A stretch of 64,000 nt of DNA from Candidatus Multivoradales bacterium (GTDB lineage: Bacteria > Acidobacteriota > Thermoanaerobaculia > Multivoradales > J023). This document shows positions 1-64,000 of this stretch, piece after piece. A model generated the notes under the pieces. That model made no database searches. It was not told the origin of the DNA and saw only the letters and a program-made list of their open reading frames with translations. The stretch spans positions 1,408,001-1,472,000 of the forward strand of contig CBDFLE010000005.1 of the NCBI GenBank assembly GCA_965248925.1. The letters are read 5' to 3'. Position 1 is the stretch's first letter, and each line of letters starts with the position of its first letter. The position numbers were made by a program, and so were the translations under genes.

Positions 1-1491
1 ACCGGAGTGGCAACCCATGCAGCTGCTGGTGTTGACTTGAGCCCCGCTCTGCCATTCGGTGAAGTAAGTCTCGATCACCGCGTTGCGTGAAAAGGCCGGC
101 GTGACCGTAGCCGGATAGGGACCGTCAGAGAGCTTCGGCCACTGGGTGGTGACCAGGAAGTAGTGATCGAAAACGCCTTTCTCGAGCTGGCTGTAAATCG
201 CGTTGCAAGCCTGGGTCAAGGGCGGCGGCGGATCGATCCGAGTCACCTGATCCGGGATCGGACTTGCCGGGACCGTTCCCCCGACATAGCGGTAGAGATT
301 CTCACAGCATTGATAGGCGCCGTCTGGATTCGGCGTCGTGACCGCGGCGCAGGTCGCGGCGTCGACCACCGGTGTACAACTGGTGTTGAAAAACGAGTAG
401 CTGCCCGAACTGCCGTCGCTACCCACCGGCGGCACGTTGTGCCGATGCTCGAAAGTTGCCCAGGCCCAAGAGTTCTTGCGCCCATCGTTGTCCGACGATA
501 TGGCATGAGAAACCTTGCGCGCGATGTGCAAGCCAACCAGGCCCATGGGTTGGACCGAGCAGCTGCCGGTTGCCGGGTCTTGCACTTGCAGCTGCTGATA
601 GAAAAAGGTGCCGGAGCCCACTTCTTCACTGCTCAACACTTTCCATGCCGCCTTGACTTCCGTGGATTCGAGGGGAAAGGTAAAAGGCGTGCAAGTTTCT
701 GTTGCGTACTCGCCAGTGCAGTTGAGTTCTGCTGGCGACTTGTTCTGCGCTCCAGCAGCGATGATCGCCTGGTACTCGGTGTCGTCGATACGAATCTCGT
801 AATAGACCGGCAGCAGTGGATCTTCTCCTTGCGGGTAGAGCGGCCCGCGAAAGGCCTGGTCGATGCTCTTCAAAGAGCCATCTTCCGCCGCTCCACCCAG
901 CATTGCCGCGGCCACCGCCACTCGTGCACCGTGGGCTAACTTTGAGGTCATCGACAGTACCCGTGGCCCAGCCGGGTCACAGCCACTGGGCACCGCCCTA
1001 GCCCGCGAATAGTCGGCGGCGGTCAGCGAACTGCCGTCATCGGCGAAGAGGTCGGCGGCGTCCTTGTATAGCTCCCACACAATGGGCAAGAACACTCCGT
1101 TCTCCTGCACGCCGATCGCCTTGCTGGTATCCGGCTGGCCGTTGATTAGCGCCGGCCAGCTGGTATTGAAGAACGAACGCCAGGAGAGCTGATCGAAACT
1201 CGATTGACTCGGCGTCCAGCCGGCGGATGCCTGCGGCGTGCAAACATCCGGCCAGTAAACCGGAGTGACCGGCGGATTGCCGCCATCCGCCATGGCGCAG
1301 TCATCTGACTGAAAACCCGCCGCCCACGTTTCGCTGGTCTCGCAAGATTCCGGCCCTCCCCCACCGCCAAGAGTATCTCCCGGCGCGGGATCTGTGGCCG
1401 ACTCATCCGAGCAGCCCCCCACACCGAGTAGTGTGATAGTGAGAATCAGCCTCGGGACAGGGAAACACCTTGCGGATTCGCGACAGCTCAT
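1..1491 (-). CDS. Putative lipoprotein with C-terminal CxxCH heme c motif (3' end runs off the window)
   Basis: Hand translation; not in the ORF track because no stop lies in the window. ATG 1491 after GAGGAGAG; MSCRESARCFPVPRLILTITLLGVGGC (lipobox-like VGGC); open frame to base 1 with FDQLSWRSF, EVKAAW, LVGLHI, WAWATFEH, YFLVTTQW, NAVIETYF and SSCMGCH (7-21). Confidence 0.85.
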   Translation of the reverse strand, partial: MSCRESARCFPVPRLILTITLLGVGGCSDESATDPAPGDTLGGGGGPESCETSETWAAGFQSDDCAMADGGNPPVTPVYWPDVCTPQASAGWTPSQSSFDQLSWRSFFNTSWPALINGQPDTSKAIGVQENGVFLPIVWELYKDAADLFADDGSSLTAADYSRARAVPSGCDPAGPRVLSMTSKLAHGARVAVAAAMLGGAAEDGSLKSIDQAFRGPLYPQGEDPLLPVYYEIRIDDTEYQAIIAAGAQNKSPAELNCTGEYATETCTPFTFPLESTEVKAAWKVLSSEEVGSGTFFYQQLQVQDPATGSCSVQPMGLVGLHIARKVSHAISSDNDGRKNSWAWATFEHRHNVPPVGSDGSSGSYSFFNTSCTPVVDAATCAAVTTPNPDGAYQCCENLYRYVGGTVPASPIPDQVTRIDPPPPLTQACNAIYSQLEKGVFDHYFLVTTQWPKLSDGPYPATVTPAFSRNAVIETYFTEWQSGAQVNTSSCMGCHSG

Positions 1492-1661
1492 CGGGCTCTC
1501 CTCGATTTTGCGCAACCGAAACCAAAGTTGCCCTAGAAGTCAATCTTCTGGCAGCAGCTAAAGTCGGAGCGAATGGTTTTTCTGGCTGGCCGAAAGTGTA
1601 CCAGAACCACTCAGGCTGCCAGCGGTAAACAGTGGCTGCGCAGAGCGAGCAGATCCCACAA

Positions 1662-1695
1662 CGAGAAAAGCCGGCTCGAAAGCCGGCTTTTCTCG
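1662..1695. terminator. Rho-independent terminator (likely bidirectional)
   Basis: Perfect 15-bp stem CGAGAAAAGCCGGCT-cgaa-AGCCGGCTTTTCTCG just downstream of the minus-strand DUF4332 gene. Confidence 0.85.
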
Positions 1696-1715
1696 CCAAA
1701 CTCAAGGCCCGGGAA

Positions 1716-2123
1716 TCAGTGAGTGATCACCGGCGTCAGCGACTTCGCCTGGGTCACCCAATCGACCACTTGGGCCACCGCCGGGACCGAACGGGTTAGC
1801 TTCTTCTCGGTATTGACCTCACGCATCTTGGCCGCCAGGTTCTCGGCGTTGCGATTGCGCAGTTCCTTGACCGTGTCGACTCCAGCGGCTTCTAGAAGCT
1901 CGCTGAACTGCGGCCCGATGCCGGTGATCCGCATCAGATCTGCCAAGTTGGCCCACTTCAAGAGGTGGCTCTCGGACAGGCCGGTCATCACCGCCGCCGA
2001 CTTGCGACCCTGGCGATCGCAGCAGTCTTTAAGCAAGGCGTCGGTGGTGCGGATGCCGGCGTCTTTGAGCTTGGCGCCGTAGGCCGGGCCAATACCCTCG
2101 ATCTCTTCAATGCTATAACCCAT
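1716..2123 (-). CDS. DUF4332 / helix-hairpin-helix domain protein
   Basis: IEEIEGIGPAYGAKL, LKWANLADLMRITGIGPQFSELLEAAGVDTVKEL. Confidence 0.85.
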   Translation of the reverse strand: MGYSIEEIEGIGPAYGAKLKDAGIRTTDALLKDCCDRQGRKSAAVMTGLSESHLLKWANLADLMRITGIGPQFSELLEAAGVDTVKELRNRNAENLAAKMREVNTEKKLTRSVPAVAQVVDWVTQAKSLTPVITH

Positions 2124-2200
2124 GTCAATTAACTCCTCTGTCGATTACCCGTACTTCAAGTCGCCGATTTTCTATTTGCTGGTCAAAGGCCAGTCGCGGC

Positions 2201-2707
2201 TCACCCAGCCTCGGCAGCCGTCGGCGGAATGCGCAGTACCTGACCCGGATAGATCTTGTCTGGATCGCTGAGCATCGGCTTGTTGGCCTCGAAGATCATC
2301 GGGTACTTCATCGCATTGCCGTAGTGCTTCTTGGCAATCTTCGACAGCGAGTCGCCACTGACCACGGTGTGGTACACAGCCTCGGGTTCCGGCGTCTCGA
2401 CCACCATCTGGTCGTCGACCCGGGCCAAGCCAGCGGTGTTACCAATCACCAGGACAACCTTCTCGCGAACTTCCTGGCTGGGGGCGGTGCCGGTCACCGT
2501 GGCATCGTCGCCGCTGATGACGATGGCCAGATCTTCGACACTGAAGCCAAGTTTCTCGACCTGCGCTACCAAAGCAGCGCCACGGTGGCGGTCACGGATA
2601 CGGTTGAGTTCTGCGGCAGAAACGGTCGGCGCCTGGGCCTTGACTTTCTCTTCTTCGCGGCCAAACAATTTGGCGCCTGCGCCTTTGACGAAATCGATGA
2701 AACCCAT
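2201..2707 (-). CDS. kbp: BON-LysM domain protein (Kbp/YgaU-like)
   Basis: N-terminal MGFIDFVKGAGAKLFG, BON domain, LysM HTVVSGDSLSKIAKKHYG...DPDKIYPGQVLRIP. Confidence 0.85.
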   Translation of the reverse strand: MGFIDFVKGAGAKLFGREEEKVKAQAPTVSAAELNRIRDRHRGAALVAQVEKLGFSVEDLAIVISGDDATVTGTAPSQEVREKVVLVIGNTAGLARVDDQMVVETPEPEAVYHTVVSGDSLSKIAKKHYGNAMKYPMIFEANKPMLSDPDKIYPGQVLRIPPTAAEAG

Positions 2708-2806
2708 AATTACGGTCTCCTTCTGGATGCGGACGGCACGATGGCCGCTCGCGTGTTTGCGGGAATGGTGTCTGCGAAAGTAGATCTGTTCTTGACTTGT
2801 CCGACT

Positions 2807-3412
2807 CTAACGGCGGCTCAGGAAACTGCCCAGCAGATTCTTGCCAAGCTTGGCAAGGTCATCGCCGACCTTGCCGTCGCCATCCGCATCGAGCAGTTTG
2901 CCGAGCATGCCCATGGCGGCGGGTTCGCGGCGCTCGGCGCGGGCGCTCTCCTGACCCAGCATCTGGGCCAATGAACCGGCGTTCATCCCACCTTTGCGTT
3001 GCTGCTTGCCCAGCGCACCCATCACCAACGGCGCCAGCATGGTCAGCAGCTTGCCGGTGGATCCGGCGTCCAGGCCGCTCATCTGGCCCAGGCCGCGCTC
3101 GACGTTGCCACGAGAACCGCCCAAGACATGGCGCAAGATACCGTCACCCATGCTCGAAGCCTGGTTGCCGCCCTTGCCAAGGAAACCGGCAACGTTGTCC
3201 AAAATGCTGCCATCGTGGTCGCGGCTCAGGGCGCCAGCCAGAGCTTCGGCGCCACCGGTGGAGTTGGCATTTTTCGCCAGAGCACTGACCAACATCGGCA
3301 AAGCGCCGGAAATCGCTTTGGCGGTGGCACCTTCGTCGGCACCGAGATGCTTACTGAGAGTCCGCACGGTGTCACCACCGGCGACCTCACTGAGAATGTC
3401 GAGAATGGACAT
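2807..3412 (-). CDS. DUF937 domain protein
   Basis: GALSRDHDGSILD, GDGILRHVLG, LLDADGDGKVGDD. Confidence 0.8.
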   Translation of the reverse strand: MSILDILSEVAGGDTVRTLSKHLGADEGATAKAISGALPMLVSALAKNANSTGGAEALAGALSRDHDGSILDNVAGFLGKGGNQASSMGDGILRHVLGGSRGNVERGLGQMSGLDAGSTGKLLTMLAPLVMGALGKQQRKGGMNAGSLAQMLGQESARAERREPAAMGMLGKLLDADGDGKVGDDLAKLGKNLLGSFLSRR

Positions 3413-4049
3413 TTGAATCCCCTTTAAAGTCGTTTGAATCCTGTCAAGAGCGTTACCGCCGCGGCGATCCTACTCCAACACTTGCACTGTACTTGCACTG
3501 TCTTGAGAACTGCTTGTCATCAGGACGCAGTCCAGAAAGCGTCGTTGGGACAGCCTCTGGAGCGAGCCGGCGAACCTCTCCAGGAAGAGGCCGGGCAGCG
3601 CAACGACCGCGGGTCCATGGACCTTCGCCGCTGCAATATCGACCCGGCGCAAGAATCCTTGCCGGGCGTTAAACAAAAGATTGAAAGCTCGGTTGCACGG
3701 TAAAAACTTACAGCAAATGACGTGCCAGATCCAGTAAGTAGTAGGTGCCTTTTGCAAATTCAGAGCTAAATAGCTGATTTTATGGGGTTTTCCCAATTTC
3801 CGGGCAGATACTTGGAGGTCCGACACCTGTGGCGCGGGGGAAAGACCAGGGATAAATTCACCCCCTGGGAAGAATTCCCGGCTGACCAGCAGCCATTCCG
3901 GGGTTGATCAGCCTGCTGGCCAAGGTCATAATTCGCTCTGCGGCACGCTCGCTGTCGGCCTCTGCTCAGTCGCCTCTACCGCCCCTTATGTCTGACCCGG
4001 CAATTCCCGCATCGAGGAGCACACCATCCACCTCCATCCTCTGAGTTCA

Positions 4050-7718
<3,669 letters not shown>

Positions 7719-7899
7719 CGACGGCGGTCGGGGTGCGAGGGCTATGGACTGCCCAGCCGGTTGAGAAAATCGAGCCCGCAAGCAAGAAGACTCTATCGAG
7801 TCTGGCAACGCTTTCCGTTTTCTCCCTGTGAGGGCCACAACTGTCTCCCGTGCCATTCGCCCTGGACGATGTCGGCCGAGTCACACAAAGGAGGAAGAG

Positions 7900-8454
7900 A
7901 TGTCAGATCTGGATCGCAGAAACTTCGTCGGGTTGCTGGGAATCGGTAGCCTGGGCTCGCTGGTGGCCAGCACCGCCGGCGCCCAGGGCGCGGCCGCCAA
8001 GGCTAGCAACGGCCTCAAGACGGGCCGGGACGATCCACCAGAACTCGCCCAGTTGCAGCAGAAGATCGAGCCTTACCTGCAGGGTATGGCCGAGCAGATC
8101 ATAGATCTCACCGGCGGCCGCGACAATCTGAAGCAGGATCTGGAAGCACTACTCGCAGATCCAGACCGAGATCCGGTCGATTGGTCGAGCCTGGTGCATT
8201 TCCTCAGCGGTGCCGTCTTCGGTGCGCTGTGCTTCAGCTTCAAGTGGACACTGATTCTGCTGATCCTCTGGGAAGTGATCGAGCCCTGGATCTGGGAAGG
8301 CTGGAACGAAAGCCCCATCAACATCGTCATGGACGTGATCATCGGCATGTTGGGCTGGATGGTGGCGTCGATCATCAAGGAAATCGTGCAAGCGATCCTG
8401 GCTGAGAATGGCGAGTTGCCCGCGGATCTTGTTGCGACCGGGGGCAAGGCTTGA
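7900..8454 (+). CDS. Tat-signal membrane protein with H/E/D-rich transmembrane domain
   Basis: ATG 7900 after AAGGAGG; MSDLDRRNFVGLLG twin-arginine signal; hydrophobic C-terminal half with SLVHF, LWEVIE, NESPIN..MD. Confidence 0.7.
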   Translation: MSDLDRRNFVGLLGIGSLGSLVASTAGAQGAAAKASNGLKTGRDDPPELAQLQQKIEPYLQGMAEQIIDLTGGRDNLKQDLEALLADPDRDPVDWSSLVHFLSGAVFGALCFSFKWTLILLILWEVIEPWIWEGWNESPINIVMDVIIGMLGWMVASIIKEIVQAILAENGELPADLVATGGKA

Positions 8455-8456
8455 GC

Positions 8457-8491
8457 TTGTTGGCCCACCCGCTGGAGGGGTGGGCCAACAA
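8457..8491. terminator. Stem-loop downstream of the Tat protein gene
   Basis: 14-bp perfect stem TTGTTGGCCCACCC / GGGTGGGCCAACAA directly after the stop codon; no clear U tract. Confidence 0.55.
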
Positions 8492-8600
8492 CTCCCGCCA
8501 CCCCACACTCGAATGAGGATTTAGTAATCTAGCGACAACCAGACACCCTGCGCGGCGTAGTTTTGGTACCCTTCTTGCCAGCCCTTGATAGGAGCAGGCA

Positions 8601-9593
8601 TTGTCGAGCGAACCAACGTCTTCACCGCCACCACCGCTACAGACCTTCACCGCGCAGGAAACCGCGGCGATCTGTGATGCCGGCCTGCTGCGCGAATGCC
8701 AAGCGGGAGAGCAGCTGTTCGAGCGCGGCGAGCATGGTGACAGCATGTTCGTGATCGACCACGGTGAGGTCGAACTCACTTTCGTCGAGGCCGCTCCAGG
8801 CAAGGTGTTGCACGAAGGCGAGATCTTCGGCGAACTAGCCTTCATCACTGGCCAGCATCAACGCACCGCTACTGCCCGCACCCTGACCCCCTGCCACCTG
8901 TGGGTGGTCGACCAACAGGCCGTCGAGCGCCTGTTCGAGGAGCAGCCGCGGTTGCTGGTCAACCTGCTGCGCCGCACTTGCGGCTACCTGCTGACCTCCG
9001 AGGCGCGGCTGATCGACAGCTTGCGACGCCGCAATCGCGAGTTGCAGCAGACTCTCGACTTCCTCCGCCGGACCAAGGAGGAAGTCGACACCCAGGAGTT
9101 GTTAGCCAATACCGACCCACTCACCGGGCTCTACAACCGACGCTGCCTCGACCACCAGCTGAGCCGCTTCGTCGCCCGCGCCGAGGCGGCTGGCCACGGC
9201 CTCGCTCTCTTACTGCTGGACCTCGATGGTTTCAAACCGGTCAACGACACCCACGGCCATCCGGCCGGCGATCTGGTGCTTCAGCGGGTCGGCGAAGTGA
9301 TCAAGACCTGCGTCCGCAACAGCGATTTGCCTTGCCGCTATGGCGGCGACGAATTCGCCATCGTGCTGCCCGAGGTCCACGGCCACCAATCGCGGGACCG
9401 TGCCGAGCAACTGCGGGCCGCCATTGCCGCCATAGCGCCAGCGGTGGCTGGCTCGGAACTCCAGGTCACCGCCAGCGTCGGCGGCACCTTACTGCGCCGT
9501 GATGAGACTCCAGAGCAGCTCCTAGCCCGCGCCGACGAGTTGCTCTACCGGGCCAAGAAGGCGGGCCGCAATCGGGTCGAGTGGTTGGACTGA
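8601..9593 (+). CDS. Diguanylate cyclase with N-terminal cNMP-binding domain
   Basis: cNMP domain (LFERGEHGDSMF, GEIFGELA, RTATAR); DPLTGLYNRR; intact GGDEF preceded by RNSD I-site. Confidence 0.92.
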   Translation: MSSEPTSSPPPPLQTFTAQETAAICDAGLLRECQAGEQLFERGEHGDSMFVIDHGEVELTFVEAAPGKVLHEGEIFGELAFITGQHQRTATARTLTPCHLWVVDQQAVERLFEEQPRLLVNLLRRTCGYLLTSEARLIDSLRRRNRELQQTLDFLRRTKEEVDTQELLANTDPLTGLYNRRCLDHQLSRFVARAEAAGHGLALLLLDLDGFKPVNDTHGHPAGDLVLQRVGEVIKTCVRNSDLPCRYGGDEFAIVLPEVHGHQSRDRAEQLRAAIAAIAPAVAGSELQVTASVGGTLLRRDETPEQLLARADELLYRAKKAGRNRVEWLD

Positions 9594-9622
9594 GCCAGAC
9601 GCCGCTACCAGCTACCTGCGAA

Positions 9623-10039
9623 TCAGAACTTGAACAGCGCGTCGAAGGCGGAGCGGGCTTCCGAGGGGGACATGTTGTCACGGCCGAACTCCTGCGCCCG
9701 CTTGGCTTTGAAAGCCTGGCATTCATTGGGCTTGGCCTTCGAAGCAACGTAGGGAATCGCTGACTCGCGGCACTCTCCAGGTGCCGACGGATCAAAAGAC
9801 GAGCAGTGGGTGCAGGTGTGAAGAGCAGCTTCGCAGGCGTGGCAAACAGCGTCCGGAGCCACTTTTTCGACGCTCTGCCGGGCGCCGCAGACAGCGCAGC
9901 GCAGAACGGAAACAGTTGGCTTGCCGAGCCCCCGTCCGCGTGGGCCGGTGGGCGCGTCCCGCCGACGGGGTGGACGATTTTGGCTGCGCTCCTCGCGCTG
10001 CCCCTCTTGGTAGCCTTGCTGGCCATATTTTCGTGCCAT
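9623..10039 (-). CDS. Hypothetical protein with several CxxC motifs (putative Zn finger)
   Basis: MARKYGQQGY start; CAVC, CHAC, CTHC; ends ARSAFDALFKF. Confidence 0.7.
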   Translation of the reverse strand: MARKYGQQGYQEGQREERSQNRPPRRRDAPTGPRGRGLGKPTVSVLRCAVCGARQSVEKVAPDAVCHACEAALHTCTHCSSFDPSAPGECRESAIPYVASKAKPNECQAFKAKRAQEFGRDNMSPSEARSAFDALFKF

Positions 10040-10114
10040 GACTCTTTTTATACCACGCCAGGTGGCTGTGCAAACCTGCGGGTGGCAGAGCAAACCTGCT
10101 AGCATCGCCAGCCG

Positions 10115-10948
10115 ATGGATCATCTAGTAGCAGAGTTGAAGCATGCCGTGCGGGCTTGGGACGAACGTGGCTGGCCACGGCCGCAAGTGATGCTGGTCGC
10201 CGGCTCGGGCCTGGGAAGCGAATTGGGAGATCCGATCGAGCCGCCTTGCCCGTGGTCGGAATTGCTGCCCTTTAGCGCCCGTGGCATCGAAGGGCACTCC
10301 CTGCAAGTCGAGCTGCTGCGCCCTGAAGGTGGACCGATAGTGCTCTACTCCCGAGGTCGTTTGCACGCCTATCAAGGATTCACACCGGCACAGGTGGTGT
10401 TTCCAGTGCGTTTGGCGGCTCTTCTCGGGGTGCAGGTCTTGCTGCTGACCAACTCAGCCGGCGGCCTGCGCAGCACTCAGCGTGCCGGCGATTTAGTGGT
10501 GCTGCGTGATCACCTCAACCTCACTGGCATGAACCCGCTTTGGGGCCGCTTCCCAGCCGCCTGGGGAACGCAATTCCCAGATATGAGTTCGGCCTACGAT
10601 CCACAGCTCCACTGTCTCATCTTGGCCACCGGCCAGAAACTCGGAGTGGCGCTCAGCGAAGGTATCTATGCCGGCGTCGGCGGTCCCAGCTACGAGACTC
10701 CCGCCGAAGTGCGGATGATCGGTCAAATGGGCGCTGATGTGGTCGGCATGTCGACGGTGCTGGAAGTCATCGCCGCCCACCACATGGGGGTGCGCTGTGC
10801 CGGCCTGTCATTCATCAGCAATTCTGCCGCCGGGGTCACCGACGAAGTGCTCGACCACGAAGATGTCTTGGAACGCGGCAAGCAGGCCGCCGGCAAGGTG
10901 CGCAAGCTACTCGCCGGAGTAGTCTCCCACCCCGACTTGCTGAGCTAA
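10115..10948 (+). CDS. punA: Purine-nucleoside phosphorylase (trimeric family)
   Basis: GSGLG, GRLHAYQG, GPSYETPAEV, GADVVGMSTV. Confidence 0.92.
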   Translation: MDHLVAELKHAVRAWDERGWPRPQVMLVAGSGLGSELGDPIEPPCPWSELLPFSARGIEGHSLQVELLRPEGGPIVLYSRGRLHAYQGFTPAQVVFPVRLAALLGVQVLLLTNSAGGLRSTQRAGDLVVLRDHLNLTGMNPLWGRFPAAWGTQFPDMSSAYDPQLHCLILATGQKLGVALSEGIYAGVGGPSYETPAEVRMIGQMGADVVGMSTVLEVIAAHHMGVRCAGLSFISNSAAGVTDEVLDHEDVLERGKQAAGKVRKLLAGVVSHPDLLS

Positions 10949-11932
10949 TTATCCCGCCGCCGCCAGGGCCTCGTTGAGCGCCGGGATGATCTCGTGCAGA
11001 TCGCCCACTAGGCCATAGTGAGAAACGGTGAAGATCGGTGCGGAGGCATCCTTGTTGATCGCCACCACACAGCCCGAGGCCTTCATACCCACCAGGTGCT
11101 GGATGGCGCCGCTAATACCCACCGCCAGGTAGAGTTTCGGCGCCACGGTCTGGCCGCTGGAGCCGATCTGCCGGTCGCGGGGCAGCCATCCATTGTCGAT
11201 CACCGGCCGGCTAGCACCGAGGTCAGCCCCCAGATGCGCGGCGAGCTTTTCGAGCGGCTCCAGCTTCTCAGGACCGCCCACTCCACGACCCACGGCGACG
11301 ATAATCTCGGCCTTGCTCAGGTCGATCTGGTCGCCGCTCACCTGCTCGACGCCAAGAATCTCGCGATCGACCGCTGCTGCTCCCGCGGCGGGCAAGAGAC
11401 TGACCGACGACGAACCCGCGACCACCTTGTCGGCCGGGAAGGCACCCGACTGCACCGACAGCAGCACCGTGCCCGCGCCTTTGACTCGCACCTTGGCTTG
11501 CAATTTGCCCCCCATAACCGGCCGTCGCCACACCATGCCTTCGGCGCTGGACTCGAAGTCGGTCACCTCCGGCACCAACGCCGCCGCCAACTCTTGAGCC
11601 AAGCGCGGCACGTAGTCGACCGACTGATAGCTGTGGGGAAAGACCACATAGGCCGGCTGCGCGGCGGCGATGGCCGGCCGCAGAGCACCGATGTAGGCAC
11701 CCGGAGTGTAGACGGCGAAATCACTACCTTCGACGGTGTAGACCGCCGCCAGATCGAGGCCGGCCAGGTCGGCGGCAGCGGCGGCGACATCGCCGCCGAG
11801 TACCACCGCAGAAGCGCGACCTGCCACCGCGGCGGCTAGCCTTTGACCGGCGCTGATCGCTTCGCGAGCATTGCGCGGCAGCTGCCCTTGCCGCGGTTGG
11901 AGAACCACCCACACATCTTGGTTTTGCATCAC
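10949..11932 (-). CDS. etfA: Electron transfer flavoprotein alpha subunit
   Basis: [29 protein letters not shown]. Confidence 0.95.
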
Positions 11933-12723
11933 AGCACCCTCGCTTCATTGCGCAGCTTCTCGACCAGAGTCTTGGCCATGGTGACGGCATCGCCATCGAG
12001 CATCTGCGCCCCCTCGGCACTGGATGGCAAGCTGACTTCGAGCACTTCGAGACGTGAACCGGCGGCGCCTATGGACTCGGCATCGAGCCCTAGATCTGCC
12101 GGTGTCGGCATGTCGACCGGCTTCTTCTTGGCTTTCATGATGCCTTTGAGCGAAGCATAACGCGGATGGTTGATACCGGCCTGCACCTCAAGCACCGCCG
12201 GCAGCTGCAAGCGGAAGACCTCGTTCATGCCACTCTCCATCTCTCGCGTCACCTTGGCGCTGGCGGCGCCTCGGTCGATTTCGACCCCCATCACCAACCA
12301 AGCGTGGGGCCACCCTAGGTGGCCAGCCACCACCGAGCCAGTGGCGCCGAAGCCAGCATCGTCAGATTGCGAGCCGGTTAACACTAAGTCGACCTCCTCG
12401 CGCGCCACCGCCGCCGCCAAGGCCCTGCCGGTGGCCAAGGCATCGCCACCTTGAAAGGCATCGTCGAGCAGATGCACGGCACGCGCGGCACCCAGCGCCA
12501 ATGCCTTGCGCAAGGCTTCTTTTACCCGCGCCGGACCGAGACTGAAGACGATCACCTCGCCGTCGCTGGCCTCGGCGAGGCGTAGCCCTTCTTCGAGGGC
12601 ATAACTGTCACTCTCATTGATGACGAAAGGAAGGTCGTCTTCATCGACCCAGCGACCGTCCTTGGATATCCTCAGGCGCGCCTCCGTATCGGGCACCTGC
12701 TTGATGCACACCGCAACTCGCAT
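11929..12723 (-). CDS. etfB: Electron transfer flavoprotein beta subunit
   Basis: VCIKQVPDT, PRYASLKGIMKAKKK; overlaps the etfA start. Confidence 0.95.
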   Translation of the reverse strand: MRVAVCIKQVPDTEARLRISKDGRWVDEDDLPFVINESDSYALEEGLRLAEASDGEVIVFSLGPARVKEALRKALALGAARAVHLLDDAFQGGDALATGRALAAAVAREEVDLVLTGSQSDDAGFGATGSVVAGHLGWPHAWLVMGVEIDRGAASAKVTREMESGMNEVFRLQLPAVLEVQAGINHPRYASLKGIMKAKKKPVDMPTPADLGLDAESIGAAGSRLEVLEVSLPSSAEGAQMLDGDAVTMAKTLVEKLRNEARVL

Positions 12724-13029
12724 GCTCGCTTCTCCTCACCAGCCCCCGAGCTGCCACTCGAAGCGGCCCGGCGGCGACATTGTGGATCTTGGCTCTAGGG
12801 GTTTAGAATTCCTGACGGGTCGGACCCGCACGGCTATGGCGCGGTTCCGATCCGCGGGCCGGACAGGATAATATCACGCTGCATCCACACCCGGACAGCG
12901 GCTCTCGACCCGCCGCCTCGGCCGCGCTCAGACCAAGACCATCTGCCATGAAGCAACTCGAGCCCCCACCGCCCGCCATGCCGCAAGCACTCGCGCCGGC
13001 GGCAGATAGAGTGGGGCTTTCAAGGAGCA

Positions 13030-13764
13030 TTGATGATTGCCCGGACCCTTCTGTTCCCGGCCCAGGTGCCAGCCGAGTCGGGACTCGACATTGTCGGCCT
13101 GTTTCTCGAATCAGGCCCGATGGCCAAGATCGTCTTCGCCATCCTGGCGTTCATGTCGGTGACCTCCTGGGCGATCATGTTCAGCAAGTACTTGCAGTAC
13201 CGGCGTGCCGCCGCGCATAGCGAGAAATTCCTCGAAGTCTTCCGCCGCTCGAAGCGCTTCAGCGAGGTCAACGCCGTCGCCAGCCAACTCGCCGGCACAC
13301 CGATGGTGGGCCTGTTTCAGGCCGGCTATGCTGAGGTTGACGCGCAGATCAAGGCTGCTCGGCCCAAGTCCGAGGAAACCACCTCGGGGCAATATCGGGT
13401 GAAATCTCTCGACGGTGTCGAACGCAGCCTGCGGCGGGGGATCGGCGTCGAAAGCGCGGTGCTGGCCAAAGGCACCGCTTTTCTGGCCACCACGGCCGGC
13501 GCGGCGCCATTCATCGGCCTTTTTGGCACCGTCTGGGGCATCATGGTGGCCTTCGTCAACATCGGTGCCACCGGCTCGACCTCGATCGCCGCCGTCGCCC
13601 CAGGTATCGCCGAAGCTCTGATCAACACCGCCGGCGGCCTGGCAGCGGCGATTCCAGCACTGATGGGTTACAACTATTTCGGCTACCGGCTGCGCCAGAT
13701 GCGCAGTCAAATGCAAGATTTTGTGCTCGAATTCATGAACCTCACCGAGCGCAACTTCACCTGA
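13030..13764 (+). CDS. tolQ: TolQ (MotA/TolQ/ExbB family)
   Basis: APFIGLFGTVWGIM, VAPGIAEALINTA; first gene of tol-pal operon. Confidence 0.92.
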   Translation: MMIARTLLFPAQVPAESGLDIVGLFLESGPMAKIVFAILAFMSVTSWAIMFSKYLQYRRAAAHSEKFLEVFRRSKRFSEVNAVASQLAGTPMVGLFQAGYAEVDAQIKAARPKSEETTSGQYRVKSLDGVERSLRRGIGVESAVLAKGTAFLATTAGAAPFIGLFGTVWGIMVAFVNIGATGSTSIAAVAPGIAEALINTAGGLAAAIPALMGYNYFGYRLRQMRSQMQDFVLEFMNLTERNFT

Positions 13765-13795
13765 GCCCTGAATCTCAAGCAAGGAGGCAAGAGCT

Positions 13796-14224
13796 ATGTC
13801 GATGCTGATCGGTGGTGAGTTCGAAGAAGATTCTCCGATGGCGGAGATCAACGTCACCCCCCTGGTGGATGTCATGCTAGTGCTGCTGATCATCTTCATG
13901 ATCACGGCACCGATGTTGCACCAGGGAGTGGAAGTCGCCCTACCTCGAACCGAGACGGCGGCGACTATCCAGCAGCGAGTCGACGACCCGCTGATTCTGA
14001 CCCTGCGCACCGACGGCCTGGTCTATATTCGCTCGCAGCCGGTGCATCCCTCCAAGCTGGTCGAGAGCCTGCAGCGGCTGCTCGCCGACCAGGCGGAGAA
14101 GCAGGTCTACATCAAGGGCGACCGCAATTTGCTCTATGGCGAGTTCATCCACATCATCGACCTGCTGCACCAGGGCGGCATCCTGCACATCGGCCTGGTC
14201 ACCGAGAAGATCATAAAGGGCTGA
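13796..14224 (+). CDS. tolR: TolR (ExbD/TolR family)
   Basis: EINVTPLVDVMLVLLIIFMITAP. Confidence 0.92.
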   Translation: MSMLIGGEFEEDSPMAEINVTPLVDVMLVLLIIFMITAPMLHQGVEVALPRTETAATIQQRVDDPLILTLRTDGLVYIRSQPVHPSKLVESLQRLLADQAEKQVYIKGDRNLLYGEFIHIIDLLHQGGILHIGLVTEKIIKG

Positions 14225-14233
14225 TAGAGCGAT

Positions 14234-14998
14234 ATGCCGAGTCCAGTCGATCAGGTGCTCGACGCCCGAATGCGTCTCTTCACCCCCCGCCAGCGAGGTC
14301 TGTTCGCCTTCACTTCGGCGGTGCTTCACGGCGCCTTGGTGATCGGCATTTGGCTCGGCCCCAGGCTGTCCGCCAAGCCCCCAGAGAAGCTGAATGTCGT
14401 CGCTATCGTGTCGATCCCAGCGAGCCGCCTGGGGCGGGAGACGCCGCCACCGCCGCCGCCCAAGAAGGTTGAAAAGCCGCGCCAGGAGGTGCCACCACCG
14501 ACGCCAGAAAAGCGCCAACAGCCGCCACCGGTCGACGACGACGTCCCGGTGCTAGCGAAAAAGAAGCCCAAGAAACAGGCCACCCCGCCAGCGCAAGAAC
14601 CGGCCAAGCCGGCGCCCGCACCGCCGCAAGAGCGCAAGATCCAACAACCGGCTCAGCGCCGTGGCACTGCTACCGGCAATCCCCTCGGCACCTCGGTGCA
14701 TAAGAATCGTCTCGGCGTGGAGGATCCCAACTTCACCTACGGCTACTACTTGGACCTGGTGGTGGCAGCATTGCGCGACACCTGGAATCGGCCGGCGGTG
14801 GGCAGCGAGTTCAAGCAAGCGATCATCCACCTGCGGATTCTGCGCGATGGCACTATCACTGAAGTACAGCTACTGGAATCCAGTGGCTCGCCGATCTACG
14901 ACCAAGCCGCGCTCAGAGCGGTGAATAACGCCACCCTGCCCCCTCTGCCGCGAGGTTACAAAGAGGATAACCTGGGTGCCAACGTAATCATCCGATGA
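14234..14998 (+). CDS. tolA: TolA/TonB-family energy transducer
   Basis: N-terminal helix with SAVLH, Pro/Lys-rich linker, TonB_C domain (SSGSPIYDQAALRAV); lies between tolR and tolB. Confidence 0.8.
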   Translation: MPSPVDQVLDARMRLFTPRQRGLFAFTSAVLHGALVIGIWLGPRLSAKPPEKLNVVAIVSIPASRLGRETPPPPPPKKVEKPRQEVPPPTPEKRQQPPPVDDDVPVLAKKKPKKQATPPAQEPAKPAPAPPQERKIQQPAQRRGTATGNPLGTSVHKNRLGVEDPNFTYGYYLDLVVAALRDTWNRPAVGSEFKQAIIHLRILRDGTITEVQLLESSGSPIYDQAALRAVNNATLPPLPRGYKEDNLGANVIIR

Positions 14999-16449
14999 AT
15001 CGATCCGCAGCTAGTTTCCCCACGCCGGGGCCCGCGGGCCCTTTCCGTCGATCAGCCAATGACGAGGCCATGAGCAAGCACTCCCACCCATCCGTTCATC
15101 ACCGGTCGCTCACGCGGTCGATCGCCCCTCTGACTCTCTTGGCCCTGCTGACCAGCGCGGCGCTAGCGCCGCTGCTGGCCCAGACAGCCGGCAACGGCAC
15201 TGATAGAACTGCTAGAGATGTCACCCTCCTGGTCGAAGATGGCATGCAGAAGCGCATTCCGATGGCCTTCCCGGCACCGGTGCTCGACCCGACCCTGAGT
15301 GGGGCGCTCGCCGAAGCAGCTCGTGAGGCCGCCGACACCCTGCGCGACGATCTCGAAGAAGCTCGGGTGTTCAACATTCAGGGACCGACCGAACTCTCGG
15401 TACTGCAGCTGACTGGCAACCGAACCCACGACTTCGAGCTCTACCACTCGCTCGGCAACGCCATTCTGCTCCTGGTCAAGCTGCTGCCGGACGGTGACAA
15501 GCTGGTCCTTGAGGGCCGCATGTACGACCTCCCCTCCGGCCAGTCGATCACCGGCAAGAGCTACCGTGGTCTGGTCGATCAAGCACGGCGGATCGCCCAC
15601 CGAGTAGCTGACGAGATTCACCTCCAATTCACCGGCAGACCGGGCATCGCCCAAACCACCGTCGTTTTCCATTCCGATCGCAGTGGCCACACCGAGCTGT
15701 TCCTGATGGACTACGACGGCCGCAACCAACGGCAGATCACCGGCCACCGGTCGACCAGCGTTTATGCCGAATGGAGCCCGATCGGCGACAGAATCGCCTA
15801 TTTATCCTACTTTTCCGGCAAGCCGGCAATCTACTACGTCGACCTCGCCACCAGCCAGAAAGTGCCGATCTACAACGGCGGCAGTCTGAGCCTGTCGCCG
15901 ACCTTCTCTCCCGAGGGACGGCGGGTGGCCTTCTCCCACACTGAGCGTGTCGACATGGACATCTTCGTTTGCGACCGCCCATGCACGAAACCCGTCCGGC
16001 TGACCAAATCGCGGGGAATCGACACCAACCCGTCGTGGAGTCCCAGCGGCCAGAAAATCGCTTTCACCTCCGACCGCTCCGGCCGTCCCAACATCTACTA
16101 CATGAATGCCGATGGCCGCCAAGTGCAGCGCCTCTCCTTTGACGGCGAGTACAACGACGGAGCAACCTGGCGCCCCGACGGTGCGCAGATCGCCTACGCC
16201 AGCCGTCGCCATGGCAAATTTCAGATCGTTACCACCGACCTGGTGGGACTGAAGACTCGAGTGTTGACCCATGGCACCCAGAATCACGAGAGCCCGAGCT
16301 ACTCACCCGACGGCCAGCGGATCGCTTTTACCATCCAGCGTAGCGGCCAGACCCAGGTCTACGTGATGGATCTCAACGGCGGGAACCGGCGCCAGCTGAC
16401 CCACGAAGGCAAGAATTTCGCCCCCGATTGGTCTCCCTACCCACGGTAA
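14995..16449 (+). CDS. tolB: Tol-Pal beta-propeller protein TolB
   Basis: AHRVADEIHLQFTGRPGIAQT, repeated PD40 WSP motifs; alternative start at 15070. Confidence 0.92.
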   Translation: MNRSAASFPTPGPAGPFRRSANDEAMSKHSHPSVHHRSLTRSIAPLTLLALLTSAALAPLLAQTAGNGTDRTARDVTLLVEDGMQKRIPMAFPAPVLDPTLSGALAEAAREAADTLRDDLEEARVFNIQGPTELSVLQLTGNRTHDFELYHSLGNAILLLVKLLPDGDKLVLEGRMYDLPSGQSITGKSYRGLVDQARRIAHRVADEIHLQFTGRPGIAQTTVVFHSDRSGHTELFLMDYDGRNQRQITGHRSTSVYAEWSPIGDRIAYLSYFSGKPAIYYVDLATSQKVPIYNGGSLSLSPTFSPEGRRVAFSHTERVDMDIFVCDRPCTKPVRLTKSRGIDTNPSWSPSGQKIAFTSDRSGRPNIYYMNADGRQVQRLSFDGEYNDGATWRPDGAQIAYASRRHGKFQIVTTDLVGLKTRVLTHGTQNHESPSYSPDGQRIAFTIQRSGQTQVYVMDLNGGNRRQLTHEGKNFAPDWSPYPR

Positions 16450-16602
16450 ACGGCGAAAGAACTCGGGACACGTTGGCTTGGCAGCACTCGGTGGTGTAGG
16501 GAAAGACCGCATCGAGGCTTGCTGCCAACCCCCGATCTCTGTTAGATTCAGCGTTGGTTCGAACTTTGCAAAGTCTTGAAAAAACGGAGGTCGGCGATAG
16601 CG

Positions 16603-17187
16603 ATGAAAGTGGATCGTAAGTGGGCGATTTTGATCACCCTAATCACCTGTCTAGTTCTTGTCGCGGCTTGCGGCGGCAATAAAGCCGACCCGGTTGTGAC
16701 ACCACCTCCGGCAGAGACCATGGTCTCGACGCCACCGGCCGATATCGAACCAACCCCTACCCCGGGCGCAGCTTCTGACCCGGTGGAAGAACCGCCGTCG
16801 ATGAGCATCCGGGATGCGCAAGAGCTTTTCGAAGGCCAAGGCTTGATCGGCGATGTCTTCTTCAGCCTCGATCAATATGATCTCGGAACCAACGCCCGCA
16901 ATCGCCTGGCGAAGAATGCCGAGTTCATGAAGAGCGAAAAAGGGCAAGACTTCACCTTCACTGTCGAGGGTCATTGCGACGAGCGCGGCACCAACGAGTA
17001 CAACATCGCCCTCGGCCAGCGCCGTGGTTCTGGTGCACTCGACTACTTGGTCAGCCTCGGCATCGACCGTGGCCGCTTCCGCGTGGTCAGCTTCGGTGAG
17101 GAGCGCCCCTTCTGCACGACGAGCAGCGATGCCTGCTGGCAGAAGAATCGCCGCGCCCGGTTCGTGATTACTGGCGGCAACGGCTGA
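16603..17187 (+). CDS. pal: Peptidoglycan-associated lipoprotein
   Basis: Lipobox VAAC; EGHCDERGTNEYNIALGQRR, SFGEERP, KNRRA. Confidence 0.92.
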   Translation: MKVDRKWAILITLITCLVLVAACGGNKADPVVTPPPAETMVSTPPADIEPTPTPGAASDPVEEPPSMSIRDAQELFEGQGLIGDVFFSLDQYDLGTNARNRLAKNAEFMKSEKGQDFTFTVEGHCDERGTNEYNIALGQRRGSGALDYLVSLGIDRGRFRVVSFGEERPFCTTSSDACWQKNRRARFVITGGNG

Positions 17188-17211
17188 TTCAACAACTGAT
17201 CGTGGATCGAG

Positions 17212-17240
17212 GTGGGCGGAGCTTGCTCCGTCCGCTTTCT
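17212..17240 (+). terminator. Possible terminator after pal
   Basis: GTGGGCGGAGC-tt-GCTCCGTCCGC followed by TTTCT. Confidence 0.5.
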
Positions 17241-17320
17241 TGCGTTCTCCCACCTGGGCACCTCTACTCACCTTCCCCTCAGTTCCCCGCCGCTGACTCC
17301 TCGTATCGGATCGCCGTAAG

Positions 17321-18139
17321 ATGATCGCCCTCGACTTGAGGCTCCTGCAGAAGCCACACCTCTGGTGCTTGATCTTGGTGCTACTGCTGACCGCCTGCAC
17401 CGCGTCCACCGAACTGCAAACCCTCGACGGTCATCTGACCGAATTGCAGGTCGAGATTCTCAAACTGCAGAAAGAAAACGCCGACAAGGCCAGCATCGAG
17501 CGGCTCGGTGAGCGGCTCAGCGGGCAACTCGACTTGTTGATCAAAGCACGGGCCGGCGCTGCGCTCGATTTGCGCGCGCTACAGGCCGGGATCGAACAGC
17601 TCGACGCCAAGCTCGAAGACACCAACTTTCGGCTCGCTCAGCTAAGCCAGGAAGTCACGGCCACCGGCCAGGAGCTGCGGGCATTGCGCCTTAGCCGTGA
17701 ACAGCGGTTTCAGCCTCCTCCAGCCCCAACACCCCAGACCATGGACCCGGCTGAGCCGCAGACCTTGTACGACAACGCCTACGCCGACTATCAACGCGGC
17801 AACTACGACCTGGCGATCCTCGGCTTTCTCAATTTCTTGGAAGTGATGGCCGACTCCGAGCAAGCCGACAATGCCACCTACTGGATCGGCGAGTGCTTCT
17901 ACCGGCAGCGCAAATTTCAGCAAGCGGTCGACCAATTCGACCAGGTGCTCACCCGTTTCACCGCCAGCGACCGGATGCCGAGTGCGCTGTTGAAAAAGGG
18001 CTACGCCTACCTCGAGCTCGGCCAAAGGTCGCAGGGGGTGGTGCAGTTGCAAAGCGTGGTCTGCGAGCATCAAGACACCGATGAAGCCCACCTGGCCCGG
18101 CAACGCTTGAGCGCCCTGGGGATTGACGTCGACTGCTGA
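17321..18139 (+). CDS. cpoB: Tol-Pal protein CpoB/YbgF
   Basis: Lipobox LTAC, coiled coil, TPRs (ADNATYWIGEC, ALLKKG); downstream of pal. Confidence 0.88.
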   Translation: MIALDLRLLQKPHLWCLILVLLLTACTASTELQTLDGHLTELQVEILKLQKENADKASIERLGERLSGQLDLLIKARAGAALDLRALQAGIEQLDAKLEDTNFRLAQLSQEVTATGQELRALRLSREQRFQPPPAPTPQTMDPAEPQTLYDNAYADYQRGNYDLAILGFLNFLEVMADSEQADNATYWIGECFYRQRKFQQAVDQFDQVLTRFTASDRMPSALLKKGYAYLELGQRSQGVVQLQSVVCEHQDTDEAHLARQRLSALGIDVDC

Positions 18140-18311
18140 ACATCTTAGACTCCGTCCTTCTGCGGCGGCGCGCTTATGCCCGCCGAAAAAGCTCGTCTCG
18201 GCCCGGCACCCTACTTCTCCGGCGAAGCACATTGTTTCGACAGGCCGCTCATCCACAAGCTGCCCGTGGGGTCCGCGTCAGTATCAACGAATTCGAGGTT
18301 CCGACTAGATC

Positions 18312-18578
18312 ATGGCCAACATAAAGTCAGCTAAGAAAAGAGCCCTGCAGGCGACGGTTCGTCAGCAGCGCAACCGCTCTTACCGCACGCGCATGCGTAC
18401 CGCCATCAAACGGCTGCGCAGCGCGGTCGCCGAAGGCGATCAGAAGACCGCCCAGAGCTTGCTCAACGGCACTTGCAGCATCATCGACTCAACGGCTCAG
18501 AAGGGCGTGATCCACGCCAACGTGGCAGCACGCACCAAGTCGCGGCTGACCCGCGCCGTCACCGCCCTGTCGGCCTGA
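18312..18578 (+). CDS. rpsT: 30S ribosomal protein S20
   Basis: MANIKSAKKR...KGVIHANVAARTKSRL. Confidence 0.97.
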   Translation: MANIKSAKKRALQATVRQQRNRSYRTRMRTAIKRLRSAVAEGDQKTAQSLLNGTCSIIDSTAQKGVIHANVAARTKSRLTRAVTALSA

Positions 18579-18683
18579 TCAGGTCGCGCCTAGGATTGGA
18601 GAGGCTGCAACAGCCTGAGGGCGCACAACCGTGCGCCCCATCGTAAAAACCGTCAGAAAAAATGGCCCAGAGGGGCGGCTGGC

Positions 18684-19232
18684 TTAGAAGCCTTCCAGGA
18701 GATCGGTCACTAGGGTTTCGGCAAAGCGCTCCGCAGTGTCCTCAATGGCCTGGGTCTCGCGGTCGAAGTCGCTCAGCCCGCCACCCTGCAATGGGTAGTC
18801 TTGGCGGAAGCTATAGCGCGAGTTGGACCAGATCACCTCGCCTTCGTCCTCGCCCGGCGCCGGCACCCGAGCGAACTCCATATCAGCCTTGATCTCGATT
18901 TCGAAGTTGTCCGCCAGGCCGTTGCTATCGAAGGAGATCGGCCTGAGCTTGAGGTTGATCACTTTGCCACGCAGGACAGCATCGGCTCCCGCCGCGCTAT
19001 TCACCAGGTCAAACCGGCGGCGGATGATCAACTCGTCGGAAATCGCCTGGGTGAGAATCTGCTCGATCTGAGATCGCTGGGTGCCATTCTCTAGCGACTC
19101 GACAAAGACCTGGCGAATATCTTCGGGCAGGTTGTTACCTCGCCCGACCAAGGCATAGCCACAGCCCCCCAGGGTCAATAGGCCACAGGCTAGTACCAGC
19201 ATCGCCACAACTCGGCGAGAGATGTTGATCAT
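18684..19232 (-). CDS. lptE: LPS assembly lipoprotein LptE family
   Basis: Lipobox LGGCGY; ADAVLRGKV; near rpsT. Confidence 0.8.
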   Translation of the reverse strand: MINISRRVVAMLVLACGLLTLGGCGYALVGRGNNLPEDIRQVFVESLENGTQRSQIEQILTQAISDELIIRRRFDLVNSAAGADAVLRGKVINLKLRPISFDSNGLADNFEIEIKADMEFARVPAPGEDEGEVIWSNSRYSFRQDYPLQGGGLSDFDRETQAIEDTAERFAETLVTDLLEGF

Positions 19233-20287
19233 GACTTCCTCCGTTTCGATGGATGATGACGGTCACCCTCAAGCGCCGCAATCGGTAGTAGCAGCGCCTT
19301 GTGAATTCGATCGGGCATTTCTACCGACCGCTCTACAACCGGGCGTCCCGGTAGCAGCAATCGCAGCAAATAGCTGCCCGGCTCAAGCCCCAGGAAGGTG
19401 GTGGCACCGTCGATCAGCTGATGGGAGCGGCGCGCTGAATCGCCTTCTAGGACGGCCAAGCCGCGACCTAGCCCCTCGATTTCGACTCGCAGGGCGCCCG
19501 CCAACTGCCGCGACGAATTGCGCCGCGCCCGCACCCCGGGTACCGCCGTGGGATAGAGATCGACCACCCGCAGGCGATCTTCGTGGGCGAGCAGCAAACC
19601 CGCCCCTGGACGATCGCCGAGCAGCTGCTCGCTGGCCAGGCGGACGTAGGTTGCCGGCACATAGTGATGGTAAGTCAGCGGGTCGCTGAAGACCCAGCCG
19701 CGGTCCCCCATATCGACTTCAATCCAGCGGTGATAACCGATCGGGATGCGGCCCGTTTCCGCGGCGACCACAAACCCGGCTACTTCACGAGCAGGAATCT
19801 CTACCGCTGTCAGCAAGGCCACGGTGAGCCTAGCCACGCCGGTGCAGTAGCCACTGCGGCGCTGGAGCACCGCCGCGGCATCTTGGGGCACCGCCCGGTC
19901 TAGCTGATAGTCGATGTTGCCCGCGATCCAACCCAGAATCCGCGACACCGCGGCATAGCGGGAGCGGCTGCCATGGGTTAATGCCAGAGCCAGGCGGTTC
20001 ACCGGAGCCCGAGGCTCGTCGAGCTTCGGAGTGACGAAGGACTCGCTGCTGTCGAGCGCTGAAACCGCAACCTCGATGGTGATTTCTCCAGCCGCCATCG
20101 ACAGGCGGTAGCCGGTATTTTGGTAGGGCTCTACCGATGCCTCCCGAGGAGGCAGAATTCGCGTCCGGTCCAGCCCCTCGACCGCCGCCCCGCCAGCCAG
20201 CAGCGGGGTGGCGCCGGCAACCAGCAACAACGCCACCAGGCCGACAACCAGCCCCTGACGGCCAACCCTTGGCTCAGCTATTCGCAC
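19229..20287 (-). CDS. Secreted transglutaminase-like domain protein
   Basis: Signal peptide; triad-like GYCTG, YHRWIEV, FSDP. Confidence 0.8.
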   Translation of the reverse strand: MRIAEPRVGRQGLVVGLVALLLVAGATPLLAGGAAVEGLDRTRILPPREASVEPYQNTGYRLSMAAGEITIEVAVSALDSSESFVTPKLDEPRAPVNRLALALTHGSRSRYAAVSRILGWIAGNIDYQLDRAVPQDAAAVLQRRSGYCTGVARLTVALLTAVEIPAREVAGFVVAAETGRIPIGYHRWIEVDMGDRGWVFSDPLTYHHYVPATYVRLASEQLLGDRPGAGLLLAHEDRLRVVDLYPTAVPGVRARRNSSRQLAGALRVEIEGLGRGLAVLEGDSARRSHQLIDGATTFLGLEPGSYLLRLLLPGRPVVERSVEMPDRIHKALLLPIAALEGDRHHPSKRRKS

Positions 20288-20293
20288 TTCTGC

Positions 20294-20767
20294 TCACTTA
20301 GCGGCACTCGCCCGGCGGGTGGTCTTCAAGACTCCATCGAGCAGTCCATTGACGAAACGCCCGGAGTTCTCAGAACCGAATTTCTTGGCCAACTCGATCG
20401 CTTCATCAAGAATCACTACTTTTGGCACGCTCTCATGGTGCAGCATCTCATAGACCGCCAATCGCAGCACGTTGCGATCGATGGCCGGCATCCGTTCCAA
20501 GCGCCAATTCTCAGCGTGACGGCGGATGAGCTGATCGAGATCTTCACGATTCGCTAAGGTTCCGCGAACCAACTTGCAGGCGTAGTCGAAGGCATCTCGC
20601 GCTTCGGCCAGGCGCCCTTTGGACTTGCCACTACCCTCTTCTTCGGTCTCGGCAACAAAGTCCTCGATATCGAAAGTAGCGAAGACCTGTTCCTCAGAAG
20701 CGCCACCGAGTTCCCCTTGATAGAGCATCTGGATCGCGATCTCACGCGCCGTGCTGCGCCTACCCAC
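20294..20767 (-). CDS. nusB: Transcription antitermination factor NusB
   Basis: RRSTAREIAIQMLYQ, DEAIELAKKFG, FVNGLLD. Confidence 0.95.
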   Translation of the reverse strand: MGRRSTAREIAIQMLYQGELGGASEEQVFATFDIEDFVAETEEEGSGKSKGRLAEARDAFDYACKLVRGTLANREDLDQLIRRHAENWRLERMPAIDRNVLRLAVYEMLHHESVPKVVILDEAIELAKKFGSENSGRFVNGLLDGVLKTTRRASAAK

Positions 20768-21371
20768 TGCCGCCTACCTGAAGAGACTGAGCAGCCAGGT
20801 GATCCAGGCGGGCTCGCAGATTGGTCATCGAGATCGCCGCTTCGGCGGCCTCCCAGCCTTTGTTGCCGACCTTGCCGCCGCAACGAGCCTTTGCCTGCTC
20901 GGCATTCTCGCAAGTCAGCAGACCAAAGCCAATCGGCCAGGAGTAATCCACGGAAATCTTGGCGATGCCGTGGCTGACCTCGGCACAAATGTAGTCAAAG
21001 TGCGCGGTTTCGCCGCGAATCACCAAACCCAAAGCCACCGCGGCATCGAAACTCTCGTCGGCGAGCTGGTCGAGCGCCAGAGGCAGCTCCCAAGCGCCTG
21101 GCACTCGGAAGAGCTGAATGTCGCCAGCGGCGGCGCCATGCTCGATCAAGCATTCGACGGCGCCTTCGACCAAGCGGTCGACCAGCGCGCCGTTGAAGCA
21201 GGAGGCGACGATCACGAAGCGCTTGCCGGCGGCCTGGAGCCCTCCTTCGACAACTTCGATGGCTGCCGGCAAGTTCAGCGGGCGGCCTGGCCCGAGGTGC
21301 TCCGGTGGGTGCCTTTCAGGCATTCTGCTGGGGTCCATAATCCGTGCTTCCGCCTCACCGCAGGCCGGCAA
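20760..21371 (-). CDS. ribH: 6,7-dimethyl-8-ribityllumazine synthase
   Basis: VPGAWELP, IRGETAHFDYIC, GNKGWEAA; true start probably downstream of 21371. Confidence 0.93.
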   Translation of the reverse strand: MPACGEAEARIMDPSRMPERHPPEHLGPGRPLNLPAAIEVVEGGLQAAGKRFVIVASCFNGALVDRLVEGAVECLIEHGAAAGDIQLFRVPGAWELPLALDQLADESFDAAVALGLVIRGETAHFDYICAEVSHGIAKISVDYSWPIGFGLLTCENAEQAKARCGGKVGNKGWEAAEAAISMTNLRARLDHLAAQSLQVGGSG

Positions 21372-21469
21372 TAGGCTCTAAGAACTGCGCCTAGGGGGGT
21401 TGTACAATGTCCGCAGCCGTTGGCTTGCTGGAGTTGCTCAGGTTGCCGGGGTTGTCCAATCAGGAGAAT

Positions 21470-21546
21470 TGGTCGGGACGGCGAGATTCGAACTCGCGAC
21501 CACCTGAACCCCATTCAGGTACGCTACCAGACTGCGCCACGTCCCG
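21470..21546 (-). tRNA. tRNA-Pro(GGG)
   Basis: CGGGACGTGGCGCAGTCTGGTAGCGTACCTGAATGGGGTTCAGGTGGTCGCGAGTTCGAATCTCGCCGTCCCGACCA; encoded CCA. Confidence 0.97.
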
Positions 21547-21611
21547 ACCGGTTCATTCTACACCGCAAGAGTTCGCCGGTCACCAACTTGCAGGGCATAG
21601 ATCAGAGCTTT

Positions 21612-22118
21612 TCAGGATGTTGTCGATCCAAATCGCTCTAGAATTTCGCGGGCTTGCCGAAGAGCGCTAGTCAGCCCGTCGCGCAATCGCACGAGCTGCT
21701 CACTGGCAACCTCCTCAGTGACCGAAGCAGAAATCGAGGCCGCACTCGCCGGAGTATCGGCGCCAGAATTGGCGCTGAGTTTGGTGCTGGTCTTCCTGTT
21801 CGACTTGACCTTGTAGGTAGAAGTTTTACTCGCCGCCGTCGACCCGGATCCGGGATCGCTGTCTTCACCCCCTGACCCGGCTTGGAGTTCAGCTTCAAGC
21901 TTCTTCTTGGCGCCAGCAATAGTGTAGCCCTCCTCATAGAGCAGGTCCTTGATCCGGCCGATGATCTCCAGCTCACGCTGGCTGTAGACCCGTTGGCCGG
22001 ACTTACTCTTGTCCGGATTGAGCAGCGGAAACTCGGTCTCCCAATAACGCAGCACGTAGGGCTGGATACCGAGCTTCTTGCAGGCTTCGCCGATTTTGAA
22101 ATAGAGCTTTTTCGCCAC
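21612..22118 (-). CDS. MerR-family HTH regulator
   Basis: [10 protein letters not shown]...[10 protein letters not shown]...GYTIAGAK; conserved ihf-merR-tRNA-Pro order. Confidence 0.9.
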
Positions 22119-22180
22119 GAGTCAGGGTCTCGAAGATCAGTTGGGCTCCCAGGCTTCGGCTGGGCGGGCCGCGGAGTGGA

Positions 22181-22507
22181 TCACTTGTCCTGGAATTCCT
22201 TGTCGGTGACCGTTTGCTTCAGTTTTCGGGCCGGCCGGAAACTGAGTCCCTTATGGGCCGGAATCTGGATGCGCTCACCGGTGGAGGGATCGACCCCGGT
22301 GCGGTCTTGACGGCTGGCCACCTCGAAAACGCCAAAGTTGCGAATCCGCACCGCGCGGCCATCCACCAATGACTCCTTGACGGTGTGGAAAATCGCCTCA
22401 ACCGCTCCAGCGGCTTCGTTCTTGGTCAGACCACCATGACGCCGATACACCGCATTGGTGAGATCGGATTTGGTCTTGCCGTGTTTCTTGATCAGCTTCC
22501 TGGCCAA
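22181..22507 (-). CDS. IHF/HU-family DNA-binding protein
   Basis: TKSDL, IRNFGVFEV, RTGVDPSTGERIQI, FRPARKLK. Confidence 0.9.
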   Translation of the reverse strand: MARKLIKKHGKTKSDLTNAVYRRHGGLTKNEAAGAVEAIFHTVKESLVDGRAVRIRNFGVFEVASRQDRTGVDPSTGERIQIPAHKGLSFRPARKLKQTVTDKEFQDK

Positions 22508-22616
22508 CTTGAGCCCTCAACACCTGCTTCCGAGACGATTCGTGCCCTACAGTATAGGCAACCGCGGGACCCCCGGCAAGACCCGAAGGCTATATTTGAT
22601 CTGACTTTAGCTGCCA

Positions 22617-23942
22617 CTAGCGGCGGCGGATCACCAAGCGTATGGGGATCCCAGCCAGGTCGAGTTCGGCTCGCACCCGATTCTCCAAATAGCGACGGTA
22701 GGTGTCCGATCGCTCCAGGGTACGATTGGCGAAGAGCATGAAAGTGGGCGGCGCGGTCGCCACCTGGGTGGCGTAGTACAGCCGCCACGGCCGGCCGCGA
22801 AGCTGCGGTGCTTGATGCAGTTGCGTAGCCCGCTCGAAGAGGCGATTGACCACGCTGGTTGTCAACTGCACGCGAAAGCGTTCGAGCGCCGCATCTACCG
22901 CCGGCATTAGCTTCTCAGCGTGGCGACCACTGGTTGCCGACATGTTGACCCGCGGCGGCCCCGACAGCAGCTCTTCGAGGCGCGGCCAGCTGTTGTCTAG
23001 ATTCTCTCGCGAAAGCTCATCGAGCAGATCCCACTTATTCAACACCACCACCACCGCCCGGCCGAGTTCCCAAGCCTGACCGGCGATCGTCATATCGCCG
23101 CTGGTCACGCCGCTCGCGGCGTCCACCACCAGGACCACTAAATCGGCCCGTTCCATCTGCCGGCGGGCAAACATCACCGCCAGGTCCTCGGCGGCACCGG
23201 TGACCTGGCTGCGACGGCGAATGCCGGCGGTGTCGATCAGCTTGTAGCGCCGATCACCGACTTCGAGCAAGGAGTCGATCGGATCGCGAGTGGTACCAGC
23301 GATCGGCGATACCAAGACTCGAGCCTTGCCCAATAGACGATTGACCAGAGACGACTTACCCACGTTAGGCCGACCGACAATGGCCACCGCGGGGACTTCG
23401 GGATCAGGCTCGATCTGCTGCGGTGCCGGCAGTTCTTCGCGCATCAGCTCGAAGAGCTCGGAGAAGCCACGGCCGTGCTCGGCCGAAACCAATACTTGCG
23501 GTCCAATACCGAGGCGGTAGAACTCCTCGAATCCCTCTTCCGCGGCCCGCGTATCTCCTTTGTTGACCACCAGCACCGCCGCCTTGCCACGCCGCCGCAG
23601 CTCTGCCCAGATCTTCTCGTCGGCCGCCACCAGACCTTCTCGCCCATCGACCACCAGCAGCAGCAAATCACTCTCGTCTACCGCCAGAAAAACCTGTTCT
23701 CCCAAACCCATAGGGTCGTCGCCCAGCACCAAGCCACCGGTGTCGACCAACTGTGCGGGCCATTCATCAGCCAGCTGAAAACGGCCCGCCAGCCGATCTC
23801 GAGTGACTCCGGGTTGGTCGTGGACAATCGCTTGACGGCGCCCCACCAGACGGTTGAAAAGTGTCGACTTGCCGACATTCGGTCGGCCGACGATAGAGAC
23901 AATGGGTAGAGGTTGCACGGTTAGACCTAAGGCTTTCGACAA
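22617..23942 (-). CDS. der: Ribosome biogenesis GTPase Der (EngA)
   Basis: Two GRPNVGKS P-loops, DTGG/DTAG, NKxD motifs, KH-like C-terminus. Confidence 0.95.
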   Translation of the reverse strand: MSKALGLTVQPLPIVSIVGRPNVGKSTLFNRLVGRRQAIVHDQPGVTRDRLAGRFQLADEWPAQLVDTGGLVLGDDPMGLGEQVFLAVDESDLLLLVVDGREGLVAADEKIWAELRRRGKAAVLVVNKGDTRAAEEGFEEFYRLGIGPQVLVSAEHGRGFSELFELMREELPAPQQIEPDPEVPAVAIVGRPNVGKSSLVNRLLGKARVLVSPIAGTTRDPIDSLLEVGDRRYKLIDTAGIRRRSQVTGAAEDLAVMFARRQMERADLVVLVVDAASGVTSGDMTIAGQAWELGRAVVVVLNKWDLLDELSRENLDNSWPRLEELLSGPPRVNMSATSGRHAEKLMPAVDAALERFRVQLTTSVVNRLFERATQLHQAPQLRGRPWRLYYATQVATAPPTFMLFANRTLERSDTYRRYLENRVRAELDLAGIPIRLVIRRR

Positions 23943-23990
23943 CGACGATGAGCTGGGTAAGCGAGTTGGGTGAGGGCCGACTGGGCAGAA

Positions 23991-24569
23991 TCAGCTGAGA
24001 CTAGGATCGACCACCGTGCGGAAAGTCACCATCCAGCGGTCATTCAGCAGGCGCATTTGATACTTCACACGATTGCGTTGCCCGGGCACATGCTGCAGCA
24101 CCGAGCCCGAACCCAAAGCGCGGCTCGAAACGTCCCACACCTCGAGCACCGTGACGATGGCGATGGTATTGCGAGACATGGTGATGTCTTCGACTGTGAA
24201 TCTCTCCAACTCTGGCACCAAATACTCGCCACGCTCGGCCAGTTGGTCGATCAGGAGGTCGATGGAGGCGATCTCCTTGGCCACCGCCAGATCCACCAGC
24301 AACTGCGGATTGCGTTCGCTGTAGGCCTTACCAAGCTCGGGCAAATACTCCGCGAGAGCACTCTCTATCGCCGTCCGCACTTCCGCTTCGTCCAGCGTCA
24401 GACCCATCTTGGCGCAAGCGCCAGTGGTCAAGGTCAAGCAGATCAACAACAGCATGGATAGTCGCCTTGACAGAGGATGGAGAGCTTGGCCTCTCGGCGC
24501 GGGTCGAACCGGCGGTGTTCGAGCCGGCGTTGTTCGAAGAAGTCGAATCATGGCTGCGGACTTTAGCAT
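23991..24569 (-). CDS. Hypothetical lipoprotein
   Basis: AGGAG before ATG; hydrophobic stretch ending TTGAC; C-terminal VKYQMRLLNDRWMV. Confidence 0.6.
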   Translation of the reverse strand: MLKSAAMIRLLRTTPARTPPVRPAPRGQALHPLSRRLSMLLLICLTLTTGACAKMGLTLDEAEVRTAIESALAEYLPELGKAYSERNPQLLVDLAVAKEIASIDLLIDQLAERGEYLVPELERFTVEDITMSRNTIAIVTVLEVWDVSSRALGSGSVLQHVPGQRNRVKYQMRLLNDRWMVTFRTVVDPSLS

Positions 24570-24674
24570 CTGGAGACTCCTGGTCGCTGAGTTACCTCTG
24601 TAGTTTGACGCCGATAGGCGCCATTCGGTTCCCGGCGGCGACCTAGGCGGCGTTCAGAGCCGCCAGGAATCTGT

Positions 24675-24703
24675 TTGACAGGCGAGCGCCGATTCTCTAC
24701 AAT
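24675..24703 (+). promoter_or_regulatory. Sigma70-type promoter of tRNA-Leu
   Basis: TTGACA-N17-TACAAT ending 9 nt before the tRNA. Confidence 0.85.
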
Positions 24704-24712
24704 CCGCTCCGC

Positions 24713-24802
<90 letters not shown>

Positions 24803-24930
24803 TCCCCTCCCTGCCTTGTCTTGACAGCTCTGCAACCGACAGACAATCGGGCTCTGTGAGCGGGGCCCTGTGAGCGCTCGCCATAGACGGCCGACTCGTA
24901 GGACTTCGTGCTCGCGGAATTTGGCAGGGA

Positions 24931-25245
24931 TTAGGAAGGATCGAGAACCGCGCCCTTGGACTCGGCGATCAGAAACTCCGCCAAGCCATCGACCGAAGAC
25001 ATCGCCTTGAAAGCGACTTCCTCGTCTTCGACCCGGACGCCGAATTCCTGCTCGAGAGCCAGAACCAGCTCCAAGGCGTCGATCGAGTCTAAACCCAGGC
25101 CCTCACCGAAGAGCGGCTCGCCGTTGCCGATCGAATCGGCTTCCACGTCTAGCTTGAGGCGTTCGACGATCATTGCGCGGATGCGGGTGCGGAGTTCGGT
25201 TTTTGGGCTGGCGGTCATCATGGCGCGGCATCGTACCATAGGCAA
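24931..25245 (-). CDS. Acyl carrier protein (stand-alone)
   Basis: GLGLDSIDALEL phosphopantetheine site; start may be a few codons later. Confidence 0.88.
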   Translation of the reverse strand: MPMVRCRAMMTASPKTELRTRIRAMIVERLKLDVEADSIGNGEPLFGEGLGLDSIDALELVLALEQEFGVRVEDEEVAFKAMSSVDGLAEFLIAESKGAVLDPS

Positions 25246-25279
25246 TCCCTGGTTCCGGCAGTCCGTTCGCCGAAGTCAA

Positions 25280-25297
25280 CTGTGAAACAATTCAGCA
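25280..25297. promoter_or_regulatory. Rex operator-like site
   Basis: CTGTGAA-ACAA-TTCAGCA resembles the Rex box TTGTGAA-N4-TTCACAA; lies between divergent acp and rex. Confidence 0.6.
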
Positions 25298-25322
25298 TGG
25301 CCAAGCCAACAAGACAGCGGAG

Positions 25323-25946
25323 ATGAGCCAGCCGCCCAACATCTCCTCTCTCGCCCTCGGCCGATTATCGGTCTATTTGCGTTGCTTGCGCTGTCTAGAG
25401 AGCCTCGGTGTGGAGCAGATCTCCTCCCAGGAGATAGCCCGTCGGTTCGACCTCTCGGCGCCGCAGTTCCGCAAAGATCTGGCTCATTTCGGCGAACTTG
25501 GCATCCGCGGTGTCGGCTACGAGGTCGAGCCCTTGCGCCAACGTCTCGAAGAACTGTTCGGATTGCACCGCGCCCACCCGACAGTGATCGTCGGCGCCGG
25601 TAATATCGGCAAAGCTCTGGCGCGCTTTCCGGGCTTTCGCTCCGGTACCTTCCAGGTGATGGCGATCTTCGACAAACAGCCCGAGCTGGTGGGACGCCGG
25701 CTAGATGGGCTGATCGTCCAACACAGCCGCGAGCTGAAGGAAACCGTCAAGCGGCACCGAGCCAAGATCGGCATCCTGGCTGTACCCGCCGAAGTGGCGC
25801 AAGAGAACTACAACTCCCTGGTGGCCGCCGGGATCCGCGGTGTGTTGAACTTCGCGCAGGCACAGATTCGCAGTCACTCCGAGGTGCGGGTGCGCTCTGT
25901 CGATCTGACTGTATTCCTCGAAGAACTCGCCTATTTCATTAGTTAG
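25323..25946 (+). CDS. rex: Redox-sensing repressor Rex
   Basis: RLSVYLRCL, RKDLAHFGELGIRGVGY, VGAGNIG, GVLNFA. Confidence 0.93.
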   Translation: MSQPPNISSLALGRLSVYLRCLRCLESLGVEQISSQEIARRFDLSAPQFRKDLAHFGELGIRGVGYEVEPLRQRLEELFGLHRAHPTVIVGAGNIGKALARFPGFRSGTFQVMAIFDKQPELVGRRLDGLIVQHSRELKETVKRHRAKIGILAVPAEVAQENYNSLVAAGIRGVLNFAQAQIRSHSEVRVRSVDLTVFLEELAYFIS

Positions 25947-25965
25947 CGATTCGCAGTAGACGTTC

Positions 25966-26424
25966 TCAGCCAGCGTTCGTAGGACCCTCGATCGAAGCCT
26001 TGAGATCACTAAGGTCCTGCAAGCAAAGCTTGGCCATCATCTTCATCATCGGTCGCATCAACACCGACATGACCTTGGCGAAGAAAGTCAGCGGTGTCGC
26101 CTGAAAGGTCATCTCGACATCCGTGCCAGGGCCGTTGGCAGCGAACCGGAACTCGCTGTAATAGTGAGTTCCGTGGCTCTCGGCCACCAGCCCGTAGCGC
26201 TTCTCGGGCTCAAAGACGGTGACCTCCATTTCCTCAGTGGCCTCTTTGCCGAACATAATGCGGGTTTCACGAAAACGGGTGCCAACACCGACCGGTCCCT
26301 CGGTGAACATCTCCATTTTGGTGATGCCGCTGATCCGCTCGGCGGCTCCGGCGAAGTCGGCGGCACGGGCAAAGACCTCCGCCACCGGTGCTTCAATGTA
26401 CTTTGTGACGCTCAACTGACCCAT
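25966..26424 (-). CDS. SRPBCC/START-fold protein
   Basis: IEAPVAEVF, GPVGVGTRFRETR. Confidence 0.8.
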   Translation of the reverse strand: MGQLSVTKYIEAPVAEVFARAADFAGAAERISGITKMEMFTEGPVGVGTRFRETRIMFGKEATEEMEVTVFEPEKRYGLVAESHGTHYYSEFRFAANGPGTDVEMTFQATPLTFFAKVMSVLMRPMMKMMAKLCLQDLSDLKASIEGPTNAG

Positions 26425-26472
26425 TCTCAGCCCCTTATTCCTGGTGGTCTCACTCTGTTTACTGGCGACGTT

Positions 26473-27075
26473 CTACTGGCGACGTTTGAAGCTCCACTCG
26501 ATCACCTGGTTGTTCTTCTCGCCAATCGGCAAGTCGTAGATCTCCAGCACGATCAAATCTTTCGAGACAAAACGCCAGATGGTCTTGACCATCTTGTCGT
26601 GTTCGCCGGTAAGGTACTCATCGAGGGTGCCGTAGCTGATCAGTGCCTTGCCAGAGGGATCCATATCACCCTCGGCGGTCAGCAGCGCCGTATCGAAGGT
26701 GCTGACAGTGGAAGTGATGTAGCTCTGTTTAAAGTTGTCGTAGCCGAGCAAGATGAAGTACTCCATCGGCTTGCCCATGAAGGTGCCCTTAGTCTCGATT
26801 TTCAGCCAGCGGTCCTGCATCAGCCAGCTGGCCTGTGCCGTGCCCTTCTCGGCCGGCATGTTAGCACCGGCCATGGTCACCTTCGTTAAGGTATCCCAAC
26901 CGCCGAGGAAACGCTCCAGCGCGGCGTGCTTGGCGCTCGGCTGGGTGTATTGCTGAGCCTTCTTCATCATCGCCGCCATGTCGACCTGGTCGCCTTCTTG
27001 CGCCAGGACAATAGGACCGAAGGCGGTCGCGAGCAGGGCGGTCGTCAGGAGTATGATTGGGCGGGATAGCTTCAT
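26473..27075 (-). CDS. DUF1579-like secreted protein
   Basis: Signal peptide; HAALERFLGGW, LGYDNFKQSY. Confidence 0.7.
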   Translation of the reverse strand: MKLSRPIILLTTALLATAFGPIVLAQEGDQVDMAAMMKKAQQYTQPSAKHAALERFLGGWDTLTKVTMAGANMPAEKGTAQASWLMQDRWLKIETKGTFMGKPMEYFILLGYDNFKQSYITSTVSTFDTALLTAEGDMDPSGKALISYGTLDEYLTGEHDKMVKTIWRFVSKDLIVLEIYDLPIGEKNNQVIEWSFKRRQ

Positions 27076-28235
27076 GGATTCGGTTCCTCGTGTTGACTGG
27101 ATGGGGAGTCGTCGGACGGTGGGTTCGCGGTCGCGGGCAGGCTATACCCCTCTTGCTCGGCCAAGCGCCGCAGCACCAAATAACGCAGTTGCAAACAGCC
27201 CGGCGGGCGTTCGATAAGCTCGGCGACCTCGCCGACCACCCGGTCAGCACCACGGGCCATCGGCACTACCGCCAGCGACAGAGCGCCCAACAGCACGGTG
27301 GTGACCGACCGCCGCAGCCAGATTCGATCAGGGGTGGCGCGCTCCAGTAGGCGCAGGCGGGCTAGTAGCAGATTGCTCGGCCGCAGAAAGGCCAGGCGTC
27401 CCGCAGTAGGATCTTCGATCATGCGCCGGGCGAAGAGCAGCAAGGTGCGGCGGTAACTCTCGGTCTCCGCGCCGAGCAAGCGAGCCACCGCCCGATCGCA
27501 GCTTTGCTCACGCACCTCGGCCAGCCGCCGCTGCGCCAACCAGACCAACGGATGAAACCAGTAGACCAGCTGAATGGCGGTACAGGCAGCAGAGCCCCAG
27601 GTGTCGAGGCGACGCAGATGACATAGCTCGTGCAGCAGAACGTGCTCAATCTGCTGTGGTGAAAATCGCTCACTCAAGCGCCGCGGCAAGAAGACACACG
27701 GCCGCACCAAGCCCACGACGAAAGGCGTCCGTACCGCCTGGCTGAAGACAACCCGCGGCAGCCGGCGCAGCCCTACTCGGGCTGAGCAGCGCTCTAGGAG
27801 TGGCCCGATCCAGCTCGGCGCAGTGAATTCGCTGGCGTCATCGCTGGTGGCGAGCCACCGTCTCCACAGTCGCCGATAGCGCAGCCAACCGCCCAAAGAC
27901 AACAGCAAGAAGCCAGCAGCCCAGACCACCACCGCGGCCTGCGCCCAAACCACCACCCGGTGACCGCCATCGGCCACCAGCAAATGAGCCGGCACGGCAA
28001 TGGTGATGGACTGGGGAATGGCGTGGACCAGGCTGATCGGTGAAGTCAGCCCCGGCGGCAGAATCAGCTTCAGCATCACCAGCAGCCAGAGTAGGGAACG
28101 CAGTTCAGGCCAGGTACGACGCGGTAGCAACCTATCGATCGCCGCCACCACCACAATTAGGAGCGACGCCTGGACCGCGATCGGCGCCAGATAACTCCAC
28201 CAAGCTAGCGCCCCAAGGCGCAACAGCTCGCTCAT
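27072..28235 (-). CDS. BlaR1/MecR1-type M56 metallopeptidase
   Basis: HELCH zinc motif, WFHPLVW, REQSCD; short C-terminus without penicillin-binding domain. Confidence 0.9.
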   Translation of the reverse strand: MSELLRLGALAWWSYLAPIAVQASLLIVVVAAIDRLLPRRTWPELRSLLWLLVMLKLILPPGLTSPISLVHAIPQSITIAVPAHLLVADGGHRVVVWAQAAVVVWAAGFLLLSLGGWLRYRRLWRRWLATSDDASEFTAPSWIGPLLERCSARVGLRRLPRVVFSQAVRTPFVVGLVRPCVFLPRRLSERFSPQQIEHVLLHELCHLRRLDTWGSAACTAIQLVYWFHPLVWLAQRRLAEVREQSCDRAVARLLGAETESYRRTLLLFARRMIEDPTAGRLAFLRPSNLLLARLRLLERATPDRIWLRRSVTTVLLGALSLAVVPMARGADRVVGEVAELIERPPGCLQLRYLVLRRLAEQEGYSLPATANPPSDDSPSSQHEEPNP

Positions 28236-28615
28236 CGATCGTGCTCCTGGTCGTCGTCGTCCGCTTCCTCGAGCAGGCGACGAAGCTCGGCCCGCTCGCG
28301 GCCGCTAAGCTGCCGATCCCCTACCAAATGCTGAACCAGAGAACCGAAAGTGCCATCAAATGCCCGCTCCAACAGCGCCCGCACTGCTGTCTGACGAGCA
28401 TCCTGGCGGCTTATGAGAGGCGTGAAAAGGCTGGTGTTGGCACGTTTGCGAACCGACAGTGCTCCCTTCTCCACCAGCCGCCCCAACATCGTCTTGACCG
28501 TCGAGTAGGCCCAGCCAGTGTCGTCATGCAGCGCTTCGAGCACATCCCGCACACTGGCGAGATGGCGCTGCCAAACGACTTTCATGACCTTCCATTCGGA
28601 TTCACTGAGCTGCAC
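28232..28615 (-). CDS. BlaI/MecI/CopY-family repressor
   Basis: LSESEWKVMKVVW, WAYSTVKTMLGRLVEKG. Confidence 0.92.
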   Translation of the reverse strand: MQLSESEWKVMKVVWQRHLASVRDVLEALHDDTGWAYSTVKTMLGRLVEKGALSVRKRANTSLFTPLISRQDARQTAVRALLERAFDGTFGSLVQHLVGDRQLSGRERAELRRLLEEADDDDQEHDR

Positions 28616-28641
28616 GGTGACCTCTGCATTGAATTCTCTCT

Positions 28642-28678
28642 GCTACAAGCGTAGCTTAAACTGCCACAAATGTAGCAG
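28642..28678. promoter_or_regulatory. Two BlaI-type operator palindromes
   Basis: GCTACAAGCGTAGC and CTGCCACAAATGTAGCAG, both resembling the TACA-NN-TGTA core bound by BlaI/MecI/CopY; upstream of the repressor. Confidence 0.7.
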
Positions 28679-28770
28679 AGAGTCAAGTAATCTTCCTCAA
28701 AACTCGCGCCGCAAAATATTTTTCCTCTCGCGGTGCAAGATGATGGACCTTGCCCGCGTCTCTGGTGGGT

Positions 28771-30300
28771 ATGTTGGCACGAATATCTACAGCAACCCCC
28801 TGGGGAGTCGACGCCCGGCCGGTGCAAGTCGAGGTGGACGCCCACAACGGCCTGCCCCAAATGCAGATCGTCGGCCTCCCCGATGCCTCCGTACGCGAGA
28901 GCCGTGAACGCGTGCGATCGGCAATCAAGAATAGCGGCTTCGACCTGCCACCCAGAGCCGTGGTGGTCAACCTGGCTCCGGCCGATCTGCGCAAAGAGGG
29001 CAACCACCTCGATCTGGCGATCGCCCTCGCCTTACTCGCCGCTCTCGGCCAGGTGCCCGAAGAGGCTCTGGCCGGCCGCATGTTCTGCGGCGAGCTGGGC
29101 CTAGATGGCGGCGTGCGCCCAGTGCGCGGCGGCCTGGCTTTGGCCGCTTTAGCCACCCGGCAGCAGCTCCGCGAGTTGCTGCTGCCAGCGGCCAACGCCA
29201 GTGAGGCGGCAGCACTAGGCAGTGTACCGGTGATCCCGACCCGCAGTCTCCGCGAAGTGGTCGACCACCTCACCGGCCGGCAACCCCTACAGCCCGCTAC
29301 CGCCGACGATTTTGGCCAGCACTCCCTGCCCGGCTGCGCCCTCGACTTAGCTGAAGTGCGGGGGCAGCAGGCCGCCAAACGGGCGTTGGAAGTCGCTGCG
29401 GCCGGCGGGCATAATCTGCTTTTTATTGGCCCGCCTGGTTCCGGCAAGACCATGCTCGCCAGGCGCTTACCGGGATTGCTGCCGCCGCTGAGCCTCGAAG
29501 AGTCCATAGCGGTCACCAAGATCCACTCGCTGGTGGCCGAAGAACCCCCTTCACGGCTGGTCGAAGAACGACCCTTCCGCAGCCCCCATCCTGGCACCAG
29601 CACCGCCGGCCTGATCGGTGGCGGTTCCATTCCCCGTCCAGGTGAGGCCAGCCTGGCGCACGCTGGGGTGCTGTTTCTCGACGAGTTGCCCGAATTCCGT
29701 CGGGACAGCTTGGAGGCCCTGCGACAGCCGCTCGAAGAGGGTACCGTCACCGTGGTACGGGCACGAGCGCGGCTTTGCTTTCCGGCTCGCTTCGCTCTCC
29801 TAGCCGCGATGAATCCCTGCAAGTGCGGGCATTTGGGGGACGATCGGCATCACTGCAAATGCTCGCCACAGATGATCGAACGCTATCGCAGTCGGGTCTC
29901 AGGGCCGCTTCTCGACCGCATCGACATGCATGTCGAGGTGCCGGCGGTGAGCCTTGCCGAGTTGCGCAGCGAAGCCACCGAAGGGACTCGGGAAGTAGCG
30001 TGGAGAGTGCGCCAGGCGAGAGAGATCCAGCGCAGTAGATTCGGCTCCCAGACGGACGTGCCGGTCAATGCCTCCCTGGGGAGCGACGGCATCGAGCAGC
30101 ATTGCGTGCTAGCGCCCGATGCCCAGCGCTTGGTCGACACCGCCTTCGACAAGCTCAAGCTGTCGGCACGGGCACTCAGCCGCATCCTCAAGCTATCCCG
30201 CACCATCGCCGACCTCGACAGTTCGGCGGAGATTCGGGCAGCGCATGCCGCCGAGGCCATTCAATACCGCAGCCTGGACCAGCGATCGGAGCGAGGCTGA
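28771..30300 (+). CDS. comM: ComM/YifB Mg-chelatase-like AAA+ helicase
   Basis: IVGLPDASVRESRERV, GPPGSGKT, GEASLAHAGVLFLDE, SGPLLDRID; appears intact. Confidence 0.93.
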   Translation: MLARISTATPWGVDARPVQVEVDAHNGLPQMQIVGLPDASVRESRERVRSAIKNSGFDLPPRAVVVNLAPADLRKEGNHLDLAIALALLAALGQVPEEALAGRMFCGELGLDGGVRPVRGGLALAALATRQQLRELLLPAANASEAAALGSVPVIPTRSLREVVDHLTGRQPLQPATADDFGQHSLPGCALDLAEVRGQQAAKRALEVAAAGGHNLLFIGPPGSGKTMLARRLPGLLPPLSLEESIAVTKIHSLVAEEPPSRLVEERPFRSPHPGTSTAGLIGGGSIPRPGEASLAHAGVLFLDELPEFRRDSLEALRQPLEEGTVTVVRARARLCFPARFALLAAMNPCKCGHLGDDRHHCKCSPQMIERYRSRVSGPLLDRIDMHVEVPAVSLAELRSEATEGTREVAWRVRQAREIQRSRFGSQTDVPVNASLGSDGIEQHCVLAPDAQRLVDTAFDKLKLSARALSRILKLSRTIADLDSSAEIRAAHAAEAIQYRSLDQRSERG

Positions 30301-31265
30301 TGCCACGTTTACCACGCTACTTGCCGCGTCCCGGCTGCTTGGTCGAGATCACCCAGCGGACTCTGCAAGGGCGCTACCTCCTACGACCGAGCCGGCGTCT
30401 CAATCAGCTTCTAATCGGAATTCTTGCCAAAGCCCAGCAAGAAACCGAGCTCGCCGTCCATGCGATCGCCGTCCTCTCAAATCACTTCCACCTACTCGCT
30501 TCACCGGCCACCGTCGAACAGATTGCGCGATTTATGGGACACCTCAAGACCAACATAGCCAAAGAAATAGGTCGTCTCCACGACTGGCCCGGCTCGATGT
30601 TCGACCGGCGCTACACCATGATTCCGGTCAGCGACGAAGAGGAAGCTCAGATCAAGCGCCTCGAGTACCTCCTCTCTCAAGGCTGCAAAGAAGGGCTCGT
30701 GACGTCACCCCTCGAGTGGCCGGGAGCCCACTGCGCAGGAGCGCTCCTGACGGGCTATCCGCTGAGGGGAATCTGGATCGACCGCACTCGGCAATGGGCG
30801 GCGAGCCAGCGCGAGGCCGACACCGGGGAATCCGACTTCGTAACCGACGTCGAGCTAAAGCTCGACAACCTGCCATGTTGGAAGCATCTTGCGCTAGAAG
30901 CCCAGCAGCAACACATCTTGGAGCTCATCGAGAAGATCGAGAGAGATACTGCAAGACTCCATCAAGACCGAGGAACCGAGCCCCTCGGCGCATTCCTCGT
31001 CGGCCAGCAGCAGACACATCGACGCCCCGGCCAGCAACCGACAAACCCACCCCCCTTCTTTCACGTCTATCGGAAGAAAGTCCGGCACGCGATGCGCTTG
31101 GCCTTGGGCGAATTCCTCACTGCATACCGTACGGCCGCAGAGAAACTTCGAAGCCGTGGAGCACCTAGCGGATTTCCTGAAAACTCCTTCCCGCCAAGAC
31201 CAAAATTCGTCACTGCTGTCCCGTTAACTTCGCAGAAAAATAGGCTCAAACCTCCCTGGTCTTGA
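30300..31265 (+). CDS. HUH Y1 transposase, RAYT/TnpA-REP-like; C-terminal tail replaced by IS4 insertion
   Basis: ATG overlaps comM stop (TGATG); EITQRT, VLSNHFHLL (HUH), MFDRRY, RLEYLLSQGCKEGLV..EWPG (candidate catalytic Tyr). Original end FVDTNTPSDSS* lies beyond the IS at 32493-32523. Confidence 0.85.
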   Translation: MPRLPRYLPRPGCLVEITQRTLQGRYLLRPSRRLNQLLIGILAKAQQETELAVHAIAVLSNHFHLLASPATVEQIARFMGHLKTNIAKEIGRLHDWPGSMFDRRYTMIPVSDEEEAQIKRLEYLLSQGCKEGLVTSPLEWPGAHCAGALLTGYPLRGIWIDRTRQWAASQREADTGESDFVTDVELKLDNLPCWKHLALEAQQQHILELIEKIERDTARLHQDRGTEPLGAFLVGQQQTHRRPGQQPTNPPPFFHVYRKKVRHAMRLALGEFLTAYRTAAEKLRSRGAPSGFPENSFPPRPKFVTAVPLTSQKNRLKPPWS

Positions 31266-32483
31266 TAGAATCAGTCATCGCTAAACGGCTGAATCAAAGG
31301 GAGATCTGAGCCTTGGCACATCATAGCACCGTCTTCGCCCAGCTACTGCAACTGATTTCGAGACATGAATTCGAGGCCCTCGCAAAACGCCACCACGCCG
31401 GTCGCCAGTTCCGCACTGCGAGCCGCTGGTCGCAGCTGGTGGCTCTGATGATGGCCCAGCTGTCCGGGCGTTCTAGCTTGCGCGACATCGTTGACAATCT
31501 ACGAGCGCAGCGGCACAAGCTCTACCATCTCGGCTGCCGAGTCCTGTCGCGATCTAACTTGGCACGGATCAACGAAGAGAAGCCCTATCTCCTTTTTGAA
31601 GAGCTATTTGGGAGACTTCTGGGGCATGCTCAGGCAGTGGCGCCCAAGCATACGTTCCGGTTCAAGAACCGCTTGTTCTCGCTTGACGCCTCGGTGATAG
31701 ACCTCTGTCTGTCGATATTCCCATGGGCGAAGTTTCGTACGACCAAGGGAGCGATCAAGCTGCATGTGGGGTTGGATCACGGTGGCTACTTGCCTGCCTT
31801 CGTTGCGATCTCGGATGGAAAAACAGGTGACATCGCGGGCTGCAAGAGCCTGACGCTGCCACGAGGAAGCATCGTAGCTTGTGATCGTGGTTACAACAGC
31901 TACAGCTGGTTTCGTCAGCTGAGCGAGAAGGGTCTTTTCTTTGTGACCCGTCTGAAGCGCGGGGCCAAGTACCGCGTGACCGAACGTCGAAGAGTCAATC
32001 GTTCCAAGGGTTTGATGAGCGACCAAACGATCGAATGGACCGGTGTGAAGGCGTGTCGTGACTGCCCGATGCCTCTGCGGAGAGTAGGCTATCGCGACCC
32101 TGAGACCGGCAAGATCTACTATTTCTTGACGAACCTGTTCCGCCTGTCACCTCAGACCATTGCCGATATCTACCACGAACGTTGGCAAATTGAACTCTTC
32201 TTCAAGTGGATCAAGCAGAATCTGAAGATCAAGACTTTCGTCGGCACCAGCCGCAACGCCGTGCTGACTCAGCTTTGGATCGCCATGTGCGTCTACCTAT
32301 TGCTCGCTTTCATCAAGCACAAGCACCGTCTTTCCAGTAGTTTACGGGAGGCCTTGCGCCTCCTTCAATTGAACCTCTTTGAGCGCCGCGACCTCATGGC
32401 CCTCTTGAAACGAGAGCCGCCGCCGATCCCAGGACTAGACGAAAGACAACTGGTAATCGTCGGAAGTTAACGGGACAGCAGTG
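31211..32483 (+). mobile_element. IS4-family insertion sequence, complete
   Basis: 21-bp perfect terminal IRs CACTGCTGTCCCGTTAACTTC (31211-31231 / 32463-32483); 9-bp target duplication AAAATTCGT (31202-31210, 32484-32492). Confidence 0.95.
31313..32470 (+). CDS. IS4-family DDE transposase
   Basis: SLDASVIDL, IKLH, CDRGY, YHERWQIELFFKWIKQNLKIK. Confidence 0.95.
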   Translation: MAHHSTVFAQLLQLISRHEFEALAKRHHAGRQFRTASRWSQLVALMMAQLSGRSSLRDIVDNLRAQRHKLYHLGCRVLSRSNLARINEEKPYLLFEELFGRLLGHAQAVAPKHTFRFKNRLFSLDASVIDLCLSIFPWAKFRTTKGAIKLHVGLDHGGYLPAFVAISDGKTGDIAGCKSLTLPRGSIVACDRGYNSYSWFRQLSEKGLFFVTRLKRGAKYRVTERRRVNRSKGLMSDQTIEWTGVKACRDCPMPLRRVGYRDPETGKIYYFLTNLFRLSPQTIADIYHERWQIELFFKWIKQNLKIKTFVGTSRNAVLTQLWIAMCVYLLLAFIKHKHRLSSSLREALRLLQLNLFERRDLMALLKREPPPIPGLDERQLVIVGS

Positions 32484-32515
32484 AAAATTCGTTGACACCA
32501 ACACCCCTTCTGACT

Positions 32516-32542
32516 CTTCATAATGTGCCTGGCACCTATTTC
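32516..32542. repeat. REP-like palindromic repeat, copy 1
   Basis: CTTCATAATGTGCCTGGCACCTATTTC; overlaps the original RAYT stop codon. Confidence 0.85.
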
Positions 32543-35387
32543 TGCGTGCGCCGCGGGGCCCTTTCCGCGAGACATCTTGGAGATCGTATTGTAGGTCTCA
32601 TTCGCCAAGTTTGAGTGGTACGATTTGGATCGCTTGAGCTTTCCGCTGATCAGATCTCCGATTTTTCGATTGCCAAACCCACCGGGGCCTACGGGCATCA
32701 TGCCTATTTTGCAAACTCCGGCATCGACACAATCCATGAAGTTTCCGCTCTGTGGTAATCTAAAGGATTCCAGGATCAACGCCGTAAAACTTTTCTTTGT
32801 TCCCTCTGAGGAGGTCCCTGCCGTGACTTGTAAATCGCGATCTGAAGGAATGGATGTGGAATCCGTCGAACTCTCTTGTGAAAACTCACTGATCACATCG
32901 ATAGATGATGAAAAACAGAGCCCTAGCAAACAAGGGTCAATAATAAATGCAAATCCGTCAAGCGGTGTTGCCCCAGAAGGATCATTGAAGAGAAGGGGAC
33001 GATTGTTAACATAAGAAACACGATTCCACGAGCGGGATTGCGGGATGGGAGTACCGTCGGTAGCCGGATCTACACTCAAGAACCGCCCCACCACCGGACT
33101 GCAATGCCGAGCATGCATGTAGTCAAGCTCACTCTTCGCCCCCACGCCGTTCTTGTCTCGCTCATGCCCGGTAAACTTCAGCTGAAACTCATCCGAGCTA
33201 GCACTGGTTGCCTCCTGCCCAAACGGATAGTAACTGTGCTGCGCCACTTGGGTGCCATTCTTCGTCACCTGCCGTGGTGTACCGAGATGATCTAGATGAA
33301 AGCTGTAAGTCTCTTCGACACCACTGGCGTCCGGGTCTACCGAGGCTAGGAGCTGTCCACCCCGGTAGACGTAGTCCCGCTCCCACTCGAAGCTTTCGCC
33401 CCGCGGATGGGTGAAGACCCGCAGCACCTCGTTGCCGAGCCCGCGCAAGGTCCAGGTCTCGCTGGCCGGGCTGCTGACGCAGCTGCTGCCGGCGGCGCTG
33501 AAGCAGCTGAAGGTGACGATGCGCTCGTCGTCAGCGTTGTAGATGTACACGCTCGCCTGGTCGGTGTTGCTTTGCAGGTGCTTCATCATGTTGGCGGCGT
33601 CGTAGGTGTACTGGTAGATCTCCGAGCTACTGTAACGCACGCGGGTCAGGTTGCCGCCAGCGTCGTACACCGTGCCGCTGAGGCCGAGGCGGTTGGTGCT
33701 GCTGCTCGGGCTCATGGTCTGGCTGGCGCCGTGGGTGACCATCTGGGTAAGGTTGCCGAAGTTGTCATAGCTCGCGGTCTGTAGGCGGTCGTTGCTGCCG
33801 ACTTTTACCTCGCCGCTGACCAGGCGCTGGAATCGGTCATAGCGATATTGCAAGGAGCCGATGCGGTGGATATTTCCGGCTCCGTCGTAGTCGAAGGTGC
33901 CGGTGTCCCAGCCGGCGTTGGTAGAGATGCGCTCGGGCCGGGCGAGGCCGGAGGGATCGACCTGGCGGGTCTCGGTGATGCCGCTCTGGTGGCTGATCTG
34001 GGTCAGCATGCCGCCGCTCTGGTAGCTGAGGCTGGAGGCGAAACCGGGGACCGCGGTGAGGAAGCCCTTGTCGTAGGCGAAGCTCACCTGCCGCGGTGGG
34101 CTGACCTGATCGCAGCTGTCGTTGCTGTGCAGGCAGTCAGGATAGTCGAGGGTCGCGAGGTTGCCTTGCAGATCGAAGGTGAAGCCGGCCTGGAAGGCGT
34201 AGTGGCCGACGCCGAGCTGATAGCGAGTCTGGCGCTCGGACATCCGGCCGCCACGACCCGCGTAGACGAAGCTCTCGGAGACCCGGACATCGAGGAAGCC
34301 GGGATTGGCGTTCAGCGGATTCACCAGATCCACCCAATTGTGGCGGGTGGTCTGCACCAGCTTGCCGGCCCGCTTGTCGAGACCTACGTTCTGGCGGCCG
34401 TAGCGGAACTCCTTCAGCCGGCGTGGGTTGCCCCCGTTGTTCTCGTCGACGCGGATCAAGCGAGCCGCTGGATCATAGAAATAGTCGAGGTCAAATTCGG
34501 TGGAGCCACCGATGCGTTTGCTCAAAACGCTGCCACGAGCATCATAGGAATAGGTCGTGGCGCCGTTGCCCACTGGGCCGACTTCGGGATGGGTCTCGGA
34601 GGTCAGGAAGCTGCGACCGTCATAGTTGAAGAAGCGTTGCTGGCCACAGGTCGATCCAGTCCGATTCTGGCAAACGTGGGTGAGCCGCGAGCCGGCGTCG
34701 TAGGCGTAGCGAGTCAGCAAGCCGCCCGCGTTGCAGCTGCCATTCCAGGCCGCCGATCTGCCTTCACAAACCTCGAACAATCGGCCCTGGCCATCGGAGA
34801 TCTCGGTGTTGTAGGTGTCTTCTTGCACTCCGGAGGCGAGCATCACTTTGAACCGCCGCGTCTTGGTGCGTTCGCCCTCGTAGCTGAGGAATGTGGCCGG
34901 CTGGCTTGGTGGGGTGATCCTGCCGGGGCGGCCGAAGTTGTCGTACTGCTCGTACTTGGTGACGCGGCTGTCGGAAGTGGCGTTAAGGGTCCACACCGAT
35001 TCCGCGGTCTTCCAGGCCCGCGGGTTGAAGCTCATGTGGCGGTACCACCTCACCCCGCCGGGCAACTGTACCTGCTCTTTGACCCGGCGGCCGAGGCCGT
35101 CGAAAGTGTGCTGGCGGTAGGCCAGCAGGCCGGAGCCCGAGCAAGCGGCGGTGGTGACGCATTGCTCTTCGGTCAGTAGCGGCACCAGGTTGAAGTTGCT
35201 CTGGGTGGCCAGCCGGTAGGTGTAGCGGCGCACTGCTTCGCTCTCGGGAAACTCATGGGTCAATCGGCCCTGCCGGTCATAGAGGAAGTCGATCTTGACC
35301 CCGGCGCTGTCTCGGCTGCGTTTGACCAGGCCGGTGTTCTTGTCGAGATCGTAGTCGGCCAGTTTGAGCAGCACCTCGCTGGTGGCG
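32543..35387 (-). pseudogene. Rhs/YD-repeat polymorphic toxin fragment lacking N-terminus and toxin end
   Basis: YD repeats; core FHLDHLGTPRQ, YYPFG, KFTGHERD, GRFLSVDP, NDPSG; AT-richer C-terminal tip. Frame runs into the repeat at both ends; no clear RBS or immunity gene. Confidence 0.85.
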
Positions 35388-35532
35388 CCGCTTCATAAGG
35401 TGCCTGGCACCTATTTCCGTCGCACCTATTTCCGCTTCATAAGGTGCCTGGCACCTATTTCCGGCACCTATTTCCGTCGGCAAGCAGCTAAGCAAGCAGC
35501 CCGCTTCATAAGGTGCCTGGCACCTATTTCCG
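35388..35532. repeat. Cluster of three full and two half copies of the REP-like repeat
   Basis: CCGCTTCATAAGGTGCCTGGCACCTATTTCCG at 35388, 35432, 35501; half copies GCACCTATTTCCG at 35422 and 35464. Confidence 0.92.
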
Positions 35533-35702
35533 AGAAACGCACCCCCGCCAATCGTGGCCGCTGTTGAAGTAGTTGGCCTAGGCCGTTGTTGAGTTTCTCT
35601 CCCTGGCTTGACGTAGTACGGTATTCTCTCAAGTAACTAGTCTTAGATTCTTCGAATGCGCCGCCCGGAAGCCGCCGGCTGCCAAGTGTAGGGGGCAGGA
35701 GT

Positions 35703-36236
35703 ATGTCGTGCATCAGCTGGACGCGCCTACCGCGCCTGCCTAGGGCTGGTGTCATGGCTGCTTTATTGATCCTCGCCCAGGGTTCCGCAGCGGCGGCGGG
35801 GGAGAAGCAAATCTACGGCTGGGCGGAGCATGTGACGCTGCCCAAGGTGCGATTCGAGCTCACCGCCAAACTGGACACCGGCGCCGATCACTCTTCCCTG
35901 AACGCGATCGGAATTCGCCGGGTTCGGCGGGGAGACAAGCGCTATGTGCGCTTCTCGGTGGCCGACCCCAGCACCGGTGAGCTGGTGGAGCTGCGGCGGC
36001 CCTACCTTCGCCGGACGCGCATAAAGCGCCACCAAGGCAGTGCCGAGGGGCGCTATGTGGTGATGATGGAGGTCTGCCTCGGGGACCATCGGCGCGAGGT
36101 TGAGGTCAGTCTGGTCGATCGCAGTGAGTTCAACTACCCCTTGTTGCTGGGCCGCAGTGCTCTGGAAGGAATCGCCGTGGTGGACCCGGAGCTGACCTTT
36201 ACCACGCCACCGACCTGCGCTCCGGAGGAAGAGTGA
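35703..36236 (+). CDS. Retropepsin-like protease (DUF785 / putative ATP-dependent Zn protease family)
   Basis: GWAE, AKLDTGADHSSL, LVDRSEFNYPLLLGR. Confidence 0.85.
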   Translation: MSCISWTRLPRLPRAGVMAALLILAQGSAAAAGEKQIYGWAEHVTLPKVRFELTAKLDTGADHSSLNAIGIRRVRRGDKRYVRFSVADPSTGELVELRRPYLRRTRIKRHQGSAEGRYVVMMEVCLGDHRREVEVSLVDRSEFNYPLLLGRSALEGIAVVDPELTFTTPPTCAPEEE

Positions 36237-37759
36237 CCACTCGCCAGCTACTCCTGTGGGTGGGCGTGCTGAGCGCCGCCGGCCTTGGGATCTTCCTCTA
36301 CAAGTTGTTGGTTCTGGGCCTGCCTTTGTCTGCGAACTCGGAAACCGAGGTCTGGAACATACAGGCGCGAGTGAGCTTCCTGGCCTCCGGCGGGCCGGTG
36401 AAGGCCAGGCTGGAGATTCCCACCGGGATGCCTGGCTTCGGCATCTTGGACGAGCACTTCGTCAGCCGCGGCTACGGCCTGCGGACCGAGCTCGAGGGTG
36501 ACCGCCGCCAAGCACAGTGGGCGATCCGCAGTGCGAACGGACAGCAGAATCTCTACTACCGGGCTGCGATCTACCCGGATCCGGCGCGTTCCGAACTCGC
36601 CGCCGAGCCGCCACCGCCACCGGTGCCGGAGTTGGAGGAGCCCTTTCTCACCGCCTTGACCGCGCTGGTCACCGAGGTCCGCAGCCAATCCGCCGATGTC
36701 TCGACCTTCACCTCGGAAATGCTGGCCCGGACCCTCGACCCTTCGCCGAGCGAAGATGTCGATCTGCTGCTCGGAAGAGCCCAGACCCCGGGGGAGCGCG
36801 CGCAGGTCTTGGTCGAGCTGCTGGCGGGAGCGCGCATTCCAGCGCGGGTGGCCAATGGCCTGAGGCTCGAGGAGCGCCAGGCGCGGGCCGACTTCTTGCC
36901 CTGGCTCGAGGTCTACAATGGCGAGGAGTGGCTGTTCTTCGACCCGGCGAGCGGTGAGCAGCAGCGACCGGCCGACTTGCTGCTGTGGTGGCGTGGTGGC
37001 TCGGAAATGCTCGAGATCTCTGGTGGCCGGCGAGCCAACACGCAGGTCTCCGTGCAGCGCGACACGATCGGCACCATGGAAGTGGCCGAGCGCCGTGCCG
37101 AGCTGCTGGGTTCGCGGATGGTGGAGTTTTCGCTGCTCGGGCTGCCACTGCAGACCCAGACCGTGTACGGGGTAGTGCTGCTGATCCCGATCGGGGCTTT
37201 GCTCCTGGTGCTGCTGCGCAATGTGGTGGGCATCAAGACCTTCGGCACTTTCACCCCGGTGCTGGTGGCGCTGGCTTTCCGCGAGACCCGGCTACTCTGG
37301 GGCATTGTTCTGTTCTGCCTAGTGGTAACCCTGGGATTGGCCATCCGCTTCTATCTAGAGCGTTTACGGCTGCTGCTGGTGCCGCGACTGGCAGCGGTGC
37401 TGACGGTAGTGGTTCTGGTGATGGCCACGGTGAGTGTGCTTTCCAATCGGTTGGGTATGGAGCGCGGGCTGTCGGTGGCCCTCTTTCCACTGGTCATCCT
37501 GACCATGGCGATCGAGCGCATGTCAGTGGTGTGGGAAGAGCGCGGCGCCAGGGAGGCAATCGAGGAGGGACTTGGCAGCCTGTTGGTGGCTGCCCTTGCT
37601 TATCTGGCGATGAGCTTCTCCTTCCTCGAGCACCTGCTGTTCGTTTTTCCTGAGCTACTCTTGCTGGTGCTGGCAGCCATCCTGCTACTCGGCCGCTATC
37701 GCGGCTATCGGCTGCTCGAGCTGCGGCGCTTCCGCGCCCTGGCCAGGGAGAGCGCCTGA
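36233..37759 (+). CDS. Inactive transglutaminase fused to 7TM domain
   Basis: GIKTFGTFTPVL, LLLVPRLAAVL, LFPLVILTMAIER. Confidence 0.85.
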   Translation: MTTRQLLLWVGVLSAAGLGIFLYKLLVLGLPLSANSETEVWNIQARVSFLASGGPVKARLEIPTGMPGFGILDEHFVSRGYGLRTELEGDRRQAQWAIRSANGQQNLYYRAAIYPDPARSELAAEPPPPPVPELEEPFLTALTALVTEVRSQSADVSTFTSEMLARTLDPSPSEDVDLLLGRAQTPGERAQVLVELLAGARIPARVANGLRLEERQARADFLPWLEVYNGEEWLFFDPASGEQQRPADLLLWWRGGSEMLEISGGRRANTQVSVQRDTIGTMEVAERRAELLGSRMVEFSLLGLPLQTQTVYGVVLLIPIGALLLVLLRNVVGIKTFGTFTPVLVALAFRETRLLWGIVLFCLVVTLGLAIRFYLERLRLLLVPRLAAVLTVVVLVMATVSVLSNRLGMERGLSVALFPLVILTMAIERMSVVWEERGAREAIEEGLGSLLVAALAYLAMSFSFLEHLLFVFPELLLLVLAAILLLGRYRGYRLLELRRFRALARESA

Positions 37760-38712
37760 TGCTGGGATTGGCGCGCGCGCTTCGCGCCCGCGGGATCCTG
37801 GGCCTGAACAAGCGCAACGGCGACTACATCGCGCGCTACAACTCACGTCGACTCTATCCATTGGTCGACGACAAGCTGCTGACCAAGAGTTTGGCACTCG
37901 AGGCTGGCATGGCGGTACCCGAGCTCTATGGTGTGACCACCGCCCAACACGAGATCAGCCAACTGCCCAGCCTGTTGACCGGGCACGAGGACTTCGTGCT
38001 CAAGCCAGCTCGGGGTAGCGGTGGCAACGGAATCTTGGTCATCACCGGTACCCTCGAAGGCCGCTATCGCCGGCCAGGCGGCCAGTTGCTGAGGGAGGAA
38101 GAGCTCGGGCACCACGTCTCCGGTATCCTCTCCGGCCTGTACAGCCTGGGCGGGCAGCGGGACCGGGCGATGTTGGAATACCGGGTGCGTTTCGACCCCC
38201 TGTTCGAGCAGGTCACGTTCCAGGGTGTGCCCGACATCCGGGTGATCGTCTTCCTCGGCCATCCGGCCATGGCCATGGTGCGCCTGCCGACCCGCTACTC
38301 GGACGGCAAGGCCAATCTGCACCAAGGTGCGATCGGCGCTGGCATCGACCTGGCCACCGGCCGCACCCTCGCCGGCGTGCTCGGCAACGACGTGGTGCGC
38401 GCCCACCCCGATACTGGCCAGTCGATCCGCGGCCTCGAGATTCCCGGTTGGCAGACGATCCTCGAACTCGCGGCGCGCTGCTTCGAGATCACCGGTCTCG
38501 GCTACCTGGGAGTAGACATCGTCCTCGACGACGAGCGCGGCCCGCTGATCCTCGAGCTCAACGCCCGGCCCGGTCTCAACATTCAAATCGCCAACGGCCA
38601 GGGCCTGCGTAGCCGCCTGGAGCGGATCGCTGCCGAGACCGATCCCGACGCCCCCACAGGCACCCGCGTTGCCTTCTCCAGAGCGAGTTTCCGTCACCAG
38701 GGCGGGGCCTGA
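37759..38712 (+). CDS. Alpha-L-glutamate ligase-like ATP-grasp protein (RimK-related)
   Basis: GILGLNKRN, VDDKLLTK, KPARGSGGNGI, GKANLHQGA, LELNARPGLNIQIAN. Confidence 0.9.
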   Translation: MLGLARALRARGILGLNKRNGDYIARYNSRRLYPLVDDKLLTKSLALEAGMAVPELYGVTTAQHEISQLPSLLTGHEDFVLKPARGSGGNGILVITGTLEGRYRRPGGQLLREEELGHHVSGILSGLYSLGGQRDRAMLEYRVRFDPLFEQVTFQGVPDIRVIVFLGHPAMAMVRLPTRYSDGKANLHQGAIGAGIDLATGRTLAGVLGNDVVRAHPDTGQSIRGLEIPGWQTILELAARCFEITGLGYLGVDIVLDDERGPLILELNARPGLNIQIANGQGLRSRLERIAAETDPDAPTGTRVAFSRASFRHQGGA

Positions 38713-38821
38713 ACAGCCAAGGGGGGCCTTTGACTACAAGCGAAAAATGGCCAGTCCGAGACAAGCGCGTTTGATGAGTCGCGAAGGGCACCTGCCGAGC
38801 CCAGCTGCTGTCGGTCCAGTA

Positions 38822-38835
38822 GCACCTATTTCTGC
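38822..38835. repeat. Half copy of the REP-like repeat
   Basis: GCACCTATTTCTGC, identical to 32532-32545; intergenic. Confidence 0.65.
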
Positions 38836-38943
38836 AGCCAGGCGAGCTTCAAAGCGCCGGCTTCGAGCTTCTGAGCGAGCACCCCTTGCCGCAGCTCGAA
38901 GACAACTATATGCTGCGTTTCGAGCGTCGCTGAGCAGGGGTTA

Positions 38944-41139
38944 TTGATGGGCGAACCGAAGAGTAGCGTGGCAAGCGAGGTGGGAACGCCAGCGATGGCT
39001 TCACACCGGTCGGCCTTCACCGTGGTGTTTTGGGCCAGTTTCCTGGGGTTGTTCCTCGAGCTGGCCTTGATCCGCTGGGTGTCGAGCGAGATCCGCGTCT
39101 TCGCTTACTGCAAGAACCTGGTGTTGGTCGCTTGCTTTCTGGGATTTGGCGCTGGCTGCTTCTTGGCGCGGCGCAAGATAGAGCTGCTGCGGTCGATGTT
39201 CGTCTTGCTGCTGCTCGTTCTGGTAGTGCGTCTGCCGTGGCAATCGCTGCAAGAGTTCGGCCCCCGTCGGGTCAGCGACATCTTGGCCGAGTTCTCCGGT
39301 TTCATGATCTTTCACCAGCAGGTCGAAGGGCGGTGGACCGAACTCGGTCAGCTGCTCTTCGCGATCGGCTGGACCAGCGTGATGTTCTTCGCCGCGGCCT
39401 ACATCATGGTGCCCTTCGGTCAGCTCACCGCCGCCGCCATCAGCAAATTCGACAGCCCGGTGCGGGCCTACTCGATCAACGTCGCCGGCAGCCTGCTCGG
39501 CATCCTCACCTTTAGTTTGATGAGCAGCATCGGCACGCCGCCACTGATCTGGTTCGTACCGATCGTTTTGGGTTGTTTGATCTTTGTCGACAGCTCGGCG
39601 GGCGCCGATTCGCCCTCGACGGCGGCGCCGCGCTGGCAAGCCCAGGCGCTCATCGGCCTGGCCCTGGCGATGACCCTGGTGATGCTGCCCGACAATCGGC
39701 CCAGCTTCAGAACCTTTTGGTCGGGCTATCAGAAGCTGTCGGTATTCGAAGGCCGTGAACCGGGAGTCGCCTGGCATATTTTCGTCAACAACACCGGCTT
39801 TCAGAACTTGCGCCCACAGCCCACCTTGGCAGAGAGCGGCGACATCTCGATCGATCGTTTCTCCATGCCTTATGCCTTCCGTCGACCCGCCGGCAAGGTC
39901 CTGATCGTCGGCGCCGGCAGCGGCAACGACGCCGCCATAGCGCTCAGGGCCGGGGCCACCTCGGTGACCGCGGTCGAGATCGACCGCAAGATCTACGAGC
40001 TCGGAGCAGAGCTCCATCCGCAAGCTCCGTACTCGGACCCGCGAGTCGAAGTGGTGATTGACGACGCCCGCAACTACTTGAAAAGGAGCCATGAGCTCTT
40101 CGATGTCATCGTCTTCAGCCACCTTGACTCGCATGCCCTGCTGTCCTCTTACACCAATGTCCGATTGGACAACTACATCTACACCGTCGAGGCGCTCCGC
40201 GAGGCGCGCAGCCGCCTGGCGCCCGGCGGTATCGTCTATATCTCCTTTTTCGCCCAAGAAGCCTTCGTCGGCCATCGCCTGGCGACCAATCTTGAGGCCG
40301 CTTTCGGACACCCACCGGTCTACCTGCAGAGCGCCCGGCGTCAGGGAGATCGCGAAGTGCTGCACAATGTTTATCTGCTGACCGGCGAAGCCGAGGTTCA
40401 AGAGCAGCTCCAGGCGGCGGCCGCGGGGTGGAGTGACTTCGCGGCGGTACCGGCAACCCATGAGGTAGATCCCTCCACTGATGCGTGGCCTTTCTTGCCG
40501 CTCGAAAAGCGCTCTATCCCGCCTTTTATATTGCTGATCTCGATCGTCATCCTGGCCCTTTCGCTGATCTTCGTGCTCGCCGCGCGCCCCTCCGGCGCCG
40601 CGTTCGATGGCCGAGTCTTCTGGCTTGGCGCCGCCTTCATGTTGCTCGAAGTCCACAACGTCTCACGCCTGGCGCTGGTCTTCGGCACCACCTGGAAGGT
40701 CAACGCCTGGGTGGTCGGAGTGATCTTAGGCCTGATTCTGCTGGCCAACGCCACCTATCTGGCACTGAGCCGCCGCGGTCGCCGGCCTGGCCGGTGGGCG
40801 GTAGGCGGGCTATTCGCGACCCTGGCGGCGGCCTGGTTGGTGCCCTTGGAGACCTTCATCGGAGCGGACCTGGTCTGGGGGCCCGCCGCCGCCACCCTGC
40901 TGCTGTCGGCGCCGATCTATTTCGCTGGCCTGGTGTTTGCCGAGGCCTTCGCGGAGAGTGCCGCGCCGGGCTTCGCCCTGGGCTGGAACATCCTCGGAGC
41001 CGTGACCGGCGGGATGCTCGAAAACCTCTCCTATGTCGCTGGAATTCCAGCCCTGGTGCCGCTCGCGGCGCTGCTCTACCTGGCGGCGATCGCCTGGCCG
41101 CGCTCGCCGGTCTCGGCGCCCATCCGACAACCGGCTTGA
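38944..41139 (+). CDS. Membrane protein with spermidine-synthase-like SAM-binding domain
   Basis: LFLELALIRW, AYSINVAGSLLG, VLIVGAGSGND, AVEID, DDARNY, TDAWPF. Confidence 0.85.
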   Translation: MMGEPKSSVASEVGTPAMASHRSAFTVVFWASFLGLFLELALIRWVSSEIRVFAYCKNLVLVACFLGFGAGCFLARRKIELLRSMFVLLLLVLVVRLPWQSLQEFGPRRVSDILAEFSGFMIFHQQVEGRWTELGQLLFAIGWTSVMFFAAAYIMVPFGQLTAAAISKFDSPVRAYSINVAGSLLGILTFSLMSSIGTPPLIWFVPIVLGCLIFVDSSAGADSPSTAAPRWQAQALIGLALAMTLVMLPDNRPSFRTFWSGYQKLSVFEGREPGVAWHIFVNNTGFQNLRPQPTLAESGDISIDRFSMPYAFRRPAGKVLIVGAGSGNDAAIALRAGATSVTAVEIDRKIYELGAELHPQAPYSDPRVEVVIDDARNYLKRSHELFDVIVFSHLDSHALLSSYTNVRLDNYIYTVEALREARSRLAPGGIVYISFFAQEAFVGHRLATNLEAAFGHPPVYLQSARRQGDREVLHNVYLLTGEAEVQEQLQAAAAGWSDFAAVPATHEVDPSTDAWPFLPLEKRSIPPFILLISIVILALSLIFVLAARPSGAAFDGRVFWLGAAFMLLEVHNVSRLALVFGTTWKVNAWVVGVILGLILLANATYLALSRRGRRPGRWAVGGLFATLAAAWLVPLETFIGADLVWGPAAATLLLSAPIYFAGLVFAEAFAESAAPGFALGWNILGAVTGGMLENLSYVAGIPALVPLAALLYLAAIAWPRSPVSAPIRQPA

Positions 41140-41680
41140 GCACCTCGGTACCGACGCGTCGTGTTCCTACCGCTGCCAAGACAGGCCAGCTTCCCGGCCG
41201 TCGCCGGTTGCGAAGACCCGCCGCAAGTACCCCGCACGGACCAGCCCTCAAGACCCCTCCGGCGGCCAATTGTAAGAACGCCTTCCGCGGGATAGGATCT
41301 CTTCACAGAGTTAGTTTTCTGGTTCATCCGGGAAATGAGGAGGTGCTGGTCTCGCCGGACTGGTCATTCCAGTCCAGGCAGGCCCGCTGAGGTTTGGCGA
41401 GCCCCGCCGCTCGCTGAGTGTGGCGCCATCGGCTGACCGCCTCAAGGGTACGCTTCGCCGGCTCCTTCCCTCCTGCCGCCCCTGACCCGGCCAGCCGCTG
41501 TCGCTCCTGTAGGCCTGTAGGCGACGGGGAAAAGGCGATCTCGACGCAATCAAGCTGGTCTGGGCACCGAATCGAGCTGTTCTGTGAGCAGAGGACTAGG
41601 GGGGACTTGAGAGTTGTCGCCATGTCGATCATCCTGGTCGTATCTCCGCGTCATATGTGCCTTCTATGAGTCGGACGGTT

Positions 41681-41904
41681 CAAGTCAAGCAGAATGGTGG
41701 ATTCTGGTCGATGATTTCTCGCTGGTGACTGGGTCTGATCGGACGAACTTCTATTCGCACTCTTTGAGGCCTGATCGGAGGCCGGTGCATTACGAGCTTT
41801 GCGTCTAGAGACCCAAAGAGGGCGCTCCCATCTGGCACACGGAGTCCAAGCTCCAAGACAAACGTGGCCGTTCTAAGTCTTTTTTTTCTGTGAGTTTGTG
41901 GTGT
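41681..41904 (-). ncRNA. Candidate bridge RNA / seekRNA of the IS1111-type element
   Basis: Non-coding region downstream of the transposase with segments matching target+core (GTGCCAG) and donor junction (ATAGAAG, TCATC) in the expected order. Boundaries approximate. Confidence 0.65.
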
Positions 41905-42613
41905 TCAAACAGTCTGTGGAAAAGCGCGGAAGATGTCGCCAGAGATCCAGATCCGGTGGAGCACAACGGAGATCTTTCAGCCGAACCATCAGCTCATCAT
42001 CCTCGGAGAGCGACTCCAGCTGAGCACTCAGCTCCGCGATCTGCTGGTTCAGCTGAACGATCATCTCCAGCAGAGGATCCAGCACCAGGCGAAGCTCGTC
42101 CTCGACCTTCAGGCGGACGAAGCGGTCAACGAAGCGCCGGGTCTCACAACGCGACATCCGGTAGCCATGGGAGCGCAGCGTCCCTCGGATCGAGTTGATC
42201 AGTCTGGTGCGATTTCTCACCAGCTCGGTGCGAACCCGCAGGCGCGTCCGCAGAAGCTGCGCTGCTTTGCTACGCTGATACACGCTACCCAGCAACACAC
42301 CGTCGAAGCGACTCAGCCGAGCCAAGATCTCCGCATCGATCGTGTCGCTCTTCAGCGTGCTCTCAGCGATCAAACGCACCCACCGCGGGTTGACCACGAT
42401 GACCTCATGGCCCCAGCTCTTCAAGAGCCGATACAACCAGGGAGTCACAGTGCCACACTCCATCACTAGCCGAGAGCGCTCCCGCTTGGCGAAGAATCGC
42501 CGCAGCGAAGTCTCCGTGGTTGCGACTTGCCGGCGCTCCAGGACACGACCTCGGGAGGAAAGAACGTAGATCTCGCTGTACTTTGTGTGAGCGTCGATGC
42601 CAACAGGGTCCAT
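41905..42613 (-). pseudogene. IS110 transposase, internally deleted and frameshifted
   Basis: DEDD RuvC part (VGIDAH, VMECG, VNP, KSDTIDAEILA). After LMVRLK a different frame gives the family C-terminus KISVVLHRIWISGDIFRAFPQTV*; the Tnp20 region between is missing. Confidence 0.85.
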
Positions 42614-42914
42614 GGTCGGTTTCCCTTCGGGCACCACTGCGCCCTGGGGGGTTTCTCCCATGCAGGATGTCACTGATAGGAGACCGGCCGACTCATCTCA
42701 TCTGGCACCTATTTCTGGCAAGAGAGAACCCCGGAAATGCAGACAGCTATCTAGCTCACCAACTCTACAACCGCGATCTCGAACAAAGAGCGCTAAGGGG
42801 AGATCTAGCCCTTGACGGGCTACCCGCTAATGTGAATCAACTCTTTGGGCAAATCCCCATACTCAGCAGCCAAATGCTCCTGTAAGATCACGGCTTCTGA
42901 GAAGAGACGACGCT

Positions 42915-43523
42915 GTGAACCAAGACTCGGACATAACGGATCTGCTGCATGCCTGGCGGGATGGCGGCCCAGAGGGCCTCGATCAGCTGATGCCCCAGAT
43001 CATGGATGAGCTACGGCGGCTGGCCCGCGGCTACCTGGCGAGCGAAAGGCCCGATCACACCCTCCAACCCACCGCTCTGATCAACGAACTCTACCTGCGC
43101 TTGGCGGGGAGCCAACTGCGGGGCTTCGCCGATCGCCATCACTTCTTCGCTTTCGCCGCCAGCTTGCTGCGCCGAATTCTGGTCGATCACGGACGTGCCC
43201 GCCGCAGCCTCAAACGAGGGGGAAGGACCGAGCGGGTACCTCTCGATATGGCAGCGGACCAAGCGGCCAGCGCAGGTCTCGACCTGGACCTCGTGTTGGC
43301 GGTCGACCAAGCCCTGGCCAAGCTGGTGGACCTCAACCCACGGCAGGCGAAGATTGTCGAATTGCGCTACTTCGGGGGCCTGGGACTGCCGGAGATCGCC
43401 AGTCTTCTCGACTTGTCGCAATCCTCGGTGGAGAGAAGCTGGCGGGCCGCCAAACATTGGCTAGCCCACCAGATGACCAGCTCCCCAGCTTCAGCCCAAG
43501 CGCACGATCTACCGCTCAGGTAG
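42915..43523 (+). CDS. ECF sigma factor (kinase-associated, TIGR02999-like)
   Basis: DITDLLHAWRDG, HTLQPTALINELYLRL, RRILVDH, VELRYFGGL. Confidence 0.9.
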   Translation: MNQDSDITDLLHAWRDGGPEGLDQLMPQIMDELRRLARGYLASERPDHTLQPTALINELYLRLAGSQLRGFADRHHFFAFAASLLRRILVDHGRARRSLKRGGRTERVPLDMAADQAASAGLDLDLVLAVDQALAKLVDLNPRQAKIVELRYFGGLGLPEIASLLDLSQSSVERSWRAAKHWLAHQMTSSPASAQAHDLPLR

Positions 43524-43526
43524 GTT

Positions 43527-43868
43527 CTAGAACAGACACATCAGTCCAAAGCCGTCACAGTACACGACTTCACCCGGAATGCTGTAGCAGTCATAGTCAC
43601 CCTGGCAGGTTATGGTGTATCCGTTTGGCCGCCAAGGAGTAGCCGGGCAAGTCGTCGAGGCGGAGCAGCTCCCTCCTCCTCCCCATCGAGTGTCGGTTTC
43701 CTCACCTTTATCGGCACGCTCTGAGGCTGCGCCAACGGTTGAAGATTCGCTAGTCGAACCCACGGCTTTTTCCGCGTCCTGCGCCGGGGTTTCGTTGGAC
43801 TCGGCCGCCCAGGCGGCTCCGAAGCACAGACAAGTAATCGCTAGGCAAACAATGAAGATCTTTCGCAT
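43527..43868 (-). CDS. Small secreted protein with six-Cys C-terminal domain
   Basis: AGGA RBS; signal peptide ending AWA; acidic linker; CSASTTC...ITCQGDYDC...VYCDGFGLMC. Confidence 0.75.
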   Translation of the reverse strand: MRKIFIVCLAITCLCFGAAWAAESNETPAQDAEKAVGSTSESSTVGAASERADKGEETDTRWGGGGSCSASTTCPATPWRPNGYTITCQGDYDCYSIPGEVVYCDGFGLMCLF

Positions 43869-43978
43869 GACACTGCATCCTTTCCTTGAAGGGCCGGCTG
43901 CTGCCAGCCCTGTGGATGGGCATGGGATGCCCGGTAATTGGCTCTACCTGTGCCAGCGGAAAAGGAGGATCAAACCCT

Positions 43979-46900
43979 TCACTGTTTTTCAGCACCTTTC
44001 TCCACAACCCGCAGCTCCCGGTAAGATGTGGCCTGGGCCTGTTGGCCGTTGATCTCGTAGGCAGCGATCAAACGTTCCAGAGCGTTCTTGCTGCGAAAGT
44101 CCGCCGCGCCCAGCTCGGCGTGCAGCGCCCGGTAACTTTCGACCAAATGTGGCTCTGCCTCTCTCATCCGTCCTTGATCCCCTAGAATCTCTCCCAGTTG
44201 ACTCCTGGCGCTGAAGGTCTGCCTATGCCCGCCGCCGAAAGTCGACTCGTAGATAGAGACTGCTTCGCGCATCGGCGACTCGGCGGCCTGGAACTGACCT
44301 TGGAGATGTTTGAGCTTGCCGAGGTTTTGTAGCGTCGTCGCCAACAGTTGATGTTTGGCGGCAACGGTTTGCCGGTAGATTCCGAGGGCGCGGTTCAGGT
44401 AGCTCTCGCTCTCGGACCATAGGCCCTGGTCGAGGCAGGCGACTCCCAGCGACAACAACACTACCGCCACTCGCGAATGACTCTCACCCAGAAGAGCAAT
44501 CCGAACCGTGAGCGCTTGTTGCAGCAGCTCCTGGGCTCGCGAGTAGTCCTGCCGCCTGATGTAGACGTTGGCCAAGCTCTGCTGGGCAGCGGTGGTGCCC
44601 AGGTGGGGACCGTCTTCTTGCAGCTCCCAGATCCGTAGGGATTCGAGAAAGTAGCGCTCCGCTTGGTCCAGATCCAGCTGCTGAAAACGCAGATTACCCA
44701 AGTTGCTCAAAATTGAGGCAATGTTTGGGTGCCGTCCCCCCACCACCGCCCGCCAAGCCGCCAGGGAGCGCAGCAGCATCACCTCCCCGTTTTCGATATC
44801 GCCGCGCATCATCCGTGCGGTCGCGATGTTGTTGAGCAAGGTTGCGGTCACGAAATGACCGTCACCGACAAGTTCCTGCTGAATATCGAGTGCTTGCAAA
44901 TAGTAGTCTTCGGCCAGGCGCACCCGCCCCTGGCTGGCCATCACCACTCCCAGGTTGAGCAGGGCCTCGGCAGTTTCCTTCTTGCCCTCACCGAGAGATC
45001 GACGGGAAATCTCCAAGGTCTCCAGCAGCAGCGCCTCGGCGGCTGGATAGTCCTCTTCGAGGCGCAGTTGATTGGCAAGTTCGATGGCTTGGCGAATAGC
45101 TCGGGGATGCTCGACTCCTACTAACTTGTGGACCATCTCAAGACCGCGGCGCTGAGTACGCCGTGCCTGGTCGTGGAGGCCCTGCCTGCTCTCCACAGTG
45201 GCCAGGACGCTCAGCCCGGTGGCCAGATCCAGATGGTCGTCACCGAGTTCGCGCTGCCATATCTCGAAAGCAGTTTGCAGATGCTCGGTCGCTTCGGTGA
45301 GGCGCTCCTGGTCGCGCAACACTACCGCCAGGTCCAGGTGTGCATTGGCGATCGCGGGCTGGTTCCTGGCCAGACGTTGGTACATGGTCAGCGCCGACCT
45401 TAAATTGGACTCCGCCGGCGCGTAGATACCCAGATCGGTCAGCGTGTCGCCGAGATGCTGGAGCGATCTCGCTAGCTCAGGTGCCGGCGGTCGAAGGAGC
45501 TGGCGCTGGATCGCCAAGGCCCGTTCCCCCCGCTCGCGAGCTTGTGCCAAGTGGCTGTCGTAACGGTCGAGAACCGAGAGCTGGTAGAGCGTTGCCGCTG
45601 TTTCTATGTGGCGCTCGCCGTGAGTATCGAGGCGAATGTCGAGCGCTCTGTCGAGGAACTGGCGAGCTTCAGCGTAGGAGCCCAAGCTGGTGTAGACCCG
45701 ACCCAAAGTATGCATCACAGCGGCTTGCAGCAGCGGTTGCTCGGCCAAGCGGTCGATCTCTTCGACACTACGATCGAGTACCTCGCGCACGGAGATGTCT
45801 CCTCCGGCCGCATCCAGAGGGTCGGCGGCGGCAAGCATCTCGACCAAGAATGATGTCGCCCGCGCCGCTTGATCTTTGGCTTGGCGAGCTTCTCGACTAG
45901 AGGCTTGGCGGTCGAGACCAAAGAAAAGGCCAACGATCAGTAGACTGCTGGCCGCGACCAATTCTCGCCGCCTGCGGCCGAGGAACTTACCTAGCCGATA
46001 GACTGCCGTTCCCGATCGCGCCAGAATGGGCCGGCCCGCAAGGTGGTGGCCCAGGTCGCTCGCCAATGCTCGCACCGAGTCATAGCGCTGAGTCGGATCC
46101 TTGGCTAGAGCGGTGAGCAAGATGGTGTCGAGATCGCCGCGCAGCCTGCGGGCTAGCCACCGCGGTTCCAAACCTCGCAGTCCACTCAACTCCCGCCGCA
46201 GCGCCACCGTACCGGCGCTCACTACCGCGGCACTTGGTCGCAGCGACTCTACCTGGCGCACGATCTGTTCAAGTTCGCTCGCCGAGACTCCCGTCACGGC
46301 ATAGGGCAACTGGCCAGTCAACATCTCGAAAAGCAGCACTCCCAAGGCATAGACATCGGTGGCGGTGGTGATCGGGCCGCCGTCGAACTGTTCCGGGCTA
46401 GCGTAGACCGGGGTCAGGCGACGCAGACCGGCGGTGGTCTGCGTCGCACTCTGGAAACTGACCGGATCGAGGAGCTTGGAAATGCCAAAGTCCAACAGCG
46501 CCAGCTCGCGGTCGCGGGTGACCAGGATGTTCGCCGGCTTCAGGTCTCGATGGACAATCAACCGCTGGTGGGCATGGTGCACAACCCTGCAAACTCGCCG
46601 CACCAAGTCGATTCGGGCTCCGATCCCTAGCTGCCGGCGGTCGCAGTAGTGATCGAGGCGCTCACCCTCGATATAATCCATCACCAAGTACGGTCGCCCA
46701 CGATCCGAAGTGCCACCGCCCAACAAGCGAGCGATTCCAGGGTGGCGCAACGACTCCAAGACCTCACGCTCGCGGCGGAAGCGCCGCGCCAACTCGTCGG
46801 TCTCGAGCCCCCGCTTGAGCAACTTCAAAGCCACCGGCTGGCCACCGTGCAGAGTCTCACTGCAAGCCAAGTAGACCTTGGATGTCCCCCCTTCCCCAAG

Positions 46901-47170
46901 AAGTCGCAGCAACTTGTAGGATCCGAAGGTACCTGTCTCGATCTCTGGATCCCGATCGTCCCAGAACCCCTGGAGTGGCGAAGAATCCAAGCGCTGCAAG
47001 AGATCGCTAGACGGCTCCAAGAGGGCCTTGGAGAGCTGTAGGAGGCGCTCGTCTTCGGCACATCGGCGGCGCAGAAAACTACTCCGTTGGCTCGGCGCCA
47101 GGTTCAGAGACTCGGTCATCAGCGCATGCGCGCGCTGTTCCAAATCTCGATCTTGGTCTCTGCCTCGCAT
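43979..47170 (-). CDS. Ser/Thr protein kinase with TPR sensor domain
   Basis: LGEGGTSKV, VALKLL, VHRDLKPANIL, DFG, YASPEQ; TM segment; many TPRs; ATG 47170 after GAGGAG. Confidence 0.92.
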   Translation of the reverse strand: MRGRDQDRDLEQRAHALMTESLNLAPSQRSSFLRRRCAEDERLLQLSKALLEPSSDLLQRLDSSPLQGFWDDRDPEIETGTFGSYKLLRLLGEGGTSKVYLACSETLHGGQPVALKLLKRGLETDELARRFRREREVLESLRHPGIARLLGGGTSDRGRPYLVMDYIEGERLDHYCDRRQLGIGARIDLVRRVCRVVHHAHQRLIVHRDLKPANILVTRDRELALLDFGISKLLDPVSFQSATQTTAGLRRLTPVYASPEQFDGGPITTATDVYALGVLLFEMLTGQLPYAVTGVSASELEQIVRQVESLRPSAAVVSAGTVALRRELSGLRGLEPRWLARRLRGDLDTILLTALAKDPTQRYDSVRALASDLGHHLAGRPILARSGTAVYRLGKFLGRRRRELVAASSLLIVGLFFGLDRQASSREARQAKDQAARATSFLVEMLAAADPLDAAGGDISVREVLDRSVEEIDRLAEQPLLQAAVMHTLGRVYTSLGSYAEARQFLDRALDIRLDTHGERHIETAATLYQLSVLDRYDSHLAQARERGERALAIQRQLLRPPAPELARSLQHLGDTLTDLGIYAPAESNLRSALTMYQRLARNQPAIANAHLDLAVVLRDQERLTEATEHLQTAFEIWQRELGDDHLDLATGLSVLATVESRQGLHDQARRTQRRGLEMVHKLVGVEHPRAIRQAIELANQLRLEEDYPAAEALLLETLEISRRSLGEGKKETAEALLNLGVVMASQGRVRLAEDYYLQALDIQQELVGDGHFVTATLLNNIATARMMRGDIENGEVMLLRSLAAWRAVVGGRHPNIASILSNLGNLRFQQLDLDQAERYFLESLRIWELQEDGPHLGTTAAQQSLANVYIRRQDYSRAQELLQQALTVRIALLGESHSRVAVVLLSLGVACLDQGLWSESESYLNRALGIYRQTVAAKHQLLATTLQNLGKLKHLQGQFQAAESPMREAVSIYESTFGGGHRQTFSARSQLGEILGDQGRMREAEPHLVESYRALHAELGAADFRSKNALERLIAAYEINGQQAQATSYRELRVVEKGAEKQ

Positions 47171-47445
47171 GGTGTCTCCTCGGCGCGCCGGTGGCTTGAT
47201 GGCGACAAGAATTCGGCTCGCAAACAGTATATGTTCGGGGCTCTTACTGCTTTGGTCCTGGGGAAAGCTACTGAAGAGTAGAAGATACCGAGTGCTGGCG
47301 AAGCCCTGTGACTTTCTCCGAGCAACCCGGTCTGCTCTACTAGAAAAACAACTACTGCGGCCCGATCTACTCACCGCGGATTCTCTCCGCGGTGAATTCG
47401 GCTGGGCTGCAATTTCTGACAAGTCTTAGAAAAGGAGCCCGTTGA

Positions 47446-48303
47446 ATGCAAAGCGAGTCGACGCCTGGAGCCTTGCCCCAAACCCTGCTTGAAAACCTGC
47501 TTGAAAACTTGCAAGGAGCCCTCACCGCATGGGGCCCCAAAGTACTTGCCGCCTTGGCGATCCTGGTCGTCGGCTACTTCGGCGCCAAGATCGTTGCTGC
47601 CCTCTTTGCCAAGGGGCTGAAGCAGGCCCACTTCGATGAGACCTTGGTCCGGTTCTTGAAGAACATCGTCTACATGCTGATCCTGGCCTTCGTGGCCATC
47701 GCCGCCCTTTCCAAATTAGGCTTCGACACTACTTCGCTAGCCGCTATCTTTGCCGCCGCCGGCCTGGCTATCGGCTTTGCGCTTCAGGGCTCGCTGGGTA
47801 GCTTCGCCTCTGGAGTCATGCTGATCGCGCTACGCCCATTCAAGGTTGGCGATCTAGTAGAAGTTGCTGGCGTCACCGGCGTGGTCGAGGAAGTAAGTGT
47901 CTTCGCCACTACCCTCAACACCACCGACAACACCAAAATCATCGTCCCCAACGGCGAAATCACCGCCGGCAACATCTCTAACTACACTGCCAACGACGCC
48001 CGCCGTCTCGACATGGTTTTCGGCATTGGCTACACCGATGACATCCGCAAAGCAAAAGAAGTCTTCATGCGGGTGCTGAAGGAAGAGCCGTTGGTGCTCG
48101 ACACTCCGGCACCGCAGGTGGCGCTATCTGAACTGGCCGATTCGAGCGTCAACTTCGTGGTCCGCCCCTGGGTTAAGCCAGAGCACTACTGGAAAGCCTG
48201 GTTCGCCATCACTGAGAAGATCAAGCTCGAGTGCGATGCCAACGGGCTGTCGATCCCCTACCCGCAGCAAGACACTCACATCCACCAGGTCAACGCGGCC
48301 TGA
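47446..48303 (+). CDS. mscS: Small-conductance mechanosensitive channel
   Basis: AGLAIGFALQGSL, RPFKVGD, IIVPNG, IPYPQ. Confidence 0.92.
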   Translation: MQSESTPGALPQTLLENLLENLQGALTAWGPKVLAALAILVVGYFGAKIVAALFAKGLKQAHFDETLVRFLKNIVYMLILAFVAIAALSKLGFDTTSLAAIFAAAGLAIGFALQGSLGSFASGVMLIALRPFKVGDLVEVAGVTGVVEEVSVFATTLNTTDNTKIIVPNGEITAGNISNYTANDARRLDMVFGIGYTDDIRKAKEVFMRVLKEEPLVLDTPAPQVALSELADSSVNFVVRPWVKPEHYWKAWFAITEKIKLECDANGLSIPYPQQDTHIHQVNAA

Positions 48304-48377
48304 GCCCAGACGCAATCTGATGTCGATAGAGCCGGTGCGTTGCAGCCGAACCACCGGCTCTTTTCTGCTCGGCCGTC

Positions 48378-49370
48378 TCAAGTCACCTTTTTGAATCCTG
48401 CCCGTAGATTGACGAATCGGTTCAGCAGGTCGAACCAAAACGGCGCCCCCAGAGAAGCCGCCAAACCGGTCAGCAGAAAGCCCAAGAAATGGCCGGCTAT
48501 CCACTGCCAGAAAACCGCCAAGAAAGAGCTTCCCGAATGCTCCCGCCTCGCCTCAGCCAGGGAGGTCAAGGGTAGGTCGAATTCTTGGAATTCCAGAATC
48601 AGCGCTTCGAGGTCTTCCCGATCGTTCCCTTTAGAGACCTCAGATACCGCCGCGGCCTCAGCCGCCGTCTGGCCCGCGGTCGCGCCCTCCAGCGCCGCAG
48701 CCGGCGCGTCGGCAGCGACCAAATCCGGATGCTGTTGCAGATAGTCGGTCGCTGCTGCGACCACTTTGCCGCGCAACTCATCGTCGGTCCACAGTTCCTC
48801 GCCAATCTGCAAGGAGTCGACTCCCATCACCGCCGCCACCGCCAACGAAATCCCCAATAGCATGGTCTGCGACCAGCGCTTGTACCAACCGGACACCTCG
48901 TCCATCGAGGCGTCGAACCAATCACCGATCCCTTGCTTGGCCTGCTCGAAATCACCAGCCGCACTGTCCACCAGGGTCAGCAGAGCCCGCTGGACGGCCG
49001 TGTCTTCGATCTTCTCTACCGCCCCCCGCAACCCGGCGAAGTCGGTCGGCAACCCCTCCTTCTCATCCAAGCTCGACAGCAAGCCGAGGACAAAAGTCTT
49101 GGTCGGCACATAGGCTGGCCAGGCGGTGTTCAGACGCAACAAGCGGCTGAGCCCGGCAAACCAGGTCGGGTGCTTCAGCCCGGCGACCAGCGGGTGCTCG
49201 TGCACTTGCCGACCAAGCTCGCTGCCCACCAGATTCTTCACCCCTCGCCACAGCATTCGCCCTCGCATCGCCAAGATCCCGGCAAACCACTCGTTGATCA
49301 TCGACGAGATCAGGCTGACAAAGGCAAAAACGAAAGCTAAACCAACTACGACTTCCAGAATGTCCAGCAT
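48378..49370 (-). CDS. Conserved hypothetical membrane protein
   Basis: MLDILEVVVGL after AGGAGG; HPLVAGL, WFDASMDEVSGWYKR, LGAPFWFDLLN. Confidence 0.75.
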   Translation of the reverse strand: MLDILEVVVGLAFVFAFVSLISSMINEWFAGILAMRGRMLWRGVKNLVGSELGRQVHEHPLVAGLKHPTWFAGLSRLLRLNTAWPAYVPTKTFVLGLLSSLDEKEGLPTDFAGLRGAVEKIEDTAVQRALLTLVDSAAGDFEQAKQGIGDWFDASMDEVSGWYKRWSQTMLLGISLAVAAVMGVDSLQIGEELWTDDELRGKVVAAATDYLQQHPDLVAADAPAAALEGATAGQTAAEAAAVSEVSKGNDREDLEALILEFQEFDLPLTSLAEARREHSGSSFLAVFWQWIAGHFLGFLLTGLAASLGAPFWFDLLNRFVNLRAGFKKVT

Positions 49371-49459
49371 CGGTCTCCTCCTGCGGTTGGATCTGGGCAA
49401 GGATACACCTACCCCAAAGATCCGTGACAATCAGCGACTCGACCCTGACTAGGTTTCAA

Positions 49460-49839
49460 TCACCCGACCTGTCGCGCCCGCCACCTGCCCCCCAAGACGG
49501 TGCCCGGCAGCAACAAGCTGAGGAAGCTCAGGTGATACCACAGCGGCATGACCTGCCAATACTGCACCTGAACCAGGATGCCGATGATCAGCTGCACCAC
49601 CCCCAGGGCCAACGCGTGACGCAGCTCTGCCCGGCGGGCGACCCGCGCGGTCAACCACCAGCGCCGATCGAACAGCCGACGCTCAACGCCAGAATAGCCA
49701 GCAACAAACCGCCATCCTCGGTCGAACCATCGGTCCGAAAGCGACTGGCGAAAGTGCCCCTGAGAACGGCATTTCCTACTAACCACAGCGCAGTCCAGGT
49801 CAGGAAACCCACCAAGACAGCACCTGCACTACGTCTCAT
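49460..49839 (-). pseudogene. Small membrane protein split by a 1-nt frameshift
   Basis: MRRSAGAVLVG...GCSIGAG continues in another frame as WLTARVARRAELRHALALG...PLWYH; shift near 49655. Confidence 0.65.
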
Positions 49840-49850
49840 GCCGACCTCCT

Positions 49851-50375
49851 TCAAACCCGCGCATCGAGTGGCCAATGCTCGCTAGCGCAACGTTTCGGGG
49901 CAAATGGAGCCAGAATCGCGAACAGCAGGTAGAGCAGTCGCGTGCCCAGCGATGGCTTGCCAGTCTCGATCACCGCCTTCAGGGTGTTGCAGATCATCGT
50001 CCCTCCCTGGAGCATTTGCTTGGCGGTCTTGGTGCCCTTGGCAAGATCTAGAATGGTCAAAGTGAACTCGACTCCGTCCGCCCGCTGCTCCAGGTCGTAG
50101 ACCACCTGGCAGGCAGGATCGTCGTAAGAAGTGAAGCGGAAGGTGTGGGAAAACCTCACCCGCTCCTCGATCTCGATCACCTCACCCGCCACCACCGTGT
50201 ACTTGCCGTTGGCGGAGCACATACGCACCGGTGCGCCGGGGGTCAGTTGGGTGGTGTGCAGCCGCGAATTGAACATCGCTTTCTGCAGTTCATCGGTCTT
50301 GGTCAGCTCATTCCACACCTGTTCGAGGGTGCCGTTGATGTGCACCTTGAAGACGTTTTTCGGTCGTTCGCTCAT
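49851..50375 (-). CDS. SRPBCC/AHSA1-like protein
   Basis: VHINGTLEQVWNELT, GEVIEIE; coupled to ArsR. Confidence 0.8.
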   Translation of the reverse strand: MSERPKNVFKVHINGTLEQVWNELTKTDELQKAMFNSRLHTTQLTPGAPVRMCSANGKYTVVAGEVIEIEERVRFSHTFRFTSYDDPACQVVYDLEQRADGVEFTLTILDLAKGTKTAKQMLQGGTMICNTLKAVIETGKPSLGTRLLYLLFAILAPFAPKRCASEHWPLDARV

Positions 50376-50713
50376 TCTTCCTCCGGGTTCTCGACACGAT
50401 ATTTGAGTGCCGTCAGGCCGGCTGTCCAGATAGCGCTGAATTCAGTCGTCCAACGGTCGTAGATCCCCTGGATCGGCACCGCGTTGAAGTACAGGAGACG
50501 CTGGCGCCCCTGGCGGCTGGAAATCACCAAATCGGCATCCTGCAGAACCTTCAAGTGCTTGATCACCGCAATCCGAGAGATCTCGAAATGCCAGCACAGC
50601 TCGCCAACGCTGAGCCCCGGCGAGTGGTTGAGAATGTCCAAGATCGACCGCCGTACCGAGCTGGCCAAGGCCTTGAAGGTCTGATCCATGGAAGTAGGTG
50701 ATTGCCTCTTCAT
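50372..50713 (-). CDS. ArsR/SmtB-family regulator
   Basis: FKALASSVRRSIL, SRIAVIKHLKVL, LYFNAVPI; start 50713 or 50689. Confidence 0.9.
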   Translation of the reverse strand: MKRQSPTSMDQTFKALASSVRRSILDILNHSPGLSVGELCWHFEISRIAVIKHLKVLQDADLVISSRQGRQRLLYFNAVPIQGIYDRWTTEFSAIWTAGLTALKYRVENPEEE

Positions 50714-50753
50714 ATGTAACCAATAAGTTACATATGAATGCACGAACTGTCAA
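50709..50753 (-). promoter_or_regulatory. ArsR operator palindrome overlapping a sigma70 promoter
   Basis: Perfect 12-bp IR TTCATATGTAAC-N6-GTTACATATGAA (50709-50738); minus-strand TTGACA-N17-TAACTT. Confidence 0.85.
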
Positions 50754-50760
50754 GGAGCAT

Positions 50761-50790
50761 AAAAAATGGCCCCCGGATTGCCCGAGAGCC
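50761..50790 (-). terminator. Rho-independent terminator (minus strand)
   Basis: GGCTCTCGGG-caat-CCGGGGGCC followed by ATTTTTT. Confidence 0.75.
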
Positions 50791-51282
50791 GAAGCTAGTA
50801 GAGGGACTCGTTCTGGACTGGTGACAACGAGGGGCTAGCTGGCGACCGCCATCGCGAGGCGCTCGCCTCGTTGTCCTTCTCGACCCCAGCGGTCTCTAAC
50901 CGGCGCGGGTCTGATGCACTGTGGCCCACCCTGATCGGTGCGGTGCTGGCGAACCCTGTTATGGCGCTTTCAGGCGCAACATAAGCAGGGCTCTCATCTC
51001 CTCCTTCTGCCCAGATTGTTGAGCGGCCCTCATACATAGAAAGTGCCACAGCCTGGATTTTTTTAGCAGCGTCTGGCAAGAAAGTCGAACTTTTCCCCGA
51101 TTCTTCTGTGCAATCAACCTATTGATAACAAGCTACTGCTTTGGAATCAGTGGTTTAAGACGTATAACTATTTACATAGGACATGCTCTGGGCGTTTAGC
51201 CAAATCTCCCTTATCCGAGGGCTTGGCGAAAGTTACTCCTGGCCAGATCTTGGCCACCAGTATCCCCTCGGGCCGCTCCTCC

Positions 51283-51711
51283 TCAATCGTCCCACTTGGC
51301 CGGCTTCGAGCGCTCTCGCTTGCGCTGGCTACGATGGCGCTTATCCTCCAGTCGACGTCGCTCGACCCGCCGCGACTTGCGGGTTGGGCGGCGCGTAGTG
51401 GGCAGCTCCAGGGCACCGCTCAACAACTCGACAAAGCGCTCTACGGTGGCTTCGCGATTGGCCGCTTGACTACGGTGACGCTGGCTGCTGACCGACAGCA
51501 CCTGCTGCCGGTTGATCCGTGTTGCCAGCACCTCGATGAGCCGCTGCCGCTGTTCCTCATCGAGGCTCGGTGAGCCGCCGACATCGAACCGCAGGGTCAT
51601 CCGGCTGCTGGTCTTGTTGACGTGCTGGCCACCAGGTCCGGAGCTGCGCGAGGCGGTAAAGCTGAGCTCGCTCTGAGGAATTTCCAGGTCGGGCGAAATC
51701 TGAATCATCAC
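51283..51711 (-). CDS. arfB: Alternative ribosome-rescue peptidyl-tRNA hydrolase ArfB
   Basis: RSSGPGGQHVNK, RSQAANRE, basic C-terminal tail. Confidence 0.93.
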   Translation of the reverse strand: MMIQISPDLEIPQSELSFTASRSSGPGGQHVNKTSSRMTLRFDVGGSPSLDEEQRQRLIEVLATRINRQQVLSVSSQRHRSQAANREATVERFVELLSGALELPTTRRPTRKSRRVERRRLEDKRHRSQRKRERSKPAKWDD

Positions 51712-51806
51712 AGTTCTCCGGGGTTCGAGGTGCGGGTACCTATGTTATGCAATAGGAACCGCCACGAGTTCCGTTCGGGGTCCACTGATCCGAGGAGAGT
51801 CTGCCA

Positions 51807-52856
51807 ATGCCTAGCGCGCCACCGCCGCCGATCGATATCGAAGCCGTCCTCCACCTCCCGCCCTCCCTACCCACTGGCAAGTCGCTCGGCCGTTCGCGCC
51901 AAGGCCGGGAGATCTTCGGCTACCACTTCGGCCACGGGCCACGGCACGTCAGCCTGATCGCCGGCTGCCATGCCGACGAGCCGGTGGGGCCAGCAACCCT
52001 CGACCGGCTGGTCGCCCATCTCGCCGCGCTGCCCGCCGACCATCCGGCCCTGGCCGACTACTCCTGGTACCTGGTGCCGCACGTCAACCCGGACGGCGAA
52101 GCCCGCAATGCTGCTTGGAGCAACGCTGGCGACGGCCTCGACGGAGTCTACGACCTCGCCACCTACCTGCGCCAGGTAGTGCGTGAGGCACCGGGCGACG
52201 ATGTCGAGTTTGGCTTCCCCCACACCCCGGACGATCAGGATGCGCGGCCGGAGAACCTGGCGCTGGCCCGCTTTCTGGCTCCCGCCGCCCCTTTCGTGCT
52301 GCACGCTTCGCTGCACGGCATGGCATTCGCCGCCGGGCCCTGGTTTCTGCTCGAGCATTCCTGGGCAGCGCGCAGCGCGGCCATGCGCCACCGCCTGCGA
52401 CAGCAGGTCAAGGAACTGGGCTACGTCACCCACGACATCGACCGCGGTGGCGAGAAGGGCTTTCACCGCATCGATGTCGGTTTCACCTCCCGCCCCGATT
52501 CGGTCGCCATGCGCGCTCACTTCGAAAACCTCGGCGACTCCCGCACCGCTGCCCTGTTCCGTCCCAGCTCGATGGAGTATGTGCGCAGCCTCGGAGGCGA
52601 TCCGCTGACCTTGGTCTCCGAAATGCCTCTCTTCATCCTGCCGGCACGGCATTTCGCTGGCCGCGATCCAATTCGCCCCGCCGCCGTGCAGCAGCTGCTG
52701 CAGTGTGCGGCGGCGAATGACCTGGACGGCCTGCATCGCCACGCCACCGCGGCCGGCTTGCGGGCGATGCCGCTGCTCGACCAGAGTCGCTTGCAACTCG
52801 CCTTCCTCGCCGAAGGTCTGGCGGCGGTAGCGAGTGCGCACTTTGAATGCGCCTGA
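51807..52856 (+). CDS. M14-family zinc carboxypeptidase-like protein
   Basis: LGRSRQGR, AGCHADEP, PHVNPDG, ASLHGM. Confidence 0.8.
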   Translation: MPSAPPPPIDIEAVLHLPPSLPTGKSLGRSRQGREIFGYHFGHGPRHVSLIAGCHADEPVGPATLDRLVAHLAALPADHPALADYSWYLVPHVNPDGEARNAAWSNAGDGLDGVYDLATYLRQVVREAPGDDVEFGFPHTPDDQDARPENLALARFLAPAAPFVLHASLHGMAFAAGPWFLLEHSWAARSAAMRHRLRQQVKELGYVTHDIDRGGEKGFHRIDVGFTSRPDSVAMRAHFENLGDSRTAALFRPSSMEYVRSLGGDPLTLVSEMPLFILPARHFAGRDPIRPAAVQQLLQCAAANDLDGLHRHATAAGLRAMPLLDQSRLQLAFLAEGLAAVASAHFECA

Positions 52857-52957
52857 GACATCGCCATGAATTCTCTTTCAATCAGTGAATTTCTGCTTTA
52901 TAAGAAAAATTAGACCAGACGAAAGAATTTGATTACGCCTTATTACCGTCTTACGCT

Positions 52958-53791
52958 ATGGCTCTGATGAGCCTGCCACTGAGCCTTTCCGAAACCTTCA
53001 ACGGTCAGCTGCAAACCGGTCGCCAGCTGATGGCCAAGAGCCGTCGCCGGCCGCGGCGCGGCGCCTTCTCCACCGCCTCGCCGGCCTTTGACCGGCTGCT
53101 CGCCGGGGGTCTCGAACGGGGTGCTCTGGTGGAACTCGTCGGGCGCGCTTCGAGCGGTCGTTTCTCCCATGTGCTGGCGCTGCTGGCGGCGGTCACCAGC
53201 ACCGGCGAAGGGGCAGCCCTGATCGATCTGGGCGACAGCCTCGATCCCCGCGCCGCCGCTACCGGCGGCATCGACCTGCGGCGCTTGCTGTGGGTCCGCC
53301 CCGAGCATATGAAAACCGCTCTGGCCAGCGCCGAGACGATTCTCGAGAGCGGCCTCCCCCTGCTGGTGATCGACCTCGGCCTGCCACCACTACGCGGCGG
53401 CCGGGGTGCCGAAGCGGCCTGGCTGCGACTCGCCCGGCGAGCCCAGGCGCGGGGGGTGGCGTTGCTGGTGTCGAGCCCTTATCGAGTCAGCGGCACGGCG
53501 GCCCACACGGTCCTCGAAACACGCCGCGAGCGGCTTAATTGGCAAGGCTGGCAAAGCCGCACGTTGCTGCTGAGTGGCTTCGGCAGCCGCATCGAGCGCC
53601 TCAAGGGACCCCGTCTACGCCCCGGCGAGAGTGCCGCTTTCGCTCTGCGAATGGCCGCGTCTCCGACCCCCGCCAGTGCCACCGAGTCGGCCTCGACGGT
53701 CAGCCGTCCCGAGATCGACGGGCGCCGCCGGATCTTGCACTTACCCACCACCCAAGCCCAACCTCCTGCGGCCCACCGGGCCATTGCCTAA
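52958..53791 (+). CDS. imuA: ImuA-like RecA-fold protein
   Basis: DRLLAGGLERGALVEL, degenerate Walker A (GRASSGRF), GIDLRRLLWVRP; upstream of imuB. Confidence 0.75.
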   Translation: MALMSLPLSLSETFNGQLQTGRQLMAKSRRRPRRGAFSTASPAFDRLLAGGLERGALVELVGRASSGRFSHVLALLAAVTSTGEGAALIDLGDSLDPRAAATGGIDLRRLLWVRPEHMKTALASAETILESGLPLLVIDLGLPPLRGGRGAEAAWLRLARRAQARGVALLVSSPYRVSGTAAHTVLETRRERLNWQGWQSRTLLLSGFGSRIERLKGPRLRPGESAAFALRMAASPTPASATESASTVSRPEIDGRRRILHLPTTQAQPPAAHRAIA

Positions 53792-53825
53792 GCCGCGGAC
53801 CCGTGCCATCCACCGTCCCTCCACC

Positions 53826-55370
53826 ATGTCCTCATCACGCATCGCTTGCCTGCGGGTTCCTCTCTTTCCCTTGGCGGCACGATTGCGCAGCGAGCCGGAA
53901 CTCACCCAGCAGGCCCTCGCCGTATTTGCTGGCAACGGCGCCACCGCGCGGGTAGCGGCAGCGACCCGTGACGCCCGGCGTGCCGGCATCCGTCCGGGAC
54001 TCACCCTGTCGCAAGCCCGCGCTCGCCTACCGGGGCTGATCGCCCGAGCCCGCGATCCGGAGTGCGAGCGGGCCGCCCAACAAGCTTTGCTCGACATCGC
54101 CGAAAGTTTCTCCCCGCGGGTCGAAGATCCGGGTGAGGGCCTCGCCTATCTCGACATCACCGGCCTCAATCGCCACTACCCCGGCGACACGCCGGAGCAC
54201 GATCTGGGGCGGGCGCTGATCCTCGCCCTGGAACGGCGCGCCAGCTTGCTCGCCCGGGTGGGCGTGGCGGCCAGCAAGCTGGCGGCGCGGGTCGCTGCCG
54301 GCCAACCTCAATCCCCGGTGGTGATCCCGGGGGGCGAGGAAGCCAGCTTCCTCGCCCCCCTGCCACTGACCCGCCTGACCCCGCAGGCAACCCTGCTGAG
54401 CACCCTCCAAAGCTGGGGAATCCGCTCGGTGGGTGATCTTGCCGGCCTGCCCAAAGACCAAGTTGCCAGCCGCCTGGGCAGTGGCGGACAAGAACTCCAT
54501 GCCATCGCCCGCGGCCTCGATCCCAATCCCTTGGTGCCCCGCCAACCGCCACGGGTGCTGTGCGAAGGTTTGGAACTCGAGTGGCCGCTGGTGCAGGCCG
54601 AACCCTTCTTATTCGTCGCCCGTGCCGCTCTCGAACGACTCAGCGAGCGGCTGCGAGCCAGCGCCCTGGCCTGCCAGCGGCTGGAACTGGTCTGTCAGCT
54701 CGACCCCGAGGGCCACCACCAACGCTCGATCGCCTTGCCGGCGCCAACCCGCGAGGTTAAAACCCTGCTCACCCTGCTGCGGCTGGATCTCGACGCGCAT
54801 CCGCCGCCGGCACCGATCGTCGCCTTCAGCTTGAATGCTCATCCCGACTCACCCCGCCGCGCTCAGCTCAACCTCTTCGGCCCGCCGGCCTTGTCGCCCG
54901 AGCGTCTCGGCAGCACCCTCGCCAGGCTCTTCGCCCTGCTCGGCGACGGCCGTGCCGGCTCCCCCACGACCCACGACAGCCACTGCCCGACCGGCTTCTC
55001 GCTGGTCCCTTTCGATCCCCCACCGCCCCCCGACCGCGAACGCTCTCCCCGCGCCGGTCGCGGCTTGCTGATGGTGCGCGCCCTGCGACCGGCGGTTGAA
55101 CTCGAAGTGCTGGTCCATGGCGGCTCGCCCCAAGCCGCCGGCCGGCCACTCAAACTCGAGGCCATCACTGTCGAGGAGGGCGTCCGCCGGCCACGCATCG
55201 TCGGCGCGGTGCGAGTCGCCTCCGGACCTTGGGCCTTGGAGGAGGGCTGGTGGTCGGAAGAGCCCGTCGAGCGCGACTACTGGGACGTCGAACTCGCCAC
55301 CGGTGGTCTCTACCGCATCTTCCGCGACCGCAGCACCGGCGACTGGTTCGCCGACGGCGTGTACGACTGA
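53826..55370 (+). CDS. imuB: ImuB-like inactive Y-family polymerase
   Basis: AGIRPGLTLSQARA, FSPRVE, AYLDI; lacks catalytic acidic motifs; C-terminal GPW..GWW..RDYW. Confidence 0.82.
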   Translation: MSSSRIACLRVPLFPLAARLRSEPELTQQALAVFAGNGATARVAAATRDARRAGIRPGLTLSQARARLPGLIARARDPECERAAQQALLDIAESFSPRVEDPGEGLAYLDITGLNRHYPGDTPEHDLGRALILALERRASLLARVGVAASKLAARVAAGQPQSPVVIPGGEEASFLAPLPLTRLTPQATLLSTLQSWGIRSVGDLAGLPKDQVASRLGSGGQELHAIARGLDPNPLVPRQPPRVLCEGLELEWPLVQAEPFLFVARAALERLSERLRASALACQRLELVCQLDPEGHHQRSIALPAPTREVKTLLTLLRLDLDAHPPPAPIVAFSLNAHPDSPRRAQLNLFGPPALSPERLGSTLARLFALLGDGRAGSPTTHDSHCPTGFSLVPFDPPPPPDRERSPRAGRGLLMVRALRPAVELEVLVHGGSPQAAGRPLKLEAITVEEGVRRPRIVGAVRVASGPWALEEGWWSEEPVERDYWDVELATGGLYRIFRDRSTGDWFADGVYD

Positions 55371-55413
55371 GCCCATCGGTTGCACTTTGGCCACCGCCGG
55401 TGTCCAAAGAAGC

Positions 55414-56307
55414 ATGAGGCACCGAATCTTCCCCCTGCGCTGGCCCCGCGACCCCCGGCTCTACCAAATCGGCATCTTGTCGAGCTTGCTGCTCTACGGC
55501 CTTATTGGCCTCGATCTAGAGATCCGACCGGAGATTGCCACGACCTTGCTGATGACCGCCCTCACCAGCCAATGGCTGGCTACTCAGCTGTGGCGCCTGC
55601 CCCGCTTCGATCCGCGCAGCGCGCTGATCACCGGCCTGTCGCTGGCGCTTTTGCTGCGCACCCAGAGCCCCCTGCTGGCGCTGCTGGCGGCGAGCCTGGC
55701 GGTGCTCAGCAAGTTTGTGATCAGGGCGCGCGGCAAGCACATCTTCAATCCCGCCAACTTCGGCTTGGTGACGCTGGCACTGCTGACTAGCTGGCTCGAT
55801 CTCGAGCGGGTCTGGGCTTCGCCCGGACAGTGGGGGTCAGCGGCCTGGACGGTGCTGCTGATCGCCGGTCTGGGCATGGTGGTGGTGCGCCGCGCCGAGC
55901 GTAGCGACATCACCTGGGGGCTGCTCGGTGCCTGGGCGGCAGTGCTCTTCGGCCGCGCTCTGTGGCTCGGCGATCCGTGGGCGATCCCGCTCAAGCAGCT
56001 GGGTAGCGGTGCCTTCCTGATTTTCGCCTTCTTGATGATCTCCGACCCCAAGACCACTCCCGACCGGCGCTCCGGCCGGCTGCTCTACGCCGCCCTGGTG
56101 GCAGTAGTTGCCGGGTGGATCGAATTCTCTCTCTATCGACCGAACGGCCTGCTACTAGCTCTCTACTGCTGCGCGCCGCTGGTACCGCTACTGGACCTGC
56201 TGTGGCGCGGTGTCGCCTATCGCTGGCCGTCAACCAATAACCACCCACCAACCCTCCCCATCTCCGCGGCCGGCCGCCGGCTGCTCGAAGGAGCTGAACA
56301 TGTCTAG
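55414..56307 (+). CDS. RnfD/NqrB-like membrane protein (stand-alone)
   Basis: DPRLYQI, SALITGLSL, KHIFNPANFG, FLMISDPKTTP. Confidence 0.75.
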   Translation: MRHRIFPLRWPRDPRLYQIGILSSLLLYGLIGLDLEIRPEIATTLLMTALTSQWLATQLWRLPRFDPRSALITGLSLALLLRTQSPLLALLAASLAVLSKFVIRARGKHIFNPANFGLVTLALLTSWLDLERVWASPGQWGSAAWTVLLIAGLGMVVVRRAERSDITWGLLGAWAAVLFGRALWLGDPWAIPLKQLGSGAFLIFAFLMISDPKTTPDRRSGRLLYAALVAVVAGWIEFSLYRPNGLLLALYCCAPLVPLLDLLWRGVAYRWPSTNNHPPTLPISAAGRRLLEGAEHV

Positions 56308-57658
56308 AACGATCCGCAACTTACTCGCCCCCGCCCTGCTGCTGGCCTGCGCCCCCGCTCTCTACGGTTTCTGTGGCTTCTACGTCGCCAAAGCCGATAC
56401 CGGGCTGTTCAATCAAGCCTCGAAGGTGGTGCTGGTGCGCGATGGCCAGCGCACGGTGATGACCATGGCCAATGACTTCCAAGGCGAGCCAGATGAGTTC
56501 GCCATCGTCATCCCGGTGCCGACCTTCCTCGAACGGGAGCAGATCCACGTCGGCGAGCGCGCGGTCATCGACCACCTGGACGCCTACACCGCCCCCCGGC
56601 TGGTGGAATACTTCGACCCCGACCCCTGCCGGCGGGTGCTCTACGAACAGCTCAGGCGCAGCAGCAAAGCTATGCCCGCGGCCGGAGTAGCCCGCCAAGA
56701 CGCCGCCGCCCGCAGCCTGGGGGTGACCATCGAAGCGCGTTACTCAGTGGGTGAGTACGACATCTTGATCCTCTCCGCCAAGGAGAGCAACGGCCTGGTG
56801 CGCTGGCTTGAAGGCAGTGGCTACCGGCTGCCCCAGGGCGCCGAGCGGGTGGTGTCGAGCTATCTCAAGCAAGACATGCGTTTCTTCGTCGCCAAGGTCA
56901 ATCTAGAGCAGCAGGAGCGCCTCGGCTACCGCTTCTTGCGACCCCTGCAGGTGGCCTATGAGTCGCCCCGCTTCATGCTGCCGATCCGCCTCGGCACCCT
57001 CAACGCCCGTGGTGAGCAGGAGCTCTTTGTTTTCGCCCTGACCCGCACCGGACGGGTCGAGACGGTCAACTACCGCACCGTCAAATTGCCTACCGGCATG
57101 GATATTCCACCCTTCGTCAAGAGTAAGTTCGGCTCTTTCTACAAAGATATGTTCGCCCAGCAGGTGGCCGAGCAGCGCAATGCGGTATTTCTCGAATACG
57201 CCTGGGACATGGCCTGGTGCGATCCCTGCGCGGCCGAGCCGCTGAGCCGCCAGGAACTCGCTGAACTCGGCGTCTTCTGGCTCGGCAATCCCCTGACCTC
57301 AACCCGCCGGCCCGACATCGTGCCGCAGCCACGGCCGCAGAACGTCTTCGTCACCCGGCTTCATCTGCGTTACACCGGCGACACTTTCCCCGAGGATCTA
57401 CGTTTCCAAGAGACCGGCGACCGCACCAATTTTCAGGGCCGCTACGTGCTACGCCAACCGTTCAAAGGCGCCGCCAGCTGCAGTGCCGCGGGCAGCTATT
57501 TCCAGCAAGTTGCCGAGCGCCAGACCCGTGAGGCCGAGACCCTGGCCAACCTCACTGGCTGGGACCTGGCCAAGATCCACCTCAAGCTCGATCTGCCTCG
57601 GCCGACACCAGTCGATAGCGGCGAATCGTGGTGGAAGAGGCTGTGGCCGGGGAATTAG
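56300..57658 (+). CDS. DUF2330 domain secreted protein
   Basis: Signal peptide then FCGFYV; TAPRLVEYFDPDPC, EYAWD..WCDPC, FVTRLH, FQGRY. Confidence 0.8.
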   Translation: MSRTIRNLLAPALLLACAPALYGFCGFYVAKADTGLFNQASKVVLVRDGQRTVMTMANDFQGEPDEFAIVIPVPTFLEREQIHVGERAVIDHLDAYTAPRLVEYFDPDPCRRVLYEQLRRSSKAMPAAGVARQDAAARSLGVTIEARYSVGEYDILILSAKESNGLVRWLEGSGYRLPQGAERVVSSYLKQDMRFFVAKVNLEQQERLGYRFLRPLQVAYESPRFMLPIRLGTLNARGEQELFVFALTRTGRVETVNYRTVKLPTGMDIPPFVKSKFGSFYKDMFAQQVAEQRNAVFLEYAWDMAWCDPCAAEPLSRQELAELGVFWLGNPLTSTRRPDIVPQPRPQNVFVTRLHLRYTGDTFPEDLRFQETGDRTNFQGRYVLRQPFKGAASCSAAGSYFQQVAERQTREAETLANLTGWDLAKIHLKLDLPRPTPVDSGESWWKRLWPGN

Positions 57659-57665
57659 GTCGGGC

Positions 57666-58874
57666 TCAACCCCACTCGCGAGGATCGAGCAACATGGGCA
57701 GCGGAGTTAGATTCTCGAGCCCGTCTGGGCCCAGGTGGTAGAGGTTCTCCAGCCGCACCGCCCAGCCGGCCTCGGGCTCGTAGAGGCCCGGTTCCAAGGT
57801 AAAGACATCGCCAACCTCCAACTGGCCACTGGCCCCCTCGGCTTCACGACGAAAGCTGGGCAACTCGTGAACCTCGAAACCAACTCCGTGCCCCAGGCCG
57901 TGGACGTAGCCACGGGTGGCTCCGGGGTCGCTGAGCGGCGTCGGGTGACCAGCGACGGCGAAGTGAGCGCAAACCGCCTCTTGCAGCTGCCAACAATCGG
58001 CCTGCTCGACCGCCAGGCTCTCGGCCAGCTCGATCGCCGCCCGCACCGAACGGTAACCGGCAGCGAGTTCTGCCGAGGGTTCCCCGACGCAGAAGGTGCG
58101 GGTGCAATCGGCATACATCGATCCGCGGGGAAATAAATCGACCACCAGAGACTCGCCCGCCCGCAGCAGGCGCTGGTCACTGCCGGTGTTGTGCGGCACG
58201 GCGCCTTCTTCGGCCGCCGCCAGCAAGCTGCCGTGCGGCTGCTCCAGACCGGCCGCGGCAAGCACCATCGCCACCGCCCCACGCAAGCGGCCAACACTGA
58301 GGGGTCGGCCCTCTAGATGCAGCTCACCCCTTACGGTTTCGGCGGCCGCCAACAGCTCGGCGACCATCTCGAAAGCCTTCATCGTGCCAGCCGCGGTACG
58401 CTGGATCTCGGCCAGCGCCGCGGGCGATTTTCGCTTTCCCAACCGCGCCACCAACTCGGCGCCGGGCGCAAAGTGCCAACCGTGTTGCTCCAGGCGGAGA
58501 CAAGCGGCGTGCAAATCGCCAGCGTCGGCATGGCCGGCCAGCGCCAACCGCCCCGGCCCCAAACCGGCGAGGCGAAATGCCTGGGCGAGCACATCGGCCC
58601 ACAGCTCATCCTCGCCCGACGCCTGGCGCGCCCAGCGGACCACGTCGAGTGCTTCGGGAGAGAGCAGGTCGAGCCCGGTGGAGGCCGCTTCTTGGCGCTC
58701 CATCGGACTCCAATAGGCGAGTAGCGGCGGGCGGGCGGACGCCGCCAAAACAAAACAAGTGCCGAGATGAGCGCTGCCGACAAAGGGTGCGATCAGCGGG
58801 TCGCGGCCGCTGCCGGCCACCACCAGCAAGGCGTCTAACGAGCGCTCGGCGAGCAACTCGTCCAGGCCAGTCAT
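57666..58874 (-). CDS. M24 Xaa-Pro peptidase family protein
   Basis: ADCTRTF, HGLGHGVGFEVHE, TLEPGLY, VRLEN. Confidence 0.88.
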   Translation of the reverse strand: MTGLDELLAERSLDALLVVAGSGRDPLIAPFVGSAHLGTCFVLAASARPPLLAYWSPMERQEAASTGLDLLSPEALDVVRWARQASGEDELWADVLAQAFRLAGLGPGRLALAGHADAGDLHAACLRLEQHGWHFAPGAELVARLGKRKSPAALAEIQRTAAGTMKAFEMVAELLAAAETVRGELHLEGRPLSVGRLRGAVAMVLAAAGLEQPHGSLLAAAEEGAVPHNTGSDQRLLRAGESLVVDLFPRGSMYADCTRTFCVGEPSAELAAGYRSVRAAIELAESLAVEQADCWQLQEAVCAHFAVAGHPTPLSDPGATRGYVHGLGHGVGFEVHELPSFRREAEGASGQLEVGDVFTLEPGLYEPEAGWAVRLENLYHLGPDGLENLTPLPMLLDPREWG

Positions 58875-58891
58875 CGGTTCTATGCTTCTCT

Positions 58892-59227
58892 TCAGGCGTT
58901 GCGTTCGATGAACTGCTCGAAAGTGCTTTTCGGCATCGCGCCCATCATCCGATCCTTGGCTTCGCCGCCCTTGAAGAGGATGAAAGTGGGGATGCTGGAG
59001 ACCTTGAACTGCACCGCTAGATCCTGATTGTCGTCGACATTCACTTTGGCGATCCGCACCTTGCCACCCATCTCGTCGGCGATCTCCTCGAGAACCGGCG
59101 CCACCATCCGGCAAGGGCCGCACCAGGAGGCCCAGAAATCCACCAAGACCGGAGTCTCGGAGTTGACTACTTCGTCTTGGAAATTCGCTCCGGTCAGTTC
59201 CACGATTTTCTCGCTGGCCATCTTCAT
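58892..59227 (-). CDS. trxA: Thioredoxin
   Basis: VDFWASWCGPC; ATG 59227 after GAAGGAG. Confidence 0.95.
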   Translation of the reverse strand: MKMASEKIVELTGANFQDEVVNSETPVLVDFWASWCGPCRMVAPVLEEIADEMGGKVRIAKVNVDDNQDLAVQFKVSSIPTFILFKGGEAKDRMMGAMPKSTFEQFIERNA

Positions 59228-59309
59228 GCTCCTTCGCGGGCAGTATGTCGTCCGGGAGTTGCCCGGTTTCTCTGTAGGTTTCGTCTTTGACGGAAGCCAG
59301 ACGGGGCGC

Positions 59310-60284
59310 TCAATCGGCGGTTTCGTCGTCTTCCTGCAACTGTAAACGTCGGCGAGCGGCAAAGTATTCTCGGGTGGCCTCGACATCGCGACTTATTTGC
59401 GCCGAGAGATCCATAACGGTGGCGAACATTTTCTCCTCCCGCAGCCTTTTGTGGAAGGACACTTCGACCTCTTCGCCATAGACATCGGCGCTGAATCCAA
59501 GAATGTGGCTCTCCACCACGCGCTGGTAGTTTTCGTACACCGTCGGCCGCGTGCCGACGTTGGTCACGCAGTCGAAGGTGGCCGGGAACGACGGAAAATG
59601 AGCCTGTCCGGCATAGACCCCGTCGCCGGGCACCAGCTCGTTCTTGGGCTCCAGATTGATCGTCGGCCAACCCAGCCGCATGCCCATGCGATCGCCACGA
59701 GCAACTTTGCCGCGCAGGGAATAAGCACGGCCGAGTAGCTCCATCGCCAGATCCATCTGCCCTTCGATAACCAATCGTCGAATCCGCGTGCTGGAAATCA
59801 CCTCGCCATGGCAACTCAGCTCCTCGACCCCAAAGGCAGCAAAACCAAGCTCGCCACCAAGCTCGCTGAGCAGCTCTAGATCGCCCTCACGTCCATGGCC
59901 GAAAACAAAATCGGAGCCGACGTAGAGTTCCTTGATCGCCAACTTCTGATGCAGGAAGTCGGTGATGAATCGCCGCGCCGGAGTACACGCTACTTCGTTG
60001 TTGAAACGCACTAGCAAGAAGGCATCGAGGCCAATCTCGGCGAGCTGCTGCTCACGCTGAGCCGCGGTGGTCAGCAGCCCTGGCGCCGATTCCGGACGCA
60101 GCACACTCAGCGGGTGGGGGTCGAAGCTGATCGCGATCGCCTCGACCCCCAGCTCGGCAGCGCGCTCGACAACCTTGCCGAGCACCGCCTGCTGACCGCG
60201 GTGCAGGCCGTCATAGTTGCCGATCGTCGCCACCGCTCCGTAAGGCAGATCGGCGCTGCGCAGCGCATCGTGGATAATTTGCAT
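59310..60284 (-). CDS. ribF: Riboflavin kinase / FAD synthetase
   Basis: IGNYDGLHRGQ, ISSTRIR, GWPTIN, NVGTRPT. Confidence 0.95.
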   Translation of the reverse strand: MQIIHDALRSADLPYGAVATIGNYDGLHRGQQAVLGKVVERAAELGVEAIAISFDPHPLSVLRPESAPGLLTTAAQREQQLAEIGLDAFLLVRFNNEVACTPARRFITDFLHQKLAIKELYVGSDFVFGHGREGDLELLSELGGELGFAAFGVEELSCHGEVISSTRIRRLVIEGQMDLAMELLGRAYSLRGKVARGDRMGMRLGWPTINLEPKNELVPGDGVYAGQAHFPSFPATFDCVTNVGTRPTVYENYQRVVESHILGFSADVYGEEVEVSFHKRLREEKMFATVMDLSAQISRDVEATREYFAARRRLQLQEDDETAD

Positions 60285-60320
60285 GGCTTGGTCGAGGGTC
60301 GAGAGAAGTCGTGATGAAAG

Positions 60321-61748
60321 CTAGCGGACACCTTCGAGATCGTAGGCGAGCTCGACCCCTGGGCTGGCCACGGGTCCCACCACCCGGCCGATCACATCGT
60401 CAGCATAGGCTTCGGTAATTTCGATCTCGGCAAAGCTGCCGGCGGGCGCCATGCCGTCGTTGATCAACACCCGACCGTCGATCTCCGGCGCCAGACCATG
60501 GTGCCGGCCCTGCAAAAGATGCTCGGTTTCCTCGCAGACCCCTTCGACCAGCACCTGCAGACGCCGTCCGACCAAGGCTTGGCGACGCTGCAGGGAGATC
60601 GGCCGCTGACTCTCCAGCAGCCTCTGCCAGCGCCGCTGCGCCTTGCCAGCAGGAATCCGCCCAGCGAACTCGGCCGAGGGCGTGCCATCTTCCGGGCTGT
60701 AGACAAAGGCCCCCAGGTGGTCGAGTTGGGCCCGTTCGACAAAATCGAGCAGGTGTTGAAAATGGGCGTCTGTCTCGCCCGGAAAACCAACGATGAAGGT
60801 GCTGCGCAGGAAGATGTCCGGCGCCAACTCCCGAGCCCGCTCGAGCTGGCGCAAGTAGCGCTCGGCGCGGCCACCACGGCGCATCGACTTCAGCATCTGC
60901 GGATGGCTGTGCTGCAATGGCATGTCGATGTAGGAGCAGAAGCGCGGTTCCTGGCCCATCAAGCGCAGCAAGCCCTCATCGAGGGTTGTGGGATAGGCAT
61001 ACAGGAAACGGATCCAGGGAAGCTCGGTGGCGGCCAGTAGAGCCTCCACCAGGCGCAGTAGACCATGCTTGCCATAGCCCAGATCCTCACCATAGCGGGT
61101 GGTGTCCTGGGCGATCAGGCAAAGTTCCTGCAAGCCACCGGCGGCAAGCTGCTGCGCTTCTTCGACCAGGCTAGGGATAGTGCGACTGCGGAAACGGCCG
61201 CGCCAGCTGGGAATAGCGCAGAAAGTGCAGGGGTTATTGCAGCCCTCGGCGACTTTCAAATAGCCGTAGCCCTGGGTGGTCAGCAGCCGCGGGGCGGCGT
61301 GGTCGAACACCAGGTGAGCGGGCGACGGCGCTGGCGCGGCGCCAGCGCCCAATTGCACCAGTCCACCGCCGCTGGTGGGCGCGGCTTCGACTCGTGCACC
61401 GATCTGATCGAGATCGTCAAGACCGATGAAACCATCGATCTCAGGGATCTCGCTACTCATCTCGAGACCGTATTTGTTGACCATGCAGCCAGCGACCAAC
61501 AAGCGGTTGACCCCGGCCCCTTTTTTCGCCGCCACTTCGAGAATGGTGTCGATCGACTCTTCTTTGGCCTGATCGATGAAGCCGCAGGTGTTGACGATCA
61601 CGGTCTCGGCTTGGTCGAGGTCGGTCACCACCTGATGACCGCGCCGAGCCAGCTCGCCGAGCATGATTTCGCTGTCGACCCGGTTCTTCGGGCAACCCAG
61701 GCTGATTAATCCGACCCGCTGTGGGTGTTGCTTGGCTTCACGGCTCAT
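60321..61748 (-). CDS. rimO: Ribosomal protein S12 methylthiotransferase
   Basis: SLGCPKNRVDSE, NTCGFI, EGCNNPCTFCAIP, APEIDG. Confidence 0.93.
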   Translation of the reverse strand: MSREAKQHPQRVGLISLGCPKNRVDSEIMLGELARRGHQVVTDLDQAETVIVNTCGFIDQAKEESIDTILEVAAKKGAGVNRLLVAGCMVNKYGLEMSSEIPEIDGFIGLDDLDQIGARVEAAPTSGGGLVQLGAGAAPAPSPAHLVFDHAAPRLLTTQGYGYLKVAEGCNNPCTFCAIPSWRGRFRSRTIPSLVEEAQQLAAGGLQELCLIAQDTTRYGEDLGYGKHGLLRLVEALLAATELPWIRFLYAYPTTLDEGLLRLMGQEPRFCSYIDMPLQHSHPQMLKSMRRGGRAERYLRQLERARELAPDIFLRSTFIVGFPGETDAHFQHLLDFVERAQLDHLGAFVYSPEDGTPSAEFAGRIPAGKAQRRWQRLLESQRPISLQRRQALVGRRLQVLVEGVCEETEHLLQGRHHGLAPEIDGRVLINDGMAPAGSFAEIEITEAYADDVIGRVVGPVASPGVELAYDLEGVR

Positions 61749-61882
61749 CGGCGCGGGAGCATAGCAGAGAAGCTGCTGGCGGCAGCTGTGGCTATAATAT
61801 GTCTCGGCTTGCCGCCGTACCCAAAAACCGTTAACCACCAGCGCTCACAGCTACCCCGGACCACATCCTCCACGAGGTAATA

Positions 61883-63817
61883 ATGAACTCGAATATCTGC
61901 CCTGAAGTCCTACCCCGCAGCATCTTGCGGGCCGGCAAAACCCTGCTCGTCACCGGCACGTTGCTGACGCTGGCGTGCTCTTCTTGCGACGCCCCTGACC
62001 AGGAGTCGACCCAGGCGATGAAACCTTCGAGTTCCAGCCGCGATCCCCATTCCTTCGCCCGTCCCGACGAGGTCTCTATCCGCCACCTTAACCTCGACCT
62101 GACGGTCGACTTCGAGCTGCGTCGACTGCACGGCCGAGCTTCGTTGGAGTTCGATCGCCAGGGTGACGCCAACCAACTGCACCTCGACAGCCGGGGCCTG
62201 GAGATCACTGCCATCGAACTCGACGACGGCAGCGCCGCCAAATTCGAACTCGGCAGCGAGCAACCCTGGTTGGGCCAGGAGCTGATCATCGAACTCAAAG
62301 CGGCCACCACCAGTGTGCATATCGACTACGCTTCCAGCCCCGGCGCCGAGGCACTGCTGTGGATGCAGCCCGAACAAACCGCTGGCGGTCGCCATCCCTT
62401 CCTCTTCAGCCAGTCTCAAGCCATCCTGGCACGCACCTGGGTGCCCTGCCAGGACAGCCCCGCGGTGCGCATGACCTACGACGCCACGTTGCGGGTGCCG
62501 GCAGGTCTCCTGGCCTTGATGAGTGCCGAGAACCCGACCGAGAAGAGCGCCGACGGGGTCTACAACTTTCAGATGCGCCAGCCGGTGCCTTCCTACCTGC
62601 TGGCGCTGGCGGTGGGCGACCTGGAATTCCGCTCGATGGGAGCGCGCACCGGGGTCTATGCCGAGGCTGAGCTGATCGACGCCGCGGCCTGGGAGTTCGC
62701 TGAAACCGAGGCGATGATGGAGGCGGTTGAACCGCTCTACGGTCCCTATCGCTGGCAACGCTATGACTTGTTGGTGCTACCCACCAGCTTCCCCTTCGGC
62801 GGCATGGAGAATCCTCGCCTGACCTTCCTCACTCCGACGGTGATCGCCGGCGACCGCTCGCTAGTGTCGTTGGTGGCGCACGAGCTGGCGCACTCCTGGT
62901 CGGGCAATCTGGTGACCAACGCCAATTGGAATGATTTCTGGCTCAACGAAGGCTTCACCGTCTATCTTGAACGGCGCATCATGGAAGAACTCGAAGGTCG
63001 CGAATACTCCGAAATGCTCGCCCTGCTCGGCCAGCAAGATCTCGAACAGACCTTCGCCGAGTTGGGAGCCGGCAGCCCCGACTCGCATTTGCGCCTCGAT
63101 CTGGCGGGCCGCAACGCCGACGACGGCATGACCGACGTCGCCTATGAGAAGGGCTATTTCCTGCTACGCACCCTCGAAGAAGCGGTCGGTCGCTCGCGCT
63201 TTGACGCCTTCTTGCGCGACTATTTCGCCGCCAACGCTTTTCACTCGCTGACCACCGACGGCTTTGTCGAGCAGCTCAACGACCAGCTGCTGCGGGACCC
63301 ACAGCTCGCCGCGCAGCTCGATTTGGCGGCCTGGATCGACGGTCCTGGCCTACCGCCATCCGCCTCGCTGCCCACCTCGGAACGCTTCGCCGCGGTCGAC
63401 ACCCAGCTGGTCGCCTGGAGCGCGGGTACCCTAGCCGACCAACTTCTCACCGCCGGTTGGACCACCCACGAGTGGCTGCACTTCCTGCGCAGCTTGCCGC
63501 AGCAGGCGCATCAGCGCGCCGCCGAGCTCGATCAGGCCTTTGGCTTCACCGCCTCAGGCAACTCTGAGATCCTCTGCGCCTGGCTGCTGCACACCATCGA
63601 CCAGGGCTATGAGCCGGCCTATCCGGCACTGGAGCACTTTCTCACTAGCATCGGCCGGCGAAAGTTCCTGCAACCGCTCTACGAAAGCCTGGCCAAGTCC
63701 GAGTCCGGCATGGAACGGGCCCGCCAGATCTACCAGCTGGCCCGACCGAGCTATCACTCGGTCTCGACCGGCACCATCGACGAGATCCTGGAGTGGAATA
63801 CAGAGGGCACGGACTAG
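61883..63817 (+). CDS. M1 aminopeptidase (leukotriene A4 hydrolase-like)
   Basis: GGMEN, HELAHSW...WLNEG, YEKG, GRRKF; possible lipoprotein signal. Confidence 0.92.
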   Translation: MNSNICPEVLPRSILRAGKTLLVTGTLLTLACSSCDAPDQESTQAMKPSSSSRDPHSFARPDEVSIRHLNLDLTVDFELRRLHGRASLEFDRQGDANQLHLDSRGLEITAIELDDGSAAKFELGSEQPWLGQELIIELKAATTSVHIDYASSPGAEALLWMQPEQTAGGRHPFLFSQSQAILARTWVPCQDSPAVRMTYDATLRVPAGLLALMSAENPTEKSADGVYNFQMRQPVPSYLLALAVGDLEFRSMGARTGVYAEAELIDAAAWEFAETEAMMEAVEPLYGPYRWQRYDLLVLPTSFPFGGMENPRLTFLTPTVIAGDRSLVSLVAHELAHSWSGNLVTNANWNDFWLNEGFTVYLERRIMEELEGREYSEMLALLGQQDLEQTFAELGAGSPDSHLRLDLAGRNADDGMTDVAYEKGYFLLRTLEEAVGRSRFDAFLRDYFAANAFHSLTTDGFVEQLNDQLLRDPQLAAQLDLAAWIDGPGLPPSASLPTSERFAAVDTQLVAWSAGTLADQLLTAGWTTHEWLHFLRSLPQQAHQRAAELDQAFGFTASGNSEILCAWLLHTIDQGYEPAYPALEHFLTSIGRRKFLQPLYESLAKSESGMERARQIYQLARPSYHSVSTGTIDEILEWNTEGTD

Positions 63818-63849
63818 TTCTTTCCGCGCGGGCGTTTTTCGCGCCGGCC

Positions 63850-64000
63850 CTAGTCTTTGAGCACCAAGGCGGCGCCGGTAATCACCAGCAGGACGCCCAG
63901 CACCAAGCGCAAGGTCAGAGGCTCGTCGAGCATCAGCGTACCGATGGCGACGGCGAGCAAGGGCGTCAGGTAGACGATCAGGCTGATCTGCAACAACGAG
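63850..64000 (-). CDS. EamA/DMT transporter, C-terminal end only
   Basis: Hand translation SLLQISLIVYLTPLLAVAIGTLMLDEPLTLRLVLGVLLVITGAALVLKD*. Confidence 0.75.
   Translation of the reverse strand, partial: SLLQISLIVYLTPLLAVAIGTLMLDEPLTLRLVLGVLLVITGAALVLKD

Follow-up and report, generated by a model that had tools for sequence, protein, structure and literature searches.

A 12-kb stretch just downstream of comM in the 64-kb window (the whole stretch of DNA analysed here) raises the question of how a RAYT-like HUH enzyme gene and a set of same-orientation palindromic repeats are related. An earlier note had proposed that the enzyme uses the repeats as junctions at which it captures DNA into a growing, integron-like array that it heads. 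We favour a different answer, which we hold to be probable though by a modest measure: a REP-like repeat cognate to the Y1 enzyme encoded just after comM forms with it a REPtron-like system, and the 12-kb stretch is not a cassette array. As part of this explanation, and held with the same reserve, the stretch would consist of comM and Y1 as a conserved pair, what is left of a convergent Rhs toxin locus, ordinary chromosomal operons, and two IS insertions.

The gene comM encodes a Mg-chelatase-like AAA+ protein (28750..30300, +; Pfam Mg_chelatase, ChlI, and Mg_chelatase_C), and its TGA stop overlaps the ATG start of the Y1 HUH gene by one base. The RAYT-like Y1 gene (codons 1-304 at 30300..31210, +; Pfam Y1_Tnp, E 6e-7) is broken at codon 304 by an IS4-family insertion sequence (31211..32483, +), which has a transposase ORF at 31313-32470, the terminal inverted repeat CACTGCTGTCCCGTTAAC, and a 9-bp target duplication, AAAATTCGT, at 31202-31210 and 32484-32492. 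This element scores over the cut-off for NCBIfam transpos_IS4_1 (287.6 bits), matches Pfam DUF4372 and DDE_Tnp_1, and has 11 further full copies and one split copy in the genome. The last Y1 codons follow at 32493..32523 (+), including the TAA stop (32521-32523), as established by continuity with intact copies; the break by the IS4-family element is a correction to the earlier note. Repeat unit 1 (CATAATGTGCCTGGCACCTATTTC, 32519..32542, +) overlaps the Y1 stop and is followed by a Rhs fragment (32544..35388, -; Pfam RHS_repeat, NCBIfam Rhs_assc_core), a repeat array (35389..35532, +), and an operon of three genes for a Zn_protease, an inactive-transglutaminase/7TM protein, and an ATP-grasp ligase (35703..38712, +; Pfam). 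A gene with a 230-bp leader then encodes a 731-aa protein with a spermine-synthase-like methyltransferase fold (38944..41139, +), for which all Pfam and NCBIfam matches are weak and below the cut-offs for named enzymes. The blocks are multi-gene, have their own intergenic DNA, and lie on mixed strands (ORF and Pfam scan of the window), and the composition of the window is not foreign, all of which counts against captured cassettes.

Full repeat units, CATAA[T/G]GTGCCTGGCACCTATTTC, occur on the plus strand at 32519-32542, 35394-35417, 35438-35461, and 35507-35530, and right halves, GCACCTATTTC, at 35422, 35464, 38822, and 42705; three of the full units and two of the halves make up the array. 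The palindrome of the 32519 unit is weaker because TGTGCC stands in place of GGTGCC. A lone right half with its tail (GCACCTATTTCTGCAGC, 38822..38838, +) is a 17-mer that recurs in two other loci of the genome (A and D). One further repeat is split, its left half, CATATGTGCC, one A short (41652..41661, +), and its right half, TGGCACCTATTTC (42703..42715, +), being separated by a 1041-bp IS. The repeat is present at every position named earlier and far above chance: a 15-mer searched with ≤2 mismatches gave eight strand-matches at four places in the window vs 0.19 expected, and an 11-mer gave eight exact matches, all within 32532-42715, plus two with one mismatch at 601 and 57492 (0.54 expected for ≤1 mismatch). 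The shared plus-strand orientation was likewise seen for all copies in the window, and the window scan found no copy in the 30 kb flanking either side, as had been claimed.

The intact Y1, of which there is a copy elsewhere in the genome (G000:C5:709130-710071, G000 being the genome of the window), has 313 aa. When 20 sequences of the family are aligned, H64 and Y123 never vary and H62 is kept in ≥90%, the HUH motif being H62-F-H64. The family profile matches ISDra2 TnpA (E 3.5e-5) and TnpAREP (E 0.024), and the top Foldseek match of the AlphaFold model (pLDDT 85) is TnpAREP (4er8_A, E 4e-6, TM 0.70 on target), so that motif alignment, profile, and fold bear out a real Y1 HUH protein of RAYT-like fold. 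The score for NCBIfam REP_Tyr_transpos (NF047646) is 45.2 bits, under the cut-off of 80, an additional C-terminal domain (about 170 aa) is conserved in the protein, and the Tyr motif reads YLLSQG (YLLSQGCKEGLV), not Y---NP, which the available text of PMC6006769 gives as the class-2 RAYT Tyr signature. This is the sole Y1 family in the genome (14/14 PF01797 matches), with five near-identical copies or fragments and about 12 paralog loci (about 17 loci when 21 tblastn matches are merged by eye); up to 51 tblastn matches were found in the related genome G011. All near-identical copies carry the last 483 bp of comM (29818-30300), which were copied along with Y1 into two Rhs loci, and sit within 13-kb tandem units; judged from these shared flanks, the copies arose by segmental duplication, not transposition.

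Genome-wide, the repeat family has about 60-80 units (61-79) at 31 sites, 22 on the plus and 9 on the minus strand. We found 61 units at ≤5 mismatches vs 0 for the reversed control, and 70 core palindromes (GTGCC[T/A]GGCAC) vs 3-47 for six control palindromes. Units are 24-27 nt long with a stem of 6-7 bp, and the DNA hairpin of a single unit folds at -5.4 kcal/mol, that of the Y1-stop unit at only -2.4. The 61 family members have a conserved plus-strand 5' flank, [C/G]ATAA, and a variable 6-nt tail; the minus-strand ATAG foot reported earlier therefore holds for one tail subfamily but not family-wide. Half-units are reiterated within arrays. Neighbouring sites within 15 kb have the same orientation in 12/12 pairs, none of the 31 sites is mixed, and the four sites in the window agree, so that local orientation coherence exceeds chance. 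Most of the sites are far from any Y1 gene, and about 25 further places have repeats but no Y1 gene at their head, which also speaks against a capture array.

Where its units lie relative to Y1 genes indicates that the repeat is very probably the cognate element of the RAYT-like enzyme. The Y1 stop falls inside a repeat unit at 5/5 genomic copies of that 36-nt junction, and the window gene has repeats on its 3' side only. Two Y1 paralogs of the same genome have downstream arrays of ...ATGTTTGGCACC plus tail with right-half reiteration, and one paralog has right halves upstream. A Y1 homolog (51% identical) in the related genome G018 has GTGCC[T/A]GGCAC units on both sides, upstream at 100-165 nt and downstream at 137 nt, with 13 such core units in 16 kb. 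The same core flanks RAYT-like genes, as inverted doublets, in Bacillus caseinilyticus, a Planctomycetota MAG, and a Deltaproteobacteria MAG. If it holds that the palindromic core (ATAAGGTGCC-T-GGCACC) recurs next to RAYT-like genes across several phyla, this would represent an unusually conserved enzyme-site pair, suited to biochemistry.

REPs occur in hundreds per genome, consist of a 5' tetranucleotide foot and an imperfect hairpin, and are mostly found as inverted pairs, and their RAYT is single-copy and vertically inherited and cuts and reseals REP ssDNA. The locus resembles REP/RAYT systems (E. coli TnpAREP, PDB 4ER8; Pseudomonas REPINs) in its Y1 HUH enzyme with a catalytic Tyr and TnpAREP as best structural match, in short extragenic palindromes beside the gene and dispersed in the genome, and in a core found to either side of the gene in G018 and in three further genomes, partly as inverted doublets. 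It differs in the length, C-terminal domain, Tyr motif, and sub-threshold NCBIfam score of the enzyme, in its several Y1 copies and paralogs, in units that number tens and form same-orientation tandem arrays with reiterated halves, 6-7-bp stems, and no inverted REPIN doublets, and in a 5' flank of [C/G]ATAA instead of GTAG or CGTC (REP classes described, with the TnpAY1 classes, in the available text of PMC3733652 and PMC6006769). Several of these features weigh against the REPtron-like reading: the short hairpin, the NCBIfam score, the YLLSQG motif, the 3'-only repeats, the tandem not inverted units, their number in tens not hundreds, the distance of most sites from Y1, and the multi-copy gene. 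So do the patchy comM-Y1 adjacency, with repeated insertion beside comM being possible, and the breakpoints at repeat edges described below, which could stem from ordinary illegitimate recombination.

Two other groups of HUH elements invite comparison. IS200/IS605 elements (IS608 and ISDra2 TnpA) share the catalytic fold, ISDra2 TnpA is the best sequence-profile match with HUH and YxxxQ aligned, and their hairpin-guided ssDNA chemistry is the mechanism we infer here; however, we found no element with left-end and right-end hairpins and no tnpB, and the Y1 copies share the comM piece and lie in segmental duplications. IS91/ISCR elements, which capture adjacent DNA by a rolling circle, have Y2 enzymes with oriIS/terIS; the locus resembles them in an HUH gene that travelled with a piece of its upstream neighbour, but a tandem duplication would account equally well for the comM'-Y1 junction, as its novel joint.

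A likely mechanism is that Y1 would bind the small hairpin (AGGTGC-CTG-GCACCT) and its A-rich 5' flank on single-stranded DNA, and would cut and rejoin near the hairpin, seeding same-orientation units nearby and reiterating half-units. The resulting arrays would be fragile, with deletions and duplications terminating at array edges, and their repeat centres would be taken as insertion sites by an IS1111-type RNA-guided IS. The Y1 in the window is broken, and two intact copies elsewhere could act in trans. To our knowledge, REP movement has never been demonstrated in vivo; with its one-orientation units, half reiteration, and unit ends at gene-fragment junctions, this lineage would let the cutting and joining step be read from its footprints.

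Some repeats coincide with rearrangement breakpoints, which upholds part of the earlier junction idea. The Rhs fragment matches, at 96% identity, the interior of a 1675-aa Rhs gene elsewhere in the genome, an intact paralog that at one end is not repeat-bounded. Junction comparison places both ends of the fragment exactly at repeat edges, and its ORF (35374-32435, -) reads through the repeat into the IS. The fragment keeps RHS repeats and the core domain, is truncated at its 5' end, and relative to the paralog lacks the last 28 codons (last 85 nt) and the immunity gene. Rhs orphan toxin/immunity modules have RHS repeats and an Rhs core end, are without the N-terminus, and are followed by a cognate immunity gene. 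The fragment is like them in being a 5'-truncated piece with core end and variable C-terminus and in having full-length paralogs elsewhere, but differs in what it lacks and in that the distal flank of the variable region in this genome is the Y1 gene with its repeat. At locus D, the two copies of a duplicated 695-bp gene end (M16 peptidase) enclose about 10.4 kb with three repeat arrays, and the breakpoint, GGCCACC, resembles the repeat right half.

The neighbouring genes are in part ordinary residents in related genomes. The ATP-grasp operon is conserved as a unit (47-65% aa identity) in G006, G011, and G022, where homologs of the other window genes do not adjoin it except for one SpmSyn-like gene, a homolog of the 731-aa protein (34% identity) in G022. 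Whole-genome scans with the 17-mer core gave no match in G006 or G022 and two in G011, on a contig other than that of the operon. The repeats do border blocks as had been claimed, but the operon and the spermidine-synthase-like gene being neighbours in G022 contradicts the claim that all are unrelated. The gene comM is followed by a Y1 gene (36-51% identical) in 3/26 relatives' loci (G011, G005, and G019). In three relatives comM adjoins the homolog of a gene that in the window lies 21.5 kb downstream, and the zone may therefore have grown. Random genome-wide scatter and the same blocks in relatives had been named in the earlier note as findings that would refute it, and about half of this was found.

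The repeats may instead be passive or host-serving, as a protein-binding site or RNA hairpin, and expand by slippage or unequal crossing-over, with Y1 domesticated for another role, perhaps with ComM, and their adjacency historical. We regard this as unlikely, though worth keeping in mind. The 6-nt tail differs from array to array, which local homogenisation would predict and master-copy dispersal would not, half-unit reiteration is a product of slippage, the palindrome is short enough for a dimer-binding site, and the Y1 start overlaps the comM stop. Yet Y1 or RAYT-like genes have this core in their flanks in four further genomes, which belong to different phyla, a TATTTC tail subfamily is common to four distant loci and two singletons, an Rfam search gave no match, and a terminator scan skipped the units (10 sites vs 9.6 in shuffles).

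The element that splits one repeat, as the earlier note had correctly seen, occupies the repeat centre (41662..42702, -; ORF 42673-41873). With a DEDD transposase (Pfam DEDD_Tnp_IS110, PF01548, E 2.8e-22; NCBIfam transpos_IS110 119.8 bits, cut-off 140), subterminal inverted repeats (ATGAGTCGG[A/C]CGG), and sequence-specific insertion, it is by these sequence hallmarks an IS1111-type element of the IS110 family. It is internally deleted (a 266-aa ORF in 1041 bp), in which it differs from the REP-targeting ISPpu9 and IS621, whose DEDD transposase, subterminal repeats, and fixed insertion point within a repetitive palindrome it shares. That such an RNA-guided recombinase is the active agent in place of Y1, the repeats persisting as a safe target and the rearrangements and lone halves being by-products of insertion and adjacent deletion, appears improbable. 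The IS does sit exactly between GTGCC and TGGCACC, its right ends abut TGGCACC in 3/3 genomic cases on two tail subfamilies, and one copy has no left half on the opposite side, which an adjacent deletion would explain; REP-inserting IS110-family elements are on record, as far as the available text of 10.1101/2025.01.17.633520 and PMC11187229 goes. Against this, only three remnants, all defective, face 31 repeat sites, loci A, C, and D are free of such elements, the arrays beside Y1 paralogs and RAYT-like genes of other phyla stay unexplained, and the IS requires a pre-existing target family.

The same orientation of neighbours, the reiteration of half-units, and the gene fragments ending at repeat edges are unexplained by canonical REP biology, and these anomalies leave a small chance of repeat-directed segment joining. 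We give correspondingly little weight to the idea that the long-form Y1 and the same-orientation repeats are a joining system for chromosomal segments, with the Y1-repeat module as fixed distal anchor of a variable Rhs toxin/immunity region. Cuts at or near the repeat centre would then allow duplication, deletion, or insertion of neighbouring DNA. Joining may have left its traces in the comM' piece with Y1, in the M16 gene end duplicated round the repeat-bounded stretch of 10.4 kb, and in the Rhs piece, which is cut back to a repeat edge on either side. Against a capture array, a search of public contigs turned up no joined or excised form that was reliable.

An integron has an IntI tyrosine recombinase, attI/Pc, 57-141-bp attC structures, and mostly single promoterless ORFs in one orientation. 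The window shares with it same-orientation imperfect palindromes between gene blocks beside a DNA-cutting enzyme gene, but has no tyrosine-recombinase integrase, attI/Pc, or attC (the ORFs scanned from about 22.6 to 56.3 kb include no Phage_integrase domain), and its blocks, which occupy both strands, are operons or gene fragments. Despite the coherent orientation of the repeats, the Rhs ends, locus D, and the displaced comM neighbour, the integron-like capture array headed by Y1 is very doubtful, with a Rhs piece that is a deletion remnant and no discrete unit, no second copy of any block found in a genome search, and an operon kept in three relatives and adjoined by the homolog of its following gene in G022, whose whole genome lacks the 17-mer core. 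The REPtron-like system reads as REP/RAYT-like, not as an integron, because it is without integrase or attC-like site, its "blocks" are a truncated Rhs remnant and ordinary operons, and its repeat-splitting IS is an IS1111-type element targeting the repeat centre; cassette-like repeat patterns can arise from REP families and Rhs locus decay.

A literature search found no paper on a convergent Y1-Rhs arrangement or a translationally coupled comM-Y1 pair, two features that hint at links of ssDNA processing, transformation, and toxin-gene turnover. The comM-Y1 locus of G011 also has the convergent Rhs. Convergence of a Y1 gene with a Rhs 3' end occurs at 7 of the about 17 loci in this genome and at ≥4 loci in G011.

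Scanning the window by pattern recovered a repeat at every position named in the earlier note, with all copies on the plus strand. Four full units, CATAA[T/G]GTGCCTGGCACCTATTTC, lie at 32519, 35394, 35438, and 35507, the first of which overlaps the stop codon (32521-32523) of the Y1 gene, which encodes a RAYT-like HUH enzyme. Right halves of the palindrome, GCACCTATTTC, are found at 35422, 35464, 38822, and 42705, and a left half, CATATGTGCC, at 41652-41661 is separated by a 1,041-bp IS from the right half (42703). The 15-mer palindrome has eight strand-matches in the window (0.19 expected), and all eight exact matches to the 11-mer fall within 32532-42715. The finding is most likely a REP/RAYT-like system of unusual form in a decayed Rhs locus beside comM, and an IS4-family and an IS1111-type insertion overlie this locus. 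No Rfam family matched window positions 29000-45000 (E up to 0.1). The units are not among the sites called by a terminator scan (10 vs 9.6 in shuffles), and a sigma-54 promoter (TGGCAC...TGC) was rejected because most subfamilies have a GG-to-GC spacing, read by eye, of 8 or 11 nt instead of 10.

The repeat belongs to a family that is dispersed across the source genome (G000, 7.98 Mb, 62% GC, six contigs), in which the window occupies C5:1408001-1472000. The exact 11-mer occurs 24 times vs about two expected, the 24-mer with up to five mismatches 61 times vs none for a reversed control, and the core GTGCC[T/A]GGCAC 70 times vs 3 to 47 for six control palindromes. The unit consensus is [C/G]ATAA-K-GTGCC-T-GGCACC, followed by a pyrimidine-rich 6-nt tail that varies between arrays (TATTTC, TTTTCC, TTTTGC, TCCTCT, ACTTCA, TCTTCT, and TCTGTA), and arrays contain reiterated halves, left or right, as well as full units. 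Merging the units gave 31 sites, 22 on the plus and nine on the minus strand, none of mixed orientation. The earlier note had set its idea against a repeat scattered genome-wide in random orientation: the family is indeed dispersed on both strands, but neighbouring sites up to 15 kb apart share their orientation in 12 of 12 pairs, two of which are copies of one tandem duplication. Local coherence is thus real, and, together with the reiteration of half units, it is still odd under a REP/RAYT-like reading. A replication-strand bias, as expected for insertion into ssDNA on the lagging template, was rejected, since each GC-skew domain has sites on both strands; no consistent orientation relative to these domains was found, and a crude survey of the ORFs around all sites, in a genome this rich in GC, was not informative.

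The Y1 start shares one base with the comM stop (28750-31210). In the window copy, an IS4-family element (31211-32483) flanked by a 9-bp target duplication breaks the reading frame at codon 304; elsewhere in the genome this IS is present as 11 more full copies and one that is split. An intact Y1 copy (G000:C5:709130-710071) encodes 313 aa. The protein passes the Pfam Y1_Tnp model (30.7 bits, cut-off 23) and scores 45.2 bits with the NCBIfam RAYT model, under its cut-off of 80. An alignment of 20 family members shows no variation at H64 and Y123 and almost none at H62, with a conserved C-terminal region that extends to about residue 299. A family profile search retrieved ISDra2 TnpA (E 3.5e-5) and TnpAREP (E 0.024), and the structure nearest to the AlphaFold model (mean pLDDT 85) is 4er8_A (E 4e-6), the complex of TnpAREP with a REP hairpin; IS200/IS605 transposases come next. 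The family is large, since a threshold of E up to 1e-10 admits 356 proteins, which databases name only "transposase" or "RayT". It is present in 26 of 30 relatives searched, one of which has as many as 51 matches. All 14 PF01797 matches in the source genome are long-form Y1, so the genome contains no other Y1 candidate. PMC6006769 describes TnpAY1 classes, among them a class 3 in Planctomycetes and subclasses that lack REPs and have large C-terminal domains.

Judged by sequence association, the repeat is very probably the REP-type partner of Y1 enzymes, for which the core beside RAYT-like genes elsewhere is the strongest evidence. A 36-nt junction of Y1 end and unit occurs at five places in the source genome. 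Two Y1 paralogs (50-51% identity) are followed, about 260 nt past their stop codons, by arrays of ...ATGTTTGGCACC plus tail, which likewise reiterate right halves, and one of them also has two TATTTC-type right halves upstream. A homolog in the relative G018 (51% identical) has GTGCC[T/A]GGCAC units on both sides (13 in 16 kb), some as inverted pairs. Scanning for the 17-mer core gave 61 copies in the source genome, one to four in six of 30 relatives, and none in the other 24. An 18-mer scan of one genome per species gave 64 stretches, about 35 of which are expected by chance (a rough estimate), so we ignored single matches and used only multi-copy genomes: a Planctomycetota MAG, a Deltaproteobacteria MAG, and Bacillus caseinilyticus. 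The same core flanks RAYT-like genes in all three, and the encoded proteins have a Y---NP motif and score 64-78 bits with NF047646, below its cut-off. The Planctomycetota units have perfect 12-bp arms and form inverted doublets. This REP core is unusually widespread; our literature search found no paper that prints it as a bacterial repeat, it is absent from two supplements of PMC6006769, and a 24-mer scan of metagenomes retrieved only one short contig of unrelated context. In these genomes of three other phyla, the palindrome ATAAGGTGCC-T-GGCACC(TTAT) is multi-copy, often arranged as inverted doublets, and flanks the RAYT-like genes (Planctomycetota MAG, L070, L080, and L110; B. caseinilyticus, L092, L121, and L136; Deltaproteobacteria MAG, L115 and L128).

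The junction evidence is compatible with the proposal that the repeats are places of cutting and rejoining, yet the public contigs (four of five runs on record, all four of one sample) gave no reliable joined or excised form of the blocks. One joint, 32544 to 35499, appears in all four runs with one side of only 26 letters, under the reliability mark of 30, and paralogs or IS copies account for the other joints. Contigs without any difference span 32544-33101; the Rhs fragment is therefore present in the sample. The further analogy to an integron-like array fails on every defining feature tested, as neither an integrase nor an attC-like structure was found at the window loci examined, nor a second copy of any block in the genome.

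The Rhs fragment (32544-35388, minus strand) matches, at 96% identity, an internal part of a 1,675-aa Rhs gene in locus A, one of the other Rhs/Y1 loci of this genome. The first 2.1 kb and the last 85 nt of this paralog are missing from the fragment, as is the immunity gene, and both deletion endpoints abut a repeat edge. Loci A (C5:687-716 kb) and C (C6:3613-3645 kb) are tandem Rhs operons composed of an XRE regulator, a Big_9 protein, Rhs, and a small downstream gene. Each operon is followed by a convergent module comprising the last 483 bp of comM, Y1, and the repeat, 98-100% identical to the window. The simplest account of the comM piece is as the new joint left by a duplication with its start in a window-type locus. 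One comM-Y1 module of locus A is split by an insertion of about 4.5 kb with IS21-like genes (IstB and rve-type transposase ORFs; L009 12182-16722 = G000:C5:696179-700722; flanks overlap by 7 bp), and in locus C (L011 1246-4147) sequence homologous to this insertion lies directly against a truncated comM fragment. Locus C also contains, beside a 5'-truncated Rhs copy, a primase-like gene (1,012 aa; CHC2 zinc finger and Toprim) and a phage-integrase gene (L011 12280-16391 = G000:C6:3624280-3628391), a stretch that is probably an integrated element.

Y1 gave 21 tblastn matches in the source genome, merged by eye into about 17 loci. Seven of these lie within 10 kb of an Rhs region, for which 10.5% of the genome qualifies (five of 15 when loci A, B, and C are counted once), and all seven are convergent with the Rhs 3' end. 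At least four convergent pairs, one divergent pair, and one same-strand pair occur in G011, and one same-strand pair in G026; none of the matches listed for G016, G009, and G022 forms a convergent pair. Such proximity could have arisen through joint duplication of an ancestral Rhs-Y1 segment. We also observed that the convergent Y1 genes belong to several subfamilies and lie 0.9-7.7 kb downstream of Rhs genes (G000:C6:1750506, 3520444, 4014798, and 4208580; loci A, B, and C; contigs C10, C23, C8, and C21 of G011), so that the Rhs core and a Y1 gene enclose the variable toxin/immunity region between them.

The nearest genomes compared are about 70% identical in DNA and belong to other genera. 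Y1 directly follows comM in three (G011, L036; G005, L037; G019, L053) of 26 loci examined; at two of the 26 the downstream DNA was too short to tell. One of the three relatives belongs to another family, and in G011 a convergent Rhs gene follows. This adjacency reflects either a long-standing functional pair or a site favoured for insertion. In G010, G008, and G007, comM adjoins a gene homologous to the M14-like gene at 51807-52856, and the intervening 21.5 kb may thus be a variable zone. Just past it (52958-55370) are a RecA-like (ImuA-type) ORF and an impB/mucB/samB-family (IMS) polymerase-like ORF. Foreign composition was not detected, the only departure being a GC content of 51% across the end of the IS and the Rhs C-terminus.

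The claim that the blocks are unrelated does not hold for the Zn-protease/7TM-transglutaminase/ATP-grasp operon (35703-38712) and the next gene (38944-41139), because their homologs adjoin in G022. The operon is kept as a unit in G006, G011, and G022; the 17-mer core is absent from the whole genomes of G006 and G022 and has two copies in G011, on another contig than the operon. The element that splits the last repeat encodes a DEDD IS110-family transposase and has subterminal inverted repeats. All three IS1111-type right ends in the source genome abut TGGCACC, on two tail subfamilies, and the left half is kept only at the window copy. Insertion of IS110-family elements into REPs is on record in the available text of two sources (10.1101/2025.01.17.633520; PMC11187229).

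At an M16 peptidase locus with repeat arrays (locus D; G000:C6:1195567-1207382, L013), the 3' end of the peptidase gene and its 695-bp duplicate (95.5%) flank about 10.4 kb, a stretch with three repeat arrays, an ECF-sigma fragment, and a kinase-TPR gene. The duplicate begins right at a repeat array, and the reverse complement (GGCCACC) of its breakpoint, GGTGGCC, resembles the right half. Synteny was uninformative here, as the three relatives with the downstream gene all carry it on a contig other than that of M16. Gene fragments that end at units (the Rhs piece and the M16 duplicate) remain odd. A 330-bp window segment (41320-41646) with a 102-aa minus-strand ORF lacking a Pfam match has four paralogous copies (about 77% identity). 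Over the 45 bp that precede the ORF start, identity rises to 98% in every copy, a pattern that points to a conserved regulatory leader.

Follow-up and report, generated by a model that had tools for sequence, protein, structure and literature searches.

An IS1111-group remnant with a truncated bridge/seek RNA gene at the axis of a short palindromic repeat in an Acidobacteriota genome

The window, by which we mean the whole 64,000-nt stretch of Candidatus Multivoradales DNA analysed here, contains the remnant of an insertion sequence (IS) of the IS1111 group, itself incomplete, lodged between two halves of a short palindromic repeat. The element proper occupies 41663-42701 (1039 bp), to which one copy of the CT core is added. 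Its transposase gene is on the minus strand, and the element lies some 210 nt upstream of an ECF sigma-factor gene. On the other side it is preceded by a piece of an ISL3-family IS, full copies of which run on into an open reading frame (ORF) with a DDE_Tnp_ISL3 domain (231 bits). The features of the locus, and the two places in the window at which the repeat serves as a reference, are as follows:

32516..32544, plus strand: intact reference repeat ('long form'), the tail of a 1.45-kb module made up of a comM 3' fragment and a Y1-transposase-like gene
35391..35532, plus strand: array of three intact repeats and extra lone right halves (GCACCTATTTCCG)
41321..41647, plus strand: left-end fragment of an ISL3-family IS, 77% identical, cut off 4 nt before the left repeat half
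41651..41662, plus strand: left half of the interrupted repeat, TCATATGTGC with core CT at 41661-41662; in transposase orientation the right target, AG-GCACATATGA
41663..42701, minus strand: IS1111-group (IS110 family) remnant, 1039 bp; full-length relatives 1360-1413 bp
41663..41678, minus strand: right end of the IS (transposase orientation), inverted repeat CCGTCCGACTCAT at 41666-41678, then the 3-nt extension AGA at 41663-41665
41873..42613, minus strand: truncated transposase coding sequence, 246 aa plus stop, with the DEDD/RuvC-like domain and coiled coil kept
42684..42701, minus strand: left end of the IS (transposase orientation), 5-nt extension ATGAG at 42697-42701, then inverted repeat ATGAGTCGGCCGG at 42684-42696
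42702..42717, plus strand: right half of the interrupted repeat, core CT at 42702-42703 and GGCACCTATTTCTG; in transposase orientation the left target, ...GAAATAGGTGCC-AG

On the plus strand the junctions read ...cgTCATATGTGCCT/TCTATGAGTCGGACGG...CCGGCCGACTCATCTCAT/CTGGCACCTATTTCTGgc, the insertion sitting between TCATATGTGC-CT on the left and CT-GGCACCTATTTCTG on the right. An insertion at the central CT of a palindromic repeat, as proposed in the initial annotation, is thus what the sequence holds: the element is flanked by both halves, only the CT/AG core is present twice, and nothing else is repeated at the junctions, in agreement with the proposed lack of a target duplication beyond the core. 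The span of 41651-42717 first given to the element marks a real locus but takes in the 12-nt left and 16-nt right repeat halves. When rejoined, the flanks equal by eye the intact copy at 32516-32544 (cTTCATAATGTGCCTGGCACCTATTTCTG) minus one A, which bears out the assignment to the 32516 type, and the right half ends in TTTCTG like that variant, whereas the three copies at 35400-35532 end in TTTCCG. When up to three mismatches but no gaps were allowed, the rejoined flanks gave no match because of this 1-nt indel, the missing A; a 20-mer taken from the intact copy found four repeat copies. The subterminal inverted repeats had also been placed correctly, their distances to the two ends being 3 nt and 5 nt (7 with the CT included). 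The pair ATGAGTCGG / CCGACTCAT is perfect over 9 positions and matches at 12/13 when extended, and the termini of IS4321 from plasmid R751 are identical, starting with ATGAG-ATG... and ending with ...CAT-AGA.

The transposase gene is a fragment. The only family matched by its 266-aa ORF is PF01548, the N-terminal DEDD domain (79.6 bits against a cut-off of 29, residues 24-168); the catalytic C-terminal domain (PF02371, with the GL-P----S(t)G catalytic serine motif) has been deleted from the window copy, and no PF02371 match was found in its ORF. The window copy reaches 119.8 bits on NF033542, below the cut-off of 140, and covers profile positions 2-223 of 343. Homology to full-length relatives stops near residue 223, the tail being read-through outside the homologous region. 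The remnant is 57% identical to residues 4-224 of a 337-aa relative, P0001, which scores 241.3 bits (cut-off 140) on the NCBIfam model 'IS110 family RNA-guided transposase' and aligns over its full length (residues 4-317) with the IS4321 transposase (90.1 bits, 28% identity), its GLRPSLRSSG facing GLVPRQYSTG of IS4321. The comparison with IS621 (structures 8WT6 and others) is weak, at only 41.8 bits for P0001. Despite the loss of 61 nt, the non-coding region downstream of the gene is 210 nt long, from the stop codon at 41873 to the end at 41663, and only 88 nt lie upstream of the start codon at 42613; in a relative from genome G056 the corresponding lengths are about 257 nt and 90 nt. Placement of a long non-coding region after the gene is described for the IS1111 group (PMC11187229), and together with the subterminal inverted repeats with their IS4321-like extensions and the DEDD transposase it upholds the IS1111-type identity given to the element at the outset.

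The downstream region holds a truncated bridge/seek RNA gene, with the following parts, all on the minus strand; those below the first line were placed by alignment and folding:

41733..41881: truncated bridge/seek RNA gene in the 3' non-coding region (covariance model R1, 89.1 bits)
41748-41756: donor loop, left donor guide GAATAGAAG
41768-41783: donor loop, inner hairpin
41820-41828: target loop, 3' strand of the basal stem
41825-41838: target loop, left target guide GTGCCAG + ATGGGAG
41841-41854: target loop, inner hairpin
within 41853-41862: target loop, remnant of the right target guide (TGTCT)

Comparison with another copy of the element in the same assembly, copy D, shows that a 61-nt deletion next to 41862/41863 has removed the 5' strand of the basal stem, and the complete RNA of copy D scores 136.8 bits on model R1. 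Rfam searched at E values up to 1 returned no family for the RNA of either copy. In the consensus fold of 14 lineages, the basal stem shows compensatory changes, and a second loop contains a hairpin that covaries. Among the basal-stem pairs, 20/93 is CG in 7 lineages, GC in 3 and AU in 2, 22/91 is GC in 8 and AU in 5, and 23/90 is UA in 7, CG in 3 and UG in 2; single-sequence folds give the basal stem in 11/12 lineages, G053 and G141 having been omitted from the alignment used for structure counts, which their long target-loop hairpin insertions upset, and retained for the flank tests. For the target loop, the RNAalifold consensus lacks the inner hairpin because the alignment is inconsistent there, and the compensatory variants of that hairpin (GGAG/CUCC, GGUG/CACC, GAAG/CUUC) were read from the sequences by eye. 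Each of the two target guides matches one half of the repeat core GTGCC-AG-GCAC. The donor-loop strand GAATAGAAG, nearly invariant in the 14 lineages, equals the right end plus core (CATAGAAG) in 7/8 positions, and the other donor-loop strand shows by eye a weak match to the left end. As judged from sequence and covariation, the RNA thus has putative guides complementary to both target strands and a loop that appears to match the ends of the element. The complement of the top strand lies 5' of the complement of the bottom strand, the order described for IS1111 seekRNAs (PMC11187229).

Guides and flanks covary across the 14 related lineages. Where the RNA reads GTGCCAG, so does the left flank, and in the two lineages whose RNA reads GTGACAG (G056 main and G103) the left flank is GTGACAG as well. 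G056 has 14 loci with a 100%-identical transposase; GGTGACAG is the left flank at every one of them, and AGGAT(A/G)C is the right flank at all 13 with both ends preserved. The uninterrupted target 13-mer occurs there 19 times against 0 for its control. The right guide has on average 6.96/9 bases complementary to its own right flanks and 5.38/9 to those of other lineages. Matches of at least 8/9 occur in 10/27 own pairs and 6/351 cross pairs, the own pairs being non-independent in that 6 of the 27 are G056 flanks sharing one guide; G123 and G141 reach only 5/9 on their own flanks. In the window genome the right guide fits the repeat poorly, with 5 Watson-Crick pairs and 1 G-U in 9 positions between AGAGUGUCU and AGGCACATA and only 6 contiguous pairs. 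AGACAC would fit it better than the repeat does; joined to the left target it has 7 occurrences, all of them unoccupied, and its reversed control has 6.

Could chance or rearrangement have put an IS fragment between two lone half sites, with no targeted insertion at all? Lone half sites do exist in the repeat arrays, and the surroundings are composite, a truncated ISL3 end lying right next to the left half. The two halves, however, stand in register around a single CT and together make up one known repeat variant, the element's guides match them, and the G056 relative shows the same geometry in 13/13 two-ended copies, which leaves this account scarcely credible. The juxtaposition of repeat and element is not due to chance, because the 7.98 Mb hold 70 copies of the core 11-mer GTGCCTGGCAC and 3 of its reversed control, and because the element's own RNA matches both flanks.

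The 8-Mb assembly holds four pieces of the element, the window copy and three others, all of them defective fragments, truncated at four different places and 5-12% divergent; no intact copy was found in it. A covariance-model search of the whole genome for the RNA found only copies A and D, one further match (16.4 bits, E 0.19) being treated as noise. The initial annotation had regarded insertion of other copies in unrelated sequences as evidence against targeting. When the flanks were tabulated, 4/6 proved to be clear repeat halves, 1 was loosely similar and 1 unrelated: on the side of the left guide, copies A, B and C have repeat halves ending in AGGTGCCAG (3/3), while on that of the right guide there is one repeat half, copy B has an unrelated sequence and copy D a sequence that is similar only if two small deletions are allowed. 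The constancy of AGGTGCCAG beside the left end, seen in many relatives as well as in three copies here, and the observation of Siddiquee et al. (PMC11187229) that target bases are often wrongly put inside the ends of IS110/IS1111 elements in databases, would suit a reading in which the half repeats belong to the element, the dispersed repeats then being its solo ends or scars of its excision and not a target that was there before. Beyond 9-15 nt, however, the flanks of copies A, B and C differ and follow different repeat variants, the intact repeat occurs in 70 places with its halves contiguous and no IS sequence between them, genome G001 has 262 copies of the core and no transposase of the clade (P0001 as query, E up to 1e-40), and the RNA has separate segments matching flanks and ends. 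This reading, very improbable in our estimate, has already been largely refuted.

The window copy is dead, having lost the catalytic C-terminal domain and 61 nt of its RNA, and it can no longer move because of these losses, there being no intact copy to supply the missing parts. It could be asked whether the fragment persists because the host uses it, for instance as a truncated RuvC-like protein with a regulatory RNA, given that its 246-codon frame is still open, that the whole DEDD domain is kept and that the ECF sigma-factor gene is so close by. Against this stand the four differently truncated and divergent pieces, an RNA that lacks one basal-stem strand, an ORF tail that lies outside the homology, and the finding of no conservation of the locus in 23 family genomes; we consider such a role highly unlikely.

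In our view the window copy is very probably a decayed remnant of an IS1111-group RNA-guided IS that inserted through a guide match to the axis of the repeat, an ordinary and already understood kind of event. The anatomy of the element, its homology, the guide-flank matches and the covariation across relatives are direct observations; RNA production and the chemistry of recombination would be as in the family's published mechanism. The intact element would have measured about 1.36-1.41 kb, with a gene for a 337-aa DEDD/Ser recombinase followed by a roughly 260-nt non-coding region encoding the bridge (seek) RNA. By analogy, it would excise as a circle joined RE-AG-LE, and within the recombinase-RNA complex the target-binding loop would read the target on both strands while the donor loop would hold the two ends of the element itself. 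The element would then have been inserted at the axis of GTGCC-AG-GCAC by strand exchange at the AG core (CT on the plus strand of the window), with the core left on both sides, and the C-terminal catalytic domain of the recombinase and 61 nt of RNA would have been lost after insertion. This explanation predicts an intact repeat, TCATA(A)TGTGCCTGGCACCTATTTCTG, at the locus, which lies between a spermidine-synthase-like gene and the ECF sigma-factor gene, in genomes of the same genus that do not have the IS. The left flank (41140-41662) had no match in 23 other genomes of the family, none of them from the same genus, and for that reason no empty site was seen.

Several known systems can be set beside this element. 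With the IS1111-group elements ISEc11, ISPa11 and ISKpn4 (Siddiquee et al., 2024; PMC11187229) and with IS4321/IS5075 it has in common the subterminal inverted repeats and short terminal extensions, which in IS4321 are literally the same ATGAG.../...AGA termini, although the transposase of IS4321 is only 28% identical. Also common to the group are the downstream non-coding region, the order of the RNA guides and the absence of duplication beyond the core, as well as, in intact relatives of the window copy, a transposase of 330-350 aa with GL-P----S(t)G. Unlike the known IS1111 elements, the window copy is non-functional, and whereas these elsewhere target Tn21-type inverted repeats, pseudomonad REPs and attC, the target here is a short palindrome in an Acidobacteriota lineage. 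IS621 (Durrant et al., 2024; PMC11208160) is described as likewise having an RNA with target and donor loops, left and right guides that each include the core CT, and insertion into a multi-copy REP, but it belongs to the IS110 group, with the RNA upstream of the gene, a reversed guide order and very short subterminal repeats (PMC11208160). In Pseudomonas putida, all copies of ISPpu9 and ISPpu10 are reported to lie in one repeated extragenic palindrome (PMC12288879; 10.64898/2026.03.19.712850; Tobes and Pareja, 2006, PMC1525189), ISPpu9 having, as here, a small RNA gene downstream of the transposase, and for ISPpu10 the target stem-loop has been proposed as a second layer of specificity (PMC12288879; 10.64898/2026.03.19.712850). 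The insertion point here, in contrast, is the axis of a very short palindrome with arms of 5-7 bp and a weak predicted hairpin: folding energies of -2.4 and -6.7 kcal/mol correspond to z-scores of -0.43 and -1.44, and the strength of the target hairpin could not be distinguished from that of shuffled sequence. The remnant adds a documented case from the poorly studied Acidobacteriota in which the bridge/seek RNA can be read directly against its repeat target, and the 14 natural lineages, with a target loop that varies while the donor loop is fixed, serve both as natural 'reprogramming' data and as an aid in annotating such elements, for which Rfam 15 returned no family.

The repeat itself is abundant and persistent, as had been claimed: besides the 70 core copies here, the core 11-mer is enriched in 13/150 other genomes of the order, belonging to five families. 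The parasite of its own that was ascribed to it is extinct in this assembly, with 4/4 pieces defective. The further step taken in the initial annotation, from targeting by an IS to a functional site, does not follow, because IS110/IS1111 elements use multi-copy extragenic repeats as targets whatever those repeats do (PMC1525189; PMC11208160); abundance and persistence do not imply a host function, and this locus is a caution against reading one from IS targeting. The repeat may itself be mobile, selfish DNA, because a Y1/RAYT-like transposase gene has the long form as its 3' tail. The Y1-like gene in the window (30303-31265) reaches 30.6 bits on PF01797, above the cut-off of 23, and 45.1 bits on NF047646, below the cut-off of 80. 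At five loci with close paralogs that keep the 3' end of the gene, the core lies 5-42 nt downstream; in the window the distance is 1263 nt because a 1274-bp IS4-like element has inserted between gene and core. No core was found within 37 kb of 13 distant Y1-like paralogs, and the 5' side of the Y1-like gene showed no copy of the repeat.

The repeat core is an exact 11-mer palindrome shared by five families, standing in arrays and tied to a Y1 transposase gene. REPs are defined as repeated, palindromic, extragenic sequences of 21-65 nt (PMC1525189); unlike classical REP pairs, the copies described here stand mostly in direct-orientation arrays with lone half sites. A tentative and rather doubtful suggestion is that the IS1111 clade and the family of short palindromic repeats have co-diversified across the whole acidobacterial order, with the left guide fixed on GGTG(C/A)CAG and the right guide tracking the local variant, and that the direct-orientation arrays, with lone left or right halves in tandem, are by-products of the bridge recombinase acting at the core or of the Y1 enzyme whose gene has the repeat at its 3' end. 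If this were true, a guide-RNA element would be the parasite of another mobile element's hairpin and would have helped to shape the repeat arrays.

Two minor observations concern the repeats. The sigma-54 consensus has its GG and GC elements 10 nt apart; CTGGCAC...TTGC, which occurs in some arrays, has by eye a GG-GC spacing of 8 nt, and a reading as a sigma-54 promoter was rejected. In G056 and G103 the related target occurs as inverted pairs about 45-90 nt apart.

The IS1111-type element of the window is inserted at the central CT of the palindromic repeat (AG in transposase orientation), as the initial annotation held, the order on the forward strand being ...cgTCATATGTGCCT / TCTATGAGTCGGACGG ... 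CCGGCCGACTCATCTCAT / CTGGCACCTATTTCTGgc. The range assigned to it there, 41651-42717, contains the insertion but takes in both repeat halves; the element proper (copy A) occupies 41663-42701, 1039 bp, plus a single copy of the CT core. Its flanks rejoin, as had been proposed, into a repeat of the 32516 type, being equal to the intact copy at 32516-32544 (TTCATAATGTGCCTGGCACCTATTTCTG) minus one A, a 1-nt indel owing to which an ungapped search returned no match for the rejoined sequence. The subterminal inverted repeat ATGAGTCGG/CCGACTCAT (9 perfect positions, 12/13 when extended) lies 3 nt from the element end on one side and 5 nt on the other, and CT is the only duplicated sequence; the reported spacing of 3 and 7 nt thus stands if CT is counted in the 7, as does the limitation of the duplication to CT. 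A left-end fragment of an ISL3-family IS (window 41321-41647, 77% identity) breaks off 4 nt short of the left repeat half, so that copy A sits in a patchwork of IS debris. Full copies of the ISL3-family IS are found at C5:301782, C5:1285525 and C5:1749756 (C5 being the contig of the window), and one at C5:2114198 is interrupted by an insertion of 1.5 kb.

The designation of the element as IS1111-type has proved right. To our knowledge, elements of this type are little described in Acidobacteriota. The sole sizeable ORF with a family match is a minus-strand one that extends over 42673..41873 if read from a GTG; it probably starts at the ATG at 42613, which gives 246 aa. It matches PF01548 (DEDD transposase, 79.6 bits) and no other domain, and is 57% identical to residues 4-224 of P0001, the full-length 337-aa transposase of a related element, where homology ends. 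The C-terminal domain with the catalytic serine motif is wholly absent from copy A, which therefore scores 119.8 bits, below the cut-off of 140, against the NCBIfam model 'IS110 family RNA-guided transposase'; P0001 scores 241.3 bits. P0001 aligns over its full length with the transposase of IS4321 from plasmid R751 (90.1 bits, 28% identity; GLRPSLRSSG vs GLVPRQYSTG in the motif alignment), and matches the IS110-group proteins IS621 and ISCro4 in PDB at only about 42 bits. The terminal extensions of copy A in transposase orientation, ATGAG-ATGAGTCGG ... CCGACTCAT-AGA, are the same as those of IS4321, which starts with ATGAG-ATGGTCACTCC and ends with GGAGTGACCAT-AGA. A long non-coding region lies 3' of the transposase gene, 210 nt in copy A and about 257 nt in an intact relative, which is the IS1111 arrangement according to section 6 of Siddiquee et al. 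(PMC11187229) and to Durrant et al. (PMC11208160).

In the assembly (7.98 Mb, 6 contigs, 96.9% complete; window at C5:1408001-1472000), BLAST with this region recovered four pieces of the element.

Pieces of the element in the assembly, with identity to copy A
Window 41663-42701, minus strand: copy A, the BLAST reference
C5:339283-339848: copy B, both ends kept, internal deletion of about 485 bp, 92.8%
C6:1805355-1805609: copy C, transposase 5' end and left end only, 88.2%
C6:3823978-3824180, reaching about 3823900: copy D, 3' non-coding region and right end only, 95.1%

No intact copy was found in the assembly by BLAST, PF02371 and RNA covariance-model searches, since the four pieces are partial, the one PF02371 match belongs to an unrelated IS110-family element, and the RNA model recognises no copies besides D (136.8 bits) and A (89.1 bits). 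The divergence of 5-12% among the pieces indicates that the insertions are old. Copy A is a dead remnant, and its non-coding region has lost 61 nt relative to D, a deletion that took the basal-stem 5' strand and a portion of the right target guide (both described below). The unrelated element, at C6:3896611-3897483, has one internal TAG in its transposase frame.

The proposed targeting of the repeat is not refuted by the flanks of the other copies, which do not show a pattern of unrelated insertion sites: of the six flanks tabulated in transposase orientation, four can clearly be recognised as repeat halves, a fifth is doubtful and the last bears no relation to the repeat.

Flanks of the four pieces, transposase orientation
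Left of A: CAGAAATAGGTGCCAG, half of the CTATTTC repeat variant
Left of B: CGGAAATAGGTGCCAG, half of the CTATTTC repeat variant
Left of C: TTTACAGAGGTGCCAG, half of the CTCTGTA variant, of which intact copies lie at C6:3713974 and C6:3714038
Right of A: AGGCACATATGA, repeat half
Right of D: AGACATTGCGAA, resembling the CGCATAATGTGCCT variant only after two small deletions
Right of B: AGACTCCCTCAT, no relation to the repeat

Relatives of P0001 occur in 48 of 300 genomes of the order (E <= 1e-40), and flanks and non-coding regions were sampled from 14 lineages. G056, labelled in its public record as a Candidatus Multivoradales MAG (Acidobacteriota, Thermoanaerobaculia) and thus of the same order, holds 14 loci with a transposase 100% identical to P0001; the left flank is GGTGACAG in 14/14 and the right flank AGGAT(A/G)C in all 13 loci that keep both ends. 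Uninterrupted copies of GGTGACAGGMTAC number 19 in G056 and 18 in G103, another genome of the order, frequently in inverted pairs (controls 0).

Two internal loops are present in the non-coding region across the 14 lineages. A basal stem carrying a bulged A closes the first of them; the stem reads, for example, UUCGAUG(A)CUCC/GGAGCAUCGAA in G056 and, for copy D, GGGUG(A)CUCC/GGAGCGCCC, and its RNAalifold consensus displays compensatory changes at pairs 20/93 (CG 7, GC 3, AU 2), 22/91 (GC 8, AU 5) and 23/90 (UA 7, CG 3, UG 2). On its 3' strand the first loop repeats the left flank and core in the same sense, with GUGCCAG in lineages flanked by GTGCCAG and GUGACAG in the two flanked by GTGACAG; this strand would be the left target guide in Durrant's terms, and AUGGGAG, which comes after it and is similar to the left end of the element (ATGAGAT), is probably a handshake segment. 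The 5' strand is read as the right target guide because it is complementary to the core plus right flank (AAGUAUCCU / AGGATACTT and GAAAAGGGU / ACCCTTTTC, 9/9 each; UAAGUGGGU / ACCCACTTG, 8/9). When each lineage's RNA was scanned against its own right flanks and those of other lineages, the mean match was 6.96/9 for own and 5.38/9 for cross pairs, with at least 8/9 in 10 of 27 own pairs, which are non-independent (six are G056 flanks with one common guide), and in 6 of 351 cross pairs; in two lineages the own flank matches at only 5/9. The second loop hardly varies; its 3' strand, GAAUAGAAG, corresponds to the right end of the element followed by the core (CATAGA-AG), and the hairpin inside the loop shows compensatory changes (GGUUC/GAACC, GGUCC/GGACC, GGCCU/AGGCC). 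A variable target loop, a constant donor loop and a top-strand complement lying 5' of the bottom-strand complement are described for IS1111 seekRNAs and bridge RNAs (PMC11187229, section 9; PMC11208160), and the RNA of this element is like them in all three respects. Targeted insertion is supported, with a mechanism readable from the sequence. In several lineages, namely G056b (L039, L040), G104 (L055), G118 (L084, L086) and G267 (L089, L090), the right guide reads the core as AC (...GGGU) and the left guide as AG; right flanks there begin AC or AG, so that the clade does not seem to have a fixed second core base. Tandem duplicated left halves adjoin related IS copies in G104 and G118.

In the genome of the window, the left guide GUGCCAG is an exact fit to the repeat. 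For the right guide, copy D, where it is complete, gives AGAGUGUCU, which forms five Watson-Crick pairs and one U-G with the repeat's AGGCACATA, six contiguous from the core. AGACAC would be a better fit than the repeat's own sequence; GTGCCAGACAC occurs seven times in the genome (reversed control 6), six times as GTGCCAGACACTT, and none of these seven sites is occupied. Since the non-repeat right flank of copy B, AGACTCCCT, matches the guide at 7/9 positions, its insertion beside a lone half site also looks guide-directed.

That the repeat is abundant and persistent, as initially claimed, is supported: the core GTGCCTGGCAC is present in 70 copies (43 forward, 27 reverse) vs 3 for the reversed control, and an 18-mer search with up to 2 mismatches gave 37 matches. 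The copies lie mainly in direct-orientation arrays with array-specific arms, inside which lone left and right halves occur.

Direct-orientation repeat arrays
C5:1397781-1397970
C6:765089-765244
C6:1089097-1090086
C6:1206410-1206665
C6:2177223-2177498
Window 35391-35532

The lone halves may stand in tandem, a 'half-site stutter' (left e.g. CGATAATGTGCC, right e.g. GGCACCTTTTCCGCC). With enrichment defined as at least 18 copies and at least 5x control, the 11-mer core is enriched in 13 of 150 other genomes searched in the order, from five families (the tally includes unpublished G139, itself not enriched). G001, of the same family, has 262 exact core copies, many in arrays of CCGCAG-GTGCCTGGCAC-C with variable spacers of about 15-45 nt (L114-L117, e.g. 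C28:107636-107874 and C17:61116-61372); a Y1-like gene (C3:178401-179318) begins about 230 nt downstream of one of its arrays. Exact conservation of the core across genera and families, with arms that differ, suggests that a conserved protein recognises it; the palindrome arms are 5-7 bp, and the predicted DNA hairpin is no stronger than that of shuffled sequence.

The repeat is abundant and old, and its 'long form', which has a common upstream context, forms the end of a 1.45-kb module (window 29818-31210 + 32484-32543) comprising the 3'-terminal ~480 nt of a comM/Mg-chelatase-like gene, a Y1-transposase-like gene of ~310 aa and the repeat 5-42 nt downstream. Three full copies (window; C5:708648-710091; C6:3632691-3634134) and fragments were found. 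The Y1 protein scores 30.6 bits with PF01797 and 45.1 with the NCBIfam model 'REP-associated tyrosine transposase', below its cut-off of 80. The core lies just downstream in five close-paralog loci retaining the Y1 gene 3' end, and no core was found within 37 kb of 13 distant Y1 paralogs; among about 19 Y1-like loci in the genome, one paralog group only carries the repeat. The further argument that a parasite of its own marks the repeat as a functional site is not supported: REPs harbour members of the IS110 family more often than those of any other (PMC1525189, Discussion), so that being targeted by an IS does not discriminate between a site that serves the host and a REP-like element linked to a Y1 transposase, and the latter may well be what the repeat is. 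The module of the window is interrupted by an IS4-like element (31210-32483, 1274 bp; transposase 385 aa, DUF4372 + DDE_Tnp_1), which was inserted with a 9-bp overlap resembling a target duplication and has at least 14 near-identical copies in the genome. A 979-aa ORF fragment on the minus strand (32435-35374), RHS/YD-repeat-like by eye from its repeat-rich translation, has the repeat at both ends: the frame traverses the copy at 32516-32544, and three copies are found immediately upstream of the start of the ORF. Beside this ORF lies a 157-nt stretch that is also present at C5:702410-702566.

Follow-up and report, generated by a model that had tools for sequence, protein, structure and literature searches.

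Probable remnant of a bridge RNA (seekRNA) gene in a decayed IS1111-type element inserted at a REP-like repeat of a Multivoradales bacterium

The element and its insertion site

The region considered here lies in a window of 64,000 nt, the whole stretch of DNA that was analysed, from Candidatus Multivoradales bacterium, whose genome is 96.9% complete in 6 contigs. Positions 41661-42701 on the minus strand hold a relic insertion sequence of the IS1111 type, which is 1,041 bp long, compared with 1,324-1,415 bp in intact relatives. Its non-coding ends measure 88 nt on the left and 244 nt on the right (41904-41661), and the right end spans 250-350 nt in the intact relatives. In the direction of reading, the flanking repeat, the termini and the coding remnants are:

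42702-42716, minus strand: left half of a split REP-like repeat, AGAAATAGGTGCC plus the core AG, in agreement with the consensus drawn from the 48 genomic occurrences of AGGTGCCAGGCAC
42684-42696, minus strand: ATGAGTCGGCCGG, the left subterminal inverted repeat, which lies 5 nt in from the end and is the reverse complement of 41678-41666 with 1 mismatch
41975-42613, minus strand: N-terminal 213 codons of the transposase, with a DEDD/RuvC-like domain and a coiled coil (PF01548, 79.6 bits)
41905-41964, minus strand: last 19 transposase codons and the stop, out of frame (VLHRIWISGDIFRAFPQTV, then the stop)
41683-41688, minus strand: TTGACT, a hexamer resembling a -35 box, 22 nt in from the right end
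41666-41678, minus strand: right subterminal inverted repeat CCGTCCGACTCAT
41651-41660, minus strand: right half of the split REP-like repeat, GCACATATGA, for which the consensus is GCACATTATGA

With a slash marking the boundary of the element, the left junction reads ..ATAGGTGCC-AG/ATGAG.. (in its longer form ..AGAAATAGGTGCC-AG/ATGAGATGAGTCGGCCGG..) and the right junction ..CTCATAGA-AG/GCAC.. (in its longer form ..CCGTCCGACTCATAGA-AG/GCACATATGA..). By this bookkeeping, the right-hand AG (41662-41661) is assigned to the insertion sequence and the left-hand AG (42703-42702) to the target. The insertion was site-specific and caused no duplication past the common core, in that the flanks rejoin to an unbroken repeat with a single AG, AGAAATAGGTGCC-AG-GCACAT.., which contains the repeat 13-mer AGGTGCCAGGCAC. 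These junction reads and the rejoined flanks confirm both the target and the donor junction as rebuilt in the initial annotation of this DNA. Assignment of the GTGCCAG of the left flank to the element was considered and ruled out, because uninterrupted repeats join GTGCCAG straight to GCAC.

The same termini are found in other genomes and in the 14 full copies of genome G036, each of 1,362-1,363 bp. The G036 copies lie in another repeat, ..cGGTGAC-AG-GATACnTAT.., with GTGACAG at 13 of the 13 known left junctions and AGGATAC at 13 of the 14 right junctions. The subterminal arrangement of inverted repeats is a defining trait of the IS1111 group, and here the 13-nt inverted repeat (ATGAGTCGGnCGG) likewise lies 5 nt in from both ends of the element. 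To the right of the element, a repeat of ~150 nt (41646-41500) yielded nothing interpretable when its ORFs were inspected.

The TTGAC of the right end is kept in 26 of 28 aligned rows of non-coding ends (manual count). A scan of 41550-42800 for sigma-70-type promoters and terminators returned none that was complete in the integrated state, so that an own promoter of the RNA in that state is without support. A promoter formed at the circle junction has been described for the IS110 family (Durrant 2024, PMC11208160), and TTGAC may, with low confidence, be the -35 box of a promoter that would be completed solely across the circle junction. Both the subterminal repeat and the TTGAC of the right end very likely act as DNA.

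The target repeat and its RAYT context

The repeat that received the element is short, imperfectly palindromic, multi-copy, often arrayed and near a Y1 gene, all of which fits a REP/RAYT target. Specifically, the 7.98-Mb genome contains the 13-mer AGGTGCCAGGCAC 48 times, frequently within arrays, while ~0.2 occurrences would be expected for a random 13-mer. The consensus common to the genomic copies is ..GAAATAGGTGCCAGGCACATTATGA.., and GTGCCAGGCAC is found at 70 genomic sites in 30 clusters. Within the window, 7 matches with no more than 1 mismatch were counted, compared with 0.70 expected, and these represent four sites, three of them counted on both strands. The REP cores of the window and the nearby Y1 gene lie as follows:

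30102-31265, plus strand: RAYT-like ORF (PF01797 Y1_Tnp, 30 bits against a cut-off of 23)
32525-32536, minus strand: unbroken REP core GGTGCCAGGCAC, downstream of the RAYT-like ORF
35400-35411, 35444-35455 and 35513-35524: three further REP cores

Including the one in the window, the genome possesses 11 Y1_Tnp (RAYT-like) matches. Three of the 11 loci lie no more than 3 kb from a repeat site, a count that was reached in 6 of 5,000 random placements. A REP-like repeat is positioned directly downstream of 3 of the 11 loci, and the name 'RAYT repeat' used in the initial annotation is a reasonable one.

The REP arrays of this and related genomes also hold tandemly duplicated half-units, with breakpoints at the AG core of the insertion sequence family. 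A loose regular-expression search for half-repeats gave mostly noise, and the examples within arrays alone were retained. It is conceivable, albeit improbable, that these duplications were left behind when REP sites underwent RNA-guided recombination, whether by the elements themselves or by orphan RNAs acting in trans. If this were true, bridge-type recombinases as well as RAYTs would shape REP arrays.

The transposase remnant and its relatives

The sole sizeable ORF of the element (41873-42673) matches PF01548 alone and then runs into out-of-frame sequence. On the profile NF033542, 'IS110 family RNA-guided transposase', it reaches 119.8 bits against a cut-off of 140 and covers profile positions 2-223 of 343. 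Relatives at 54-59% identity possess both PF01548 and PF02371 and score 226 bits on the same profile. When compared with a relative of 337 amino acids, the window protein is 54% identical across residues 1-224, after which the alignment ends. The Transposase_20 domain, which occupies residues ~211-289 in the relatives and forms the C-terminal catalytic part, to which the catalytic serine of the group belongs, has been deleted from the window copy. The presence of PF01548 alone, the score below the cut-off and the deleted C-terminal domain together mark the window copy as what is left of an IS1111 member rather than a whole one.

When 201 genomes from the order were searched in six frames (E <= 1e-20), 26 of them, G000 counted, contained the N-terminal protein. 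The nearest relatives are 54-59% identical, with 15 copies in G036 and 4 in G095. Of 300 genomes from the order, 11 contain a 20-nt pattern taken from the non-coding end, G275 with 8 matches, and a 22-nt version of it is present in 9 metagenome contigs. Among 72,556 plasmid records searched with tblastn, the best match was 34.6% identical and no close named insertion sequence was found. Likewise, same-order genomes aside, the best match to the N-terminal protein in contigs representing one genome per species was 33% identical over its best segment, too distant to be of use for the RNA. Relatives from this clade may already figure in the supplementary data of earlier surveys (Durrant 2024; Siddiquee 2024).

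Neither a full-length copy nor a cognate intact transposase was found in this 96.9%-complete genome. It contains three N-terminal fragments of the transposase and no more, and GGTGCCAG precedes all three left junctions. The sole PF02371/Transposase_20 match in the genome belongs to an unrelated, frameshifted element of the IS110 family. Outside the window, the following pieces are present:

C5:339283-339848: fragment A, a 529-bp left end fused to the last 41 bp
C6:1805355-1805609: fragment B, a 255-bp left-end piece
C6 at ~3823905-3824177: copy C, a solo non-coding end that includes the right terminus and shows 95% identity to the window across 203 bp

The conserved RNA architecture

The initial annotation placed an RNA region downstream of the transposase, and that region is the 3' non-coding end of the IS1111-type element. 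In the aligned non-coding ends, a module of ~155 nt is conserved, for which RNAalifold on 19 sequences (alignment A1) gave five helices: P1 (GGAC/GUCC), P2 (~9 pairs), the hairpin P3, P4 and the hairpin P5. [quoted passage not shown] In the window copy, the following parts are found from 5' to 3':

41861-41879, minus strand: scar of a deletion in the RNA gene, comprising the 17-mer GACTTAGAACGGCCACG (41879-41863), common to copy C, and then TT (41862-41861)
41856-41860, minus strand: surviving 5 of the 8 nt of the right-target guide, including the core complement (TGTCT); the ancestral form in copy C is GAGTGTCT
41841-41854, minus strand: hairpin P3 (GGAG-CTTGGA-CTCC) between the target guides, with compensatory changes in 3 of 5 pairs, which forms in the single-sequence fold
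41832-41838, minus strand: left-target guide plus core, GTGCCAG, intact in the window
41820-41829, minus strand: 3' strand of P2, GGGAGCGCCC, an orphan whose 5' partner is deleted
41792-41797, minus strand: CTCGTA (CTCAnC in the family), shortly before P4, a candidate for the right-donor guide that would pair with ATGAG of the left end
41757-41788, minus strand: P4 (GCACC, 41788-41784; GAGTGC, 41762-41757) around P5 (GGCCT, 41783-41779; AGGCC, 41772-41768)
41748-41754, minus strand: ATAGAAG, the left-donor guide with its core, which repeats the final 7 nt of the element
41741-41744, minus strand: 3' strand of P1, GTCC, an orphan in the window copy
41689-41740, minus strand: variable spacer, not conserved, which includes TCATC (41714-41710)

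The consensus structure comprises 27 pairs, and 96.1% of its 509 cells are paired, compared with 30-46% when the partners are slid by 1-3 columns. Two-sided (compensatory) changes are seen in 11 of the 27 pairs. None of 500 shuffles matched the observed percentage of paired cells, number of pairs with two-sided changes, number of cells with two-sided changes or covariation score, and a fifth measure, further pair types, was reached in 31 of 500; because the aligned sequences are related and not independent, these statistics overstate the significance. The compensatory changes fall in P2, P3 and P5. P1 and P4 are invariant within the 19-sequence set; P1 co-varies in more distant relatives, and P4 carries a GC to AU and a CG to UG change in copy C.

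A covariance model built from the 19 sequences identifies exactly two loci in the genome itself, copy C (132.6 bits) and the window (102.8 bits). It has one match in each of 22 sources, 17 of which lie outside the training set, with E-values from 5.6e-34 to 2.4e-6. A scan of 41000-43200 against Rfam 15 (E <= 10) gave three chance-level matches to miRNA and snoRNA families and none to a bridge-RNA family. Four sequencing runs from a single study contain this DNA, and none of the runs listed is registered as RNA, which speaks neither for nor against transcription.

The guide segments

The left-target guide is a segment of 7 nt ahead of AT-GGGAG that matches 5 nt of the left flank and the AG core. 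The left junction is known for 34 copies; in 32 of these the segment agrees with the copy's own left flank at 7 of 7 positions, while L082 and a single copy of G275 agree at 6 of 7. The variants GTGCCAG, GTGACAG (G036 and G176), GTTCCAG (L081) and GTGTCAG (L086) each fit their own flank.

The right-target guide consists of 8 nt just 5' of P3, upstream of the left-target guide, and is complementary to the core and 6 nt of the right flank. Complementarity was evaluated in 17 element types by a scan free of offset that gave equal freedom to own and non-own flanks; the window row was left out because its guide is deleted, and L104 because its guide and genome are the same as those of L097. The mean was 6.47 of 8 for own flanks and 4.58 of 8 for the 272 non-own pairs, and none of 20,000 permutations reached the observed total. 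With the core excluded, the means were 4.88 of 6 and 3.57 of 6, respectively, again with 0 of 20,000 permutations reaching the total. The fit is complete, for example, in G036, L042 and L081 and extends to 7 of 8 in L044, L085, L086, L087 and L088. The weakest own fits, 5 of 8, are those of the single-copy relatives L040, L047 and L109. For the window family member itself, the ancestral guide preserved in copy C (GAGTGTCT) forms 5 of 8 Watson-Crick pairs with the right half of the REP, AG-GCACAT, or 7 of 8 when U-G/G-T wobbles are allowed.

Within the close clade, neither the left-donor segment nor the ends of the element vary. The right end could be placed in 14 more distant relatives; in 13 of these the segment repeats the end of the element, and in L052 it is one base off. 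An A/G switch illustrates this relationship: the segment is ATGGAAG where the element ends in ..CATGGAAG and ATAGAAG where it ends in ..CATAGAAG, and the close pair L056 and L123 differ accordingly. Co-variation thus shows three of the four guides of the family, namely left-target, right-target and left-donor. For the fourth, the family motif CTCAnC is a candidate, as judged from sequence comparison. It reads CTCA in the clade of the window and CCCA in relatives with the left end ATGGG instead of ATGAG.

The initial annotation had proposed four guide strings on the minus strand: GTGCCAG (41838-41832) for left target plus core, ATGC (41790-41787) for right target, ATAGAAG (41754-41748) for left donor plus core and TCATC (41714-41710) for right donor. 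All four occur at those positions. In 20,000 dinucleotide-preserving shuffles of 41681-41904, GTGCCAG appeared in 1.5% and ATAGAAG in 0.7%; they occurred together in 0.025%, and with the order preserved in 0.01%. By comparison, a 3 of 4 match to GTGC was present in 100% of the shuffles, and some 5-mer from the complement of the first 10 bases of the element in 74%. From these rates, the two 7-mers are beyond chance and the matches of ATGC and TCATC are not. The check proposed with that annotation, a covariance model combined with guide-target covariation, gave the same division. GTGCCAG co-varies with the flank in relatives and ATAGAAG tracks the end of the element, so both roles stand. In contrast, ATGC is invariant where right targets differ and forms part of P4 on its 5' side, a stem that is altered in a compensatory way in copy C, while TCATC sits in the non-conserved spacer although the elements have the same left end; neither role can be retained. 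The GAGC/GCTC and TTCG/CGAG stems that the strings were thought to bracket are absent from the family consensus structure. In intact relatives, the partner of GGGAGC is a 5' strand now missing from the window copy, and that of ..CGTCC is 5' GGAC(G), which is missing as well. The placement of the guides does bear out the predicted order, with the target-binding part 5' of the donor-binding part.

Decay of the window copy

After the 17-mer GACTTAGAACGGCCACG, copy C continues with 59 nt and then TGTCTTGGAG, while the window has TT and then TGTCTTGGAG. The ~57 nt that are missing include the 5' strand of P1 (AAGGACG), the 5' strand of P2 (GGGTGACTCC) and the first 3 nt of the right-target guide, all of which are kept by the 18 other rows of alignment A1 and by copy C. 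The deletion was read from the 17-mer common to the window and copy C; a three-way MAFFT alignment opened no gap there. When folded singly, copy C and L042 form P1, P2, P3 and P5 (z = -1.9 and -2.3, respectively), while the window RNA lacks P1 and P2 (z = -1.0). Copy C is itself altered at several points, namely in P4, within the candidate right-donor guide and just ahead of the left-donor guide.

The loss of ~57 nt from the RNA gene and of the Transposase_20 domain leaves the window copy without a usable RNA scaffold or recombinase, and it is an immobile fossil. The region was originally described as a candidate bridge RNA or seekRNA and as a natural programmable guide. The first description holds insofar as the region derives from such an RNA gene, but the RNA and transposase genes are both internally deleted, and for the same reason the window copy is not a working guide.

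Interpretation and alternative explanations

Based on the current evidence, the region very probably derives from a gene for a bridge RNA (seekRNA), located in the long right non-coding end that an IS1111-type element of the IS110 family carries; this element lies at a REP-like repeat and is now an immobile fossil. The identity of the RNA is supported by the type of element, the repeat target, the covariation within the RNA, and the co-variation of the guides with the flanks and with the ends of the element. By analogy with work on IS621 and IS1111 elements, the RNA of intact elements would be made and bound by the DEDD/serine recombinase. It would then pair with both strands of the REP-like target and of the circular RE-LE junction, and recombination between target and junction would take place at the AG core. 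The window element lies exactly at AG/GCAC of the REP-like repeat and has since lost its Transposase_20 domain and ~57 nt of the RNA gene.

Three other explanations have been considered. That the window encodes an intact, working bridge RNA with the layout first proposed, in which GTGCCAG and ATGC flank a GAGC-GCTC stem and ATAGAAG and TCATC a TTCG-CGAG stem, is close to untenable. The four strings do occur in that order, and pairings foreign to the family form locally when the window copy is folded alone. Against this stand the invariance of ATGC, a part of P4, across differing right targets, the location of TCATC in a non-conserved spacer, and the ease with which shuffled sequences supply a 3 of 4 match (100%) or a comparable 5-mer (74%). 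Moreover, 57 nt retained by 18 of 19 aligned sequences and by copy C are absent from the window copy, and the fold of the window copy alone has a z of -1.0. It is also very improbable that the conserved non-coding end functions at the DNA level or is an ordinary 3' UTR, supplying recombinase sites or a terminator while the protein picks the target. An RNA role in this clade does rest on sequence comparison, and the subterminal repeat and TTGAC very likely do act as DNA. This explanation leaves unaccounted for the compensatory pairs in P2, P3 and P5, and in P1 of distant relatives. Furthermore, a site read by protein does not predict segments that shift in step with the left flank, the right flank and the end of the element, and experiments have found the family to be RNA-guided (Siddiquee 2024, PMC11187229; Durrant 2024, PMC11208160).

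The last explanation supposes that the relic RNA genes of the window and of the solo copy C have been kept for action in trans, either as guides for another recombinase of the IS110 family or as regulatory small RNAs. The existence of copy C, a solo RNA and right-end copy, is in its favor, as are the solo copies of the downstream small RNA gene reported for ISPpu9 (PMC12288879) and the observation that a seekRNA is not strictly bound to closely related transposases (Siddiquee 2024, PMC11187229). Nevertheless, the genome has a single other IS110-family gene, which is frameshifted and not related by sequence, the window copy is without P1 and P2, copy C is altered in P4 and before the left-donor guide, and no promoter-like site was found in the scan of 41550-42800. 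Retention for such a role is accordingly very unlikely, if slightly less so than the preceding two explanations.

Relation to known systems and significance

RNA-guided targeting of REP sequences by the IS110 family has already been published, in the form of IS621, ISPpu9/10 and ISPa11. RNA genes in the right end have been predicted for 93% of the catalogued members of the IS1111 group, often with the donor bases in a multi-loop (Durrant 2024, PMC11208160). For four IS1111 members, including the REP-targeting ISPa11, seekRNAs have been demonstrated, and in these the segment complementary to the top strand is 5' of the segment matching the top strand (Siddiquee 2024, PMC11187229). The family described here has the same guide order, and its donor bases lie at a multi-branch junction as in the predicted structures (PMC11208160). 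With ISPa11 and ISPpu9/ISPpu10 of Pseudomonas it shares the DEDD transposase, subterminal repeats and a long non-coding end 3' of tnp, as well as a REP-type target, a likeness drawn from published descriptions. ISPpu9 sits in REPs and has a small RNA gene downstream, of which solo copies occur elsewhere in the genome (PMC12288879), as copy C does here. In contrast to the known IS1111 elements, the transposase is distant from annotated ones, the core is AG, and the window copy is doubly deleted.

Similarities also extend to IS621 of the IS110 group (Durrant 2024; Hiraizumi 2024, PMC11208158), the natural target of which is REP sequences (Choi 2003, cited in PMC11208160 and PMC11208158). According to these accounts, both systems have a target-binding region followed by a donor-binding region, and a 2-nt core in target and donor. 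In each region a left guide reproduces the top strand together with the core and a right guide is its complement, the right-donor guide of the window family being a candidate. A natural REP target and a promoter rebuilt across the circle junction may be counted as common to both, the junction promoter of the window family being putative. Unlike IS621 as described there, the window family carries its RNA gene 3' of tnp in the right end instead of in the left end, its right guide stands 5' of the left one with a hairpin between them, its donor guides surround a stem-loop at a multi-branch junction, and its subterminal repeats are long.

Overall, the element fits the known picture of the IS1111 group in all respects that were tested and differs in its lineage and fossil state only. 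The window copy itself is of little weight, as a fossil that is unable to move or to guide. It also illustrates how guides spotted by eye fare: the 7-mers were right and the 4- and 5-mers wrong. For the mining of bridge recombinases, the value of the finding lies in an IS1111-type clade, present in one bacterial order and in soil-type metagenome contigs, with an RNA architecture of ~155 nt. In this clade, natural retargeting is visible at single-base resolution in four left-target and many right-target variants, each fitting its own site, and a genome with 14 full copies (G036) is directly testable.

Repeat arrays and the core dinucleotide

The REP-like repeat targeted by the relic IS1111-type element also occurs in arrays within which half-units have been tandemly duplicated, both in the window and elsewhere in its own genome (G000). 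These arrays are:

window 35380-35540, minus strand, REP array with duplicated half-units
G000:C6:1089040-1089400, REP array with duplicated half-units
G000:C6:2177180-2177560, REP array with duplicated half-units

In the duplicated half-units, left halves end in ..GGTGC(C) and right halves start with (G)GCACATTAT..., and the breakpoints of the arrays coincide with, or are adjacent to, the AG serving as the element's core. In other genomes, these left-half duplications are found immediately to the left of the element copies L042, L080, L048, and L049.

Two paralogous RAYT loci have the REP 3' of the RAYT gene, at a distance of 582-841 bp. In the window, the RAYT-like ORF (30102-31265) is separated from the REP copy at 32525-32536 by an IS4-like transposase gene:

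window 31313-32470, plus strand, IS4-like transposase gene with DUF4372 and DDE_Tnp_1 domains

Sequences flanking the interrupted repeat

The approximately 150 nt that adjoin the interrupted repeat on its right (window 41500-41646) have four further copies on contig C5, with about 79% identity, and the ORFs listed at one of these four copies included nothing interpretable. On the left, 118 nt (window 42717-42834) share 92% identity with G000:C6:3897920-3898037, which adjoins a second IS110-family element that is frameshifted and unrelated to the one in the window. The window segment itself lies upstream of a sigma-factor gene:

window 42915-43523, ECF sigma-factor gene (PF07638)

Variation among related elements

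In L058, a copy from genome G054, ..CTCATGGAAG directly precedes the left end, near position 2980. That sequence is a right end of this element type, and the abutting sequences suggest a tandem or nested element pair.

In several relatives, the right junction reads ..ATAGAAC|, the final base of the element being C instead of G (L078 and L080 from G095, L042 from G172, and the metagenomic L081, L083, L085, and L086). In these relatives, the right-target guide, which is complementary to the core and right flank, possesses GT rather than CT at its core-complement position, while AG is retained in the left-target guide, which is identical to the left flank and core. The second core base read by one guide therefore differs from that read by the other.
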